In this document: positions 1 to 64,000 of the stretch, one piece after another | Numbering within the stretch: position 1 is the first letter of the stretch | Layout: each line of letters opens with the position of its first letter | Source: Polyangiales bacterium | GTDB lineage: Bacteria > Myxococcota_A > Polyangia > Polyangiales > Ga0077539 | Direction: 5' to 3' | Assembly: GCA_044229975.1 (NCBI GenBank) | Contig: JBGARZ010000002.1 | Location: 32,001 to 96,000, forward strand | DNA length: 64,000 bases | Translations under genes and position numbers: made by a program | The notes under the pieces: generated by a model | The model's database searches: none | What the model was told of the DNA's origin: nothing | What the model saw: the letters and a program-made list of their open reading frames with translations, nothing else

Positions 1-143
1 TCCATGTGCGGTGCGGGGGTCTAGCGTTGGTAGCGAGCCGCTGTAAATACCGGCGCCCGAAACCCGTGCGCGTCGGCGGGGGCCCATGGTAGAGCCACGA
101 CCTCTGCCGATCGGGCCCGCGGCCGCCGCTTCTCCTCCCGCCG

Positions 144-1001
144 ATGTCTACGCCCAGCGAAGCGATTGCAGTCGACAACCACCTCCGGCGCGACCGGTGC
201 CCGCTCTGCGGCGCCGCCGTCGAATCTGCCGGGGTGATGCGCCTGCCGCCCGCCATCCCGTTTTCGTCGCACTGGATCTCGCCGCAGCGCCCGCCTGAGC
301 TCTGGCGCTGCGTCGCGTGCGGCTCGGCGTTCACGCAGTATGCGATTCCCGAAGACGTCGCGATGGGCCTCTATGGCTCGGGTGATGGCGGAGCGCGCTG
401 GGGCACCGACCAGCCCTTCACCAAGACCCACACGCGCGAGACGCTCGCGGCGCTTCAGCGCATCGTGCGCCCGGGAATGCGGGTGCTCGACGTGGGTTGC
501 AACACGGGTGACCTCCTCGACTACGCGCGCGGGCTCGGCGCCGTGACGGCCGGGGTCGAGCCCTCCGATGCGAGTCGCAAGGTCGCGGCCGACAAGGGCC
601 ATCGCATGGTCGCGTCGCTCGCCGAGGCCGTCGGCCCCTTCGACGTGGTGACGGCCTTCGACGTCGTCGAGCACCTCTACGAGCTGCCCACGATGCTCGA
701 CCAGATCGCGTCGCTGCTCCCGTCGGGCGGACGATTGATCGCGCTCACGGGTGACATCACCTGCCGCGCCTCGAAGAACGCGGGCGCGGGCTGGTGGTAT
801 GTGCAGTGCCCCGAGCACGTCATCTTCCCCACGCTCACGGCGCTCGGCGGAATGAAGGGCTGGAGCGTCGAAGAGTCCGTCACGACCTTCGCCGCCACGA
901 GTCACGAGCCGCGGCTGTTTCGCCGCTTGTTGATGGGTCTCACGGGCCGCTCCCGCGCCGACCTCCATGACCACATCCTCGTCGTAATGAAGAAGGGCTG
1001 A
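144..1001 (+). CDS. Class I SAM-dependent methyltransferase with N-terminal CxxC...CxxC zinc ribbon
   Basis: CPLCG...CVACG at the N-terminus; motif I VLDVGCNTG; FDVVTAFDVVEH. Confidence 0.85.
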   Translation: MSTPSEAIAVDNHLRRDRCPLCGAAVESAGVMRLPPAIPFSSHWISPQRPPELWRCVACGSAFTQYAIPEDVAMGLYGSGDGGARWGTDQPFTKTHTRETLAALQRIVRPGMRVLDVGCNTGDLLDYARGLGAVTAGVEPSDASRKVAADKGHRMVASLAEAVGPFDVVTAFDVVEHLYELPTMLDQIASLLPSGGRLIALTGDITCRASKNAGAGWWYVQCPEHVIFPTLTALGGMKGWSVEESVTTFAATSHEPRLFRRLLMGLTGRSRADLHDHILVVMKKG

Positions 1002-1010
1002 GAGTCTCCG

Positions 1011-1727
1011 ATGCTCGACCGATTGATCGAACGGGTGGGCCTGCGCCGGGTGGTGGACGAGACCCGAGAGCGCCTCGGCATCGACCTCCGACCGCACGAG
1101 CGCTGGCTCCGGCAGATGGGGTTCCGCACCGTCTTCGACGTCGGCGCCAACACCGGGCAGTTCGTGGGCGAGGCCCGCAAGATCGCGCCCGACGCGTTCA
1201 TCTACTCCTTCGAGCCGCTGGGCGCGTGCTTCGAGGCGCTGCGCGATGCGCGCCGTGATGACCCGCGGTTTCGCGCCTTCCACGTCGCCCTCGGCGACGA
1301 GCCCGGCGAAGTGACGATGCACCGCAACGACTACTCGCAGTCGTCGTCGCTCCTGCCGATGGCCGAACTCCACAAGCGGGCCTTCCCCGAGACGCGGCAC
1401 AGCACCCCGGAGACCGTGCAGGTGAAGCGCCTCGACGACATCGTCGCCGACCTCACCATCGAGCGCCCCGCGCTCCTGAAGATCGACGTGCAGGGCTTCG
1501 AGGCGAAGGTCATCGCGGGCGCGACAGAGACGCTGAAGCTCGCCGACGTCATCATCGTGGAGACCGGCGTCGAGGCGCTCTACGAGGGGCAGGCGCTCTT
1601 CGACGACGTGTACCGCATGCTCTACGACCGGGGCTTCCGCTACCGCGGCAACCACAACCAGCTCCTCTCGCCCGACGACGGGCGGGTGCTCCAGGCCGAC
1701 GCGTTCTTCACCCCGGTCGGAGTTTGA
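1011..1727 (+). CDS. FkbM-family methyltransferase
   Basis: FDVGANTG, SFEP and LLKIDVQGFE motifs. Confidence 0.9.
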   Translation: MLDRLIERVGLRRVVDETRERLGIDLRPHERWLRQMGFRTVFDVGANTGQFVGEARKIAPDAFIYSFEPLGACFEALRDARRDDPRFRAFHVALGDEPGEVTMHRNDYSQSSSLLPMAELHKRAFPETRHSTPETVQVKRLDDIVADLTIERPALLKIDVQGFEAKVIAGATETLKLADVIIVETGVEALYEGQALFDDVYRMLYDRGFRYRGNHNQLLSPDDGRVLQADAFFTPVGV

Positions 1728-1743
1728 GTCGACGGCGCCGCGC

Positions 1744-2952
1744 GTGAACGTCGTCGTCGTCGGTGACGAGCTCGCCTTCCCGCGCGGCTTCGCGTCGAGC
1801 AGCTACGTCCGCCTCTTCGCGCGGGCGCTGGTCACCGCGGGCGCAGGCGCTCACGTCGTGGCGCTCGACTACTCCGAGCGCGCGACGCCGCCGCTCAACA
1901 CCGAGGCCCGCGGCTCCGTCGACGGTGTCACCTTCGAGTACACGACCGGCTCCCCCACGCTCCCCACCTTCCCGCTCGCCATCCCGCTCGGCCGCGCCCG
2001 CTCGCACGCGCGCTTCCTCGCCGACATGCTCGCTCGCGCCCGCGCCGGTGCGGTCGACGCGATCCTCTACTACGGCCGCTCGTCGAGTGAGCTCCTCCAG
2101 TGCCTGGCCGTCGCGCGCGCCGCGGGCGTCGCCTACGGGGCCATCATCGTCGAGTGGCGCCTTGCCTACCGCGACCAGACGCCTGCCCAGGTCGCCAACG
2201 ACCACGCCTTCGTCCGCGCGCTGCGCCTCGTCGACGGCGCCGCGGTCATCTCGCGCTTCCTCGTCGACCGCGTGACGCCGCTGCTCCCACCGGGCGCGCC
2301 GGTGCTGCGATTGCCGATCCTCGCCGAGCCCTCGGCGTGGAAGGCCGCGACGCCTGCGGTGCGCCCGAAGCCCTACGCAGTCCTGTGTACGGACTTCGAC
2401 TCGTACCCCGACGACGCGGTGTCCGTGGTGCGCGCCGCGGCCTCGCTCGCTCCGCGTTCGCTGGAGCTGCTCTTCATCGGCAAGGCGTCGGCCACGACCC
2501 GCCAACGCTTGCTGGACGAGGCTCGCGCGCTCCCGTCGGGCGTGTCGCTCACGCTGCTCAACGACTTCGTCCCAGAGCCCGAGCTGCGGGCGTATTACGC
2601 CGGCGCGGCGGCGTTGGTGGCTCCGCTGCCAGACGACGATCGCTCGCGGGCGCGCTTCCCAAGCAAGCTCGCGGAGTACCTGCTCTCGGGGCGGCCGGTG
2701 GTGTCGTCGATGGTCGGCGAGGTGGCGGAGTTTCTATGCGACGGCGAGAGCGCGTTTCTTGGCGCGGCGGGCGACGCGGCGGACTTCGCGCGGGCGTTGC
2801 AGCGGGCGCTCGATCACCCCGAAGCGGACGCGATCGGTGAGCGGGGCAGAGGCGTCGCGTTGGAGCGCTTCGACCACGAGCGCCTCGGCCCGCAGATCGT
2901 CGCCTTCGTCGCGCAGCTCGTCGCGCAGCTCGTCGCGCAGAGGGCCCGTTGA
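1744..2952 (+). CDS. Glycosyltransferase family 4 (GT-B)
   Basis: FPSKLAEYLLSGRPVVSSMVG C-terminal GT4 motif. Confidence 0.85.
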   Translation: MNVVVVGDELAFPRGFASSSYVRLFARALVTAGAGAHVVALDYSERATPPLNTEARGSVDGVTFEYTTGSPTLPTFPLAIPLGRARSHARFLADMLARARAGAVDAILYYGRSSSELLQCLAVARAAGVAYGAIIVEWRLAYRDQTPAQVANDHAFVRALRLVDGAAVISRFLVDRVTPLLPPGAPVLRLPILAEPSAWKAATPAVRPKPYAVLCTDFDSYPDDAVSVVRAAASLAPRSLELLFIGKASATTRQRLLDEARALPSGVSLTLLNDFVPEPELRAYYAGAAALVAPLPDDDRSRARFPSKLAEYLLSGRPVVSSMVGEVAEFLCDGESAFLGAAGDAADFARALQRALDHPEADAIGERGRGVALERFDHERLGPQIVAFVAQLVAQLVAQRAR

Positions 2953-4463
2953 GCGAGGACGAGAGTACGGCGGGGCGTGAGGCGCGCGGCATCGGGGTCA
3001 ATTTCCTCACGCTGCTCGCCCAGGCGTCGCTGCCGGCCTTCTACATGGTGCTCACCAACGGGCTCGGCCCCAGCGCCTTCGGCCTCTACGCGAGCGCGGG
3101 CTCCATCGTCGATCCGCTCTCGGGCATCACGATGTTCGGGATGGACCTCGCCCTCAGCCGGCGAGCGAGCGTCGCGCACGCCGAGGGCGACCCCGACCGC
3201 GCCTCGGCCGCGACCGCGGGCGCCCTGCGGGTGGTGTTCACCACGGGCGCGCTCGTGACGCTCACGCTGGTGTTCGGGGCGGATCTCATCGCCGCCCTGT
3301 GGCGCAAGCCGGGGCTGACGGGGCCGCTGCGCGCCTACGCGGCCATGCCCATCGGCTACCACCTTGCCTCCATCTTCATCGTCGCAACCCAGGCGAAGAT
3401 GGTGATGAGGTACGACTTCTGGGCGCGCGGACTCTTCCAGCCGCTCGCGCTCCTGGCGCTCACGACGCTCACGCTGTTGCTGGGATGGGGTGCTACCGGC
3501 GCGGCCGGCGCGGTCACCGTGGGCATGACGTTGACCGCCCTGCTCGCCGCGTACTTCTACTCGCGGGAGTATCCGCTCGGTCGCACGCTGCGGGCGGCGG
3601 TGCGTGAGCCCATCGACTGGGGCCTCGTCCGGATGGGCGCCCCCATGGTGGTGCTCGGCCTCGTCTGGAACCTCCAGGGCGCCGTCGATCTGTGGGCGCT
3701 CGCGCACTACCGCGACACGGCCTCCATCGGCGCCTACAAGGGCGCGCTCATCTGGGTCATCAGCTTGAGTCAGGTGCGCGGCACCTTCGCGCCGGTCATC
3801 TCGGCGACCCTCCCGCCGTTGTTGGCGCGCGGCGACACCGCCGCGATCGGCAGCTTCATCCAGCGGCAGAACCGCTGGGTCGCCATCATCGCCATGCCGC
3901 TGTGCGTGCTCTTCGCCGGCTTCGGCGAAGGGCTCCTCGCGCTCTACGGCACGGGCTTCCGCGCCGGGACGGGTGCGCTGGCGATCCTCGCGCTGGGCAA
4001 CCTCTGCGGGGCGCTCGCGGTCCCCGGGTACGTCCTGCTGCTGGGCGGCCACACGCGGTACAGCACCGTGGCCGGCGCCTCGTGCCTGGCCTTCCAGGTC
4101 GCATCGCTTCCCCTCCTCGTGCCGCGATACGGGATGGTGGGTGCCGCGCTCTCCTCGGCGCTCGGCATGCTGCTCGGGCAGGTCGTCCAGCAGGGCTTCA
4201 CCTGGCGGGTCGCGCGCGTCCACGGCTTCTCCTGGGGGCTCGCCAAGGTCGCGATCGCCGCGCTCTCCGGACTCGCACTCGGCCGCCTCGTCTTCACGGC
4301 GCTGCCGCCCGACATCAAGGTGCGCTTCTTCGGTGGGGTCGGCGTTGCAGCGCTCGTGTACCTCGTCGTGCTCGTGGCCCTCGGGCTCACCGACGAGGAG
4401 CGCGCGATGTTCGCCGCGGGCCTCGCTCGCATCCGCGAGTGGCGCTCACGCCGCCGGGGCTGA
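2949..4463 (+). CDS. Oligosaccharide flippase (Wzx-like)
   Basis: Many hydrophobic helices; LGPSAFGLY and LVPRYGMVGAA motifs; TTG start overlaps the upstream stop. Confidence 0.85.
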   Translation: MSEDESTAGREARGIGVNFLTLLAQASLPAFYMVLTNGLGPSAFGLYASAGSIVDPLSGITMFGMDLALSRRASVAHAEGDPDRASAATAGALRVVFTTGALVTLTLVFGADLIAALWRKPGLTGPLRAYAAMPIGYHLASIFIVATQAKMVMRYDFWARGLFQPLALLALTTLTLLLGWGATGAAGAVTVGMTLTALLAAYFYSREYPLGRTLRAAVREPIDWGLVRMGAPMVVLGLVWNLQGAVDLWALAHYRDTASIGAYKGALIWVISLSQVRGTFAPVISATLPPLLARGDTAAIGSFIQRQNRWVAIIAMPLCVLFAGFGEGLLALYGTGFRAGTGALAILALGNLCGALAVPGYVLLLGGHTRYSTVAGASCLAFQVASLPLLVPRYGMVGAALSSALGMLLGQVVQQGFTWRVARVHGFSWGLAKVAIAALSGLALGRLVFTALPPDIKVRFFGGVGVAALVYLVVLVALGLTDEERAMFAAGLARIREWRSRRRG

Positions 4464-5303
4464 CCGCAGCCGCCGGAGCGCCGCGGCCGCGTAGCCCTGG
4501 GCCGACTTCGCGAGCGCCTTCGCCGACCGACGCAGATCACCCGACGCGAGAAACTGCGTCGCCGCCGCCGACATCACGTCGCCGTACTGGCGCGGGCTCC
4601 ATCGCCGCAGCTTGTCGAGGTAGTCCGTCGCCTCCTCGGTGAGCACCACGAACGACCGATACTGCCGCGGGTTGGCGCTGAACAGCTTGGTCCGCGTGAG
4701 CTGGTCGGCGCCGTCGGTGTAGTAGATGCGCAAACCCTGGTGGATGTAGTACCAGCGCGCGTTTTCGTGGATGCGTGTCCAGAGCACCGACTCCCGGCCC
4801 GCGAGCCGTTCGTCGAAGCGGTGCTTGCCCAGGATGCGCGTGTGGAACATCCCCCAGAACTCCCCCCGCGTGTCCGAGAGCCAGCCTTCGAGGGTGATGT
4901 ACTGGTCCCGCTCCCACCCGTGGCCGGAGAAGCGGCCGGTGCTCGAATCGACGCAGTTGCAGGAGATGGCATCGAGCGTCGGGTCGACGTCGCGCAGCAC
5001 CCGCATCATCGTCGAAAGTGCCTCGGGCGCGAGCGCGTCGTCGCTGTCGAGCGCCGCGATCCACTCGCCGCGGCAATGGTCGAAGCCGGTGTTCTTGGCG
5101 GCTGTCACGCCGCGGTTGACGTCGTGGGAGACCAGTCGGATGCGCGGGTCGGTGTAGCGGGCGACCACCGCGCGCGTGTCGTCCGACGAGCCGTCGTCGA
5201 CGATCACCACCTCCCAGTCCTGCCAGTCCTGCGCGAGCACGCTGTCCAGCGCCCGCGGCAGCGTGTGCGCCCGGTTGAACGCCGCCATCACCAGCGAGAT
5301 CAC
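4446..5303 (-). CDS. Glycosyltransferase family 2
   Basis: ISLVMAAFN, VIVDDGSSD, ALDSDD. GTG start overlaps the upstream gene's TGA (GTGA); the longer N-terminus in the ORF track is spurious. Confidence 0.9.
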   Translation of the reverse strand: MISLVMAAFNRAHTLPRALDSVLAQDWQDWEVVIVDDGSSDDTRAVVARYTDPRIRLVSHDVNRGVTAAKNTGFDHCRGEWIAALDSDDALAPEALSTMMRVLRDVDPTLDAISCNCVDSSTGRFSGHGWERDQYITLEGWLSDTRGEFWGMFHTRILGKHRFDERLAGRESVLWTRIHENARWYYIHQGLRIYYTDGADQLTRTKLFSANPRQYRSFVVLTEEATDYLDKLRRWSPRQYGDVMSAAATQFLASGDLRRSAKALAKSAQGYAAAALRRLRSAPAA

Positions 5304-6442
5304 GACGCCGCGAGCCCCGGCTCGCCGAGCACCCGCGCGTAGACCTCCACCGTGCGCGCGACCATCCGCCGCACCGCGAAACGCTCCTTCGCGGCGTCGT
5401 AGGCGCGGGCGCCCATCTCGACGCGCTGCTCGTGCGACAGCGCGAGGTAGCGGGCGATGGCGCGAACGATGTCCGACGGTTCGGTGCCGCCGCAGACGAG
5501 GCCCGTCACGCCATCTTCGACGAGGGCGTCGGTGTTGGCGGCGGGCGACACGATGGGCGCCGTGGCGCAGCTCATGGACTCGATGACCGCGTTGGGCAGG
5601 CCCTCGTAGTGCGAGGGCAAGAGCACCCCATCGGCCGCCGCGACGAGCTTCTCGATGGGCTTCACCACACCGACGAGGCGCAGCGCATCGCCGAGCTTTG
5701 CACCGTCGGCGAGGCGCCGGACGTACTCGCCGTGCAGGGGAGGGGAGCCGCGACCCGCGAAGAGCACCGTGAGCTCGGGCGGGAGCGTCCCGGCGCGCTT
5801 CATGGTCTCCAGCGCGCGAACGATGGCGACCTGGTTCTTCTGCGCGGAGAGGCGGCCGGGGACGATGAGCGCCGTGCGGCCCTCGAGCTTCCACTCGCTC
5901 CGAACACGAGCGCGCTCGCCCTCGTCGATGGGCCGGAAGCGCTCCTGATCGACGCCGTTTTCGATCACGTCGATGTTGGCGAGCGGAATGCCCGCGCGTG
6001 TGTGGAGCTCGTCGCGGATGCCCACCGAGTTGCAGATGAGCGCGTCGACCATCGACTGCGTGGTGCGCTCGTAGAACACGTCGCGCCGCGGCATCTGCGT
6101 GCAGCGCACCGAGCCCACCACCTTGCCGATGCCGGTGTAGCGACCGGCGAGGCGCGCGAAGAGGTTTTCGTAGCCCATGTACGAGTGGATGATGTCGGGC
6201 CGCTCGCGCCGCACCACGCGCACCAGCCGCGCGAAGGAGGCGGGCGAGGGGCCGAGCGTCGCGTCGAGGAAGTACGGCTCGCCACACGGGAGCGAGTACC
6301 CGAGGTCATCGGTGCGGTTGCAGAGCACCAGCCGCGTCTCGAAGCGATCGGGGTCGAGCCCCCGCATCAGCTCCATCATCTGCCGCTCGGCGCCCCCTTG
6401 ATTGAGCGACGAAATGAAGAAGAGAACCTTCCGACGCGGCAT
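5300..6442 (-). CDS. Glycosyltransferase family 4
   Basis: ISSLNQGGAERQ and LPSHYEGLPNAVIES motifs; start re-called at MPRRKVLFF. Confidence 0.9.
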   Translation of the reverse strand: MPRRKVLFFISSLNQGGAERQMMELMRGLDPDRFETRLVLCNRTDDLGYSLPCGEPYFLDATLGPSPASFARLVRVVRRERPDIIHSYMGYENLFARLAGRYTGIGKVVGSVRCTQMPRRDVFYERTTQSMVDALICNSVGIRDELHTRAGIPLANIDVIENGVDQERFRPIDEGERARVRSEWKLEGRTALIVPGRLSAQKNQVAIVRALETMKRAGTLPPELTVLFAGRGSPPLHGEYVRRLADGAKLGDALRLVGVVKPIEKLVAAADGVLLPSHYEGLPNAVIESMSCATAPIVSPAANTDALVEDGVTGLVCGGTEPSDIVRAIARYLALSHEQRVEMGARAYDAAKERFAVRRMVARTVEVYARVLGEPGLAAS

Positions 6443-6506
6443 CGGCGGGCGTATAGCACCCCCCGTTCTGAGGCGGCAAGGCGCACGCCCCGCCCGGAAA
6501 ACCAGC

Positions 6507-8231
6507 ATGAAGGCACTGCTTCGACGACTGCGCGCGATCGACCCGCGCGACCCCTTCACCTGGGTCGTCGCGCTCTTCGTGGTGGCCGTTGTCGCAGGCA
6601 GTCACTGGGACATTCCGTGCACCGACGCGTGGCACAACGACGCGCTCTCGCCGCGGCCCTGCGGCCTCGGCGCCGTGACCGAGACCTGGGTGCCGGGGCA
6701 CTTCTTCCGCTACCCGCCGCTCCAGACGCTGCTGCTCACGGTGCTCTCGCTGCCGTTCATCGTGGCGGGCGTGATCAACGCTCCGTCGGGTGGCCTCGAC
6801 TCGCTCCGCACCGAGCTCATCGAGCCGCGGTACATGACCGGCATCGAGGTCGTCGCGCGTGTCGTCACGCTGCTGATGGCCATCGGCGTGCTGGTCCACG
6901 TGCGCCGTCTCATCGGACGCGTGTGGGGCGATCGCGCGGGCACCATCGCCGCTCTGCTCACTGCCCTCGATCCGGTGTTCGTGTACTTCGCGCACAGCGG
7001 CAACAGCGACATCCCGTGCCTCTTCTGGGTCACCCGCGGCCTCGTCGAGCTCGACCGCGTCATGGCCGGTGAGTCGCGCGAGCGCCACGCCCTCCTCTGC
7101 GCGATGGCCGCCGCCCTCACCAAGGACCAGTCCGCCCCGCTCTTCTTCCTCGCCGCCCCGTGGGCGCTGGTCGTCGTTCCGCTGCTGCATCGGGGCGAGC
7201 GATCGGTGCGCGAGGTGCTGCTGCGTCCCGCGCTGTGGCGCTCGTTGGCGCTCGCGCTCGGCGGGTACCTCCTCATCGCCGGCGCCATCACCAACCCCGT
7301 CGGCTGGACGCGCCGCCTCGCCTGGATCACCGGCCCCGCCAACGCCGACTGGGTCGTCGCGGGTAGGAACCTCATCGGGATCGTCGATCTCTCCAAGGAG
7401 GTCATTCGTTCGGCGCCGCTCTTCGCATCGCGCGGCGTCGCGCTCCTCGCGCTCGTCGGCATCGGCCTCGCGCTCGCCGGGGCGCGCGGCGTGTCGCGTG
7501 TGCGCGCGGCGTTCCCGGCGCTCGCTGCGTTCTCCTACCTGGTGTTCTTCGTCTTCCCGTCGCGGTGGACGATGGAGCGCCACCTGATGCCGCTGGCCAT
7601 CCTCTTCTTCGCGTACGCGGGCGCTTCCATCGGCGCCCTCCTCGACGCTCTCCCCGCTCGCACCCGCGTGCTCGTCGCGGCGCTCGCGGCGCTCGGTCTG
7701 ATCCCCCAGCTCGTCGACGTCGCGTCCATCGACGCCACGCTTGCGGTCGATTCCCGCCACGCCGCCCAGCGCTTCCTCGCCGCCCTCCCGCGCGGAACCA
7801 CCCTGGAGATCTATGGCGGCAACCAGTACCTCCCCAACCTCCCGCGGCACCTGCGCGTGACCCGCATCGGCCCCGAGCCCGACGCCGAGCGCAGCCCCTT
7901 GCCCGGCGTCACCGAAGGCCACGCTCCCTTCCGCGACGTGGGGAGTCGCGCGCCCGACTACGCCCTCGTCGGCGAAGACTTCGCCAGCTACTACCTCCCC
8001 ACCAACGTCCCCCAGGCGCCCCACAACGCGCGCTTGCAGCAAGACCCCGACGGTCGCGCCCTCATGATGGGTCTGCGCAACGAGTCGCTCGGCTACCGCT
8101 GGGCGCTGCGCTCACGCTGCGAGCTGCCGTGGCCTCTGCGCTGCGTCCGCCTGCACCGATCGACCGGCGCCGAGACGTGGATCTTCCGCCGTGCGCCCAC
8201 TCCCGCTAGCGTCGCCGCCCCGACCCCATGA
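6507..8231 (+). CDS. Polytopic membrane protein, probable GT-C (ArnT/PMT-like) glycosyltransferase
   Basis: Multiple TM segments; RYPPL, VYFAHSGNSD, ALTKD and ERHLMP patterns typical of GT39/83-like proteins; start re-called at MKALLRR. Confidence 0.65.
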   Translation: MKALLRRLRAIDPRDPFTWVVALFVVAVVAGSHWDIPCTDAWHNDALSPRPCGLGAVTETWVPGHFFRYPPLQTLLLTVLSLPFIVAGVINAPSGGLDSLRTELIEPRYMTGIEVVARVVTLLMAIGVLVHVRRLIGRVWGDRAGTIAALLTALDPVFVYFAHSGNSDIPCLFWVTRGLVELDRVMAGESRERHALLCAMAAALTKDQSAPLFFLAAPWALVVVPLLHRGERSVREVLLRPALWRSLALALGGYLLIAGAITNPVGWTRRLAWITGPANADWVVAGRNLIGIVDLSKEVIRSAPLFASRGVALLALVGIGLALAGARGVSRVRAAFPALAAFSYLVFFVFPSRWTMERHLMPLAILFFAYAGASIGALLDALPARTRVLVAALAALGLIPQLVDVASIDATLAVDSRHAAQRFLAALPRGTTLEIYGGNQYLPNLPRHLRVTRIGPEPDAERSPLPGVTEGHAPFRDVGSRAPDYALVGEDFASYYLPTNVPQAPHNARLQQDPDGRALMMGLRNESLGYRWALRSRCELPWPLRCVRLHRSTGAETWIFRRAPTPASVAAPTP

Positions 8232-9178
8232 GCCACCCCTACCTCGTTCGCCGCGACCGATGCCCGGCGTGCACCAGCGATCAGCACAAGACGCTCTTCG
8301 AGTGCGGGCTCACCGCGTCGCCCATCCGCGAGCACCTCGTCTCCCTCTACGAGCCGCAGGGAATGATCGAGCTCCAGTACCTGGAGGGCGGTGACTTCCG
8401 CCTTCAGGAGTGCCTCGTGTGCGGGCTGCTCTACCACCAGGACGTCCCCGGCGACGCCCTGATGGAGCGCCTCTACGAGCACTGGATCGACCCCGTCCGC
8501 GCCCAGGCGCAGCACGACGCCCACGTCACGATGGACACGCGGATGATGTTCATCCGGGAGATCGTGTTGGCAATGGAGGTGGTCGAGCGACCGTCGCCGA
8601 AGCTGCGCGCCTTCGACTTCGGCATGGGCTGGGGCGACTGGTGCCTCATGGCGCGGGCCTTCGGCTGTGAGGTCTCGGGCAACGAGCGCTCACCCAGCCG
8701 ACTCGCGCGCGCGAAGGCCAACGGCATCGAGGTGGTTCCGTGGGAGGACATCCCCGCGCGCAGCTTCGACCTCATCAACTGCGACCAGGTGTTGGAGCAC
8801 GTCGTCGATCCCCTCGACACGCTCACCTACGTCGCGAAGGCGCTCGCGCCCGGCGGGCTCTTGAAGGTCAGCGTGCCCAACGGCGCGGACATCCACCAGC
8901 GGCTCGCGCGCGCCAACTGGATGGCGCCCGAAGGGTCGGCCGACTCGCTGCTGTCGGTGACGCCGCTCCAGCACATCAACTGCTTCCGGCACGACTCGCT
9001 CGTGGCAATGGCGCGTCGCGCGGGGCTGCGTCCCGCGGAGATTCCGATCGCCAAGCAGATGGCCAGCACGGTCGACCGCTTCACGCCGTCGCAGCTCCTC
9101 AACGGGCTCACCCGACCGCTCGGCCGACGCCTCCTCACGCGCGACACCTACCTCTTCCTCGAACACGCGAAGGACTGA
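8228..9178 (+). CDS. Class I SAM-dependent methyltransferase with N-terminal zinc ribbon
   Basis: CPAC...CLVCG; FDFGMGWG; FDLINCDQVLEH; ATGA overlap with the upstream gene. Confidence 0.85.
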   Translation: MSHPYLVRRDRCPACTSDQHKTLFECGLTASPIREHLVSLYEPQGMIELQYLEGGDFRLQECLVCGLLYHQDVPGDALMERLYEHWIDPVRAQAQHDAHVTMDTRMMFIREIVLAMEVVERPSPKLRAFDFGMGWGDWCLMARAFGCEVSGNERSPSRLARAKANGIEVVPWEDIPARSFDLINCDQVLEHVVDPLDTLTYVAKALAPGGLLKVSVPNGADIHQRLARANWMAPEGSADSLLSVTPLQHINCFRHDSLVAMARRAGLRPAEIPIAKQMASTVDRFTPSQLLNGLTRPLGRRLLTRDTYLFLEHAKD

Positions 9179-9184
9179 CGCGCC

Positions 9185-11059
9185 ATGTGTGGCATCGCGG
9201 GCTTCCTGGCCGACGACGGGAGCGCGGGGGTTCATCCCGACGACGAAGCCGCGGTGAAGCGGATGCTCGACGCCATCGCCCACCGCGGACCTGACGCCGA
9301 GGGGCTGTGGCGCGGCGACGGCGTGGTGCTCGGCCACCGACGATTGTCCATCATCGATCTCAGCGTCGAGGGCAACCAGCCCATGGGCAACGAGGACGGC
9401 GCCGTGATGGCCGTCGTCAACGGCGAGATCTACGACTACGCGCCGCTCCGCGACGAGCTCACTTCGAAGGGGCACACCTTCCGCTCGCGCTCCGACAGCG
9501 AGGTGGTGCTGCACCTGTGGGAAGATCGCGGCGAGGCCCTCGTCCACGCCATCCACGGGATGTTTGCGTTTGCGCTCTGGGACGCGCGCCGCCGGGTGCT
9601 GGTGCTCGCCCGCGATCGGAGCGGGAAGAAGCCGCTCTTCTACCGCCGCACCCGCCGCGGATTGGCCTTCGCCTCCGAGCTCCACGCGCTCGTGCGCGCC
9701 TTCCCCGACGAGCGTCCGGGCGTCGACCTCGCGGCCGTCGACGAGTACCTCTCGCTCCAGTACGTCCCCGCGCCGCGCACCGTCTATCAAGGCATCTACA
9801 AGCTCCCCGCGGCGACCTACGCGGTCATCGCGCCGGGCGAGTTGCCCGCGCCGAAGACCTACTGGCGCCGACCGTGCAGCGAGACCACGACGGGCACCGA
9901 GGACGACCTCGCGCGCGAGCTCCGCGGCCTGCTCGACGGCGCCGTGCGACGGAGGCTGGTGGCCGACGTGCCGCTCGGTGCCTTCCTCTCGGGCGGCATC
10001 GACAGCTCGGTGGTGGTCGCGCTCATGGCGGGCGCCACCACGCGGCCGGTGAAGACCTTCTCCATCGGCTTCCCCGACGCCGACGACAGCGAGTTGCGGT
10101 ACGCGCGTCTCGTCGCCACCCGCTACGCAACCGACCACCACGAGCTGGTCGTCGCCCCCGAGATGACCACCGTGCTGCGCGAGATCGTCGAGCACCACGG
10201 CGAGCCCTTCGGCGACAGCAGCGCCGTCGCAACCTGGTACCTGGCGCGCATGACCCGCGAGCACGTCACCGTGTCCCTCTCGGGCGATGCGAGCGACGAG
10301 AGCTTCGCCGGGTACAAGCGCTACAACCCGGCCCGCGTTGCGGGCGCCTTCGATCACCTGCCAGCGGCGGTGGGGCCGACGGTCGCGCGCACCATCGAGC
10401 GCGCGGGGCGCTTCATCCACCCCGACGTGGTCCATCTCGCGCGAGCGCTTGGTGATGGCGAAGCGGGTCGCTACCTCGCGCTGCTCGGTCACTTCACCGC
10501 CGACGACAAGCGGCGCCTCTACGGCCCGGCGATGGGCGCGGTCGACCCGTCGTCCACGCGTCGTCGCTTCGAGTCGCTGCTCGCGGCGAGCCCGGCGCCC
10601 GATGCGCTGCGCCGCCTGCTCGACCTCGACTTCCAGACCTACCTCTCCGACGACATCAACGCGAAGGTCGACATCGCCGCGATGTCCCACGCGCTGGAGG
10701 TGCGCTGCCCCTTCCTCGACACCGCCGTCGTGGAGTTCGCCGCGCGGCTGCCGAGCTCGATGCAGCTCCGCTGGCAGGGCAAGCGCCTCCTGCGTCGCGC
10801 GGTGGGCGACCTCGTCCCCCGCGAGATTCTCCACCGCAGCAAGCGCGGCTTCGGCCTGCCGCTCGGACGCTGGATGTCGCGCGACCTCGGGCCCATGGCG
10901 CGCGACCTGCTGCTCGACGACACGGCCCGCAACCGCGGTGTGCTCGACCCCACGGCGGTGAGGGCGCTCTTCGCCGACCTCGACGCGGGTCGCGGCGGCG
11001 CCGATCGGCTCTGGACGCTGCTGGTGTTGGAGACGTGGTTCCGCGCCTTCGCGGATTGA
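9185..11059 (+). CDS. asnB: Asparagine synthase (glutamine-hydrolysing)-family amidotransferase
   Basis: N-terminal MCGIAG, HRGPD, HRRLSIID, NGEIY, FLSGGIDSS. Confidence 0.95.
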   Translation: MCGIAGFLADDGSAGVHPDDEAAVKRMLDAIAHRGPDAEGLWRGDGVVLGHRRLSIIDLSVEGNQPMGNEDGAVMAVVNGEIYDYAPLRDELTSKGHTFRSRSDSEVVLHLWEDRGEALVHAIHGMFAFALWDARRRVLVLARDRSGKKPLFYRRTRRGLAFASELHALVRAFPDERPGVDLAAVDEYLSLQYVPAPRTVYQGIYKLPAATYAVIAPGELPAPKTYWRRPCSETTTGTEDDLARELRGLLDGAVRRRLVADVPLGAFLSGGIDSSVVVALMAGATTRPVKTFSIGFPDADDSELRYARLVATRYATDHHELVVAPEMTTVLREIVEHHGEPFGDSSAVATWYLARMTREHVTVSLSGDASDESFAGYKRYNPARVAGAFDHLPAAVGPTVARTIERAGRFIHPDVVHLARALGDGEAGRYLALLGHFTADDKRRLYGPAMGAVDPSSTRRRFESLLAASPAPDALRRLLDLDFQTYLSDDINAKVDIAAMSHALEVRCPFLDTAVVEFAARLPSSMQLRWQGKRLLRRAVGDLVPREILHRSKRGFGLPLGRWMSRDLGPMARDLLLDDTARNRGVLDPTAVRALFADLDAGRGGADRLWTLLVLETWFRAFAD

Positions 11060-11068
11060 GTTCGGCGA

Positions 11069-12421
11069 CTACGGGGCGTGCAGGGCGGGTTGGCGGTGCA
11101 GCCAGTCGGCGAGGAGCCGGTTGCCGGCTGGACTGAAGTGCGGATCGGACGGCTGCCGCGGCACGAACCAGGCGTCGTCACCAGTGCGCCGCACGGCATC
11201 GGCGAAGAGGTCCCATGAGTCGACGATGGGCACGTCGAGCGCTTCGGCCGTACGACGCATTCGCTGGTGATCGTTCCGACCCGCGGCCGCCTCAGGGCTG
11301 TTTCCCGCCAGCGCGCTGCGCAGCGGGAGGATCGACACCACGAGCCGCGAGCGTCGCGCGGCGAGCTCATCGCGGAGCGCGCGGAGGATGGCGCCGAGCT
11401 GACGGTCGGCGTCGCCGGGCGTGGGCATCGTCCGCGTCGTGTGACGGGTGATCGCATCGGCGAGGTGCGCGGACAGCATCGAGACACTCCCGGTGGTGCG
11501 GAGCACGTACGGAGCCGGGCTGCTCTCGACATAGTGGCGAAACGGCGCGACCGACCGATCGAGCGCGCGCGGTTGCGGGCAACGCAACGTCGGCGCGTGG
11601 CCGCGTGGGTACGCGAGCAATGCTCCCGACGCGCAGCATGTGTACGGCGTGCCGAGATCCCGGAGGTCGTTGCCGACGAAGAGATGGAACACCACGACGT
11701 CCGGCGTCATGACCCGGAGCCAGCCCTGCGTCACCGCGTAGTAGGCGTCGGGCCCGACGCCCGGAACGCCTGCGTTGATGTGCTCCACCTCTGGCTCCTG
11801 CTGCGCCAGTTGCTCGGGAAAGGCCTCCCCGCGGTCAACGCTCGCGCCGTACACCATCGAATCGCCGACGTGCAGCACGATGCGGTGAACACCCGGTCGC
11901 CGCGAGATCGCGTGCGGAAACTGCGTCGGATAGGCGAGCTGCGGGTTGGTCGGCCAGGCGTCGCCGTAGATCGCATGACAGGCGGTCTCGCTGGGTCGGC
12001 CGATGGCGCGGTGAGCCTCTCCGCTCGGGGCCTGGTCTCGCGACGGGAGCATCAGGCGCGCAAACCGTGGGGGAGGCAGGGCGGGCGGCGGCTGCACGAA
12101 CCGACGGACGGCGGCCTCTCCGCCGACGAGCGAGACCCCCGTCGAGACGATCACCAGCGCGACCCCGGCGCGACGTGGACGCCCGGCGACGTAGCCGACG
12201 CACAGACCCAACCCCAGCAGTCCCCCGTGCACCAAGGCGTCGGGCGCACCGACCAGCCAGAACCGATGAGCCACCCACAGACACGCGGCCGGCGGCACCG
12301 CCAGGAGGAGCGCCGCCGCGAGCCGTCGTCGACCGAAACGACGGCTGAGCTGCCATCCGCCGAACATCCCGCCGAGCAGCATGACGAGACAGAGCGCGAG
12401 CGCGACGCCGACCTGAATCAC
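11069..12421 (-). CDS. Membrane-anchored SGNH/GDSL hydrolase
   Basis: N-terminal TM helices; VGDSM, NAGVPG, VGND and DPH blocks; GTG start after GGGAG. Confidence 0.8.
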   Translation of the reverse strand: MIQVGVALALCLVMLLGGMFGGWQLSRRFGRRRLAAALLLAVPPAACLWVAHRFWLVGAPDALVHGGLLGLGLCVGYVAGRPRRAGVALVIVSTGVSLVGGEAAVRRFVQPPPALPPPRFARLMLPSRDQAPSGEAHRAIGRPSETACHAIYGDAWPTNPQLAYPTQFPHAISRRPGVHRIVLHVGDSMVYGASVDRGEAFPEQLAQQEPEVEHINAGVPGVGPDAYYAVTQGWLRVMTPDVVVFHLFVGNDLRDLGTPYTCCASGALLAYPRGHAPTLRCPQPRALDRSVAPFRHYVESSPAPYVLRTTGSVSMLSAHLADAITRHTTRTMPTPGDADRQLGAILRALRDELAARRSRLVVSILPLRSALAGNSPEAAAGRNDHQRMRRTAEALDVPIVDSWDLFADAVRRTGDDAWFVPRQPSDPHFSPAGNRLLADWLHRQPALHAP

Positions 12422-12606
12422 GCTCCCACCGCTCTCCGCCGACCGCGGAGCCTGACCCCCTGCGCTGATGCTTCCACGGCCCGAGCGTGGTGACCCATGG
12501 TCCGCGATCGTCGCACATCGAAGGCCGGGTTCAGCAACCAGCGTCCCACCGGGCAATCCATGCGAACGCGCTTGTTTTCGGCCGCGTCGCGTGGTTCATC
12601 CGAAAG

Positions 12607-12864
12607 ATGCACATCTTCGAGTGTCACCTGGCGGCGGGCAGCGATCCGGAGACCCTTCTTTCGGAGGAGACGCTCCGGGAGACCGGCGCGCAGGTGATGA
12701 CCCCCGACGAGGCGCGGGCCGTCGGCTTCGCGCGCATCGCCGACGCGAAGGACGGTGGCGACGTGCGCCTGGTGGCCGTCGCGGCCCGCGACGCCCAGTG
12801 GATCCACCGGGTGATGGAGCGATCGCCCATCGTGACGAGCTACAGGGTCCACGAGGTCGGGTGA
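12607..12864 (+). CDS. Small hypothetical protein (85 aa)
   Basis: Host-like codon usage; its stop overlaps the alr GTG start (GTGA). Confidence 0.6.
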   Translation: MHIFECHLAAGSDPETLLSEETLRETGAQVMTPDEARAVGFARIADAKDGGDVRLVAVAARDAQWIHRVMERSPIVTSYRVHEVG

Positions 12865-14060
12865 GCCACGAAGGGGACGCGCTGCGGGTGGTGGTGTCCT
12901 CCCGCGCCGAGGCCGACGGTGCGCTGCGTCCGACGCGGGCCGAGGTCCACCTCGAAGCCATCGCCCACAACCTCGGAGTGGTGCGCGCCCTCATGGCCGA
13001 AGACCGCGCGACGCCGCCGCGGGCGTTCGCCGTGGTGAAGGCCGACGCCTACGGACACGGGGTCATTCCGGTGGCCCGCGCGCTGGAGTCCGCAGGCGTC
13101 GACGGCCTCTGCGTCGCACTCGTGGAGGAGGGCATCGAGCTGCGCGACGCGGGCGTGGCGCTGCCCATCCTGGTGATGTCGGGGCTCTACGGTGACGGCC
13201 TCGGGGCGGCGCTCGACGCGCGTCTGACGCCGGTGATCCACGAGGCGTCGCAGTTGAAGGCGCTGCGTTCGGCGCGCTCCCATGCGCCGGTGCGGGTGCA
13301 CGTGAAGGTCGACACCGGCATGGGCCGCCTGGGCATCACGCTCGACGCGCTGCCCGCCTTCCTCGACGCGCTCGCGGCCATGCGGCACGTCGTGGTCGAG
13401 GGGCTGATGACCCACTTCGCCAACGCCGACTGCGACGACCCGAGCTTCACCACGACGCAGCTCCACCGCTTCGAGGAAGCCCGCGTGATGTGCGAGCGCG
13501 TCGGCATCCACCCCGAGGTCGTTCACGCCGCGGCGAGCGCCGGTGCGTTTCGCTTCCCCGAGACGCGGCTCGATCAGGTGCGCGTCGGCATCGCCATGTA
13601 CGGCGTCGCTCCCTTTCCCCACGCGGCGCCCGGCTTGCTCCCGGCGATGCGTCTGCGCACCGAGGTCATCGCGCTACGCGAGCTTCCCGCGGGCTCGCCC
13701 ATCGGGTACGGCGGGGCGTACCGAACGGGTCGCCCGTCGGTCATCGCGACGCTGCCGGTGGGCTACGCCGACGGCTTCTTCCGTCGTCTCTCGTCCGAGG
13801 CCGAGGTGCTCATCCAGGGTCGGCGCTGCCGGGTGGTCGGCAACGTGTCGATGGACATGACCACCGTCGACGTGACCGAGCTGTCGCGCGCCGTGGGCGT
13901 CGCCGTGGGCGACGAGGCCGTGCTGCTGGGCTCGCAGCGCGGCGCCGCGGGCTTCGACGTCATCCGCGCCGAGGAGATCGCCCAGCGCGTCGGAACCATC
14001 CCCTACGAGGTGCTCACCGCCGTGTCGCGGCGGGTGCCCCGCTTCTACCGCGACCGATGA
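12861..14060 (+). CDS. alr: Alanine racemase
   Basis: AVVKADAYGHG PLP-lysine motif; HVKVDTGMGRLG; PVGYADG. Confidence 0.95.
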   Translation: MSHEGDALRVVVSSRAEADGALRPTRAEVHLEAIAHNLGVVRALMAEDRATPPRAFAVVKADAYGHGVIPVARALESAGVDGLCVALVEEGIELRDAGVALPILVMSGLYGDGLGAALDARLTPVIHEASQLKALRSARSHAPVRVHVKVDTGMGRLGITLDALPAFLDALAAMRHVVVEGLMTHFANADCDDPSFTTTQLHRFEEARVMCERVGIHPEVVHAAASAGAFRFPETRLDQVRVGIAMYGVAPFPHAAPGLLPAMRLRTEVIALRELPAGSPIGYGGAYRTGRPSVIATLPVGYADGFFRRLSSEAEVLIQGRRCRVVGNVSMDMTTVDVTELSRAVGVAVGDEAVLLGSQRGAAGFDVIRAEEIAQRVGTIPYEVLTAVSRRVPRFYRDR

Positions 14061-14857
14061 GCGACCCCGAGACGCCGCCCAGGCCCGGCCTGCTGGCCAC
14101 CGTGTTTGGCCCCGTGAAGAGGGTGCTTGAAGAGGCCGGCATGCTCGCCGACATGGCCTTCCAGGCGCTGGTCTGGGGCGTCCGGCCGCCGTACCGCATC
14201 TCGCTGGTGGTGGCGCAGATGGAGTTCGTCGGGGTGCAGTCCATCTTCCTCGTCGGGCTCGTCGGGCTCTTCACGGGGATGGTCTTCGCGGTGCAGACCA
14301 TCTACGGCTTCCGCCGCTTCGGCGCCGAGAACATGGTCGGCGGCGTCGTGGCCCTCACGCTCTCGCGCGAGATGGCGCCGGTGCTCACGGCCATCATGGT
14401 GTCGGCGCGCGCGGGCTCCGGCATCGCCGCCGAGCTCGGCAACATGCGCTCGTCCGAGCAGATCGACGCGCTCGAGACCATGGCCGTCAACCCGGTGCAG
14501 TACCTCGTGGTGCCGCGGATGCTTGCCGGCGTGGTGATGGTCCCGGTGCTCGCGCTCATCTTCTTCCTGGTGGGCCTCGGCGGCTCCTGGGTCGTCGGCG
14601 TGTGGGGCCTCGCGCTCGACCCGGGCATCTTCGCCGACCGCATCAAGACGATGCTCCAGCCGTCGGACATCACGCAGGGGCTCATCAAGGCGCTGGTGTT
14701 TGGCTTCGCGGTGACGCTCATCGCCTGCCGCCACGGCTACTACGCCTCGGGCGGCGCGGTGGGCGTCGGGCAGGCGACGACGCGCGCGGTGGTCTGGGGC
14801 GTCGTCGGGGTCTTCGTGCTCGACTACATCATCACCTCGATGCTGACGCAGGTCTGA
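14057..14857 (+). CDS. mlaE: MlaE-family ABC permease
   Basis: REMAPVLTA, GSGIAAELGNMRSSEQIDAL, GAVGVGQATT. Confidence 0.92.
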   Translation: MSDPETPPRPGLLATVFGPVKRVLEEAGMLADMAFQALVWGVRPPYRISLVVAQMEFVGVQSIFLVGLVGLFTGMVFAVQTIYGFRRFGAENMVGGVVALTLSREMAPVLTAIMVSARAGSGIAAELGNMRSSEQIDALETMAVNPVQYLVVPRMLAGVVMVPVLALIFFLVGLGGSWVVGVWGLALDPGIFADRIKTMLQPSDITQGLIKALVFGFAVTLIACRHGYYASGGAVGVGQATTRAVVWGVVGVFVLDYIITSMLTQV

Positions 14858-14858
14858 C

Positions 14859-15722
14859 GTGGGCGAAGCCATCGCGATGACGCCGGGGCAGAGCGACGCG
14901 CATGTGGTCGTCGAAGGCCTCGTGAAGATCTACGGCGACCGCACCATCCTGCACGGCGTCGACATGACCATCGGCCGCGCCGAGACGCTGGTGGTGATCG
15001 GCGGATCGGGCGCGGGCAAGAGCACCCTGGTGCGCCACCTCATCGCATTGGAGCGCCCCACGCGCGGGCGCATCGTCATCGACGGGACGGACATCTCGTC
15101 GCTCGACGACCTCCAGCTCGCCAAGGCGCGACGGCGCTTCGGGATGGTGTTCCAGAAGTACGCGCTCTTCGACTCGATGACGGTGTTCGACAACGTGGCC
15201 TTCCCGTTGCGCGAGCAGACCAAGCTCTCGGAGAAGGACATCCGCGAGAAGGCCATGACCAAGCTGAAGGAGCTCGGCGTCGACCACGCGGCCCCGCTCA
15301 CGCCCGCGCAGATCTCGGGCGGCATGGCCAAGCGTGTTGGTATCGCGCGAGCGCTGGTGATGGAGCCTGAGCTGCTCATCTACGACGAGCCGACGAGCGG
15401 CCTCGACCCGGTGACGTCGCGCACCGTCGACGCGCTCATCGAGGAGATGCGCGAGCGCTTCGGCGTGACCTCCGTGGTCATCACCCACGACATGGTGAGC
15501 GCCTTCGACATCGCCGACCGCATCGCGATGCTCATCAAGGGGCGCGTGGTGGCGCAGGGTTCGCCCGCCGAGGTGCTCAAGGTCGACAACGAAGACGTGC
15601 AGCGCTTCATCAAGTCGAGCGGCGTGGACATCGAGCGCTTCCAGGAGCGCGGTGACCGCAAGCCCGCCTCGGAGCTCGCAGCGCGGGCGCGCGCCCGCAA
15701 GGCCGAACGCCCGACCGAGTAG
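14859..15722 (+). CDS. mlaF: MlaF-family ABC ATPase
   Basis: Walker A GGSGAGKS; ISGGMAKRV; YDEPTSGLDP; ITHD. Confidence 0.9.
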   Translation: MGEAIAMTPGQSDAHVVVEGLVKIYGDRTILHGVDMTIGRAETLVVIGGSGAGKSTLVRHLIALERPTRGRIVIDGTDISSLDDLQLAKARRRFGMVFQKYALFDSMTVFDNVAFPLREQTKLSEKDIREKAMTKLKELGVDHAAPLTPAQISGGMAKRVGIARALVMEPELLIYDEPTSGLDPVTSRTVDALIEEMRERFGVTSVVITHDMVSAFDIADRIAMLIKGRVVAQGSPAEVLKVDNEDVQRFIKSSGVDIERFQERGDRKPASELAARARARKAERPTE

Positions 15723-15747
15723 GCGCAAACGTTGCGGCTCCGCGCGC

Positions 15748-15775
15748 TTGACGGGCGAGGGGCGCCGGGGACAAT
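15748..15775 (+). promoter_or_regulatory. Candidate sigma70-type promoter of the thiolase gene
   Basis: TTGACG-16 bp-GACAAT; GAGGAG RBS downstream. Confidence 0.45.
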
Positions 15776-15832
15776 CCGCGCCGACGCGCAGCCCTGTGGC
15801 GCTGCGAAGCAACCTTCACGAGGAGAGCGGTG

Positions 15833-17011
15833 ATGTCGAAGTCGGACGTGTTCATCTGTAGTGCGGTGCGTACGCCCATCGGGGCGTTTCAGGGTTCGCT
15901 CGCGGACGTCGCGGCGACGCGCCTCGGTGCGACGGCGGTGAAGGCCGCGCTCGAGCGCGCGAAGGTCGCGCCCGACCAGGTGGGCGAGGTCTACATGGGC
16001 AACGTGCTGACGGCGGGCGAGGGGCAGGCGCCGGCGCGGCAGGCGGCGTTGTACGCGGGCCTCCCGACGGACGTGCCGTGCACGACCGTGGGCAAGGTGT
16101 GCGGCTCGGGGCTCATGGCCGCGGTGCTGGGCGCCAAGAGCATCCTGCTGGGCGACGCCGAGGTGGTGGTCGCGGGCGGCATGGAGAGCATGTCCAACGT
16201 GCCGTACTACCTGCCCACGGCGCGCAAGGGCATGCGGATGGGCAACGCCACCGCCATCGACGGGATGATCCACGACGGCCTGTGGGACCCGTACAAGAAC
16301 TTCCACATGGGCGTTGCGGGCGAGCTCTGCGCGAAGGAGATGTCGTTCAGCCGCGAGGCCCAGGACGCGTTTGCGAAGGAGAGCTACCGACGCGCGCTGG
16401 CGGCGCAGGCCGAGGGCCGCTTCGCCGACGAGATCGTCGGCGTGACCATCGAGGGCCGCAAGGGCTCGGTCACCATCACCGAGGACGAGGAGCCCAGGCG
16501 CGGCGACGCCGACAAGATGGGCTCGCTCAAGCCGGCGTTCGACAAGGCCGGGACCATCACCGCGGCCAACGCGAGCAAGATCAACGACGGCGCCTCGGCG
16601 CTGGTGCTCGCTTCGGGCGACGCGGTGAAGCGGTTGGGTCTGACGCCGCTCGCGCGCATCGTGGGCTACGGCTCGGCGGCGCAGGAGCCCGAGTGGTTCA
16701 CCACGGCACCGTCGAAGGCCATCGCCGTGACGCTGAAGCGGCTCGGGTTGTCGGTGGGCGACATCGACCTCTTCGAGGTCAACGAGGCCTTCGCCGTGGT
16801 GGCGCTCGCGGTCGCGCAGAAGTCCGAGCTCGACCTCGCGAAGGTCAACGTCCACGGCGGCGCGGTTGCTCTCGGTCACCCCATCGGGGCGAGCGGTGCG
16901 CGCATCCTGACGACGCTGGTGCACGCGATGGCGAGCCGCGGCGCGAAGCGTGGCCTGGCGACGCTGTGCATCGGCGGCGGCGAGGCCGTGGCGGTGGTGA
17001 TCGAGCGGTAG
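15833..17011 (+). CDS. Acetyl-CoA C-acetyltransferase (thiolase)
   Basis: KVCGSG, NEAF, GHPIGASG, LCIGGG. Confidence 0.95.
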   Translation: MSKSDVFICSAVRTPIGAFQGSLADVAATRLGATAVKAALERAKVAPDQVGEVYMGNVLTAGEGQAPARQAALYAGLPTDVPCTTVGKVCGSGLMAAVLGAKSILLGDAEVVVAGGMESMSNVPYYLPTARKGMRMGNATAIDGMIHDGLWDPYKNFHMGVAGELCAKEMSFSREAQDAFAKESYRRALAAQAEGRFADEIVGVTIEGRKGSVTITEDEEPRRGDADKMGSLKPAFDKAGTITAANASKINDGASALVLASGDAVKRLGLTPLARIVGYGSAAQEPEWFTTAPSKAIAVTLKRLGLSVGDIDLFEVNEAFAVVALAVAQKSELDLAKVNVHGGAVALGHPIGASGARILTTLVHAMASRGAKRGLATLCIGGGEAVAVVIER

Positions 17012-17015
17012 TCCG

Positions 17016-17580
17016 TCAGAAGGCGCCGCCGAGCGCGATGCGCGCCGCGGGAAGGAATCCCGCGACGTCGTAGATCGCGGAGGACGAGCCCGACGAGGCG
17101 TTGACCGAGACCGCGTAGTACCGCGCCCCAATCCCCAGCGAGATCGCGAAGTGGTCGGCGATGAGCCACTGGTAGCCGACCAGCGCGGCGACCCCGAAGC
17201 CCGACCCCGAACCCTCGGCCGACGAGGTCTTGGCGGACACCCACGCAGCAGATACCTCGGGTGAGAGAAACATCCCGCGCGGCGCGTCACCGAACAGGTA
17301 GAAGCGAGCCCCGGCGCTGACGCCGAAACCGAAGACCTCCATGTTCGAGGCGCTCGCCAGAACCCCCTGCGAGAACTGCAACTCCGGCCCGACAAAGACG
17401 CTCACCATCGGGGCGACGGCGCGCTCGTACTCGACGTTGAAGGTCCCACCCAGCACGAGGGCGACGGGGTTGGTGGTGATGACGTTGGGCGGTGACCGTC
17501 GCGCGGGCCCGTCCTGCGCGGCAGCCGCGGTGGGTGCGAGGGCGAGCGCGGTGCATACGGCGAAGAAGGATGTGGCTCAT
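17016..17580 (-). CDS. Outer-membrane beta-barrel (DUF3575-like) with an apparent frameshift right after the start codon
   Basis: Amphipathic beta-strands and C-terminal Phe; a signal peptide is in frame to 17576, but the RBS-preceded ATG at 17580 is 1 nt out of frame. Confidence 0.6.
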
Positions 17581-17684
17581 GGGTCTCCCGGTCGGTGAGC
17601 CTACCCGCACTCTGCGACGACTCGGAAGTGCGCGGCGGTGCGGGGGTTGACGTTCGCGTCGCGGGTGGACTACCCGAACCGGCC

Positions 17685-18545
17685 ATGAGTGACATCACTG
17701 TGTTCGGGGTGTTGGGCGCGGGTCAGATGGGTGCGGGCATCGCGCAGGTCGCGGCCGGCGCGGGGTGGACGGTGAAGCTCGCCGACGCCTCGCTCGACCG
17801 CGCGACGGCCGCGCGCGACAAGATCGGGGGAGGGCTGAAGAAGCTCGTCGAGAAGGGCAAGGTCACCGCCGACGAGGCGAGCGCGCTCGTGGGGCGCATC
17901 GTCCCGGTGGCGGGCATCGATGACCTCGCCGACTCGGACTTCGTGGTCGAGGCCGTGACCGAGCACCTCGACACCAAGCTCGCGCTCTTCGCAAAGCTCG
18001 ACGCCGCCGTGAAGCCCGGCGCGGTGCTCGCGACCAACACCAGCTCCATCTCCATTACCCGCATCGCGGCCTCCACCAGGCGCCCGGCCGACGTGGTGGG
18101 CCTGCACTTCTTCAACCCGGTTCCGTTGATGAAGCTGGTCGAGGTGATTCGCGCGCTCCAGACGAGCGACGCGACCTACCAGCGGGCGGTGGCCGCCGTC
18201 GCGAAGCTCAACAAGACCTCCGTCACCGCGAAGGACAGCCCCGGCTTCCTCGTCAACCGCATGCTGATGCCGCTGCTCATCGAGGCGGCCTTCGTGCTGG
18301 AGAACGGCCTCGGAACGCCCGAAGACATCGACCAGGCCGCCAAGCTCGGGCTCAACCACCCGATGGGCCCGCTGGAGCTGTCGGACTTCGTCGGGCTCGA
18401 CACGGTGCTCGCCATCGCCGACGTGCTCCACAAGGAGTTCGGCGACAGCAAGTACCGCGCGCCGGTGCTGCTGCGAAACTACGTCGCGGCGGGCTGGCAC
18501 GGCCGCAAGACGGGCCGCGGCTTCTACGACTACAGCAAGAAGTGA
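17685..18545 (+). CDS. 3-hydroxybutyryl-CoA dehydrogenase
   Basis: GAGQMGAGIA, NTSSISI, GLHFFNP, HPMGP; start at MSDITV. Confidence 0.93.
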   Translation: MSDITVFGVLGAGQMGAGIAQVAAGAGWTVKLADASLDRATAARDKIGGGLKKLVEKGKVTADEASALVGRIVPVAGIDDLADSDFVVEAVTEHLDTKLALFAKLDAAVKPGAVLATNTSSISITRIAASTRRPADVVGLHFFNPVPLMKLVEVIRALQTSDATYQRAVAAVAKLNKTSVTAKDSPGFLVNRMLMPLLIEAAFVLENGLGTPEDIDQAAKLGLNHPMGPLELSDFVGLDTVLAIADVLHKEFGDSKYRAPVLLRNYVAAGWHGRKTGRGFYDYSKK

Positions 18546-18559
18546 CAGGGGCGACGCAC

Positions 18560-19348
18560 ATGGACTACGAGACGATCAAGGTCGCGGTCGAGGGCAGCGT
18601 CGCGACGGTGACCATCCACCGTCCCGAGAAGCTCAACGCGCTCAACGCGAAGGTCATCGAGGAGCTCACGGTGGTCTTCGCCGACCTCGCCAACAACCCT
18701 GATGTCCGCGTCGCGGTGCTCACCGGCGCGGGCGACAAGGCCTTCGTGGCGGGCGCCGACATCGCGGCCATGTCGACCATGGGCAGCGAGGAGGCGGGTC
18801 GCTTCGCGCGCAAGGGCCACGCGCTCGGTGAGCTGATGGCGGCGGTGGGCTACCCCATCATCGCGATGGTCAACGGCTTCGCGCTCGGCGGCGGGGCGGA
18901 GATCGCGCTCGCGTGCGACCTCATCGTGGCGAGCGACAAGGCGAAGTTCGGCCAGCCCGAGGTGGGCCTCGGCGTCATCCCGGGCTTCGGCGGAACCATC
19001 CGCCTCGCCCGCCGGGTGGGCGTCGGCAAGGCGCGCGAGCTGGTGTTCGTGGGCGGCGTCATCGACGCGCAGGAGGCCCTCGCCATCGGGCTCGCCGACC
19101 GGGTCGTACCGCACGACTCGCTCGCGGCCGAGGTGAAGACACTCGCCGGGAAGATCGCCGCCAACGCGCCGCTCGCCGTGGGCCACGCCAAGCGGGTGAT
19201 GAACGCCGCGGAGAACGTCCCGCTCGGCGTCGCGAAGGAGCTGGAGATCCAGGGTTTTGCGCTCTGCTTCAGCACCGAGGACCAGAAGCAGGGGATGAAG
19301 ACCTTCGTCGAAAACCCCCGCACGCCGCGCACCTTCGCGGGTCGCTGA
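18560..19348 (+). CDS. Enoyl-CoA hydratase (crotonase family)
   Basis: AFVAGADI, NGFALGGGAE, FGQPEVGLG. Confidence 0.93.
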   Translation: MDYETIKVAVEGSVATVTIHRPEKLNALNAKVIEELTVVFADLANNPDVRVAVLTGAGDKAFVAGADIAAMSTMGSEEAGRFARKGHALGELMAAVGYPIIAMVNGFALGGGAEIALACDLIVASDKAKFGQPEVGLGVIPGFGGTIRLARRVGVGKARELVFVGGVIDAQEALAIGLADRVVPHDSLAAEVKTLAGKIAANAPLAVGHAKRVMNAAENVPLGVAKELEIQGFALCFSTEDQKQGMKTFVENPRTPRTFAGR

Positions 19349-19365
19349 GCGCCTCAACTTTTTCT

Positions 19366-19395
19366 TTGACAGTCGGGCGGAGCCAAGAGTAAACC
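19366..19395 (+). promoter_or_regulatory. Candidate promoter of tRNA-Asp
   Basis: T-rich UP-like tract, then TTGACA-18 bp-TAAACC. Confidence 0.55.
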
Positions 19396-19444
19396 CCGGC
19401 TCCCTTCGAGGGGAGGTGGTCGCCAAGACCGCCGACTTGAGAGT

Positions 19445-19518
19445 GGGGTGGTAGCGAAGTTGGTTATCGCGCTGGCCTGTCACGCCGGAGATCGCGGGTT
19501 CAAGTCCCGTCCACCTCG
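19445..19518 (+). tRNA. tRNA-Asp(GTC), CCA not encoded
   Basis: Acceptor stem GGGGTGG/CCACCTC + G73; anticodon arm CTGGC-CTGTCAC-GCCGG; T-arm GCGGG-TTCAAGT-CCCGT. Confidence 0.97.
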
Positions 19519-19536
19519 CAAGTTGTCTCGCAGATT

Positions 19537-19573
19537 CGCCCCGCAGAACCGATGAGGTTCCCGGGGCGTTTCT
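19537..19573 (+). terminator. Intrinsic terminator-like hairpin after the tRNA
   Basis: CGCCCCG..GAACC / GGTTC.CGGGGCG followed by TTTCT. Confidence 0.6.
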
Positions 19574-19621
19574 AATTCCGGGGCGCCGTCTCCGGTCGAC
19601 GCCCCGTACCGTCGGCGGTGA

Positions 19622-20191
19622 TCAGAAGAAGGTGGCGGCGTCGCGGGCGGCGCGGACGAGGTCGGAGTGGGACTCCTGCTCGTGCTGCACGGCGACGGCG
19701 AGGTCTTCGATCTTCGTCGCGAGGGGCTCACGCTGCTCGGGCGTCGGGTGTCCCGCGGCGTGGGTGACGTCCTGCTCAAGGGCGCGCGCGGTGGCCATCA
19801 ACCGGAGGAGCGCCGAGCGCTCGCGCTCGCGCAACCGGTACACCTCGATGGGCGGGTTCTGGATCGACTCGACGAAGCTGTTGGGCGCCACGAGGAGCTC
19901 GGCCATCGGACCGCGGTGACAGAGGCCGAAGGTCGTCGGGACCGAGCCCGCGCGCACCTGATCGGCGACGCGTCGCAGGTCGGGCGCGGCGGTCGCGCCG
20001 AAGCAACGGCGGAGGGCGGTGTCGATGTAGCGCGCGTGGTTCTCCTCGACGCGCTTGGCCCAGAGCTGGTGCGGATCGCGCGCGTGCTTCCACGCGAAGA
20101 AGATCGCGATGGCGCCGACGATGAGCGCGAGGTTGATCCAGAGGGTGACGCGCGAGGACTTGGGCTTCGGGGAATCGTCGGAGGTCGCCAT
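19622..20191 (-). CDS. Hypothetical single-pass membrane protein
   Basis: One N-terminal TM helix, helical remainder, host-like codon usage. Confidence 0.7.
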   Translation of the reverse strand: MATSDDSPKPKSSRVTLWINLALIVGAIAIFFAWKHARDPHQLWAKRVEENHARYIDTALRRCFGATAAPDLRRVADQVRAGSVPTTFGLCHRGPMAELLVAPNSFVESIQNPPIEVYRLRERERSALLRLMATARALEQDVTHAAGHPTPEQREPLATKIEDLAVAVQHEQESHSDLVRAARDAATFF

Positions 20192-20466
20192 TGGGGGGCC
20201 TTCAGAGTGCAGTGAGGGGAGCCCGTAGGTAGTGCATCCCGGCGGATGTCGCCACGGAGGAGCATCGGGAGAACCGTCGCGACGGTGCTTTACCTTCCCC
20301 GGTACTTCGGCGTAGGTTCCCCGGCGACATCGCGTGACCAGGGATCAGGCCCTGGTACGAGGCCGATGTCTGTATCGGGTCGAACAGTCTCTCCCCGCGT
20401 GAGCCCCCGGATGTTCGGGCGAGCTCGCAGGCGATGGGGCGTGCGACCATCAAACAGAGGATTTCC

Positions 20467-22125
20467 ATGACGTTCACCGAGGCCGCTGAGGCCGTGCTGC
20501 GCAAGGTCGGCAAGCCCTTGCATTTCAAGAAGATCACGCAGATTTCCATCGACGAGAACCTCCTGTCGCACGTGGGCAAGACGCCGGAGGTCACCATGAG
20601 CACCCGGCTCGCGACGCTCACCCGTCGCGACGACACGTCGCAAAACATCGTGCGGGTGAAGCCCGGCGTGTTTGGCCTGCGCGAGTGGGGCTCCATCGAC
20701 GCCGCCGCGGCCGACGACAGCGAAGGCACCGAGACGACCGAAGCCGCCGCCGAGGCGCCCGTCGCCGCGGCTCCCGCCGCCGAGACCGACGGCTCCGAGG
20801 AGCACGCTGGCGAAGAGCTCACCGCGCAGGAAGTGGCGCCCAGGCCCGCGCCGGCCTCCGTGGCTCCCGCCGCGCCCGTCGAAGACGAGACGCCGCGCAC
20901 CCCCGAGGAGCTGGAGCGTCAGGCTCGCCTCGCCGCCGCGGTCGAGGGTCTCTCGGAAGAAGACGACGATGAAGAGCCGCTCCTGGGCGGCACCGCGGAG
21001 AAGGCCGCCGACGGCAGCAAGCGCCGTCGCCGCCGCCGTCGCCGTGGTCGCAATGGTGAGCGCGAGGTCGGCGCCGATGGCGTCGCCGTCGCGGGTGAGG
21101 ACGGCGCCGCGGGCGAGGGCGAAGCGCCCGCCGAGGGCGAAGGCGCCGCCGAGGGCGAAGGTGCGCCGCGCGAAGGCGGCGAGCGCACCGAGACCCGCAG
21201 CGGCGATCGGGACCAGGACCGCGGCCGTGGACGTCGCGGTGACCGCGGCGATCGCGGCCCGCGCGGCGAAGGCCGTGGCGAAGGTCGCCGCGATGAGCGC
21301 ACCGAGATCCGCGTCGAAGGCAACGCGGACGGTCGGGACGAGGAGGTCGGTCGCGACACGGCGGACATCGTGGTGGCGCTGCTCGCGCGCCGCGACGACC
21401 GTCAGCCGGTGGCCATCCGCTCGCTCGTCGAGGAGGGTCTCCGCTCGGGCAAGCTCGCGGGCGATCCGCAGCTCCTCCAGCTCTCGGTGTCGGCCGCCAT
21501 CCGCGTCGACGGCGCTCGTCGCGCGCTGCGCGGCGAGCGTAGCCGCCTCCGCCTCGCCGGCGGTCGCGTGGGCCTCCTCGATTGGACCCTCCCGCCCGAC
21601 CTCGTTCGTGTCGAGGCCGAGGCCCTCGCGGCGCTTGAGCGCCTGCGCGACGCCTCGCGGCGTTACGTGGTGCGGCGCATCAACGAGCTCCCGCAGGCGT
21701 CGTTCGTCGAGGCCGCGGCGCTCCTGCTGGAGCGCATGGGCATCTCGTCGCTGCGTTCGACGCGTCGGCCGGGGCTGTCCCAGGTCGAGGCGCACATCTG
21801 CGGCATCGCCCGCCGCGGGCCCGAGGAGGTTCCGGTCGCCATCGTGCTGCGTCGCGGTGGCGAGGTCGGTCGCGAGCGCGTGATCGAGCTCCGCGGCTCG
21901 CTGCACCACTACAACAACGCCCGCGCCGGCTGGCTCTTCAGCACCGGCCAGGTGTTGTCAGGCGCGCGCGACGAGGCTTCGCAGGAGGGCGCTCCGCCCA
22001 TCACGCTGGTCGACGGCGTGGGCCTCGGTCGCCTGCTCGACGAGCACAAGGTGCTCATCAGCCACGCCACCGTGACGCTCCCCTACCTCGACGTCGACCT
22101 CTTCGATCAGCTGCGCGGCACCTGA
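20467..22125 (+). CDS. HARE-HTH domain protein with a C-terminal, degenerate Mrr-like restriction-endonuclease fold
   Basis: MTFTEAAEAVLRKVGKPLH...PGVFGLREW (HARE-HTH); acidic/Arg-rich linker; Mrr_cat-like C-terminus ending PITLVDG. Confidence 0.8.
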   Translation: MTFTEAAEAVLRKVGKPLHFKKITQISIDENLLSHVGKTPEVTMSTRLATLTRRDDTSQNIVRVKPGVFGLREWGSIDAAAADDSEGTETTEAAAEAPVAAAPAAETDGSEEHAGEELTAQEVAPRPAPASVAPAAPVEDETPRTPEELERQARLAAAVEGLSEEDDDEEPLLGGTAEKAADGSKRRRRRRRRGRNGEREVGADGVAVAGEDGAAGEGEAPAEGEGAAEGEGAPREGGERTETRSGDRDQDRGRGRRGDRGDRGPRGEGRGEGRRDERTEIRVEGNADGRDEEVGRDTADIVVALLARRDDRQPVAIRSLVEEGLRSGKLAGDPQLLQLSVSAAIRVDGARRALRGERSRLRLAGGRVGLLDWTLPPDLVRVEAEALAALERLRDASRRYVVRRINELPQASFVEAAALLLERMGISSLRSTRRPGLSQVEAHICGIARRGPEEVPVAIVLRRGGEVGRERVIELRGSLHHYNNARAGWLFSTGQVLSGARDEASQEGAPPITLVDGVGLGRLLDEHKVLISHATVTLPYLDVDLFDQLRGT

Positions 22126-22135
22126 TCGCGCCGCC

Positions 22136-22155
22136 CGGGGGCCTCGCAGCCCCCG
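22136..22155. terminator. Hairpin between convergent genes
   Basis: CGGGGGC-ctcgca-GCCCCCG; no strong U tract. Confidence 0.35.
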
Positions 22156-22169
22156 TTGCCTTCCCACCC

Positions 22170-22799
22170 TCAGAAGCAGCCCCGCATGCACTCGCGGTAG
22201 CCCTCGTCGCAGCGCGCGACGCAGGCCGCGTCCTGCCTCGGACAGTGCCCACCGCAGGTGCTCCAGCCGCCGCGGCACTCGTGTCCACACGAGGCGCCAG
22301 GTGGTTCGGCGCCGGTGCTGTCCCGCTGGGTCGGAGGAGGTGCGCTCACGGGGTTGCCGCCCGTGGAGACGCGACCGTTCCAGGGGCTCGGCGCGGTGGC
22401 GGCCTCGGGGGCTGCTGGGGTCGGGAGCGCGCGGTCGACGTCGACGGTGAGCGGCGCGGTGCCGCCCGCGCTCGTCGCGGCCGGTGCGGTGGGGCTGGTG
22501 CTTTGCGTCGGTGGCGTTCCCGCGGTGGCCGGCGGGGCGGCGCGACGCTCGCCCGCGCCGACGGTGCCGAGGCGGTTGCGCGCGAAGTCGATGCGGTCGG
22601 GGTTGGCGCCATAGCTGTACGACTGGAGCCAGGTGCTCCAGCACGCCGAGCGCGCGGTGTCGTTGACCGTGGTGTCGTAGTCGAGCCCGTAGCAGCGCTC
22701 GAAGGCGCTCTCGCCGTCGTAGACGTAGCGGTAGTTGGGGCCGCAGCCGATGGTGATCGCGAAGGCGGCGAGGAGGAGCGGGCGGACGGGGCTCGACAT
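22170..22799 (-). CDS. Cys-rich lipoprotein of unknown function
   Basis: Lipobox-like ITIGC; Pro/Thr/Ala linker; C-terminal 8-Cys motif. Confidence 0.75.
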   Translation of the reverse strand: MSSPVRPLLLAAFAITIGCGPNYRYVYDGESAFERCYGLDYDTTVNDTARSACWSTWLQSYSYGANPDRIDFARNRLGTVGAGERRAAPPATAGTPPTQSTSPTAPAATSAGGTAPLTVDVDRALPTPAAPEAATAPSPWNGRVSTGGNPVSAPPPTQRDSTGAEPPGASCGHECRGGWSTCGGHCPRQDAACVARCDEGYRECMRGCF

Positions 22800-22835
22800 G
22801 CGGGCACTGTATCCCGCATCGGTCGCGGGCGCAGT

Positions 22836-23477
22836 TCAGGGGGTGGGGGCGAGCAGTCGGTGGGCGAGCTCGCGCCAACGACGGGCCGCGTCCTGCTGGG
22901 CGCGCACCTGGAGGAGGGCGTCGAGGGTGGCCTCGTCGGCCGTGCCGCGGGCCTCGTCGATCATGGCCGTGGCGGGGAGAAGCTGCGAGAGCTCCAGGGC
23001 GCTCGCACGGTGGGCCTCTGCCGTGCGGCGGCAGTCGACGACGACGCGCGCGGTATGGATCGTCTCGCGAATGGAGCGCGGGAGCGTAGTCACCAGCGCG
23101 AGGTACGACATCGGGAGGTGCACCGACTCGGCGAGGTTCCAGAGGTCGCGCGCGCTCCAGCAGGGGAGGGCCTCGGCGAAGTCCCAGTTGGTGCCGTACT
23201 CGGCGCCGTCGAGGGCGAGCTCACGCCGCAGCGTGCGGTCGTCGACGCCCATCACCAGCTCCTGCACGGCGCCCTCGAACCAGCGACGCTTCGCGCCTTC
23301 GAGGTTCTGGTCACCGGCCACGGCCACCGAGCGAAACGCCTGCCGCCAGCGCCGTCGATCGGGGTCGCGGCGCTGGAGCAGGTTGACCGCCCGCGGGAAG
23401 TCCTTCCGCCGGCTTAGGATCGCGGCGTCGTCGCTGATGCGGGTGTAGTCGATCACCAGATTGTCGGGCGTCATCAC
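22836..23477 (-). CDS. Hypothetical protein
   Basis: Globular composition and host-like codon usage; no recognised motif. Confidence 0.7.
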   Translation of the reverse strand: MMTPDNLVIDYTRISDDAAILSRRKDFPRAVNLLQRRDPDRRRWRQAFRSVAVAGDQNLEGAKRRWFEGAVQELVMGVDDRTLRRELALDGAEYGTNWDFAEALPCWSARDLWNLAESVHLPMSYLALVTTLPRSIRETIHTARVVVDCRRTAEAHRASALELSQLLPATAMIDEARGTADEATLDALLQVRAQQDAARRWRELAHRLLAPTP

Positions 23478-23519
23478 ACGAAGGCTTCGCAGAGCTCCCG
23501 ACGGTGGGTCAAAGAACCG

Positions 23520-26348
23520 TCAGCCGCCGACCTCACCGACCACCGCGACGGCGGCGCGCAGGCGCTCGACCTTGTCGGCGAGCTCGGTGAGACGCGCGCG
23601 GTCCTTGGCGACGACGTCGGCGGGCGCGCGGCCCACGTAGTCGGCGTTGTTGAGGCGCTTGGAGAGCCCGTCGGACTCCTTCTGCGCCTTGGCGATGTCG
23701 TTGGCGAGGCGGGCCTTCTCCTTCGCCACGTCGATGTGCCCCGCGATGGGGATGAGAATCTCCACGCCGTGGGCCACGCCGAAGCCGACCCCCCGCGGTC
23801 GGTCGTCGCTCGGGGGCGCGTGCACGATCTTCCCCGCGCGCGTCAGCCTCAGTGCTTGCGGCTCGTAGGTGGTGAGCACCGCGCGCACGTCCTCGTCGGC
23901 GGTGCGGAGCGTGACCTCGATGGAGCCGCCTGCCTTGATGCCGAGCTCGGCGCAGATGCGGCGCACGCCCTCGACGGTCCCCTGGAGGGCGGCGATGCGG
24001 GCCTCGGCCTCGGGGTCGACGGCCGCGTCTCCGTCGTCGGGGAAGGGCGCGAGCGCGAGCACCTCGGGGAGCTCACCGTCGCTCCGACGTCGCCGCGCGT
24101 TGTCGGGCAGGTGCGACCAGCACTCGGCGGTGAGGTGCGGCATGAAGGGATGGAGCAGGCGGTGAACCGTCTCCAGGCAGTGCGCGAGGGTGAGCTTGTA
24201 CGAAGCGCGCGCGGCCTCGTCGGAGCCTTCGAACACTGGCTTGCACAGCTCCAGAAACCAGTCGCAGAGCTCGTACCAGAAGAACTGGTAGACGGCCGCC
24301 GTGGCCTCATCGAGGCGGAAGTCCTTCACGCCCTGGTTCACCGCCGCGATGGCGCGCGCGAGGCGCGAGAGGATCCACCGCTCGGCCGCCGAGTCGGGCC
24401 GCGGGAAGGCGCCCGTCGGTCGCGGCGCGACGTCGGCGATGTGGGTGAGGGCGAAGCGCGTGGCGTTCCAGACCTTGTTGCAGAAGTCGCGATACCCTTG
24501 GAGTCGCCCGAGGTTGAGGTTGATCTTGCGAGACTGCGGTGGATGGCTCGCGAGGTAGAAGCGCACCGCGTCGGCGCCGAAGGCCGGGAAGCCTTCCTTC
24601 ATGGTCGAAACGCTCGGGTACGCCGCGCGGAATTTCCTCAGACCTTCCTCGAAGGGAGCGCTCCCCGACGCGTGCGCGATGATCTCCTGCAACGTCGCGC
24701 CGTGGACGAGGTCCAGCGGGTCGATGACGTTGCCCTTCACCTTGGACATCTTCGAGCCCGACTCGTCGCAGACCATCCCGTGCAGCAGCACCTTGCGAAA
24801 CGGAACGTCCCCGATGAAGTGCAGCCCCATCATCAGCATGCGGGCGACCCAGAAGAAGATGATGTCGAAGCCGGTCTCCATCACCGACGTCGGGTAGAAG
24901 GCCTTGAGCGCCGCGGTGTCCTCGGGCCAGCCGAGCGTCGCGAAGGGCCAGAGCGCCGAGCTGAACCAGGTGTCGAGCACGTCGGGGTCGCGCGCGATGT
25001 GGGTCGACCCGCACGCGGTGCACGTCGTCGGGTCTTCGCGCGCCACGACCGTCGCCGCGCAATCGGCGCAGTACCAGGCCGGAACCTGATGCCCCCACCA
25101 GAGCTGGCGCGAGATGCACCAGTCCTCGATGTTGGTCATCCAGTGCATGAAGGTCTTGGTCCACTCCTCCGGGGTGAACGTCGTGCGACCCTCCTCCACG
25201 GCCTTCACCGCGGGCGCAGCGAGCGGCTCCATCTTCACGTACCACTGCGGCAGGAGCAGCGGTTCGAGGATGTCCTGCGTGCGCTGGCAGCGGGCGTAGG
25301 GGATGGAGTGCGGTGAGCTCCCGCGGGCCAGGCCCTTCTCGGTGAGCGCGGCCTTCACGGCCTCGCGCGCGGCGAAGCGGTCCATGCCGGCGAAGGGCCC
25401 GCCCTCGGCGTTGAGGGTGCCGTCGAGGTTGAGGATGTTGATCATCGCGAGGCCGTTGCGGCGGCCGCACTCGTAGTCGTTGAAGTCGTGGGCGGGCGTG
25501 ACCTTCACGGCGCCCGTTCCCTTCGTGGGGTCGGCGAGCTGGCCGTCGGCGATGATGGCGAAGCTGCGATCGACGAAGGGGTGCTTCACCATCTTGCCCA
25601 CCATGGCGGCGTAGCGCGGGTCGTCGGGGTGCACCGCGATGGCCGTGTCGCCGACCATGGTCTCGGGGCGCGTGGTGGCGACGACGATCTCGCCGCTGCC
25701 GTCTTCGAGCTCGTACGCGAAGGAGAAAAGCTCGGCGTTGGGACGACTTGGATCCGGCTCCTCGCGATCGACCTCGAGGTCGGAGATGACCGTCTGCGCT
25801 TTGATCGACCAGTTCACGAGGCGGTTGGCCCGATAGATGAGCCCCTCCTCGTAAAGCCGCACAAACGCTTCACGAACGGCGCGCGAGAGCTCCGGGTCCA
25901 TGGTGAACTTCTCGCGGCGCCAGTCGACCGACGAGCCCATCACCTTGAGCTGCTCGGAGATGCGCCCGCCGGAGCGACCCTTCCACTCCCACACCCGCTC
26001 GATGAACTTCTCGCGGCCGAGCGCGTGGCGGTCGGAGCCCTCGCGCTTCAGCTCGCGCTCGACGACGATCTGCGTCGCGATGCCGGCGTGGTCGAGGCCC
26101 GGGAGCCAGAGGGCGTTGCGCCCCGACATGCGGGCGTGGCGCGTGATGCTGTCCTGGATGGTGAGCATCAGGGCGTGGCCCATGTGCAGCGAGCCCGTCA
26201 CGTTGGGCGGCGGGATGACGATGGAGAAGCTCTCCGCGTGGGGGGCGTCGTCGCTCGCCTGAAACCAGGTCGACGCGAGCTCGCGCGCGCGCCATCGCGG
26301 CTCAACCTCGTTGGGGTCGTAGGGGCGGGTGAAATCGCTGGTCGACAT
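23520..26348 (-). CDS. valS: Valine--tRNA ligase
   Basis: PPPNVTGSLHMGH, DWCISRQLWWGH, KMSKV, C-terminal coiled coil; start re-called at MSTSDF. Confidence 0.97.
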   Translation of the reverse strand: MSTSDFTRPYDPNEVEPRWRARELASTWFQASDDAPHAESFSIVIPPPNVTGSLHMGHALMLTIQDSITRHARMSGRNALWLPGLDHAGIATQIVVERELKREGSDRHALGREKFIERVWEWKGRSGGRISEQLKVMGSSVDWRREKFTMDPELSRAVREAFVRLYEEGLIYRANRLVNWSIKAQTVISDLEVDREEPDPSRPNAELFSFAYELEDGSGEIVVATTRPETMVGDTAIAVHPDDPRYAAMVGKMVKHPFVDRSFAIIADGQLADPTKGTGAVKVTPAHDFNDYECGRRNGLAMINILNLDGTLNAEGGPFAGMDRFAAREAVKAALTEKGLARGSSPHSIPYARCQRTQDILEPLLLPQWYVKMEPLAAPAVKAVEEGRTTFTPEEWTKTFMHWMTNIEDWCISRQLWWGHQVPAWYCADCAATVVAREDPTTCTACGSTHIARDPDVLDTWFSSALWPFATLGWPEDTAALKAFYPTSVMETGFDIIFFWVARMLMMGLHFIGDVPFRKVLLHGMVCDESGSKMSKVKGNVIDPLDLVHGATLQEIIAHASGSAPFEEGLRKFRAAYPSVSTMKEGFPAFGADAVRFYLASHPPQSRKINLNLGRLQGYRDFCNKVWNATRFALTHIADVAPRPTGAFPRPDSAAERWILSRLARAIAAVNQGVKDFRLDEATAAVYQFFWYELCDWFLELCKPVFEGSDEAARASYKLTLAHCLETVHRLLHPFMPHLTAECWSHLPDNARRRRSDGELPEVLALAPFPDDGDAAVDPEAEARIAALQGTVEGVRRICAELGIKAGGSIEVTLRTADEDVRAVLTTYEPQALRLTRAGKIVHAPPSDDRPRGVGFGVAHGVEILIPIAGHIDVAKEKARLANDIAKAQKESDGLSKRLNNADYVGRAPADVVAKDRARLTELADKVERLRAAVAVVGEVGG

Positions 26349-26488
26349 GGACGGTGGTCCTCGCGGTGGGAAGTCGGAAACGCTTCCTACTGCGCGGACG
26401 CACGAGCCACAACGCATCTCGCGCGCGGTCGTCGGGTCGATGTCTTTGGAGGGAGGAGAGACTGCGGGGCGGGGCGGGGCGGTCGACG

Positions 26489-27340
26489 CTACGGCGCGGT
26501 GAGGCGCTTGAGCTCTTCGCGGATCATCGTCTCGGCGAGGGTCGGGACGACCTCCCACACGATGCGCTCGACGACTTCACGGGTGAGGGCGGTGATGGCC
26601 TCGGCCTGCTGGGGCGTGAGGCCGAGCGATACGGCCTTGGCCGACATCTGCTCGACGGCGGAGCGCGCGAGGTCGGTCGCCTGCACCGGGATGACCGGGG
26701 TGGGCGTCGAGACGGGCTCCGGCGGAGCGGGGCGCACCGACACCTTGGCGGACTCGGCGCCTTCGACGGGGAGGTCGTCGCGGGTGGTGCTCTTCGGTGC
26801 CGCGAGCGGAGCGGTCGGCGGCTTGAGGGCAGCGGCCGCCGGGATGGCGGCGCGCGAGAGCGAACTCGGCGGCGCGGTGGGGGGCTTCGCCGCCGTGGGC
26901 AGCGGAGGCGCCGGCGGGCGAACGGGCGCCGAGACCTGCGCGGGGGCCGTCGAGGGGGAGGCGGCCGGAGCGGCCGCGGTGACCGACTGACGCACACGGT
27001 CGATCATCGCCTGCGAGTCGAAGGGCTTGAGCACCGCCCCTTGAGCGCCCGCGGCGCGCGCGGCGGCCTCGTCGAGCGGCGAGTGGTCGGAGTAGAGCAG
27101 GTAGACCGGGACGGCCGAGAGGTTGGGCTCGCCGCGGAAGCTCTTCACGAGGTCGTAGCTGCTCGAACCGGGGAGGTTGACGTCGACGATGATCGCGTTG
27201 GGCCGAAGCTCCTTCGCGCGGGCCACGGCGCCGTCGGCGCTGTCGTGGGTGACGACGGCGATGTCCTCGCCGGCGAAGGTCATCTCGAAGACCTTTCGCA
27301 TCGTCGCGCTGTCATCGATGACGAACACGGATTTGGGCAC
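26489..27340 (-). CDS. romR: RomR-like polarity response regulator (REC - Pro-rich linker - C-terminal helix)
   Basis: N-terminal receiver; REVVERIVWEVVPTLAETMIREEL resembles the RomR C-terminus; directly upstream of valS as in Myxococcus; AAGGAG before the GTG. Confidence 0.85.
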   Translation of the reverse strand: MPKSVFVIDDSATMRKVFEMTFAGEDIAVVTHDSADGAVARAKELRPNAIIVDVNLPGSSSYDLVKSFRGEPNLSAVPVYLLYSDHSPLDEAAARAAGAQGAVLKPFDSQAMIDRVRQSVTAAAPAASPSTAPAQVSAPVRPPAPPLPTAAKPPTAPPSSLSRAAIPAAAALKPPTAPLAAPKSTTRDDLPVEGAESAKVSVRPAPPEPVSTPTPVIPVQATDLARSAVEQMSAKAVSLGLTPQQAEAITALTREVVERIVWEVVPTLAETMIREELKRLTAP

Positions 27341-27417
27341 GACCGACTCCTTCTTCAGCGGGCTTCGAGGGGTTGTCCGGCGCTCGCGCGCCCTCCGACC
27401 GGAAATCCCGTTGTGAC

Positions 27418-27447
27418 GTTGTAGGAGGGTGCGAAAGAGAGTGTCAA
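27418..27447 (-). promoter_or_regulatory. Candidate promoter of romR-valS
   Basis: TTGACA-18 bp-TACAAC on the minus strand. Confidence 0.55.
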
Positions 27448-27591
27448 GAATCACGAGAGGCCGCCGGGTTTTCTCGCGACGCGCCGATGCCTTGCCCCGC
27501 GAAGGCGAGCCGTGGCAGACACCTCTGGCGGGACGGCGGCGGTACGCCATCGACGCGCCCGCGACGGAGCCGTTGACGGTCCTGGTGAGAC

Positions 27592-29013
27592 TTGGCCCCC
27601 CCCGACAAAGATAATTCGCGCCTGGACGACTATCGCATCGTCGCCGAGCTGGCGCGGGGCGGGATGGCGGCGGTGTTCCTCGCGGTGTACGAGGGCTCCG
27701 CGCGGCCGCGGGAGATCGTCGCCATCAAGGTGGTGCACCCGCACCTCGCCTACGACCCCGACTTCGTCGCGATGCTCGCCGACGAGGCCCGCATCGCCTC
27801 GTCCATCGGCCACCCCAACGTGGTGGAGATCCGCGAGTTCGTCCTCGGGCGCGCCGACGGTCGCAACTACATCGTGATGGAGTACGCCGACGGCGAGACG
27901 CTCTCGATGTTCTTGAAGCAGGCGGGGCGCGGCAAGCGCGTCGACACTGCCCTCGCGGCGAGCATCGGCGCCGACATCGCCGGCGGCCTCCACGCGGCGC
28001 ACGAGCTGCGCGGTCCCCAGGGTGAGCCCCTCGGGCTGGTGCATCGGGACGTCTCCCCGCAAAACATCATCGTGACCTACGACGGTCGCGTGAAGCTCAC
28101 CGACTTCGGCGTCGCCAAGGCGACGGGTCGCCTCCAGCGCACGCAGCCCGGGGAGATCAAGGGCAAGCTCGCGTACATGGCGCCCGAGCAGGCGTTTGGC
28201 CGCGAGGTCGACCGCCGCTCGGACGTCTACGCGCTCGGCGTGGTGCTCTACGAGCTCGCCCTCGGGCGCCGACTCTTCGGCGGCAAAAACGACGCGGAGA
28301 CCATCCGCAACGTCATGCAGCACAACATCGTCGCGCCGCGCGAAGTCGACCCGTCGTTTCCCGAGGGCCTGGAGCAGATCATCCTCGCGATGCTCACCAA
28401 GGAGCCCAACGACCGCTTCCAGACGGCGGGCGCGGCCGAGCGCGCGCTGCGTGGCTACCTCCGGAGCGTCGGCGCTCCCGACCTCGTCGACACCCTCGGT
28501 GCCTTCGTCCGCGACCTCGACACCGACCGCTACACGGCGAAGCAGGAGCTGCTCCGCCCCGAGCGTGCTCGTCTCCCGCCGCCGCCTGCTCCTCGACCTG
28601 CGCCGAGTCGGGTCTCCCATCCTCCCGCGCAGGTGGTCGAGTCCCGTGCGTCCGAGGTGTCGGACGATGGCCCGACGCTCGTCTCGGGGCAGCTCGAAGA
28701 CGTCATCCGGCGCATGGGCGTGACGCCGCAGTCGTCGGTCCCAGCGGCGCCGAGGCCGTCGTTTCCGCCGCCGTCGCGCCCCAGCGCTCCGCCTCCACCG
28801 CAGCAGGTGCCTGACCATCATCCGGTCGATCGCACGGTGCAGGCGGAGTTCTCTCAGGGACTCATGGAGCAGATCAGGGCCTCGTCGATGCCGCCTCCCA
28901 CGGCGCCGCTCCCGGTCCCGGCACGATCTCGCGTCGGCCTCTGGATCGCCATCGTCGTCGGGCTGCTCGTCATCGCCATCGGCGCGGCGGTGCTCGCCCT
29001 CCTGCTCAGCTAG
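27592..29013 (+). CDS. Hanks-type Ser/Thr protein kinase with C-terminal TM anchor
   Basis: ARGGMAAV, VAIK, HRDVSPQN, DFG, YMAPE; start uncertain. Confidence 0.92.
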   Translation: MAPPDKDNSRLDDYRIVAELARGGMAAVFLAVYEGSARPREIVAIKVVHPHLAYDPDFVAMLADEARIASSIGHPNVVEIREFVLGRADGRNYIVMEYADGETLSMFLKQAGRGKRVDTALAASIGADIAGGLHAAHELRGPQGEPLGLVHRDVSPQNIIVTYDGRVKLTDFGVAKATGRLQRTQPGEIKGKLAYMAPEQAFGREVDRRSDVYALGVVLYELALGRRLFGGKNDAETIRNVMQHNIVAPREVDPSFPEGLEQIILAMLTKEPNDRFQTAGAAERALRGYLRSVGAPDLVDTLGAFVRDLDTDRYTAKQELLRPERARLPPPPAPRPAPSRVSHPPAQVVESRASEVSDDGPTLVSGQLEDVIRRMGVTPQSSVPAAPRPSFPPPSRPSAPPPPQQVPDHHPVDRTVQAEFSQGLMEQIRASSMPPPTAPLPVPARSRVGLWIAIVVGLLVIAIGAAVLALLLS

Positions 29014-29084
29014 CGGCCTCTCTTTACGAGTCCGGGTATTCGCGGTGCCCCCAGTGGGCCTATGCTGTGGTCCACGGAGCGGGC

Positions 29085-30299
29085 ATGGCGACGATCCTCC
29101 ACATCGAAGACGACCCGCAGAGCCGCCTGCTCGTACGCAAGCTGCTCCAGCGCGCGGGCCACGAGGTGTTGGAGGCGGTCTCCGGGGTCGAAGGGACCCG
29201 CGTCGCGATGCACGCGCGGCCCGACCTGATCCTGCTCGACATCAACGTCCCCGACCTCGACGGCTACGAGGTCGCGATGCTGCTGCGCGAGCGGCTGGCC
29301 GAGGTTCCGATCGTGGCGGTGACGGCCGAGGGCGACCGCGCGACGGCGCTGGGCCTCGGGTGCCGCGGGTTCATCGCCAAGCCCATCGAGGTGCGAACCT
29401 TCGTGACGACGGTGGAGTCCTTCCTCGGGGCGCGCGCACACGAAGAGGCCGCGGCGGTCCCCGCGTCGGAGACGAGCTCGGAGGCGCTGCTCCGGGCGCA
29501 GGGCGCGCGGGTCGCGGCCCGCCTGGAGGCGAAGGTCCACGAGCTGAGCGACGCGCACGAGCGCCTGGTCGAGGCCGACCGTCTGCGGCGGGAGTTCTAT
29601 CGCAACGTGAGCCACGAGCTGGCGACGCCGCTCACCCCGATGGTGGGCTACCTCGGGCTCCTCGGGCGGGAGGAGCTCGGGCCGCTCAGCGAGCCGCAGC
29701 GCAAGGCCGTGCGCAACATGGACGGCGCGCTGGCGCGCCTGCGACGCACCATCGACAATCTGCTCGACGTGACCCAGCTCGAGACCGGTCGGCTGCGCTT
29801 CAGCTTCGCGCCGTACGACCTGCGGGACGTGGTGCTCCGCGTCGTCGAGGCTCGCCGCGCGGCGCTGTCGACCCAGGGCGTGGAGCTGTTCACCACGGTT
29901 CCTGACGGCTCGCTGCCTTCGCTCGGCGACGCCGATCGGGTCGGCCGCGCCATCGATCACCTGCTCGACAACGCGGCCAAGTTCGGCGGCGCGAGCGGCG
30001 CCATCGGGGTCGAGCTCCGGTACAGCGCGACGCACGCCGAGCTGCTCGTGGCCGATGCTGGGAGTGGTGTCGCGGCCGGGTGGCTCGCGCGCATCTTCGA
30101 GCCCTTCGTGCAGGTCGACGGATCGCCCACCCGTCGACACGGCGGCGCGGGCATCGGACTCGCGGTGGTGCGTGGCGTCGCCGAAGCCCACGGGGGAGGG
30201 GTCGTGGCCGAGACCGGGTCGCGCATGCGGGTGGCGGGGCGGACGTTCACGGGGCTGCTCGTGCGGCTCCAGGTGTCGCGTCGCCCCGAGGAGCCGTAG
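29085..30299 (+). CDS. Cytoplasmic hybrid REC-HisKA-HATPase histidine kinase
   Basis: IEDD...LLDINVP receiver; SHELATPLT H-box; NAAKF; GAGIGL. Confidence 0.92.
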   Translation: MATILHIEDDPQSRLLVRKLLQRAGHEVLEAVSGVEGTRVAMHARPDLILLDINVPDLDGYEVAMLLRERLAEVPIVAVTAEGDRATALGLGCRGFIAKPIEVRTFVTTVESFLGARAHEEAAAVPASETSSEALLRAQGARVAARLEAKVHELSDAHERLVEADRLRREFYRNVSHELATPLTPMVGYLGLLGREELGPLSEPQRKAVRNMDGALARLRRTIDNLLDVTQLETGRLRFSFAPYDLRDVVLRVVEARRAALSTQGVELFTTVPDGSLPSLGDADRVGRAIDHLLDNAAKFGGASGAIGVELRYSATHAELLVADAGSGVAAGWLARIFEPFVQVDGSPTRRHGGAGIGLAVVRGVAEAHGGGVVAETGSRMRVAGRTFTGLLVRLQVSRRPEEP

Positions 30300-30305
30300 C
30301 GTCCC

Positions 30306-31418
30306 GTGCGGGTCTATCTCGACCACCACGCCACCACGCCATTGAGCGTGCGCGCCCGCGACGCGATGCGGCCGTTGTGGGAGGAGGGCTTCGTCGGCAA
30401 CGCGTCGAGCGCGCACCGCGAAGGCCGCCGGATGCGCTCGCTCATCGACGAAGCGCGCAACTCCGTCGCGCGCGCGACAGGCGCCACCGCCCGGTCGTTG
30501 ACCTTCACCTCCGGCGGAACCGAGTCCGCCCACCTCGCCGTGCTCGGTCTCGGTCGCGTCGGTGCGGTCACGTCCCTGTGGTGCGACCCCGGCGCGCACC
30601 CCTGTCTCGTCGCGGCGATGGAGCGCCTCGGCGTCGAGCGTGGCCTCGCGCTCCGCTGGATTCCCACGACGTCAGAAGGCGCGGTCGACGTCGAGGCGTT
30701 GGCGACCGTGGAGCGCGACGCGCTGGTGGCCCTGTCGTGGGTGCAGCACGAGACGGGCGCCGTCACCGACGTCGCCGCGGTGCGGTCGGCGCTGTCGGCG
30801 AGGTGGCTGCTCGACGGGGTGCAGGCGCTGGGGAAGGTCGCGGTGGATGTCTCGACGATTGGCGCAGACGCAGTGACCTTCTCGGCGCACAAGATCGGCG
30901 GACCGCAGGGCGTCGGCGTGCTCTGGGCGGTGGGCGACCTCGCCGCTGTGATGCCCGGTGGTGGTCAGGAGCGCGGGCTGCGCGGCGGAACCGAAAACCT
31001 CCCCGGCATCGTCGGCTTCGGCGCAGCGGCCTCGGAGGTGGGCGACCGCCTCGCCGCGGTGCCGTCCGTGGGCGCACTCCGCGATCGCCTGGAGACGGCC
31101 CTGATCTCGCTGGGCGCGTCGCCTTCGGTGCGCGAGCGGGCGAGGGTGGCGACGGTGAGCCATGTCGCATGGCCCTCGGGCGTGGAGGGCGCGGAGCTGG
31201 TCGCCGCGTTCGATGTGGAGGGCGTCGCGGTGTCGTCGGGCTCGGCATGTTCGAGCGGCCGGGCGCGGGTGTCGGCGTCCATCGCCCGCGCCTATCCAGA
31301 CGAGCCGTGGCGCGCCACGTCGGCGCTGCGCGTGTCGCTCTCGCCCGCGACCACCGAGGCAGAGGTCGACCGGTTCATCGAGGCGGCCAACGTGGTGCTG
31401 CCTCGCTTCGTTCGCTGA
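30306..31418 (+). CDS. Cysteine desulfurase (IscS/NifS family)
   Basis: YLDHHATTP, SGGTES, SAHKIGGP, SSGSACSS. Confidence 0.9.
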   Translation: MRVYLDHHATTPLSVRARDAMRPLWEEGFVGNASSAHREGRRMRSLIDEARNSVARATGATARSLTFTSGGTESAHLAVLGLGRVGAVTSLWCDPGAHPCLVAAMERLGVERGLALRWIPTTSEGAVDVEALATVERDALVALSWVQHETGAVTDVAAVRSALSARWLLDGVQALGKVAVDVSTIGADAVTFSAHKIGGPQGVGVLWAVGDLAAVMPGGGQERGLRGGTENLPGIVGFGAAASEVGDRLAAVPSVGALRDRLETALISLGASPSVRERARVATVSHVAWPSGVEGAELVAAFDVEGVAVSSGSACSSGRARVSASIARAYPDEPWRATSALRVSLSPATTEAEVDRFIEAANVVLPRFVR

Positions 31419-31422
31419 CGGG

Positions 31423-31830
31423 TCAGCGCAGGACGATGCGCGCGAAGAAGTCCTGACCGCCGCCGTTGCGAACCAGCACCGAGCGCTCGTTGACGCCCAC
31501 CTCGGTGCCGCACGTGGGGATGACGATGGCGGCGCTGCCGATCTGCTGCGCGACGCTGCCCGTCGGCGCGAAGCCCGCCCAGACCTCGACGGAGGTCGGC
31601 GGTCGCCCGAGCCCGTGGCAGAGGCGCAGCGTCGTGTACTTGGGATAGCTGATGTGCGGGCCCGCCCAGCTGGAGCTGGCCCAGGTGCCGCTCGCGTCGT
31701 CGAAAGAAGCGCCCGGGAGGCCGCCGTCGCACCCGACCTCGACGACCCCATCGCACTGCGCGGGCTCCGTCGGCTCGGCGCACCCGACCGTCACGACGCC
31801 GAGCCACGCGAGCGCGCAGGCACACCTCAC
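31423..31830 (-). CDS. Small lipoprotein of unknown function
   Basis: Lipobox-like TVGC; GTG start overlaps the hemB stop; contains HGLGRPP. Confidence 0.6.
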   Translation of the reverse strand: MRCACALAWLGVVTVGCAEPTEPAQCDGVVEVGCDGGLPGASFDDASGTWASSSWAGPHISYPKYTTLRLCHGLGRPPTSVEVWAGFAPTGSVAQQIGSAAIVIPTCGTEVGVNERSVLVRNGGGQDFFARIVLR

Positions 31831-32813
31831 GCGAGCGCCTCGGCGAGGTCGCGTGCGTGGTAGGTCACGATGATGTCCGCGCCCGCGCGGCGGATGGAGG
31901 TCAGCGTCTCGCGCACCGCGCGGTGCAGGTCGATCCAGCCGTTTTGCGCGGCGGCGTGGAGCATCGCGTACTCGCCCGACACGTTGTAGGCGGCGACCGG
32001 GATGGACACCTCCTCCTTCACGGCGCGGATGACGTCGAGGTACGCGAGCGCGGGCTTCACCATCACGATGTCGGCGCCCTCCTCCACGTCGAGGCGCACC
32101 TCGCGCAGTGCCTCGCGCGTGTTGGCCGGGTCCATCTGATAGCCCGCGCGGTCGCCGAACTTCGGCGCGCAGTCGGCCGCCTCGCGAAACGGTCCGTAGA
32201 AGGCGCTCGCGTACTTCACCGCGTAGGCCATGACCACCGTGTCGGCGTGGCCCGCGCCGTCGAGCGCCCGTCGCACCGCGCCGATGCGGCCGTCCATCAT
32301 GTCGCTCGGCGCGACGACGTCGGCGCCCGCGTCGGCGTAGACCAACCCGATGCGCGCGAGTCGCTCCACGGTGGCGTCGTTGTCGACCTCGACGACGCCG
32401 TCGCGGCGCGTGTGGAGCACCCCGCAGTGGCCGTGCGCCGTGTACTCGTCGACGCAGACGTCCGCCATGAGAACGCTCTGCGGCAGCGCCGCTCGCAGCG
32501 CCCGCAGCGCTGTCGGAACGGGCCCGGCCGGGTCCCACGCACCAGACCCCTCGTCGTCCTTCTGCTCGGGCAGACCGAAGAGAAGAAAGCTCCGAATACC
32601 GAGTGCGGTAAGCGCCTGCGCTTCGGCGACGGCGAGGTCGACCGAGAGCTGCGCGTGGCCCGGCATGGAGTTGATGGGCTTGCGGCGCCCTTCACCGAGC
32701 GTGACGAAGAGCGGGGCGACGAGCTGCTCGGGGTGCAGCCGGGTCTCGCGCACGAGCGAGCGCAGCGCGGGGGTCTGACGAAGGCGGCGGGGACGTTCGA
32801 GGGGAAAGCTCAT
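31827..32813 (-). CDS. hemB: Porphobilinogen synthase
   Basis: RPRRLR, DVCVDEYTAHGHCG, SDMMDGR, MVKPAL, YNVSGEY. Confidence 0.97.
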   Translation of the reverse strand: MSFPLERPRRLRQTPALRSLVRETRLHPEQLVAPLFVTLGEGRRKPINSMPGHAQLSVDLAVAEAQALTALGIRSFLLFGLPEQKDDEGSGAWDPAGPVPTALRALRAALPQSVLMADVCVDEYTAHGHCGVLHTRRDGVVEVDNDATVERLARIGLVYADAGADVVAPSDMMDGRIGAVRRALDGAGHADTVVMAYAVKYASAFYGPFREAADCAPKFGDRAGYQMDPANTREALREVRLDVEEGADIVMVKPALAYLDVIRAVKEEVSIPVAAYNVSGEYAMLHAAAQNGWIDLHRAVRETLTSIRRAGADIIVTYHARDLAEALA

Positions 32814-34354
32814 GGCAGGGCGGAGGCTCCTTGGCGGTAGTGGTCTCGCAGGGCTTCGAGGAGGCCGTCAACGGTGTGTTCGCGCGCCTCGACATGGACC
32901 GGCACTCCAACCGCGCGCGCCGCGGCCGAGGTCGACGGGCCAATGGAGGCGAAGACGACGCGCGGGTCCGTGGGGTCGAGGCGGGCGCCGAGGCTCTCGG
33001 CGAGGTGGCGCGCGACCGACCCGGAGGTGAGCAGCACCGCGTCGATGCCGCGTTCGTCCCACAGGGCGCAGACGCGCGCGCGGTCGTCGTCGATGGGCCC
33101 CACCGTGCGGTACACGGCGACGTCCGAGACCACGGCGCCACCCGCGTCGAGCAGCGCGGGCAGGTCGTCGCCTGCGACTTCGGCACGTGCGAGCAGCACC
33201 CTGGTCCCGGACAGTCGGTCGCCTCGCAGGCGCACGATGCACGCAGCGACCGCGGCGCCGTGGTGCTCATCCGGTGTCGCGTCCGCGACGATGCCGTGCT
33301 CGCGCAGCGCTCTCGCCGTCTCGGGGCCGACGGCGACGACCTCGCATCCGCCGAACGATCGGGCGTCTCGGCGCATGGCACCGAGCGCGTCGAAGGTCCG
33401 CTCGACGCCGTTGACCGACGTAAACGCGACCACGTCGAACCCACCCCCCGCGAGTGCATCGAGAGCCGTCGTCACCGCGGTCGCGTGGGTCGGTCCCGCC
33501 ACGCGGATCATCGGGACCTCCACGCCGATCGCACCCTCGGCCACCAGCGCTTCGACGGTGGCGTCGCCCTGTCCGGGCGCCCTGGCGACGAGCACCCGAC
33601 GACCGTGGAGGCCCGGCCGGTCCCACCAGCGCAGGCGATCGCGCAGACCGACCACGCCGCCGACGACGATGAGGGCGGGCGATCGCACCGAGGCGGTCGC
33701 TGCCTTCGCCACGATGTCGGCGATGGTCCCGACGACGACGAGCTGTTCGGGGTGTGCTCCGGCCGAGATGATCGCGACCGGGGTGGAGGCGACCCGGCCG
33801 GCTTCGAGGAGCGTCGCCATGTCGTCGGCGAGCCGCGCGAGGCCCATGAAGATCACCACGGTGTCAGCGCCAGCCGCCGCGCGCAGGGGCGACTCGCCGT
33901 CCTTGCCCGATCGTTCGCGTGAGGTGACGAGCGCGACGGAGGAGGCGAGGTCGCGGTGGGTGAGGGGGATGCCGGCGTAGGCGGTCGCACCGAGCGCGGC
34001 GCTCACGCCAGGGATCACCTCGAAGGCCACACCATGATCGGAGAGAAACTCTGCCTCCTCGGCACCGCGACCGAAGACCAGGGCATCGCCGCCCTTGAGC
34101 CGCGCCACGCGCCGACCCTGTCCTGCTCTCAGCAGCAGCGTGTGGTTGATCTCGTCCTGCGTGGTCGACGCCTGGTCGCCGCGCTTGCCGACGAAGAGCC
34201 GCTCGGCCTCGGGGCGCGCGTGGCGCAACACCGCGGGGTGCACGAGGGCGTCGAAGAGCACCGTGTCGGCGCGCTCGATGGCCCCTCTTCCGCGGAGGGT
34301 GAGCAGGCCCGGATCACCGGGACCCACTCCGACGAGAGACACGAATCCGCGCAC
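32810..34354 (-). CDS. cobA: Fused uroporphyrinogen-III C-methyltransferase / uroporphyrinogen-III synthase (CobA-HemD)
   Basis: VGVGPGDPGLLT, RLKGGD, PGVS; C-terminal FTSVNGV...VGPET HemD domain. Confidence 0.9.
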   Translation of the reverse strand: MRGFVSLVGVGPGDPGLLTLRGRGAIERADTVLFDALVHPAVLRHARPEAERLFVGKRGDQASTTQDEINHTLLLRAGQGRRVARLKGGDALVFGRGAEEAEFLSDHGVAFEVIPGVSAALGATAYAGIPLTHRDLASSVALVTSRERSGKDGESPLRAAAGADTVVIFMGLARLADDMATLLEAGRVASTPVAIISAGAHPEQLVVVGTIADIVAKAATASVRSPALIVVGGVVGLRDRLRWWDRPGLHGRRVLVARAPGQGDATVEALVAEGAIGVEVPMIRVAGPTHATAVTTALDALAGGGFDVVAFTSVNGVERTFDALGAMRRDARSFGGCEVVAVGPETARALREHGIVADATPDEHHGAAVAACIVRLRGDRLSGTRVLLARAEVAGDDLPALLDAGGAVVSDVAVYRTVGPIDDDRARVCALWDERGIDAVLLTSGSVARHLAESLGARLDPTDPRVVFASIGPSTSAAARAVGVPVHVEAREHTVDGLLEALRDHYRQGASALP

Positions 34355-34437
34355 GACGGCGGCACTCTACGCCGACCGCACAGCGCTGTCCCGCGCATGG
34401 TTTGACACCGACCGCGGCCAGCGACTACCACCCGCCC

Positions 34438-34950
34438 GTGCGCTCGATCGTCCTCGTGGCCTCGCTGTTGTTCCTCCCCCCGTGTCGTGGGTCAACGCCG
34501 GTGGAGCCCGAAGGCCCCGCGAGGAGCGCGTCGCCTGCGCGCGTGACGCCGCCGGCGCCGCGCGGTCCGTCGGTGCGCGTGCTGACCCAGTCGGGCACGC
34601 CGGTGGACATCAACGTGGAGGTGGTCCGCGAGCCGCGCACCCGCGAGCGGGGGCTGATGTTCCGCCGCGACATGGAAGAGAACCACGGGATGATCTTCGT
34701 GTTTCCGCAGCCGGACCATCAGGTGTTCTGGATGCACAACACCATCCTGCCCCTCGACATGATCTTCATCCGCGCCGACCACACGATCCTCGGCATCGTG
34801 AAGAACGCGACGCCCGAGACGGACGACCCGCGCGAGGTCCCGGGCAACGCGCTCTACGTGCTGGAGGTCAACGGCGGCTTCTCCGACCGACACCACCTGA
34901 GCGCGGGCGACCGGGTCGAGTTCACTGACATCCCGCCCGCCCGTGAGTAA
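34438..34950 (+). CDS. DUF192-family exported protein
   Basis: RERGLMFR, GMIFVF, FWMHNT.LPLDMIF, VLEVNGG. Confidence 0.9.
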   Translation: MRSIVLVASLLFLPPCRGSTPVEPEGPARSASPARVTPPAPRGPSVRVLTQSGTPVDINVEVVREPRTRERGLMFRRDMEENHGMIFVFPQPDHQVFWMHNTILPLDMIFIRADHTILGIVKNATPETDDPREVPGNALYVLEVNGGFSDRHHLSAGDRVEFTDIPPARE

Positions 34951-34955
34951 CCGCC

Positions 34956-35756
34956 ATGAACACCCGACGCCTCACCCCTCCATTGTTGGCCCTCGCGCTC
35001 TCCTCGGGCTGCAACCTGACGGCCCCGGCCGAGCCTGCGTTTCGCCCCGCTGAAGCGCAGCCCATCCCGACGCCGTCGCCCGCGCTGCCTCGCGCCCAGC
35101 CGCCGAGTCAGCCCGCCCCGCCGGCGCCCACCGGCCGTCCGCGCTCGCGCGATCTCGTCGTGACGCCTGCGCACCCCGACGCGCCGCCCAACTCCGACCC
35201 CATGCACGGTCGTTACACCCTCGAACAGGCGACCGCGGGCCTCCCCGGAACCGGTGCGCTCGTGGCCACCATCGAGACGCGGCTGGGTAATTTCTCGTGC
35301 GAGCTGCTGTCGCGCGAGGCCCCCATCACGGTGGCCAACTTCGTCGGTCTCTCGCGCGGCCAACGCGACTTCTGGGATCCGGTCGCAGGCGCCTGGGTTC
35401 GTCGCCCGTACTACGACGGGTCGACGTTCCACCGGGTGATCCCCGGCTTCATGATCCAGGGCGGCGACATCCTCCGCTCGGGCATGGGCGGGCCGGGCTT
35501 CGAGTTCGCCGACGAAAACGTCCGCGGCCACAACGCGCCGGGTCTGTTGTGCATGGCCAACCACGGCCCCAACACCAACGGCGGGCAGTTCTTCATCACC
35601 GAGGTGGCGCGCGATCACCTCGACGGCAGCTACTCGATCTTCGGGCGTTGCACGCCGACCGACCTCGTGGCGCGCATCACGGGCGTCGAGCGTGACCCGC
35701 GCGACATGCCCATCGAGGCTGTGGTCATCGACCACGTCCGCATCTCCCGCCGCTGA
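34956..35756 (+). CDS. Cyclophilin-type peptidyl-prolyl isomerase, lipoprotein
   Basis: Lipobox LSSGC; FHRVIPGFMIQGGD; MANHGPNTNGGQFFI. Confidence 0.95.
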   Translation: MNTRRLTPPLLALALSSGCNLTAPAEPAFRPAEAQPIPTPSPALPRAQPPSQPAPPAPTGRPRSRDLVVTPAHPDAPPNSDPMHGRYTLEQATAGLPGTGALVATIETRLGNFSCELLSREAPITVANFVGLSRGQRDFWDPVAGAWVRRPYYDGSTFHRVIPGFMIQGGDILRSGMGGPGFEFADENVRGHNAPGLLCMANHGPNTNGGQFFITEVARDHLDGSYSIFGRCTPTDLVARITGVERDPRDMPIEAVVIDHVRISRR

Positions 35757-35817
35757 CTCTCCCTCCCTCGCGGGCAACCTTTTTCGGGGCGGGCGTCGAC
35801 AAGCGCCCCGCTGCCCA

Positions 35818-36237
35818 ATGGTCCCCCGCACCACCCGTCACGCCCTCGCTCTCGCCGTCGCGGTCGTCGCCACCGTCTCTGCGCTACGCCGCGGTCCGCG
35901 GTCCTTCGCTCCACCTCCCGAACCGCCTCCTGCCACCATCGTCGCCTCGCGGGTCGACGTGAACCATGCGAGCCGCGAGTCGCTGGAGTCGCTCCCGGCG
36001 GTCGGACCGACGCTCGCTCGCCGCATCATCGAAGGCCGCCCGTATGCGCGATTGGAAGACCTTCGCCGCGTGCGGGGCATCGGTGCGCGGACCTTGGCGC
36101 GGCTGCGAGACCGGGCCTGTGTGGGCGAGGGATGTCGATCAGAGGTCCCGCAGGAAGCTCACTCCGACGGTGGCCGTGACGAAGTCCGCCGCGAGGTCGC
36201 GCCCCACGAATGGGAACGCGTAGGCCGCCTCGAATGA
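35818..36237 (+). CDS. ComEA-like helix-hairpin-helix DNA-binding protein
   Basis: Signal/TM segment; VDVNHAS..LESLPAVGPTLARRII; LRRVRGIG. Confidence 0.8.
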   Translation: MVPRTTRHALALAVAVVATVSALRRGPRSFAPPPEPPPATIVASRVDVNHASRESLESLPAVGPTLARRIIEGRPYARLEDLRRVRGIGARTLARLRDRACVGEGCRSEVPQEAHSDGGRDEVRREVAPHEWERVGRLE

Positions 36238-36663
36238 CAGACCGAGCCCGCGACGCAGGAGCCATCGCACGCCGAGGCGCGCTTCGGCGCTCGGGGTGAT
36301 CCACCCGTCGAGCGGACCGTTGAACACATCGCCGCGCACGCCGAGCCCGAGGTAGGGGACGACCCGCAGCACGTCGATGGCGTAGAGGGCGCCGACGCTG
36401 AGCGAGGCGCCGTGTCGCGGGCCACGCGGTTGATCTGGAAACGCGAGGGTGTACGCGCCGACGGCGTAGAGCGAGAAGGCGTCGTTGAGCCCGTAGTGCG
36501 CGCCGAGTTCGAGCGCCGCGCCGGGCCCACCGACCGGGCCCGTGGACCCGGCGAATCCGACGCGCGGGCTCAGCACCAGCTCGCGCTCGAGCGCACTGGC
36601 CGGCGGGGCCGCGAGGGCGAGGGCGAGGGCGGCGACGTGACGGGGGCGGGGAGGTGCGCGCAT
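36139..36663 (-). CDS. Small outer-membrane beta-barrel protein
   Basis: Signal peptide ending ASA; amphipathic strands (VVPYLGLG). Confidence 0.7.
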   Translation of the reverse strand: MRAPPRPRHVAALALALAAPPASALERELVLSPRVGFAGSTGPVGGPGAALELGAHYGLNDAFSLYAVGAYTLAFPDQPRGPRHGASLSVGALYAIDVLRVVPYLGLGVRGDVFNGPLDGWITPSAEARLGVRWLLRRGLGLSFEAAYAFPFVGRDLAADFVTATVGVSFLRDL

Positions 36664-36709
36664 GCGGGGGACGGCGTACCACGGAGCGGACGCGGGGCGT
36701 CGTCGCTGG

Positions 36710-36737
36710 TTGACTCAAGGGGTCTCGCGTGTAGAGT
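36710..36737 (+). promoter_or_regulatory. Candidate promoter of the yfgM-bamB-like pair
   Basis: TTGACT-16 bp-TAGAGT. Confidence 0.5.
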
Positions 36738-36794
36738 CCGCGCCGCTTTGGCGACGCCAGAGGTTGCCGGATAGATCGGGTTCGAGGAGTGCGC

Positions 36795-38039
36795 GTGACA
36801 TCGAGCGAGAACGACGAGCGGGACGACGAGCGGGACGACGAGGTCGAGTCCGCCGAGGCTCCAGGGGCAGAGGCCCAGGAGGCCGCCGCGGAAGATCCGA
36901 ACGTCCCGAAAAACCGCGCCGAGCGCCGTGCTGCGGCGAAGGCTGCGCGTCGTGGCCGGGTGGCCGTGCTCTCGGATGGGACGACTCCGGCCGAGGACGA
37001 AGTTCTCGGCGACCTGACCGCGGACGGCGCGGGGCTCGCGCTGCCGACGACCTCGATGGGTGGAAACCCGTCGTCCCTCACCGAGGCGACGCCCGGCGCG
37101 GGCCGTCGCAAGCCGCCGCCTCGCACGATGGCGAAGGGCACCGGCGACGCGGAGGGCGTGCCGGAGTGGGCGCGCTCGTGGGCTGATTCGCTGGGCAAGC
37201 ACCGCCGTACGCTGGTCATGGCCGCGGCGGGTGTTCTGGTGGTCGTGGTCGCCGCCACCGGGTGGCAGACGTGGCAGGAGCGAAAGGCCGCCCGCGCGGG
37301 TGATGCGTTCGCTGACGCGCTGCTGTCTGCCAACGCCAACATCGAGGCCGAGGAGACCCCCGCGCGCGAAGATGCACCGCCGCGGCGTGGTCCGGTGTAT
37401 CGCTCGCTCGAAGCGCGTCTGCGGGCCTCGACCGAGAAGTTTCGCCAGGTCGAGCAGCGCAACCCGCAGAGCCGGGTAGCGCCCATCGCGCGCCTGTCGG
37501 AGGCGACGGCACTCTATCAGCTGGGTCGTTACCAGGAGGCGCGTCAGCTCTACCAGGCGTTGCTCGGCGTAGACACGTCGGGGCTGGAGGCGAGGGTGCT
37601 GGAGGGCCTGGCGTTTACGTTGGAGTCGCTCAACGACCTCGACGGCGCCGCGACCCGGTACCGTGAGCTCGCGGCGGTGCAAAACGGCGCCTACCGAGAC
37701 TCCGCACAGTTCTACCAGGCGCGTCTCTTCGTGCGTCGGGACGATCCGGCGCACGCGAAGGAGCTGCTCCACGGCATCATCGAGCGGACGGCCCACCCGA
37801 CCGCGACCGATCCGCTCGCGACCTCGGTGCAGAACCTCCGTGAGCAGTCCATCGCGCTGCTTCGGGAGATCGATCCGCAGGACCCGCAGATCATCGAGTA
37901 CGACCGCGCTCGTGCGTCGGGTAGCGAAGCGGGCGGCGAGCATGCCGGCGAGGGCGGCGGACGCGATCCGCTTCAGGGTTTGCCCCCCGCGCTGCGTCGT
38001 CAGATCGAAGAGCAGCTCCGGAAGCAGGGGCGCCGCTAG
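36795..38039 (+). CDS. YfgM-like TM + TPR protein with an acidic N-terminal extension
   Basis: One TM helix then TPR-like helices; upstream of a beta-propeller lipoprotein, as in yfgM-bamB. Confidence 0.7.
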   Translation: MTSSENDERDDERDDEVESAEAPGAEAQEAAAEDPNVPKNRAERRAAAKAARRGRVAVLSDGTTPAEDEVLGDLTADGAGLALPTTSMGGNPSSLTEATPGAGRRKPPPRTMAKGTGDAEGVPEWARSWADSLGKHRRTLVMAAAGVLVVVVAATGWQTWQERKAARAGDAFADALLSANANIEAEETPAREDAPPRRGPVYRSLEARLRASTEKFRQVEQRNPQSRVAPIARLSEATALYQLGRYQEARQLYQALLGVDTSGLEARVLEGLAFTLESLNDLDGAATRYRELAAVQNGAYRDSAQFYQARLFVRRDDPAHAKELLHGIIERTAHPTATDPLATSVQNLREQSIALLREIDPQDPQIIEYDRARASGSEAGGEHAGEGGGRDPLQGLPPALRRQIEEQLRKQGRR

Positions 38040-38046
38040 GGCGTCG

Positions 38047-39243
38047 GTGTTCGCAGTGGGTTTACACCGTCGGTTGATCGCCGCGCTCGCAGCGGGCGCG
38101 CTCGCTTTGTCGGGCTGCGCCCGGTTGCAACTTGGGACGCACGCGCACCCAGATCTCAACGAGGCCGCGCCGGTATGGCGCCGGACCATCGCCCAGTTCC
38201 AGTGGCGCGCTCCGCTGGTCGTCGCGACCGACCTTGAGAGCCACCCGAGAAACCGCGGCATTCCGGCCGTCGACGCCGAGCGGGGTCTCGTCTACGTGGG
38301 CGGGCTCGACCACGGCGTGCATGCGCTGCGGGCCGACGATGGTCTGCCCATCTGGCGATTTCAGACGCTGGGAGCTGTCGAGGGCAGCATCGTCCTCGAC
38401 CGCGACACGGTGTTTGTCGGCTCCGACGACGCCGCTCTCTACGCGCTGGACGCTACGACGGGCGTGCAGCGTTGGCGCTTCGCGGCGGCCGCCGAGGTGG
38501 TCCGGGCACCGATCGTCACGCCCGATGCGGTGTACTTCGTGAGCGCGGACGACACGGTGTTTGCGCTCAATCGTGTGACGGGCGAACAGCGCTGGCGCTA
38601 CCATCGCGACCCCCCAGGCGGCATCACAGCGAGCGGTCACGCCGGGCTGTTGTTCGCGCGGGGGAAGCTCTTCTGCGGCTTCTCCGACGGCACCGTGGTG
38701 GCCATCGATCCGGGCGACGGGTCGGCGAGCTGGGAGCGAGACACGGCGGCTGACGCGGACGAGGACGGTGCCTCCGAAGCGCATCGGGTGATCGACGTCG
38801 ACACGACGCCGGTGTTGCTCGATGGGTCGCTGTTCGTGGCGTCTCAGTCGACGGGGCTCTATGCGCTCGACCCCCAAGGGGGCGGCGTTCGCTGGCGTCT
38901 AGACTGGTTGAAGGCCGCCTCGTCGATGGCTTCGGACGGGCGCCACCTGTACGTGACGTCGTCGACCCTGGGACTCGTGAAGCTCGATCCCGCGGATGGG
39001 TCGGTGCTCTGGGCGCGGGACTTCGGCGCCGGGGCGTTGCAGGTGACGGACGCCGGGGACGGACTGTTGATGGTTCCGTCAGCGTCGCAGGCGCTGTGGC
39101 TGGTGCGCGCTCGCGACGGCGAGGTGCTGGAGGGCCTCGGCCGGGGTGGGGTCACCGGGATGCCGATCCGGTCGGGGTCGTGGGTGTTCTTCGGAACCAA
39201 CCTGGGCGTGCTCCAGGCGTACCGGCTCACGACCGCGCAGTAG
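38047..39243 (+). CDS. PQQ-type beta-propeller lipoprotein (BamB-like)
   Basis: Lipobox LSGC; repeated ALDxxTGxxxW blades. Confidence 0.85.
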   Translation: MFAVGLHRRLIAALAAGALALSGCARLQLGTHAHPDLNEAAPVWRRTIAQFQWRAPLVVATDLESHPRNRGIPAVDAERGLVYVGGLDHGVHALRADDGLPIWRFQTLGAVEGSIVLDRDTVFVGSDDAALYALDATTGVQRWRFAAAAEVVRAPIVTPDAVYFVSADDTVFALNRVTGEQRWRYHRDPPGGITASGHAGLLFARGKLFCGFSDGTVVAIDPGDGSASWERDTAADADEDGASEAHRVIDVDTTPVLLDGSLFVASQSTGLYALDPQGGGVRWRLDWLKAASSMASDGRHLYVTSSTLGLVKLDPADGSVLWARDFGAGALQVTDAGDGLLMVPSASQALWLVRARDGEVLEGLGRGGVTGMPIRSGSWVFFGTNLGVLQAYRLTTAQ

Positions 39244-39447
39244 AGCGACTGTTCGGGCGTCGGGGGGCGTCGGGGCTGGGCCGGGACCCCGCAGGGGTGT
39301 GTGTGCGTTGGTCTGCCTGGGCCGCAGGCTGGAGCGAGTGGGGCGCGGTCCACTTGGGACCCGTCGCATGGGCTGGGGCAACCGCTGAGCAGCGGTGTGG
39401 ATTGGCCGGGAAACCAGCCAGATCTCCCCGTTTTCCCCAGCTCTTGA

Positions 39448-39475
39448 ACTTCGCATAATATGTATTCTGTAAACT
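39448..39475 (+). other. dif: dif-like XerC/XerD chromosome dimer resolution site
   Basis: ACTTCGCATAA-TATGTA-TTCTGTAAACT (11-6-11). Compare E. coli GGTGCGCATAA-TGTATA-TTATGTTAAAT and B. subtilis ACTTCCTAGAA-TATATA-TTATGTAAACT. AT-rich island between convergent genes. Confidence 0.9.
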
Positions 39476-39771
39476 AACGAAACGCCGGGTCCGAGAGGGG
39501 GCACCTGGGGATTCGCGGATCCCTCCCTTCCCCAACTCCGGGCCTCCTTCCGCTTTCTGGGCGGCGCAAAGTGTGTGCGGCCCTCTGCGAGACGAGACTC
39601 GTTGTCTAGTCAGTGATTCGGGGACCACCGATGGCTGAGGCACACGCCAGCGTTCGACCGAGGCTGCGCGTCGGCGCCTGGTCCCGGTCCCGGCCTGCAT
39701 AAGGGGCGCAAGGACACGCATCACCCTTTGTCGGGCGACATGCATTGCGAGCGATGTTGCATATGCCGAAG

Positions 39772-39802
39772 GAGTTTACAGAATGATTGGTTCCGTAAAC
39801 TC
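39772..39802. repeat. Inverted repeat of two XerD-type arms with a 7-bp spacer
   Basis: GAGTTTACAGAA-TGATTGG-TTCCGTAAACTC; the left arm contains the exact reverse complement of the dif right arm. Confidence 0.85.
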
Positions 39803-39847
39803 GATCGCCTTGGCGGACGCCCGCGGTTGGTCGAGGCCGACCGATCC

Positions 39848-40927
39848 TCAGTCCGCAGAGCTGCGCGGACGCGAGCGTCGGGTCGACTCGGTCGCGAGCT
39901 GTCCACAGGCAGCCCCGATGTCCTTGCCCCCGCTGTATCGGCGGATGACGGGCACACCGAGGCCCGCGAGGCGGTCGTGGAAGCGATCCAGCTCTTCCGC
40001 CGTCGGGGGTCGATACGGGAGGCCCGCCACGGGGTTCCAGTCGATGAGCGACAGGCGCGCGGGCATTGTCTTGAGCAGGTCGGCAAGCGCGTCGGCTTCG
40101 GCGTCCGTGGTGTTCACCCCGCCCATCAGCGCGTAGGCGAACATCACCAATCGTCCAGACCGCTCATGGAAGCGCTGCGCCGCTTCGACCACCTCACGGA
40201 TCGGGTACTTGCCCTCCATCGGAACCAGGCTCCGCCGCAGGGCGGGTTGGGCGCTCGTGATGCTGATGCCGAGCCTTATGCGTGTTCGCATGGATGCGAG
40301 ACGCTCGATGCCAGGCACGATGCCTACGGTGCATATCGTGATATTCCGCGCGTCTACGGCTAGTCCGCAGGGGTTCGAGAGCACCTCGATCGCTTGCAGC
40401 ACGTTGTCGAGGTTATGCAACGGCTCCCCCATCCCCTGGAAGACGACGCCATGCACCCTCCCCTCGCCTGACGCCCGGAGTTCGGTGGCCACGAGGCGCA
40501 CCTGCTCGACGATCTCCCAGGCTTCGAGGTTCCGGCGCAGGCCCATCTGGGCGGTCGCGCAAAAGCCGCAGCCCATCGCACAGCCGACCTGGGAGCTGAC
40601 GCACACGACGAAGCGGCCGGCCCGTTCGAGAGGGATGCGCACGGTTTCCACGACCGATCCGTCGGGCAGGGTCACCGCGAACTTGATGAAGGGATCTTCC
40701 TGCGACGCTCGGCGCTCGGTGACCTGCACGGTGCCGATGGGGAGCTCGGCCTCGACGAGCTTGCGGGCGCTGGTGCGGAGCTGCGGGACGTCGAGCAGGG
40801 TCGACCCGCCTCGTTGCACCACGTGCGCGATGATGCGCCGCGCTTCGGCGGGACGGAGGGCGTCTTCGCCGAAGCGGGCGATGAGGCGTTCGGGCGTCTC
40901 GCCCTGGAGGCGGTCGGTCGGGTGCAT
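39848..40927 (-). CDS. RlmN/Cfr-family radical SAM RNA methyltransferase
   Basis: CVSSQVGCAMGCGFC, QGMGEP, DIGAACGQL. Confidence 0.88.
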   Translation of the reverse strand: MHPTDRLQGETPERLIARFGEDALRPAEARRIIAHVVQRGGSTLLDVPQLRTSARKLVEAELPIGTVQVTERRASQEDPFIKFAVTLPDGSVVETVRIPLERAGRFVVCVSSQVGCAMGCGFCATAQMGLRRNLEAWEIVEQVRLVATELRASGEGRVHGVVFQGMGEPLHNLDNVLQAIEVLSNPCGLAVDARNITICTVGIVPGIERLASMRTRIRLGISITSAQPALRRSLVPMEGKYPIREVVEAAQRFHERSGRLVMFAYALMGGVNTTDAEADALADLLKTMPARLSLIDWNPVAGLPYRPPTAEELDRFHDRLAGLGVPVIRRYSGGKDIGAACGQLATESTRRSRPRSSAD

Positions 40928-41013
40928 GGGGCTCTAAGGGTTGTGCGGCGTCGAACGGGGCGCGGGGCGGAGTGCTGCCGGGCGCGGGCGCGGATGGTAT
41001 ACGACCGCGAACC

Positions 41014-41826
41014 ATGGAGCCCAAGCTCGACGCCCTCTACGCCTGGATGCGAGACGCCCAATCGGTGCTGGTGTGCTTCTCGGGGGGGGTCGACAGCGCC
41101 TTCGTGTTGAAGGCCGCCCACGTTGCCCTCGGTGATCGCGCCCTCGGCATGACCGCTCTCTCTCCCGCGCTGCCTGTCGCCGAACGGGAGGCTGCGGCGA
41201 AGGTCGCGCAAGAGATCGGTGTGCCCCACGTCGGGGTCGACTCGCACGAGATCGACGACCCCAGCTACGTGAAAAATCCCGTCAATCGCTGCTTCTTCTG
41301 CAAGTCGGAGCTGTACCGCATCGCCCTCGACGAGTCGGTTCGCCGTGGCTTCGCGGTCGTCGTCAACGGCACCAACCTGGATGACCTCGGCGATCACCGC
41401 CCGGGACTCGACGCCGCGCGTGATCAGGGCGTGCGCTCGCCGCTGGTCGAGCTCGGCTTCACCAAGGAGGACATCCGACGGTGCGCTCGCGCCATCGGGC
41501 TCAGCGTCTGGGACAAGCCCGCGGCCGCCTGCCTGGCGTCGCGGATCCCGTACGGCACCTCGGTGACCCACGACCGCCTGCGGCAGATCGATCGCGCAGA
41601 AAACGCCCTGCTCGCACTTGGCTTTCGCCGGGTGCGAGTGCGCTACCACGGCGATGTCGCGCGCGTTGAAGTCGGGCCCAACGAGATGGCGACGGCGTTT
41701 GAGCGACGGGCGGAGATCTCCGCGGCCTGCCACGACGCGGGCTTCACCTTCGCGACGCTCGACCTCGACGGCTATCGCCTGGGTTCCAACAACGAGTCCG
41801 TGCGCTTGAAGGTGCTGCGGTCGTGA
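41014..41826 (+). CDS. larE: LarE-family ATP-dependent sulfur transferase
   Basis: PP-loop FSGGVDS; NRCFFCK; GTNLDDLGDHRPG; ACLASRIPYG; RVRYHG. Confidence 0.9.
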   Translation: MEPKLDALYAWMRDAQSVLVCFSGGVDSAFVLKAAHVALGDRALGMTALSPALPVAEREAAAKVAQEIGVPHVGVDSHEIDDPSYVKNPVNRCFFCKSELYRIALDESVRRGFAVVVNGTNLDDLGDHRPGLDAARDQGVRSPLVELGFTKEDIRRCARAIGLSVWDKPAAACLASRIPYGTSVTHDRLRQIDRAENALLALGFRRVRVRYHGDVARVEVGPNEMATAFERRAEISAACHDAGFTFATLDLDGYRLGSNNESVRLKVLRS

Positions 41827-42440
41827 GTGGGCGGCTGCCCTCGCGCTTGCGGTGGGTGGCTGGCCTCGCGTTGCTGTCGGCCTCTTCGGGCGCACAGGAT
41901 CTCCCGCCGCCGGCCTTTCTGCCGCCGACCACTGGGCAGCGCATCGGCGCCGAGGCCGCGCGCTCGAAGAAGGACGGTGCGACGGACGTCGTTCCGGCGC
42001 TGTGGATCCCCGCGGCGACGCTCGTCAACGTTCACACGCACGAGGCGATCGTGCTCGACCCTGCGCCATCGGAGCGGGAGCGGGAGCGCGTCGAGTGGTT
42101 TCTTCGCGACCGCACCAATTGGGAGCGACACGCGATCTCGACGTTGAGCCTGGAGACGCTCCGCGCGTCGGTGTTGGCGCTCGGCGCCCGCCGCGTGGAG
42201 GTGGTGTCGGGGTATCGCTCCGACAAGCTCAACGAGGGGCTGCGCAAGAAGGGCCGGCACGTCGCGGCGCACAGTCAGCACGTGCTCGGCAACGCCATCG
42301 ACTTCAGGTTGATCGGGGTGCCGACCGCGCAGCTCCACGCGTGGGCGACGCGCTTCCACCAGGGAGGGATCGGGTACTACCAGAGGAGCGGTTTCATTCA
42401 CGTCGACGCGGGTCGTCGCCGACGCTGGAACGAGGACTGA
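41823..42440 (+). CDS. YcbK/DUF882 (peptidase M15-like) exported protein
   Basis: VVSGYRS, SQHVLGNAIDF, GIGYY...FIHVD. Confidence 0.85.
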   Translation: MSGRLPSRLRWVAGLALLSASSGAQDLPPPAFLPPTTGQRIGAEAARSKKDGATDVVPALWIPAATLVNVHTHEAIVLDPAPSERERERVEWFLRDRTNWERHAISTLSLETLRASVLALGARRVEVVSGYRSDKLNEGLRKKGRHVAAHSQHVLGNAIDFRLIGVPTAQLHAWATRFHQGGIGYYQRSGFIHVDAGRRRRWNED

Positions 42441-42441
42441 C

Positions 42442-43341
42442 TCACTCCCAGGGCATCGCCAGACCTGCCCACGGCGTGCGCGCTCGGAGGCCCGCGTGGA
42501 GCCGGCGGGTGATGGGCCCGGGCGCCCCATCGCCCACCTCGTGGTCGTCTACCCAGACCACCGGAATCACCTCGCGGACACTCGATGTCATGAACACCTC
42601 ATCGGCCGTCCAGACGTCGTGCGCGGCGAGGCGGATCGATGATGCGGTGAGGCCCAGGTCGGCCGCGACGGAGAGCACCTCCGCGCGCGTGATGCCCGGG
42701 AGCGGACCGCAGTCGAGCGATGGGGTCAGCAGCGCGCCGCCGGACACGAGGAAGACGTTGGCGGCGGTGGCCTCGATGAGCGCGCCGTCGGTGGAGAACA
42801 AGAGCGCATCGTCGTAGCCCCGCAGGCGCGCCTCGCGCAGCGCGAGAATGTGGAGCTGGTAGTTGGACGACTTCACGCCCGCGAGGGAGAGCACGCCGTC
42901 GCGCGGAGTGGTGCGGTCGACGGTGAGCGCGGTGGCACGCAGGCCCTGCCGATAGAGCGTTGCCGAGGGCGCGATGAGCGGTGTCGCGAGGGTGAGTCGC
43001 GTGGGAACCGACGCGAGCGCCGGATCGATGCCGGGGGCACCGACGCCGCGAGTGAGCGCGAGACGAAGCACCGACGCCGAGCGAGCGGGGCGAGCGGCGA
43101 GCACTTCATGGACCTCGGCGATCCAGCGGGCGTTGGAGATTGGTACGGTGATGCCGACACGGCGGGCGGCGAGCGCGAGGCGGCCGAGGTGTTCTTCGAG
43201 GCGCCACGGCTGCCCGTCGTAGGTACGCAGCACCTCGAAGACCCCGTCCCCATAGAGGAAGCCACGGTCGAAGGGCGAGATACCGCCCTCCACGAGCGGG
43301 CGCCCATCGAGGAGCCCGATCGCGTCGGATGGCGTCGTCAT
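42442..43341 (-). CDS. Class IV PLP aminotransferase (IlvE/Dat/PabC family)
   Basis: DRGFLYGDGVFE, KSSNY, EATAANVF, LPGITR. Confidence 0.92.
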   Translation of the reverse strand: MTTPSDAIGLLDGRPLVEGGISPFDRGFLYGDGVFEVLRTYDGQPWRLEEHLGRLALAARRVGITVPISNARWIAEVHEVLAARPARSASVLRLALTRGVGAPGIDPALASVPTRLTLATPLIAPSATLYRQGLRATALTVDRTTPRDGVLSLAGVKSSNYQLHILALREARLRGYDDALLFSTDGALIEATAANVFLVSGGALLTPSLDCGPLPGITRAEVLSVAADLGLTASSIRLAAHDVWTADEVFMTSSVREVIPVVWVDDHEVGDGAPGPITRRLHAGLRARTPWAGLAMPWE

Positions 43342-43354
43342 GGAGGAGGAAGGC

Positions 43355-46300
43355 TCAGCCGCGGAGCTTCGCGAGGAGCTCGGTGGCGCGGGCGTGCTGG
43401 CGGTCGCTCTCCAGCGCGCGTTCGAGCATCCCAATGGCCTTGGGCTTGTCGTTCTGCAGCGAGAGGGTCTCGCCGAGGTAGGCGTAGACGTCGGCCTTGG
43501 TGAGCCCGACGCCCGGGTCCAGGCGCTGGAGCAGCAGCGCGCGGAAGGTCTTCTGCGCGCGATCGAGGTCGCCGATCTCCAGGCACAGCAGACCGAGGTC
43601 ACGGAGGATCGGCACGCTCGTCAGGTCGACCTTGAAGGCCGCGTCGAAGCTCGCGAGCGCTTCGAGCTTGTTGCCCAGGCGCTGCTGCACCTGGCCGAGG
43701 CGGTGCTGCCACTGGGCGAGTTCCTTGGTCCGACGACCGGCGAAGCTCGCGATGATGCGCTCGATGATGGGCGCCGCGTCCTGCTCGCGACCGTTGGCCG
43801 TGAGCAGGTCGACCAGGGGCAGCAACACCTCACGGTCGTCGGGAACGAGCGCCGTCGCGCGCTCCAGGTAACCGATGGCGCGCGCCGGGTCGGAGAGCTG
43901 GTCACGCGAGAGCGTCGCGAGACTGCGGAGCAGGGTGACCTGCGCCGCCGGGGCGGTGGTGACGGCGAGCTCACGCTCGGTCACGTCCGCGAGCAACGCG
44001 TGGTCGTTGCGAGACTCCGCGAGGGCGCGGAGACGACGGAGGGCGTCGACCGAGGACGGGTCGAGCTCGAGCGCCCGGCGCAGGCTCTGCTCGGCGCCGC
44101 TCGCATCGTTCATGCGGTCGGCCTCGAGCGTCGCGAGGTGCAGCGCCATCGCCGCGGAGGTCGCGCCAGGCTCGGCCACCGCGACTGCGCGTCGCAGCAT
44201 CGAGGCGGCCTTCTCGAAGTCCCCTGATCCTTCGGCGAGCCGGGCTACCGCCGCGAGGGCGCCGGAGTGCTCGGGCTGTCGGTCGAGCACGCGCTCGTAC
44301 AGCTCGATGGCGCGGTCGACGTCGTTGAGCCGCTGCTCGTGGAGCTCGCCGATACGCACCAGGGTAGTGAGCTCGGTGGACGAGTCGCCCATCGAGACGG
44401 CGTGGTCGAGGCGCCGTTCGAGCAGCTCGGAGAGCTCGCTCCAGCGCGAGAGCGAGGCGTAGAGGCGCTCAAGCCCCTCGCCCGCCGCCCCGTGTTCGGG
44501 GACCTCGTCGAGGATCTCCCGCAGGTAGTCCACCGCCGACTGCGCCGAGTGGAGGTGCTGCTCGGCGATGTCCGCGAGGCGCAGGCGCGTAGTGACCCGC
44601 TCGTCGACGGAGACGGCGACGTCGAGGCGACCGCGCAGGGCATCCTCCAGGTCGCGCCAGCGTGAGGCGTGCTCGAACAGACCTTCCAGCGCCACGCGAG
44701 CGGCGAGGTCGGACGGATCGAAGTCGAGCACCTCGCGCCACGCACCGATCGCGCGCTCTTCGTCGGAGAGCTGCGTCGCATAGAGGCCCGCGACCTCGCG
44801 GCGCAGACGCAGCGCCTCGGCCGGGTCATCGGAGAGACGCGCGCGTCGACCCAGCAGGTCGGCGAGATCTTCCCACCGACCCTGTCCCCGACGGAGCCGT
44901 GCGAGCTCGTCGATGGAGGTCGGGTCGGAGTCGTCGACCTCGAGCGCCGCCGTGGCGATCTCCGCGGCGAGGTCGGGGTTGTTGAGCGCGCCTTCGGCGA
45001 GCCGGGTGGCCTCGCGCAGCATCGCCTTGCGGGCGTCGCTGTCGAACTCCACCTCCGCGCGCCGACGCAGCGTCGCGACGAGGTCGGCCTCGCGGCCGGG
45101 CTGACGCTGGAGCCCTTCGAGCATGGTCAGGGCCTCGACGTTTTCGGCGTCGGCGGCGAGCGCATCACGCACCCGCGCCTCGGCCGCGGCGGTGTCACCG
45201 ATGGACTCGGCGTACCACCGCGCGCCGCGCAGGTTGAGGCGCACGGTCTCGTCCGGCAGTAGCGCCCGCTCGGGCGCCACGGCGGACTCGATCACGCCGC
45301 GCAGGGAAGGCCACGCGCTCGCGGCGGGAGCCAGGCGCTCCATCTCCGACAGCAGGCCCTCGTCCCTCGGGTCGAGCGCGAACGCCCGAATCACCGCGTC
45401 CAGCGCGCCCTTGAGGTCGGACATGCGCTCCTCGCGCAGGCGCGCGAGGTCACCCAGGATGCGAACCTGCTCCGAGGCCACCGTGGTCGACTCGACCTTG
45501 AGGCCGAGCAGCCACGCCTGCCGCGTCGTGTCGTCGCTGCGCTGGAACGTGCTCTCCAGCACCTCCATCGCGTCGTCGCGCACGGTCGGCTCGTCGATGA
45601 GCTTCTCCAGCAGCTCGATGGCGCGCGCGTGGGTCGGGTTGCGCTCCACGACGTTCTGGAGCGACGAGACCGCGCCGCGGGCGTCGGAGAAGCGGGTCAT
45701 CCGCAGCTCGGCGAGGCGCACCTCCAGGGCGTCGAGCGCCTCCGGCGAGGCCAGCAGAACCCGGCGTTCGAGCACGTCGCCGAGCTCGATCCACTGGGCG
45801 TTGCGCGAGTAGATCTGGTCGAGTGCTTCGAGCACCGAGTCATCGTCACCGCCGAGCTCAAGTGCCTGGCGGTAGTTGAGCGCCGCGCGGGCGTCGTCCT
45901 CCATGCGCTCGACCGCGACACGCGCCGCACGCACCGAGAGGTCGCGACCCGTGGACGGGTCGGAGCCCTCACGCACCGCACGCTCCAGCGCCGTGACGAG
46001 GTCGGCCCAGCGGTTGAGCGACGCGGCGAGGCGCTCCAGCTCGGGCAGCGTCGACGGGTCGGCGGCGTCCTCCGCGAAGGCACGGAGATAGCTGTCGAAG
46101 GCCGCCGCGGCGTCCTTCCGTCCGTCTTCGTGCACGGCCGCGATGCGACGAAGCTCCGTCGCCCGCTGCGCCATGTCGTCGACTGCGCCCAGCCGGTGCT
46201 CCAACACCTGCACCAGGTCGTCCCAGCGTCCGGCGCTGCGGTACAGCGGTTCGAGCACCTCGACAGCCGCCACCCGCTGGTCGGCAAACTGCGAGATCTC

Positions 46301-49300
46301 CCGCACCGCCGTCAGGGCGTCGGCGTTGGTCGGATCGGCGCCGAGCACCTCGCGGTAGCTCTCCAGCGCGGCCTCGTTGTCGCTGAGCTCCTTCAGCTGG
46401 AGTGCGCCCACGCGCAGGAGGAGGTTGGCGCGGTCGGCCGGGGCCTCCGCCATCGCCACCTGCGTGCGGAGGTTTTCGAGCAGCTCGGGGTGCATCGACT
46501 GCGCGGCGAAGAGTCGCTCCAGCGCGCGGATCGCCTCGGTCTGCCCCGCGCTCTCGTCGAGCGCGCGGCGGTAGGCGTCGATGGCGTGGTGCGGATCGTC
46601 GAGCGAGCGCTCCCACAGCCGGCCGAGCCGCAGGGCGGTCTCGGTTCGGGTGTCGACGTCGGTCTCCACGTCAAGGCGCTGCTGGAGGACCTCGGCGAGG
46701 CCGCGGTGGTCGCCGCGCTGCGTGAGCAGGCCGTCGAGCGCCTCCAGGGAGACGAGGTCGCCCGGGTCGAGTTCGAGCGCCCGCTGGAAGGCGTGAATCG
46801 ACGCCGCCGGGTTGTTGAGCATGTCGCGCTGCGACTCGCCGATGGTGTGCAGCAGGAAGCGCCGGTGCTCGTCGTCGTGCGAGCGGGTCACCTTGCGCTC
46901 CAGCACGTCGATGTGTCCCTCCCAGTCGGAGAGCAGCACGTGCAGGCCCTCCAACTGGTCGAGCACGTCGATCAGCGTCTCGTCGACGACGAAGAGGCGC
47001 TCATAGGCCGAGATCGCCGCGCGCGGATCACCGCGCCGCTGGTCGTGCGTGGCCGCGATGGCGCGCAGCAGCTCGGTCTTGAGCACGATGTCGTCGCTGG
47101 CCGCGAGGGCCGCTTCGTAGCTGCGCACCAGCTCGTCCCAGAAGCCGTGCTCCCCGGCGAGGCGCTCCACGGATTCGCGGGCCTCGCCGTCGCCGGGGTC
47201 GCCCCCGAAGGCCGCGCTGAAGGCCTCGAAGGCCAGCTTCGGATCACGCGCGCGGGTCTCGCGGATGCGGCCGATCTCCTTGAAGATCTGCGCCCGATCG
47301 GTGGGGTCGGTGGTCGCCGCGAGGCGCGCTTCGAGCACGCCTACGAGCCGCGCCCAGTCGTCGAGCTCGCGGTACACGGGCTCGAGGATCTCCACGATGC
47401 CGATGCGCAGCTCCGGCTTCGCCTCGGCGAGCTGCTCCAGCGACTGGATGGCCACGCGGTGATCGCGGCGGTCTTCCAGGATCTCCCGGAAGGCCTCGAC
47501 CGCGCCCGGAGCGTCGTCGAGCCGGTCGGCGCGCAGGCGCCCCAGACGGAACCGCAGCGCCGAGCGCTCATCGGTGTCGACCGCGTCGCCGATGCGCCGC
47601 TCCAACAGGTCGGCGAGGTCACGCCATGCTTCGGTCTTCACCAGCAGGGCGTCGAGTCGCGCGATGGCGGCCTCGTCCATCGGGTCGACGTCGAGCACGG
47701 CGCGGTAGTCCGCGATGGCGCGCTCGGGGTGGTTGAGCGGACCCTCGTCGATGGCCGCGATGCGGTGGAGGAACTGCTTCCGCTCCACCGGATCGGCCGC
47801 GCGCTCGGCCGCGTCGCGGTACAGGTCGAGCAGCTCGGCGTGGGCGTTTTCGCGCGTGAGGAGCGCCTCCAGCGCGTCGAAGGCCTCGCGGCGGCTGCCG
47901 TCGAAGGAGAGCGTGCGGCGGTAGTACCGGCGCGCGCGGGCGGTGTCGTGGACGCGCTCGTCGAAGAGCCGCGCGGCGACCAGCGAGAGGTCGGCCGAGC
48001 TGTCGTCGTCGACGGTGATGCCCTCCAGCGTGGCGGCGTAGACCTCCGCGAGCTTCGGGTGCGCCTCCGTCGCGCGGGCGAGCCGGTCGAGGGTCGACCA
48101 CGTCGCGCGGTCGGTCGGGTCTTCACGGAAGATGCGCGCGTAGGAGTCGAGGGCGCGACCGGGGTCGCCGATGTTGTCCTCGAACAGCGTCGCGAGCCGG
48201 GTGAGCAGCTCGATGCGGGCGGGTGGATCGTCCTCCGCCGCGATGCGCGACTCCAGCGCGCCGATGAGCTTCGGCATGTCCTGCCGGGCCCGGTAGATGG
48301 GCTCCAGCATCGTCGCGACGCGCGCGGCGAGCTCGGGCCGACGACCGAGCTCTTCGAGCGCCGACACGGTGGCCTCGTGGTCGGTCGAGTCGTCAAGCAC
48401 CGCGCGGAAGTGCTCAAACGCGCGCTCGGTGTCGTCGAGGTGATCCATCGCCACCCGGCCGAGCCGGTGGTGCAGGTCGGCGACGTTGGCGCCGTCGCGG
48501 GTGAGCTGCGAGTCCAGCAGGTTGGCGAGGTCGTCCCAGCGCGAGGCCCGCGCGTAGAGCCGCTCCAGCGCCGCGGCGCTCTCGGCGTCGAAGCCCGAAC
48601 CGAGGATCGCCTCGTACGCCTCCATCGCCCCGTCGCGGTCGTCGCGCTTCTCCTCCTGGATGCGCGCGACCTTGTGCAGGAGCGTCCGGCGAGCCTCGTC
48701 GGTCTCGGCGAGCTCCACCTTGCGGCGCAGCACCGCGAGCAGCTCGGGCCACGCCTGCGTCGACTCGTGGAGCGACTCCAACGCGTCGAGGGCCGGCGCG
48801 AAATCGCTCTGGTTCTCCAGGGCCTTCTCGAAGTGCTCGCGCGCCGTCGCGGCGTCGTCGAGCTTCGACAGCGCCGTCCCCGCCACGTGCATGTACACGT
48901 CACGCTGCAGTTCCCCGTCGAGCAGCTTGGGCGCCACCTCGCGGAACACCGCGATCATCTCCTTGTGCCGTCCCGACTGGCTCGCGAGCGACTCCACGTG
49001 GGTCACGCGCTGCGCCGCATCGGCGTCCTCCGCGGCGAGGGACAGCGCCCGCGAGGCACGCTCGAACGCGCGCCCCGGGTCCGACAGCCCCATCTCCGCC
49101 ACGTCTGCCGCCTTCGACAGCGCCTGCAATCGCTCGTCACGGTCGTCGCTCTCGGCCGCGATGCGGTCGAGCACATCGACCAGCTTCGACCAGTCACCAT
49201 CGGCTCGGAGCACCGGCTCCAGCGCCCGGGCCGCCGCGATCGGAACCTCCGGCAGATCCGACCGCAGCATCTCGGTGAGCGCCGCGCGCGCCGCCGGTGT

Positions 49301-52300
49301 GGTCGGGTCGAGCGCCAGGGCCTCCTGGTAGCCGAGCACCGCCAGCAAGGGCTCGCCCGTCTTGCGGTACCGGAGGTCCGCCGCGCGCACCATCAGCGCG
49401 AGGCGATCGGTCGGGTCTTCGACGACGGCGAGGTCGCGCTCGACCACCGCAAGCAGGCCCGCCCACTGGTCGGACACTTCCAGGAGACGCGCGAGCGCCG
49501 CGTGGATGGCGCGGTCGGGGCCGAAGCTCGTGAGCACCTCTTCGTAGAGCGCGATCGCCTCGGGCACCGCGGCGAGCTTCTCTTCGAGCACCGACGCGGC
49601 CTGCACCAGCAGGCGCTTCTGCGACTCACCGTCATCAACCAGCGCCGCCTGCCGCCGCAGGGCCTTCACCAGTTCTTCCCACTGACCGCTGCGTTCGTAG
49701 AGCCGCGCGAGGGAGCGCAGCGCGTCGAGGTCGCCCGAGTCGAGGTCGAGCCGACCCCGCTGCGCGTCGATGGCCCCGGCCAGATCGCCGACCTCGTCCT
49801 CCAGGATCTCCGCCGCCTGCGCGAGCAGGGACGTCTGGAGCGTCGGGTCGGACTCGTGCTTCGCCCGCAGGCGCAGCGCGTCGACGAGACCACGAGGGTT
49901 CTGCAACGCGCGGTAGAGGCGCTCCAGGGCGACGGCCGCCGAGAGCGTCGTGTCGCGATCGCCCTCGGCCTCGGTCAGCAGCCGACGGAACGTTCGCTCT
50001 GCCTTCACCGGGTCGATGAGCCGCTCGTCGTAGATCGCCGCGAGGTCGCGCAGCACGGGCACCCTCACTCCGCTCGCGCGCGGGTCTTCGAGCACCTCCT
50101 CCAGCGTGTCGGCCGCTCGCGCGTCCTGCAACGCCACCGCCGAGAGCCGCAGCAGCTCCTCGCGGAAGGTCGACTGCGTCGGGTCTTCGAGCGTTGCCGT
50201 GGCGATGGCGTCGAGGGCGCCGACGGGGTCGTGCAGCACGATCTCGCGCAGCTCGGCGATGCGCTGGTAGAGCGCGGCGCGAGGAGCACCCGCGGGCGTC
50301 GCCTCCAGCCGGATCTGGAGCATCCGCACCAGGGCTCCAGCGCTCGGATCGCCGTCGCGGTCGTAGAGCGATTCCAGGCCGTTGGCCGCCCGCTGACGAA
50401 GCGCGGGCGCTTCGACGAGACGCTCCAGGCCGCGGCGCGCGCGGGCGTTGGCCGCGTCGGACTCGACCACGCCCTCGTAGTCGACGATCGCATCGTTGAG
50501 GCGCGACAGCCGGATCTCCAACGTCTCGGCGCGGCGGAGCCTGAGCTCCTGCGCTTCGTCGGTCCCTGCCCGCTGCTCCAGCGAGCGGGTGAGCAGCGCG
50601 ACGAGCGCGTCCCAGCGACCGAGCCGCTCGTACAGCCGGTCGAGGGCGCTAGAGACCTCGACGTTGCTCGCGTCGAGCGCGGCGGCGCGCTCCAGTGCGC
50701 TCGTGGCCTCTTCGGGCTGGTCGAGCACGTCTTCCAGCAGCTTCGCCTCTTCGATGAACAGCGCCACGCGCGCGTCGTCGTCGGTGAGCCGCTCGACCCA
50801 GGTGCCGTAGAGCGCGTGCAGGTCGGACCAACGAGCGTGCTGCTTGTAGAGCCGCTCCAGCGCCTCGAAGGCGCCGGGCTCCAGCGCACCGCCCTCGATC
50901 ACCACGCGGTGGAAGGGCTCGGCCGCGGCGGCGTCGCCGTTGCGGTCTTCGTGGAGGGCGGCCGTTCGACGGGCCAGCCAGACGCGCACCGCGGGGGCCG
51001 TGGTCTCGCGCGCGACGAGGGTCGCGAGGAAGGTCGCGAGCTCGGCGGTCCAACCGCCCTCGATGGCGAGGCCGGTGAGGGCGTTGGCGACGGGTTCCGA
51101 CGAGGGCTCCGCGTCGAGCATCGAGCGCAACAGATCGAAGCCCGATCGCGGGTCGTCGAGGCGCTCGGCGTAGACCCGCGCGAGGCGCAGGCCGAGCTCG
51201 CGCCGACGGTCGGCGTCCTCCTCCACGTCGAAGAGAATCTGCAGCACCCACGCCAGCTTGCGGAACTGTCCGATCTCCTCGAACTCGGGCTCCAGCGTCT
51301 GCGCCGCGACCACGCGCCAGGTCTCGTCGCGCAGCAGCGACTCCAGCGCGTCGAGGGCGCCCGGGTGGTGGGGCGAGAGCGAGAGCACCTCGCGGTAGAA
51401 ATCGATCGCGGCCTCGACCTTACCGAGGCGGTCGCGCTGTACGGCGCCGAGGGCGAGGGCGAGGTCGGCGCGTTCGGCGCCCTCGACGAGGCCGTGGCGG
51501 GCGAGCAGCGTGGACTCGAGCTCCGTCCAACGCCCAGCGGCCTCGGAGAGGCGCGACAAGGCCGCGAGGGAGGTTGCATCGGTGGGGTCGGAGGCGATGA
51601 GCACGCGGAAGCGTTCGCTCGCCGCGTCGGGCTGCTGGAGCACGGCCTCTTCGAGCTCGGCGACCTCGGCGATGAGGGCGCGCCGCTCGTCACCCGCCGC
51701 GCGGGCGATGCGGTGGTCGAAGAGCTTCCGCAGGTCGTCCCAGCGCTGGGCCCGGCGCAGCAGCGCGTCGAGCGACTGGATCACCGCTGCGTCGTCGGGC
51801 GACTGACCGAGGGCCCGCTCGATGCGGGTGACCGCTGCGTCGACCTCACCCAAACGATCGGCTTCGATCGCGGCGCTCTTGTCCCGCAGGCGGGCGATCT
51901 CGACCGCGTCGGTCGAGGCGGCGGAGCGCGCGTCGAAGGTGTCGACGAGCTCGCGCCACCCACCAGCCTCCGCGGCGCTGGCCTCGACCTGCGTCTCCAG
52001 CGACTCGTCGGTCGGGTCGAGGCGGTACGCGCGCAGGGCCCACTGAAACGCCGCCGTGCGGTCGCCGAGGCGGCCCGCCGAGATCTCCCGCAGCTTGTGC
52101 AGGTACCCCAGGGCGCCCGTACGGTCGTCCGCGGGGAGCGCGTTGAGCAGCACCTCGTAGAGCTGCGCGAGCCGCGACCAGCGCTCGTCCTCCAGGTAGA
52201 TGGGCACCAGGGCCGTCGCGGCAGCGACGTTGGTCGGGTCGACCGTGAGCACCCGCTCGTAGCTCCGAAACGCCCTCGCCGGCTGCTTGAGCCGCTCTTC

Positions 52301-54814
52301 GTAGACCCGCGCCGTGCGGAACGACAGAGCGACCTTGTCCTCGGGCGCCGTCGCCCGATCGGCGCTGCTGCCGAGCACCTCGGCGAGCCCTTCGAGGTCG
52401 CCCGCCTCGTCGTAGAGGGCTTCGAGCCGATCCCACTGCCCCGCCTGCGTGTAGACGTCACGCAGGACGCGCAGCGCCTTCGGATGCCGCGCCTGCGTCT
52501 GGAGCACGCGTCGCCACGCGTCGATGGACCGCTCGGCGTCGCCGATGCGCTCGCCGTACACGGAGCCGAGCTTCATCAACAGGGCGACCTTCGGCTCGGC
52601 GTCGTCGGTCTCGCGGACGCGCTGCTCCAGCACCTCGGCGAGGCCCGCGAAGTCGCGCTCGCGCTCCGTGAGACGCTCCAACGCGTCGAGCGCGCCCGGG
52701 GTCTTCGCGTCGAGCGCCAGCGCCTCGCGCCACAGCCCGATGGCCTCGGTGTTGGCCCCGAGCTTCTCGGCGGCGAGCTTCGCCAGCTCCACCAGCGCGT
52801 CGCGCTTCGCGTCACCCTCCAGGCGCTCGGCCTCGCGGCGCGACACGTCGAAGAGCGGGCGCCACGCGCGACGGCGGGTGTAGAGGTCCTTGAGCTGGGC
52901 GAGGGCGTCGGCGTCGGTGGGGTCGAGCGCGACGATCTGCTCCAGCGGACGGGTGGCGTTGTTGACGTTGTTGAAGCGCTCGACCCAGAGCTTCGCCACG
53001 CGGCGCAGCAGGGCCACCTTGGTCGCAGGGTCGTCGGCGTACTCGACCTGCTGGTCGAGCATCTTGATGACGTCGGTCCAACGGTTGAGGCGCTCGTAGC
53101 TCTCGGTGAGCGCGACCAGCGACGGGCGGTCGCCCGGCTCCAAGAGCAGCAGCGCGTTGTACGTCTGCACCACCATCGGCTCCAGCCCGAGGCGGTCGCG
53201 GTAGATGGTCACCATCTCCCGCAGGATCTCGGCCTTGCGCTCCTTGTTGGTGCTGAGGTCCGTGCCGGGGCGCACGCCGCCGAGGGCCTCCAGCTCCTGG
53301 CGGAGGAGCTCGACGAGGTTGTTCCAGCGACCCGCCGTCACGTAGAGGCGGGCGAGCGACTGGCGCGCGTCGACGTACTGCGCGTCGAGGCGCAGCGCCA
53401 TCTTCCAACCCTCGATGGCCTTGTCGACCTGGCCCGCATTCTCGGCCGCGCGAGCGCCTTCGACGGCCTGGACGAGGCGCGGGTTGGCGCCCGTCGGCGG
53501 TGCCGACGTCGTGAGCGGAAGGCGCACCTCGCCCGCCGCTTCGGGGCTCGCGGGCGGCGGCGCGGTGATGCGCGTGTCGGTGGGCGCAGACTCCTCCGCG
53601 GAGGGAGCGTCGATGGCCTCGTCAGCGGTGGCGCTGATCACCACCTGCTCCTGCTCGCCGCTCGGCGCGGGCACCGAAACGGGGGCGGGCTCGGGGTTGG
53701 TGTCGCGCTCCGGCGTCGACGCTTCGGCCGTCGGGACGGCGTCGACGACCGCGGCGGGCGCCTCGTCGACAGGCGCCGCGGACGGGTGCGCCGCGTAGAA
53801 CGCATGCACCGACGGGTGATCGGCGTCCACGTCGCGCAGTCGACGGAAGAAGGGCTCGGCGCGGGCAGCGTCGTTGCGCACGCGCCAGTGGGTCATGCCC
53901 GCCTGCACGAGCAGACCGACGTCGGCGCCGTCCTCTGCGCGTGCCCCGATCTGGGCCTCGTAGAAGTCCGCGAGGTCGTCCCAGCGCTCGCGCTCGGTGA
54001 GGATCGCCACCACGAAACGGCGCGCCGACGCGTTGCCGGGGTCGAGCTCGAGGATGTGCCGGTAGATGCGCTCGGCCGCGCCGATGTCGCTGCGCCGCGC
54101 GGCGTGCGTGCGGGCCGCGCGAAACAGCAGGTCGACCTTGGCCGACGCGGGCTGCACCGCCGCAGCGGAGCGTTCGAGGTGGGCGGCGAGGTCGTCCCAA
54201 CGGCCGCCGCGACGACGCAACACGCGCTCGAAGAGCTGCACCGCGCGGAGGTTGCCGGGGTCGATGGAGAGGGCCGACTCGAAGATGGCGTCGGCCTCCT
54301 TCTCGCGCCCCTTGGGCTTGTACTGGAGCACCACGGCCGCGGCGCTCACGAGGTGCGACGCGATGACGCCGGGCTCAGTGGAGCCTTCCTCGGCGTTCTT
54401 CTTGAACGCGCCCGTGATGTCCTTCCAGCGGGCCTTCTTGGTGTTGAGCCGGTCGCGCATCTCCGTCGCTTCGGCGTCGTCGCCGCTCGACAGCACGGAC
54501 TCCAGCGTCGCGAGCGCCGTCTTGTCGTCGAGCAGCTCCTCCTCCAGGTAGCGCGCCCGCTCGCGCAAGAGCGCAGCGCGCGCCGTCGCGTCGGCGGCCA
54601 CGGCCGCTTCGACGGAGAGCATCGACGCCACGGCTTCGGCCTCGCCGCGGTCGTGCAGCTTGCGACGGGTCTCGGCCAGCAGCGCGCGGCCCTCGTCGCC
54701 CGCGCGGGTCAGCTCGTCGCCCGACGCGAGCTCCTCCAACGTCGCCCACGCGTTTGCGTTCTCGGGATCATCCAGGAGCGAGCCGAGAAGCCTGCGAACA
54801 TTGTCTACGCTCAT
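43355..54814 (-). CDS. Giant TPR-repeat protein (~3819 aa), AgmK/GltI-like
   Basis: Continuous TPR-like repeats (ALxALERLY..xxRWxDL); start re-called at MSVDN after GGAGA; orthology not established. Confidence 0.85.
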   Translation of the reverse strand: MSVDNVRRLLGSLLDDPENANAWATLEELASGDELTRAGDEGRALLAETRRKLHDRGEAEAVASMLSVEAAVAADATARAALLRERARYLEEELLDDKTALATLESVLSSGDDAEATEMRDRLNTKKARWKDITGAFKKNAEEGSTEPGVIASHLVSAAAVVLQYKPKGREKEADAIFESALSIDPGNLRAVQLFERVLRRRGGRWDDLAAHLERSAAAVQPASAKVDLLFRAARTHAARRSDIGAAERIYRHILELDPGNASARRFVVAILTERERWDDLADFYEAQIGARAEDGADVGLLVQAGMTHWRVRNDAARAEPFFRRLRDVDADHPSVHAFYAAHPSAAPVDEAPAAVVDAVPTAEASTPERDTNPEPAPVSVPAPSGEQEQVVISATADEAIDAPSAEESAPTDTRITAPPPASPEAAGEVRLPLTTSAPPTGANPRLVQAVEGARAAENAGQVDKAIEGWKMALRLDAQYVDARQSLARLYVTAGRWNNLVELLRQELEALGGVRPGTDLSTNKERKAEILREMVTIYRDRLGLEPMVVQTYNALLLLEPGDRPSLVALTESYERLNRWTDVIKMLDQQVEYADDPATKVALLRRVAKLWVERFNNVNNATRPLEQIVALDPTDADALAQLKDLYTRRRAWRPLFDVSRREAERLEGDAKRDALVELAKLAAEKLGANTEAIGLWREALALDAKTPGALDALERLTERERDFAGLAEVLEQRVRETDDAEPKVALLMKLGSVYGERIGDAERSIDAWRRVLQTQARHPKALRVLRDVYTQAGQWDRLEALYDEAGDLEGLAEVLGSSADRATAPEDKVALSFRTARVYEERLKQPARAFRSYERVLTVDPTNVAAATALVPIYLEDERWSRLAQLYEVLLNALPADDRTGALGYLHKLREISAGRLGDRTAAFQWALRAYRLDPTDESLETQVEASAAEAGGWRELVDTFDARSAASTDAVEIARLRDKSAAIEADRLGEVDAAVTRIERALGQSPDDAAVIQSLDALLRRAQRWDDLRKLFDHRIARAAGDERRALIAEVAELEEAVLQQPDAASERFRVLIASDPTDATSLAALSRLSEAAGRWTELESTLLARHGLVEGAERADLALALGAVQRDRLGKVEAAIDFYREVLSLSPHHPGALDALESLLRDETWRVVAAQTLEPEFEEIGQFRKLAWVLQILFDVEEDADRRRELGLRLARVYAERLDDPRSGFDLLRSMLDAEPSSEPVANALTGLAIEGGWTAELATFLATLVARETTAPAVRVWLARRTAALHEDRNGDAAAAEPFHRVVIEGGALEPGAFEALERLYKQHARWSDLHALYGTWVERLTDDDARVALFIEEAKLLEDVLDQPEEATSALERAAALDASNVEVSSALDRLYERLGRWDALVALLTRSLEQRAGTDEAQELRLRRAETLEIRLSRLNDAIVDYEGVVESDAANARARRGLERLVEAPALRQRAANGLESLYDRDGDPSAGALVRMLQIRLEATPAGAPRAALYQRIAELREIVLHDPVGALDAIATATLEDPTQSTFREELLRLSAVALQDARAADTLEEVLEDPRASGVRVPVLRDLAAIYDERLIDPVKAERTFRRLLTEAEGDRDTTLSAAVALERLYRALQNPRGLVDALRLRAKHESDPTLQTSLLAQAAEILEDEVGDLAGAIDAQRGRLDLDSGDLDALRSLARLYERSGQWEELVKALRRQAALVDDGESQKRLLVQAASVLEEKLAAVPEAIALYEEVLTSFGPDRAIHAALARLLEVSDQWAGLLAVVERDLAVVEDPTDRLALMVRAADLRYRKTGEPLLAVLGYQEALALDPTTPAARAALTEMLRSDLPEVPIAAARALEPVLRADGDWSKLVDVLDRIAAESDDRDERLQALSKAADVAEMGLSDPGRAFERASRALSLAAEDADAAQRVTHVESLASQSGRHKEMIAVFREVAPKLLDGELQRDVYMHVAGTALSKLDDAATAREHFEKALENQSDFAPALDALESLHESTQAWPELLAVLRRKVELAETDEARRTLLHKVARIQEEKRDDRDGAMEAYEAILGSGFDAESAAALERLYARASRWDDLANLLDSQLTRDGANVADLHHRLGRVAMDHLDDTERAFEHFRAVLDDSTDHEATVSALEELGRRPELAARVATMLEPIYRARQDMPKLIGALESRIAAEDDPPARIELLTRLATLFEDNIGDPGRALDSYARIFREDPTDRATWSTLDRLARATEAHPKLAEVYAATLEGITVDDDSSADLSLVAARLFDERVHDTARARRYYRRTLSFDGSRREAFDALEALLTRENAHAELLDLYRDAAERAADPVERKQFLHRIAAIDEGPLNHPERAIADYRAVLDVDPMDEAAIARLDALLVKTEAWRDLADLLERRIGDAVDTDERSALRFRLGRLRADRLDDAPGAVEAFREILEDRRDHRVAIQSLEQLAEAKPELRIGIVEILEPVYRELDDWARLVGVLEARLAATTDPTDRAQIFKEIGRIRETRARDPKLAFEAFSAAFGGDPGDGEARESVERLAGEHGFWDELVRSYEAALAASDDIVLKTELLRAIAATHDQRRGDPRAAISAYERLFVVDETLIDVLDQLEGLHVLLSDWEGHIDVLERKVTRSHDDEHRRFLLHTIGESQRDMLNNPAASIHAFQRALELDPGDLVSLEALDGLLTQRGDHRGLAEVLQQRLDVETDVDTRTETALRLGRLWERSLDDPHHAIDAYRRALDESAGQTEAIRALERLFAAQSMHPELLENLRTQVAMAEAPADRANLLLRVGALQLKELSDNEAALESYREVLGADPTNADALTAVREISQFADQRVAAVEVLEPLYRSAGRWDDLVQVLEHRLGAVDDMAQRATELRRIAAVHEDGRKDAAAAFDSYLRAFAEDAADPSTLPELERLAASLNRWADLVTALERAVREGSDPSTGRDLSVRAARVAVERMEDDARAALNYRQALELGGDDDSVLEALDQIYSRNAQWIELGDVLERRVLLASPEALDALEVRLAELRMTRFSDARGAVSSLQNVVERNPTHARAIELLEKLIDEPTVRDDAMEVLESTFQRSDDTTRQAWLLGLKVESTTVASEQVRILGDLARLREERMSDLKGALDAVIRAFALDPRDEGLLSEMERLAPAASAWPSLRGVIESAVAPERALLPDETVRLNLRGARWYAESIGDTAAAEARVRDALAADAENVEALTMLEGLQRQPGREADLVATLRRRAEVEFDSDARKAMLREATRLAEGALNNPDLAAEIATAALEVDDSDPTSIDELARLRRGQGRWEDLADLLGRRARLSDDPAEALRLRREVAGLYATQLSDEERAIGAWREVLDFDPSDLAARVALEGLFEHASRWRDLEDALRGRLDVAVSVDERVTTRLRLADIAEQHLHSAQSAVDYLREILDEVPEHGAAGEGLERLYASLSRWSELSELLERRLDHAVSMGDSSTELTTLVRIGELHEQRLNDVDRAIELYERVLDRQPEHSGALAAVARLAEGSGDFEKAASMLRRAVAVAEPGATSAAMALHLATLEADRMNDASGAEQSLRRALELDPSSVDALRRLRALAESRNDHALLADVTERELAVTTAPAAQVTLLRSLATLSRDQLSDPARAIGYLERATALVPDDREVLLPLVDLLTANGREQDAAPIIERIIASFAGRRTKELAQWQHRLGQVQQRLGNKLEALASFDAAFKVDLTSVPILRDLGLLCLEIGDLDRAQKTFRALLLQRLDPGVGLTKADVYAYLGETLSLQNDKPKAIGMLERALESDRQHARATELLAKLRG

Positions 54815-55313
54815 CGCGTGTCGTTCTCCGATGCGCCGTCTGCGAGGGTGTGAAGTGGGAGTCTTCGTCAGGACCGATCGCTGATTCGGGTCCGCGGCGG
54901 TGGGGGACGCGTCCCGTCCCTCCACGCGGGAGCCATCGCTTCAGCCCTGACGTGCGCGGGACGATAGAGCAGCGCTCGCGCGTGTCGCAAGCTGCAATCG
55001 CCGTCGAATTAACGGCAACGCGGGAGCGGCGGCGCGCAGGGCCAAGTCGTCGGCGAGCAGTGCCGTCTTCTTGACGGCGACACCCGTCCGTTGCTAGCGG
55101 ACCTCACTCCAACGGAGCTGTGACGGGTCCGATGGATCGGCGGACGCACCGCCGAGGCAAGTTCACCACGCTCGCCCTGCTGCCCCGCTCGGTCGGGAGC
55201 CGAGGACGGAGTGGTTTCGTGCGCTGGCCCGCGCGCTGCTCTGTCGAGCGGCGTGGGTCCTGCGCGTCTCACGCGTGCGAACGAGCAGCGACCACGGAGG
55301 AGGAGAGAGTCCC

Positions 55314-56318
55314 ATGACGCGAATCGGCGTGTTGTTCGGTGGAATCTCGGCGGAGCGCGAGGTCTCGATGCGCTCGGGCGAAGCGGTGGTGCAGGCGCTG
55401 CGGTCGCGCGGCCACGAGGTGGTGCCCATCGTCGTGGGTCGCGACATCGACCAGGTGCTGCGGGCGTCGAACATCGACGTGGCCTTCCTCGCGCTGCACG
55501 GCCGCTTCGGCGAAGACGGCGCCATCCAGGGGATCCTGGAGTGGCTCGGCATCCCGTACACCGGGTCGAGCGTTCTCTCTTCTGCCCTCAGCCTCGACAA
55601 GCTCAAGGCGAAGGAACTCTTCCGCCTCCACAACATCCCCACGCCCCCGTACTACGACCTCAACGGCCCGGTCTCCGACGCCCAGATCGAGGAGCGTCAC
55701 GGGTCGTTCGGGTTTCCGGTGATGGTGAAGCCGCGCCGCGAGGGATCGTCCATCGGCGTGTCGCGCGCGGGCAACCTCGCCGAGCTGCGCGCCGCCGTCG
55801 ACGAAGCGCTGCGCCACGACGACGGTGTGCTCGTCGAGCGCTACATCCGCGCTCGCGAAGTGCACGTCGCCATCCTCGGCGACCGCGTGCTCGGCGCCAT
55901 CGAGGTGGTGCCCAGGCGGCCCTTCTACGATTACGAAGCCAAGTACTCCAAGGGCCTCTGCGAGTACTACTTCCCCGCGCGACTCGCGCCCACGCGCTAC
56001 CAGGGGGTGCTGCGCCTCGCCGAGCGCGCGCACCACGCACTCGGTTGCACTGGCGCGACCCGCGTGAACCTCCTCGTCACCGAAGGGGAGAACGAGTACG
56101 TCCTCGAAGTGAACACCCTCCCCGGTCTCACCGCGACCTCGCTTCTCCCCAAGATCGCCGCCGGGGCCGGGCTCGATTTCCCGTCGCTCTGCGAGGAGAT
56201 CCTCCGCGGCGCCCGCCTCCACAGCCGCTCCGGCGTGGAGCGTCGCGCGACCCGCGAGGCCGCCCCCGCCTCGCCCTCCCCCGCCTCGCCCTCCCCCCGC
56301 GAGCTCGGCGACGCCTGA
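55314..56318 (+). CDS. ddl: D-alanine--D-alanine ligase
   Basis: GGISAEREVS, LHGRFGEDG, GSSIG, LEVNTLPG; GGAGGAG RBS. Confidence 0.96.
   Translation: MTRIGVLFGGISAEREVSMRSGEAVVQALRSRGHEVVPIVVGRDIDQVLRASNIDVAFLALHGRFGEDGAIQGILEWLGIPYTGSSVLSSALSLDKLKAKELFRLHNIPTPPYYDLNGPVSDAQIEERHGSFGFPVMVKPRREGSSIGVSRAGNLAELRAAVDEALRHDDGVLVERYIRAREVHVAILGDRVLGAIEVVPRRPFYDYEAKYSKGLCEYYFPARLAPTRYQGVLRLAERAHHALGCTGATRVNLLVTEGENEYVLEVNTLPGLTATSLLPKIAAGAGLDFPSLCEEILRGARLHSRSGVERRATREAAPASPSPASPSPRELGDA
56263..56297 (+). repeat. 15-bp tandem repeat in the ddl tail
   Basis: CCCCCGCCTCGCCCT x2.3, encoding PASPS repeats. Confidence 0.8.
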
Positions 56319-56323
56319 CCCCC

Positions 56324-56899
56324 CTACGCCGCGCGGCGCTCGTTCATCACGGGCGCCGCTTCGGCCGTCGTCATCGACCGCGCGAGCGAGCGACGCGCGC
56401 GGTGCAGCCGGGACATCACCGTCCCCATCGGGCACCCGAGGGAGTCGGCGATCTCGCGGTAGGACATCTCCCCCAGATCGGCCATCACCACCACCTCGCG
56501 AAACTCCGTCGGGAGCTGGTCGAGCGCGTCGCGCAGCTTCGGGCCGAGGTCGCTGCGTTGGATGCCGCCGTCGGGCGCCGTGACCGCCTCCTGCGCGTCG
56601 CTCAGCGTCATCATGGCGAGGCCCTCCTCGCCCGCCTCGTCGCGGGCCTTCCGCTCGCGTCGCGCCCGGCGGTAGTTGGTGATGTAGAGGTTGATCTGGA
56701 TGCGGTGCAGCCAGCCGCGGAGGTTGGTGCCCTCGGTGAAGCGCTCCCACGACTGCCACGCGAGGAGCAGCGTGTCCTGCACGAGGTCGTCGGCGGTGTC
56801 GCCCGCTCGGGTGAGCCGCCGCGCCGAGGCGTAGAGCCCGTCGATCAACGGGGCCGTCTCGGTCATGAAGTGAGCCCTGCGTCCGGTGTGGTGGTTCAT
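56324..56899 (-). CDS. ECF sigma factor, SigH/SigR-like
   Basis: DLVQDT, FTEGTNLRGWL, SYREIA...PMGTVMSRLHRAR. Confidence 0.92.
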   Translation of the reverse strand: MNHHTGRRAHFMTETAPLIDGLYASARRLTRAGDTADDLVQDTLLLAWQSWERFTEGTNLRGWLHRIQINLYITNYRRARRERKARDEAGEEGLAMMTLSDAQEAVTAPDGGIQRSDLGPKLRDALDQLPTEFREVVVMADLGEMSYREIADSLGCPMGTVMSRLHRARRSLARSMTTAEAAPVMNERRAA

Positions 56900-57036
56900 G
56901 CGGAGGAGTGTTTCAACTCCCGCGCCAACGCCGGATTGCCTGGATTTTAAGTCATTTTATCGATCAGCCCCGATGACCCGAGGGAGTGCCCGGTTGCCAC
57001 GGCGGCGACGCCCTCCGCAGGTGCTCGGACAAACTG

Positions 57037-58590
57037 TCAACCGGGTTCGAGCGTGGTCGCCAGGAGGTCGGCGATCTCCGTCGCGAGGGCGCCGCGCGAC
57101 GCCCCGCGCTGCGCGGCGATGCGCTCGCCCGCCCGCCCGTGAGCGTGCACCGCCGACGCGATGCGCGTGCGAACCATGATGGGCGCGCTGCTGTTGCGCT
57201 CGGCGAGCCTTGCTCCGATGGCGCCCGCCAGGACGTCACCGCTGCCGCCCACCGCGAGCGCGGGCGTCATGTACGGCATCACCCACGAAGACTCGGCGTC
57301 GCTGACGACGGTCCCCGGCCCCTTCAGCACCACCCACGCGTTGAACATCGACGCCGCCTTGCGTGCGCTCGCGATGCGGTCGTCGTTGACCGGCCGCGTG
57401 TCGGTGCCGAGCAGTCGCGCCATCTCCAACGGGTGCGGCGTCAGCACCCACGCGCGACCCGCTCCGGCCACCGCGCCCTGCGCCGCGAGGTGCCACAGCC
57501 CATCCGCATCGAGCACCAGCGGAACCTCGCACCGACCGAACACCAGCGCCGCGATGGCCGCCGCGTCCTCGTCGCGCCCGAGCCCAGGGCCGAGTACCAC
57601 CGCGTCGGTGCGTCCGAGCATCTCGATGAGCTGCTGCGTGCGCGCCGCTCCATCCGCCGGGAGCATCGTCACCATGGTCTCGGGCAGATGCGGCGACGTG
57701 GGCACCTCCGTCGTCGCCACCGAGACGAGACCCGCGCCCATGCGGTGGGCACCACGCGCGGCGAGCACTGCGGCGCCCGTCATCCCGCGCCTGCCCCCGA
57801 TGACGAGCACGCGACCCGCGTCGCCCTTGTGGGCGTCCGCCTTGCGCGGTGGCGTGCGGGGCGCGGTCGACTCCAGCCAGCAGCGCGAGCGCGCGACGTT
57901 GGTGGGGATGGGCACCCCCAAGGTCACGAGCTTCACCTCGCCCACCATCACGCGACCAGGGCCCGTGTGCAGGCCCGTCTTCTGTGCCGCGAAGGTCAGC
58001 GTGAGGTCAGCCCGAAACACCGCGCCGTCGCCGAGCACCGCGCCGTGGTCGGCGTCGATGCCCGACGGAACGTCCAGCGCCACCCGCAGCACGCCGTGTC
58101 GCGCGTTGGCGGCCGTGATCCACGTCGCCGCGATGCCCGTGACCGCGCGCGTCAGCCCCGTGCCGAAGAGCGCGTCGACGATGCAGTCGCACTCGGCGAG
58201 CGCCACCGCCGCCGCCGTCGCGTCGTCCGTCGCCCGCCGCAACGGAACCCCACACGCCGCCGCCGCTCCGCGCATCACCGCCGCGTCGCCCGTGAGCGCC
58301 GAGCCGTCGACGATGCACCACGCGACCACCACCACGTCCGGCAGGTGCAGCCGCAGGTGGCGCGCAACCACCAGTCCGTCGCCGCCGTTGTTGCCAGGGC
58401 CCACCAGCACCGCGACCCGTCGCAGCGGTTGCTCGCGGGTGCGCTCCAGGATGGCCTCGGCCGCGCCGCGACCGGCGTTCTCCATCAGCAGCACGCCGGG
58501 GACCCCTTGGGCGATGAGCGTCGTGTCGATGGCACGAACCTCGTCGCGGGTGAGGAGGCGCTCAGGCGCGAGGCGATCGTCGACGTTCAT
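57037..58590 (-). CDS. nnr: Bifunctional NAD(P)H-hydrate epimerase/dehydratase
   Basis: LMENAG, GPGNNGGDG, DALFGTG, HKGDAG, LTPHPLE, GSGDVLAG. Confidence 0.93.
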   Translation of the reverse strand: MNVDDRLAPERLLTRDEVRAIDTTLIAQGVPGVLLMENAGRGAAEAILERTREQPLRRVAVLVGPGNNGGDGLVVARHLRLHLPDVVVVAWCIVDGSALTGDAAVMRGAAAACGVPLRRATDDATAAAVALAECDCIVDALFGTGLTRAVTGIAATWITAANARHGVLRVALDVPSGIDADHGAVLGDGAVFRADLTLTFAAQKTGLHTGPGRVMVGEVKLVTLGVPIPTNVARSRCWLESTAPRTPPRKADAHKGDAGRVLVIGGRRGMTGAAVLAARGAHRMGAGLVSVATTEVPTSPHLPETMVTMLPADGAARTQQLIEMLGRTDAVVLGPGLGRDEDAAAIAALVFGRCEVPLVLDADGLWHLAAQGAVAGAGRAWVLTPHPLEMARLLGTDTRPVNDDRIASARKAASMFNAWVVLKGPGTVVSDAESSWVMPYMTPALAVGGSGDVLAGAIGARLAERNSSAPIMVRTRIASAVHAHGRAGERIAAQRGASRGALATEIADLLATTLEPG

Positions 58591-58961
58591 CGCTCCAAGA
58601 CTACTACCGCCGCCGCCACGCCCGCATCGTGCGTGATCGACAGGAACACCCCGCTCACCCCCAGCTCCTCCGCGCGCGCCTTCGCCACACCGTGCCAGCG
58701 GATCGTCGGCGCACCGGGCCGCGCCGAGACGATCTCCGCCTCGTGCCAGTGGATGCCCGGCGGTACGCCCAGCGCCTTGCTCGCGGCCTCCTTCGCGGCG
58801 ATGCGCCCGGCGAGCCACTCCACCGCTCGCTGTTCAGCCGGCGGCATGCGGTCCCGCTCGGCCTCTCCCAGCACCCGCGCGGCGATGCGCTCGCCCCAGC
58901 GCTTCCACATGCGCTCGACGCGGGGCAACGCCACCACGTCGATGCCGAGGCCGACGATCAC
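58587..58961 (-). CDS. acpS: Holo-ACP synthase
   Basis: [24 protein letters not shown]. Confidence 0.93.
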
Positions 58962-59689
58962 CGCCCGTCGCGCCCGCGGTCCATCGCCGCGCGCATCGCG
59001 CGCACCGCCTCGGCGAGCCCGACCATCACCGCGTCGGCCACCAGCGCGTGCCCGATGTTGAGCTCCTCGACCTCCGCGATGGCGGCCACCGCGCCGACGT
59101 TGGCCACCGTGAGCCCGTGGCCCGCCGCCACCCGCAGTCCGAGCCCCTTCGCCCGCTTCGCGCCGCGGTGCAGCGCCGCGAGCGCCTCGGCCCGCGCGTG
59201 CCCGGTCGCGTCGGCGTACTCGCCCGTGTGCAGCTCGATCTGCTCGGCGCCGAGCGCCGCTGACGCGTCGATCTGCGCGTCGTCGGCCGCGATGAACAGC
59301 GACACCCGGATGCCCGCCGCCCGCAGCGCGTCGATGATCTTCGCCAGCGATGCCTTCTGTCCCGCCGCGTCGAGGCCGCCTTCGGTGGTGCGCTCCTCGC
59401 GCCGCTCGGGCACCAGCGTGACGTGGTCAGGCATCACCGCGAGCGCCACGCGCAGGCCGTCCTCGCTCGCGGCCATCTCCAGGTTGTACGTGCCGCGCAC
59501 GACGTCGCGGATCACCCGCACGTCGCGCTCCTGGATGTGCCGACGGTCTTCGCGCAGGTGCACCGTGATGCCGTCGGCGCCCGCGCGCTCGCACAAGAGG
59601 GCCGCCTCGGCGGGGTCGGGGTAGCGGGTGCCGCGCGCCTGACGGAGCGTGGCGACGTGGTCGACGTTGACGTGCAGCGCGACGCTCAT
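58958..59689 (-). CDS. pdxJ: Pyridoxine 5'-phosphate synthase
   Basis: [37 protein letters not shown] overlap with the upstream gene. Confidence 0.96.
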
Positions 59690-60825
59690 CCGCGCAGCGC
59701 CCCCCGCGCGATGACCAGCCGTTGGATCTCGCTCGTGCCCTCGTAGATCATCGTCACCCGCGCGTCGCGCATCCGTCTCTCCACCGCGAACTCCCGCGTG
59801 TACCCGTAGCCGCCGTGCACCTGCACCGCGCGGTTGCACACCCGCCACGCCGTCTCCGACGCCGTCAGCTTGGCCATCGCCGCCTCCTGCGAGAACGGCC
59901 GCTTGGACTCCTTCAACCACGCCGCGCGCAGCACCAGCCAGCGCGCCGCGTCGAGCTCCGCGTGGCTGTCGGCCAGCATCCACTGGATGGCTTGAAACTC
60001 CCCGATGGCCCTGCCGAACTGTTGCCGTTCGCCCGCGTACCGACGCGCGTCGTCGAGCGCCCCTTCGCCGATGCCGAGGGCCTGCGCGCCGATGCCCACC
60101 CGGCCCCCGTCGAGCGCCATCATCGCGATCTTGAAGCCGCCGCCCTCGACGCCCAGCAGCGCCGTCGCGGGCACCACGCAGTCCTCGAAGGTCAGCGGCA
60201 CCGTGCTCGACGCGCGGATGCCCATCTTGTCTTCGCGCTTGCCGACCTTCAGCCCGGGCGTCGTGCCCTCGACGAGGAAGGCCGACAGACCCGCCGTCCC
60301 AGGTCCGCCGGTGCGCGCCCACACCACGAAGACGCCCGCGCGGTCGCCCGAGGTGATCCACTGCTTGTCGCCGTTGATGACCCACTCGTCACCACGTCGC
60401 TTCGCCGTCGTTCGCATCGCGCCCGGGTCGCTGCCCGCGCCCGGCTCGCTCAGCGCAAACGACCCCGCCACGTACTCACCGCCCACCAGCCGCGGGACGT
60501 ACGTCTCCCGCTGCGCCTCGGTGCCGAAGCCCGTGATGACCTCCGAGACCATGTTGGTCACGGCCATGGTCACCGCCGTGGCCGCGCAGCCCCGCGCGAT
60601 CTCGCGCATCGCGAGCGCGTAGGACACCGCCCCGGCCTCGGCTCCACCCAATGCGGCCGGGACGTTGACGCCCATGAGCCCGAGCTCGGCCATCTCCTTC
60701 AGCACGTCCGCAGGCACCAGCTCCGCGCGCTCGAACTCCGCGGCGCGCGGTCGCAGCACCCGGTCGCTGAAGGCCCGCGCGGTGTCGCGCACCATCGACT
60801 GCGTCTCGCTCAGATTGAAGTCCAT
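59686..60825 (-). CDS. Acyl-CoA dehydrogenase (short-chain/butyryl-CoA-like)
   Basis: [35 protein letters not shown]. Confidence 0.95.
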
Positions 60826-60837
60826 CGCTAGGCTCCG

Positions 60838-61572
60838 TTACGGGATCGTGACCGTCGTCCGCGCGTACCACGAACCCGGCGTCGGCACGCGCAGCGCCTG
60901 CACCTCGCGCAGCACGCAATCGGTCATCTCCACGACTTCATGGGAGGCGAGCGCGGCGCCGGCGGCGGCGACGGTCCCGTTGGGGGCGACGTAGAGCGTG
61001 ACCTGCAAGGGGCGCTGATCGCCGTGGCGACAGGTGGCGAGGGCCGTTCGTCGGGTGCGGAGGGCGGTCTCGACGCGCTGGGCGGTCCATGCGGTGGCGG
61101 GTCGACGGTCGGGCCCGCCTTCCATGTCGAGGGCGTAGGTGACCTCGGCCTCGCCGCCGCACGGCGCGTCGAAGTGCAGCGCCGCCGCGGCATCGGTGAG
61201 GCAGCGCTCGGTCGCGCGATCGCCGAGCGTGGAGGTTGTGGGGATGGCCCAGCGGACGGCGCCGTCGTTGCCCACGCGGATGCGCATCTCGACGCGGCCG
61301 GCGAGGCACGGGAGTTCTTCGACGCGGCGGGTGTAGCAGGCCATGAGGGTGGCCTCGGCGTCGCGCATCACACGACGGACGTGCGTGGGCGCGAGCGTCC
61401 CGAGCTGGCCCTCGATGGAGATGCCGTGGTCGTTGCCGCAGCGCGAGGTGGGCGTTGGGGTCGGTGCGACGACGGGGTCGACGGGCGCCGCGACGACCGG
61501 GGTCGTGGGCTGGGCCGGATGGCTGGCGCAGGCGCCGACGAGGAGGAGGGAGAAGACGGCTCTGGGGCTCAT
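60838..61572 (-). CDS. Lipoprotein with AgmX/PglI-like (TonB C-terminal-like) domains
   Basis: Lipobox LVGAC; LMACY...GRVEMRIRVGNDGAV...ERCL, followed by a second similar unit. Confidence 0.7.
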   Translation of the reverse strand: MSPRAVFSLLLVGACASHPAQPTTPVVAAPVDPVVAPTPTPTSRCGNDHGISIEGQLGTLAPTHVRRVMRDAEATLMACYTRRVEELPCLAGRVEMRIRVGNDGAVRWAIPTTSTLGDRATERCLTDAAAALHFDAPCGGEAEVTYALDMEGGPDRRPATAWTAQRVETALRTRRTALATCRHGDQRPLQVTLYVAPNGTVAAAGAALASHEVVEMTDCVLREVQALRVPTPGSWYARTTVTIP

Positions 61573-61745
61573 CGGGCGGCGCAGGATGCCAGATGGATCA
61601 GGGGTGTCCAGCGATGGCCGTGGACCCGGAAGAACCTTTGTGATGTCGAGCGCTTCTGTGCCCATCGGTGGAGCGATGCGCGAGTGCAGCCGAGGGGGTG
61701 ACGAGCACCCTCACCGATCGCTGGAGGAGGGGGATGTCGCGCGGC

Positions 61746-62165
61746 CTACGGCGCCGGGGCGGAGGCGTCGGGCGTCCCGAGGACGACGGTCACCTCGATG
61801 TCGAGCGTGCCCTGCACCGAGCCGGGGAAGCGGAGGCGGCGCGAGACGCCGACCACGCAGGAGGCGATGGCGGCGTTGGGGGCGACGAAGGAGGTTCCGC
61901 GGCTGGTCGACGAGGCGACCTGGCCGTTGGCGTCGGTGGCCATGCGCAGCGAGACCGTGCCGTACTGGCCGGTCGGGTTGCACGCGGCGAAGGCGCCGGC
62001 GCTGCGAGCGAAGATGCCGCGGACGATGTTGAGCGCGGGCGACGGCACGACGCGCCAGCTGGAGAACGCCACCGCAGGGCGGGTCGGCGGGGTCTGCGCG
62101 ACGGCGGGCGAGAGCACCGAGAGCGCGCCGAGGGCGAACACGAAGGCGGTCGAGGGGCGGTTCAT
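61746..62165 (-). CDS. Exported protein with one AgmX/PglI-like domain
   Basis: Signal peptide AVA-Q; FAAC...GTV...NGQV...ASCVV...LRFP. Confidence 0.65.
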   Translation of the reverse strand: MNRPSTAFVFALGALSVLSPAVAQTPPTRPAVAFSSWRVVPSPALNIVRGIFARSAGAFAACNPTGQYGTVSLRMATDANGQVASSTSRGTSFVAPNAAIASCVVGVSRRLRFPGSVQGTLDIEVTVVLGTPDASAPAP

Positions 62166-62222
62166 GGCCGGGGAGGAAACCACCGTTGACCCGTGCGGAT
62201 CAACCACCGCGCCGAGCGATCG

Positions 62223-64000
62223 TCAGTGGAAGTCGTGCGACGCGGGGAGCAGCGCGTCGTCGTCGTCGGTGATCGTGAAGGGTTCTGCGCGGATGGCCTT
62301 CACGTTGGTCACGCCGTCCTGCCGCTCGACGACGCCGTAGATCCGCATCGCCATCGCGGTGGCGAGCAGCGCGCGCTGCGCCTCGTAGAGCGGCGGCGCC
62401 ACGATGACGTTGGCCACGCCGAACTCGTCCTCCAGGGAGATGAAGAAGAAGCCCTTGGCGGCGTGCGGGCGCTGTCGGGTGATGACGACGCCGGCCACGA
62501 CGGCGGGGGTCCCGTGTGGGGCGCGGGCGACGTCGCGGGTGGAGAGCAGGCCCTCGGTGCGCAGCGCGTCGCGGACGAAGCTCATGGGGTGCGGGCCGAC
62601 GGTCATCCCGCTGCGCGCGAGGTCGGCGGCGACGCGCTCGGGCATGGTCATGGGGTAGCCCGGCGTGTCGTCGCGCGGGGCGGCGGCGCGGTCGAAGATG
62701 CCGCGGGGCATGGCCTCCAGCGCCTGCACCTGCCACAGGGCCTCGCGGCGCTGCCACGGGCGCGACGGGTCGGTGAAGCGCAGGGCGCCGAGCTCGGCGA
62801 GTGCTTCGAGCTCCGATCGCTCGGGCGACGTGCGGCGGCGGAAGTCCTCCAGCGAGGTGAAGGGCGACGCGGCGCGCGCGGCCTCGATGGAGCGCGCGGT
62901 GGCCTCGCGCAGACCGCCGACGTAGCGCAGGCCGAGGCGCATCCACTGGTCGGCGGGGATGCCTTCGCGGGCGCACTCCCAGCGCGAGTGGGTGACGTCG
63001 ATGGGGAGCACGCGGACGCCGTGGCGCTGCGCGTCGCGCACGAGGACGGCGGGGTGATAGAAGCCCATGGGCCAGTGGTTGAGCATCGCGGTGACGTAGG
63101 TCGCCGGGTAGTGCGCGCGGAAGAACGCGCTCGCGTAGGCCAGCAGGGCGAAGCTCGCGCTGTGCGACTCGGGGAAGCCGTACTCCGCGAAGGACTTGAT
63201 GCCTTTGACGATCTGCTCCTGCGCCTCGGGTTTGTAGTTCTTCGCGGTCATGCCCTCGCGCAGGCGCTTCTCGATGCGCGCCATCTTCTCGGCGCTGCGC
63301 TTCGATCCCATGGCGCGGCGCAGCTCTTCGGCCTCGCCACCGGAGAAGCCCGCCGCGATCATCGAGATGGACATGAGCTGCTCCTGGAAGATCGCGACGC
63401 CCATCGTTCGCTTCAGGATCGGCTCCAGCTCATCGTGCGGATAGGTGACCTTCTCTCGTCCTCGCCGACGGTTGATGAAGGGGTGAATCATCCCGCCGAC
63501 GATCGGCCCCGGCCGCACGATCGCGATCTGGATCGTGAGGTCGTAGAAGTTCTTCGGGCACAGGCGCGGCAGCGTCGCCATCTGCGCGCGCGACTCGATC
63601 TGGAAGAGCCCGACGGTGTCCGCGGCCTGCATCATCGCGTAGCTCTTCGGGTCGTTTTCGGGGAGGTCGTAGAGGCCGTGCTCCTTGCCGTCGACGGTCT
63701 TCACCGTCGCCATGACCTCCTCCAACACCGCCATCATCCCGAGGCCCAGCAGGTCGATCTTCAGGATGCCCAGTCCCTCAAGATCCTCCTTGTCCCATTG
63801 AACGATCCGCCGGTCGTCCATCGACGCCGGCTCGATGGGAACCACATGGTCGAGCCGCCCGCTCGCGATGACGATGCCGCCCGAGTGCTGCCCGAGGTGA
63901 CGCGGCAGGTTCTGCATCTGGTGACCGAGCTCCAGCCAGAGCCGCACGCTCCCGTCCGTCGGGTCGAGGCCCGCGTCACGTAGTCGATCGGTGAGCGTCT
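62223..64000 (-). CDS. dnaE2: Error-prone DNA polymerase DnaE2 (5'-partial, runs off the window)
   Basis: FQIESRAQM, YGFPESH, PMGFY, C-terminal SHDFH (SRDFH-type); frame is open to the window edge. Confidence 0.95.
   Translation of the reverse strand, partial: TLTDRLRDAGLDPTDGSVRLWLELGHQMQNLPRHLGQHSGGIVIASGRLDHVVPIEPASMDDRRIVQWDKEDLEGLGILKIDLLGLGMMAVLEEVMATVKTVDGKEHGLYDLPENDPKSYAMMQAADTVGLFQIESRAQMATLPRLCPKNFYDLTIQIAIVRPGPIVGGMIHPFINRRRGREKVTYPHDELEPILKRTMGVAIFQEQLMSISMIAAGFSGGEAEELRRAMGSKRSAEKMARIEKRLREGMTAKNYKPEAQEQIVKGIKSFAEYGFPESHSASFALLAYASAFFRAHYPATYVTAMLNHWPMGFYHPAVLVRDAQRHGVRVLPIDVTHSRWECAREGIPADQWMRLGLRYVGGLREATARSIEAARAASPFTSLEDFRRRTSPERSELEALAELGALRFTDPSRPWQRREALWQVQALEAMPRGIFDRAAAPRDDTPGYPMTMPERVAADLARSGMTVGPHPMSFVRDALRTEGLLSTRDVARAPHGTPAVVAGVVITRQRPHAAKGFFFISLEDEFGVANVIVAPPLYEAQRALLATAMAMRIYGVVERQDGVTNVKAIRAEPFTITDDDDALLPASHDFH

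Follow-up and report, generated by a model that had tools for sequence, protein, structure and literature searches.

A symmetric pair of XerD-type arms beside dif, conserved in one family of Polyangiales, as a candidate XerD docking site

The XDS sites of Bacillus subtilis, reportedly described first by Karaboja et al. in 2021, offer the closest comparison for the site analysed here. In the accounts cited, the XDS sites of B. subtilis and Staphylococcus aureus are independent of XerC, and XerD unloads SMC there (PMC9226527, PMC11894783, PMC8242196). As described by Miele et al. 2022 (PMC9226527), an XDS is built from a full XerD arm, a degenerate centre of 5–6 bp and a second XerD arm reduced to its five inner bases; two XerD molecules are proposed to bind it together. 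XerD2 complexes on dif were observed by Graham et al. 2010 (PMC2800217), as was binding of XerD alone at about 10 nM. The way in which SMC leaves the chromosome is known for few bacteria, the examples given being XerD at XDS in B. subtilis and S. aureus and MatP at matS for MukBEF (PMC11894783). A single conserved symmetric XerD site beside dif would mean that XerD is used non-catalytically in Myxococcota as well. We found no description of such a site in the literature searched, which consisted of titles and abstract openings, with subscription papers mostly outside it.

The site lies at 39772–39802 of the window, by which we mean the whole 64,000-nucleotide stretch analysed (positions 32,001–96,000 of contig JBGARZ010000002.1 in the Polyangiales assembly GCA_044229975.1). 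It is a palindrome with a 29-bp core at 39773–39801, in which two XerD-type arms surround a 7-bp centre; positions 39772 and 39802 form one further G/C pair outside this core. Its surroundings are arranged as follows.

37663–39243, plus strand: bamB-like gene, ending toward the dif interval; the true start is probably further in
39436–39439 (−12 to −9 of dif), plus strand: CMCA flank motif, 8 bp outside the XerC arm
39448–39475, plus strand: chromosomal dif, with XerC arm 39448–39458, 6-bp centre 39459–39464 and XerD arm 39465–39475
39505–39510, plus strand: inverted CMCA flank motif, some 30 bp to the right of dif
39525–39532, minus strand: KOPS-type octamer pointing toward dif, between dif and the palindrome
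39773–39783, minus strand: left, dif-proximal arm of the palindrome, an inverted exact copy of the dif XerD arm
39784–39790, no strand: 7-bp centre, constant in length (26 of 27 family sites) and free in sequence
39791–39801, plus strand: right arm, a XerD arm with one change, at arm position 4
39848–40927, minus strand: rlmN-like radical SAM gene, convergent with bamB and ending 46 bp from the site

Re-reading the window gave the same sequence and position for the palindrome as the original prediction. Its left arm is, as had been claimed, the reverse complement of the dif XerD arm, matching 39465–39475 exactly, and its right arm departs from the dif arm by the single base that had been noted; the changed position is an invariant T in dif and is relaxed in the family sites. 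The distance to dif, put at about 300 bp, is 325 bp from start to start, with a gap of 297 bp. Chance had been judged an unlikely source of the arm matches, and the counts agree: the window holds three matches at one mismatch or fewer where 0.08 would be expected, a number that 100 shuffles never reached. Across the 10.03-Mb genome, the exact 11-base XerD arm has two copies, one in dif and one in the palindrome, and 13 occurrences at one mismatch or fewer. The palindrome is the sole inverted arm pair with at most four mismatches in total (spacers of 0–14 bp) and the sole profile match of at least 30 bits (spacers of 5–9 bp) genome-wide. The 39 contigs hold one strong site, and weak sites or half-sites are indistinguishable from background. 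A single low-depth contig from a public metagenome run (39703–39853) spans the site and differs at two positions, both outside it, which makes an assembly error unlikely.

The dif at 39448–39475 is the working terminus site, as KOPS polarity flips there. On the 1.08-Mb contig, GGGNAGGG octamers number 13 on the plus and 1 on the minus strand to the left of dif, and 33 on the plus and 172 on the minus strand to its right. The GC-skew maximum lies 45 kb from dif. Of 31 family genomes searched, 27 have the same dif. A few kilobases away, the minus strand of the window carries an ORF of 3856 aa with repeated helical segments (43355–54925). In several other families, the XerC arm of dif ends in CAGAA (L071, L105, L106, L108, L109, L233, L234, L251–L255); the C of arm position 3 is thus found in the XerC arm of these families and in the XerD arm of the family that bears the palindrome.

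Like an XDS as described in the sources cited above, the palindrome presents a full XerD arm (here an exact copy of the arm of its own dif) facing an inverted XerD-type arm, with no XerC arm; it also lies in the terminus, has a degenerate centre and occurs in a host with SMC-ScpAB. Its second arm is nevertheless a full 11 bp in which the outer bases are the best kept, whereas the XDS retains five inner bases, and its centre measures 7 bp against the 5–6 bp given in PMC9226527, a comparison that the primary XDS data may change. The palindrome is usually single, less than 1.3 kb from dif and on its XerD side, whereas XDS sites are described at several separate loci. It also belongs to a different phylum, Myxococcota. 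Because the centre length lies outside that given for XDS, and because symmetry, position and apparently number differ, we do not file the palindrome as an XDS member, although its build suggests that it works most like one.

Other Xer sites resemble it less. With dif, the palindrome shares two inverted 11-bp arms, a short centre and the arm sequence of the XerD half (PMC5357621), but it has no XerC arm, its 7-bp centre is unconstrained, and it accompanies a normal dif rather than replacing it. The attachment sites of Xer-exploiting elements such as the TLC phage and the gonococcal island are likewise dif-derived and close to dif (PMC5357621, PMC9226527). As presented there, the XerC arm is retained along with a centre resembling that of dif, and it is the XerD arm that is degenerate, the reverse of what is seen in the palindrome; furthermore, no element lies between the palindrome and dif. 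The difH/XerH and difSL/XerS systems also pair a near-symmetric site with one kind of recombinase (PMC5357621), but difH and difSL are described as the cell's only resolution site, served by its own enzyme, whereas the palindrome coexists with XerC, XerD and a standard dif.

The family in which the palindrome occurs appears to be an uncultured Polyangiales-type group. Of the 28 dif loci of the family, 27 (from 26 of its 27 genomes with such loci) have an arm/centre/arm palindrome on the XerD side, at offsets of 325–1264 bp with a median of 509 bp (27 loci). All of the first 21 dif loci fetched have an inverted arm pair on that side. The profile was built from 19 of these, and the site of G017 was then found with it. 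Of seven loci added later, six carry the site, at +406 to +689. Leave-one-genus-out profiles ranked the known site first in 27 of 27, their background at 18 bits being about 0.001 per 3.1 kb. The most distant example (G014, +1264) has a 6-bp centre. Among 41 genomes, the exact palindrome is found in the source genome alone, and conservation becomes visible only with a degenerate pattern. The flanks of the site are not conserved across family loci.

In the source genome, the palindrome sits at gene ends and not upstream of any gene, and most family loci place the site between the convergent ends of bamB and the rlmN-like gene. Two genomes of genus g9 lack the rlmN-like gene and have the start of larE about 70–100 bp downstream of the site. 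A scan of the interval from dif to the site in the source genome for promoter- and terminator-like matches found none.

The one family genome without the site is G011 (93% complete), which has none within 9–11 kb of dif. At this locus (L097/L269, C166), the XerC arm is altered and a bamB-sized gene lies about 2.5 kb away. A joint natural loss of xerD and the site was considered and rejected: the site-bearing G021 likewise lacks xerD, scpA and the gene upstream, which fits assembly gaps. In genus g5, a second arm pair with a 7-bp centre occurs on the XerC side in three of seven loci (L055 of G012, −334; L053 of G019, −492; L093 of G042, −502), and two more loci have weaker pairs with 6-bp centres (L094 and L096 of G043 and G044, about −335), such that dif in this genus is often bracketed by arm pairs. 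G043 gave two loci (L094 on C63 and L095 on C92) with near-identical dif sequences, each with its own variant of the site, and likely represents two strains in one bin. Two palindrome matches lie away from dif: one at 1756–1784 of L034 (G010 C193), on a 2.9-kb contig of 58% GC and followed by a T-run, and one at 3098–3126 of L035 (G019 C14), 51 kb from dif.

Beyond the family, the genomes searched in the order and phylum yielded no such site; its range may be wider. A one-mismatch pattern matched 14 of 24 family genomes against 0 of 277 others of the order and 0 of 199 non-family genomes of the phylum; its reversed control matched 4 of 301 genomes. With centres of 5–9 bp and no mismatch, the pattern matched none of 397 non-family genomes of the phylum, a set that overlaps the 199. 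Since these patterns derive from the family itself, a scan of other dif loci with their own XerD arms was added (centres of 4–10 bp), and it found a pair in 0 of 47 non-family dif or dif-like loci against 22 of 28 family loci. The 47 loci span 3.8–16 kb each, include three doubtful dif calls and are limited to genomes with a dif-pattern match (45 of 151 in the phylum). Applied to 185,579 species, the strict pattern returned 19 matches. Eight are labelled as myxobacterial or deltaproteobacterial, seven of them with dif within 1.6 kb and one on a short contig without it; the other 11 have no dif and are mostly terminator-like.

Absence from related genomes had been named beforehand as an outcome that would count against the original prediction; that search was run, and 27 of the 28 family dif loci proved to carry the site. 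Conservation near dif, which was to be examined in relatives, holds for this family and was not found in the other genomes searched in the order and phylum. Judged by these comparisons, the palindrome is real, family-specific and under selection as a DNA site.

Both arms are of the XerD type across nine genera. At the positions that separate XerD from XerC arms, the site arms have C at position 10 in 52 of 52, T at position 6 in 49 of 52 and A or C at position 7 in 50 of 52. Measured against the dif of their own genome, they differ by a mean of 2.2 mismatches from the XerD arm and 4.9 from the XerC arm, and 7 of 27 sites contain an exact copy of the own dif arm. The lack of a XerC arm and the 7-bp spacer, both noted at the outset, therefore characterize the family as a whole: the centre is 7 bp long in 26 of 27 sites and 6 bp in the other. 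Its sequence is free, with 23 variants among 26 sites against 7 among 28 for dif, and it matches the dif centre at no more than four of six bases in 25 of 27. At arm position 4, both kinds of dif arm always have T (21 of 21), whereas the site arms have it in only 22 of 38 cases. Inner positions 1–4 decay in genera g3, g6, g9 and g10, whereas the outer seven stay. Co-variation between site arms and dif arms is weak (genus permutation, 0.015) and is driven by arm position 3 in three seemingly related genera, with none at positions 7 and 8.

The source genome contains xerC, xerD, ftsK with FtsK-gamma, smc, scpA and scpB. Its XerD scores 361 bits with TIGR02225, above the cut-off of 329.6; the best match for XerC is TIGR02224, at 289 bits and below the cut-off of 335. 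No extra XerD paralogue was seen among the integrase-family genes, the others of which have far lower scores or resemble integron or mobile-element integrases. The xerD gene lies just upstream of scpA–scpB in the source genome (G000 C20 279144–281633, L175); in 23 of 24 family loci (L136–L167) it precedes scpA, with an M50 peptidase gene between the two in g3, g9 and g10. In other families of the order, in which no site was found, scpA is present in 15 of 16 genomes; it was found within 1.5 kb of xerD in 0 of 7 xerD loci, and the two genes are on separate contigs in 14 of 14 genomes in which both were found. Elsewhere in the phylum the linkage occurs at 4 of 28 xerD loci, which weakens it as a family-specific partner of the site. 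In one genome with the linkage (G324), no palindrome lies up to 8 kb from the dif-like site. The linkage is probably an old one that has been retained; as a single family counts as one event, it supports a connection with SMC weakly.

We propose that the palindrome is an accessory docking site for a XerD pair beside dif, likely without DNA cutting, and that its most likely function is to unload SMC-ScpAB; we put this forward tentatively, at a little under an even chance. Two XerD molecules would bind head to head without XerC, the bound pair would not cut the DNA, and SMC-ScpAB rings arriving at the terminus would be unloaded there, as at the XDS sites of B. subtilis. The first step, binding of XerD as a pair, is likely. 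The XerD-only docking site of the original prediction gains strong comparative support from the family conservation beside dif, the XerD-type arms and the free 7-bp centre, and inverted XerD arms with a centre fixed in length but free in sequence are the trace that a cooperative, non-cutting XerD pair would be expected to leave. Strand exchange probably does not occur, given the missing XerC arm, the 7-bp centre unlike that of dif and the relaxed arm position 4.

Release of SMC, should XerD bind, is somewhat favoured by analogy with XDS. It is the one proven job of XerD-only sites, and for this reason we rank it first, followed by a role with FtsK and then by a different binding protein. It can be argued against an SMC role that XerD is already bound at dif, 300–750 bp away, such that a second site would add little; a second site would be useful for SMC release only if XerD paired with XerC cannot release SMC. 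Recruitment of Topo IV, another role suggested for the site, has lost ground: the 93%-complete, 10-Mb genome yielded one gene of the gyrA/parC family, an 884-aa frame (G000 C13 94574–95977), and a search of that family found no separate Topo IV A subunit. The absence of a detected ParC counts against this role.

The XerD pair might instead serve dimer resolution, as a two-way brake for FtsK or as a local store of XerD that tunes the activation of recombination, which we consider unlikely but deserving of serious attention. Graham et al. 2010 (PMC2800217) report that FtsK is stopped when it meets the outer face of XerD bound to a half-site, and a head-to-head XerD pair would show outer faces in both directions. 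The position of the main site also suits such a role: in all 27 loci it lies on the side of dif that carries the XerD arm, less than 1.3 kb away. So do the presence of FtsK-gamma in 22 of the 24 relatives from the family and the KOPS octamers pointing toward dif inside the gap in 7 of 28 family loci, although these octamers are no fixed part of the gap. KOPS density in the gap (7 in 14.8 kb) equals that beyond it (7 in 16.3 kb), which speaks against the brake or store. A stop 300–750 bp short of dif would also seem to hinder FtsK from reaching dif, and the distances between site and dif show no helical phasing (Rayleigh p 0.34–0.99 for periods of 10–11 bp, 21 loci), which counts against a fixed loop between the two. 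A lost FtsK-gamma was rejected as the explanation for the site, since 37 of 41 genomes have this domain.

SMC release and the FtsK brake could be combined in a compact terminus gate, a rather unlikely arrangement in which the symmetric XerD/XerD site would remove SMC and also act as a brake on FtsK coming from either side, the 7-bp centre being selected for cooperative binding without cutting, on the XerD side of an extended dif with its flank motif. If this were true, XerC-independent docking of XerD would have arisen separately outside Bacillota, and the palindrome would provide a natural one-site test of spacer length switching a tyrosine recombinase from enzyme to roadblock.

Another family-specific protein, such as a MatP-like terminus organiser or a regulator, could bind the site, its likeness to the XerD arm then reflecting duplication of that arm; this appears improbable. 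The site was seen in one family only, the XerD recognition helix of which looks ordinary, and the decay of inner arm positions in four genera would be easier to understand with a different binder. The CMCA motif beside dif, which all 28 family loci carry but only 1 of 44 dif loci from elsewhere, keeps this explanation alive as a second family-only element. Its inverted copy at +56 to +59 is present in 15 of 28 family loci. The flank motif corresponds only loosely to part of a DnaA box, with two or fewer mismatches to the 9-mer in 11 of 28 loci. It shows that, beyond dif and the palindrome, the terminus of this family contains further elements, on which another factor may act. A different binder would however have to account for the retention of all XerD-specific positions in both arms across nine genera. 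Its copy number of about one per genome is unlike that of a multi-site organiser or a regulon, and a regulator is further disfavoured by the location between convergent gene ends in most loci and by the lack of a promoter-like match in the interval of the source genome.

Recombination by XerD alone, with four XerD subunits at paired sites as a backup for the unlinking of sister chromosomes, is very improbable. The two inverted 11-bp arms would permit it, Xer centres of 6 and 8 bp both function elsewhere according to PMC5357621, and sisters share the same centre, so that a free centre would be no block to exchange between them. In the same genomes, however, dif centres are constrained and site centres are not (7 variants among 28 against 23 among 26), the T of arm position 4 that is invariant in dif is often lost from the site arms (22 of 38), and the normal XerC/FtsK system is intact. 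Exchange between the site and dif is also unlikely, as so few centre bases are shared.

The original prediction had also allowed for a scar or attachment site of a Xer-using mobile element, for which the chance now seems remote. Dif-like sites do occur in 180-bp repeats beside IS91-family transposase genes in the source genome and its relatives, indicating that Xer-like mobile sites are active in the lineage. The palindrome, however, has neither a XerC arm nor homology to the dif centre. The gap between it and dif holds no element genes, no coding-like ORF of at least 90 aa (20 family loci) and no shared 7–9-mer above the shuffle null, and the arms are kept over nine genera while the flanks are not.

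An RNA hairpin, whether it terminates the rlmN-like transcript or belongs to a small RNA, is scarcely credible: the minus strand of the source genome could pair fully with one G–U, 46 bp past the rlmN-like stop, but the fully paired GC-rich stem and U-run of an intrinsic terminator are not a family trait (2 of 26 sites are perfect palindromes and 0 of 26 are followed by a T-run, against 7 and 6 of 11 look-alikes in other phyla), the terminator scan was negative, Rfam gave no gathering-level match and one chance-level match (E 0.4), and true mismatches on both strands in 43 of 286 arm pairs show an asymmetry kept without compensation, as expected of a DNA site.

The dif-like repeats form a separate set of observations. 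They are near-identical direct repeats of 180–196 bp with a dif-like core, spaced 1–7 kb apart around varied genes. In the source genome they lie at 4694–4873, 8110–8289 and 15004–15183 of L002 (G000 C14), and relatives carry them at L099, L100 and L101 (G002) and L102–L104 (G008). IS91-family transposase genes lie beside several of them and an integrase-family segment beside one. They could be Xer-type cassette arrays or the ends of integrase/IS91 elements. A genome from another family of the order (G111 C3) has ten identical dif-like sites besides its true dif, nine of them in two clusters, at 2738710, 4411529–4437684 and 5227895–5265222.
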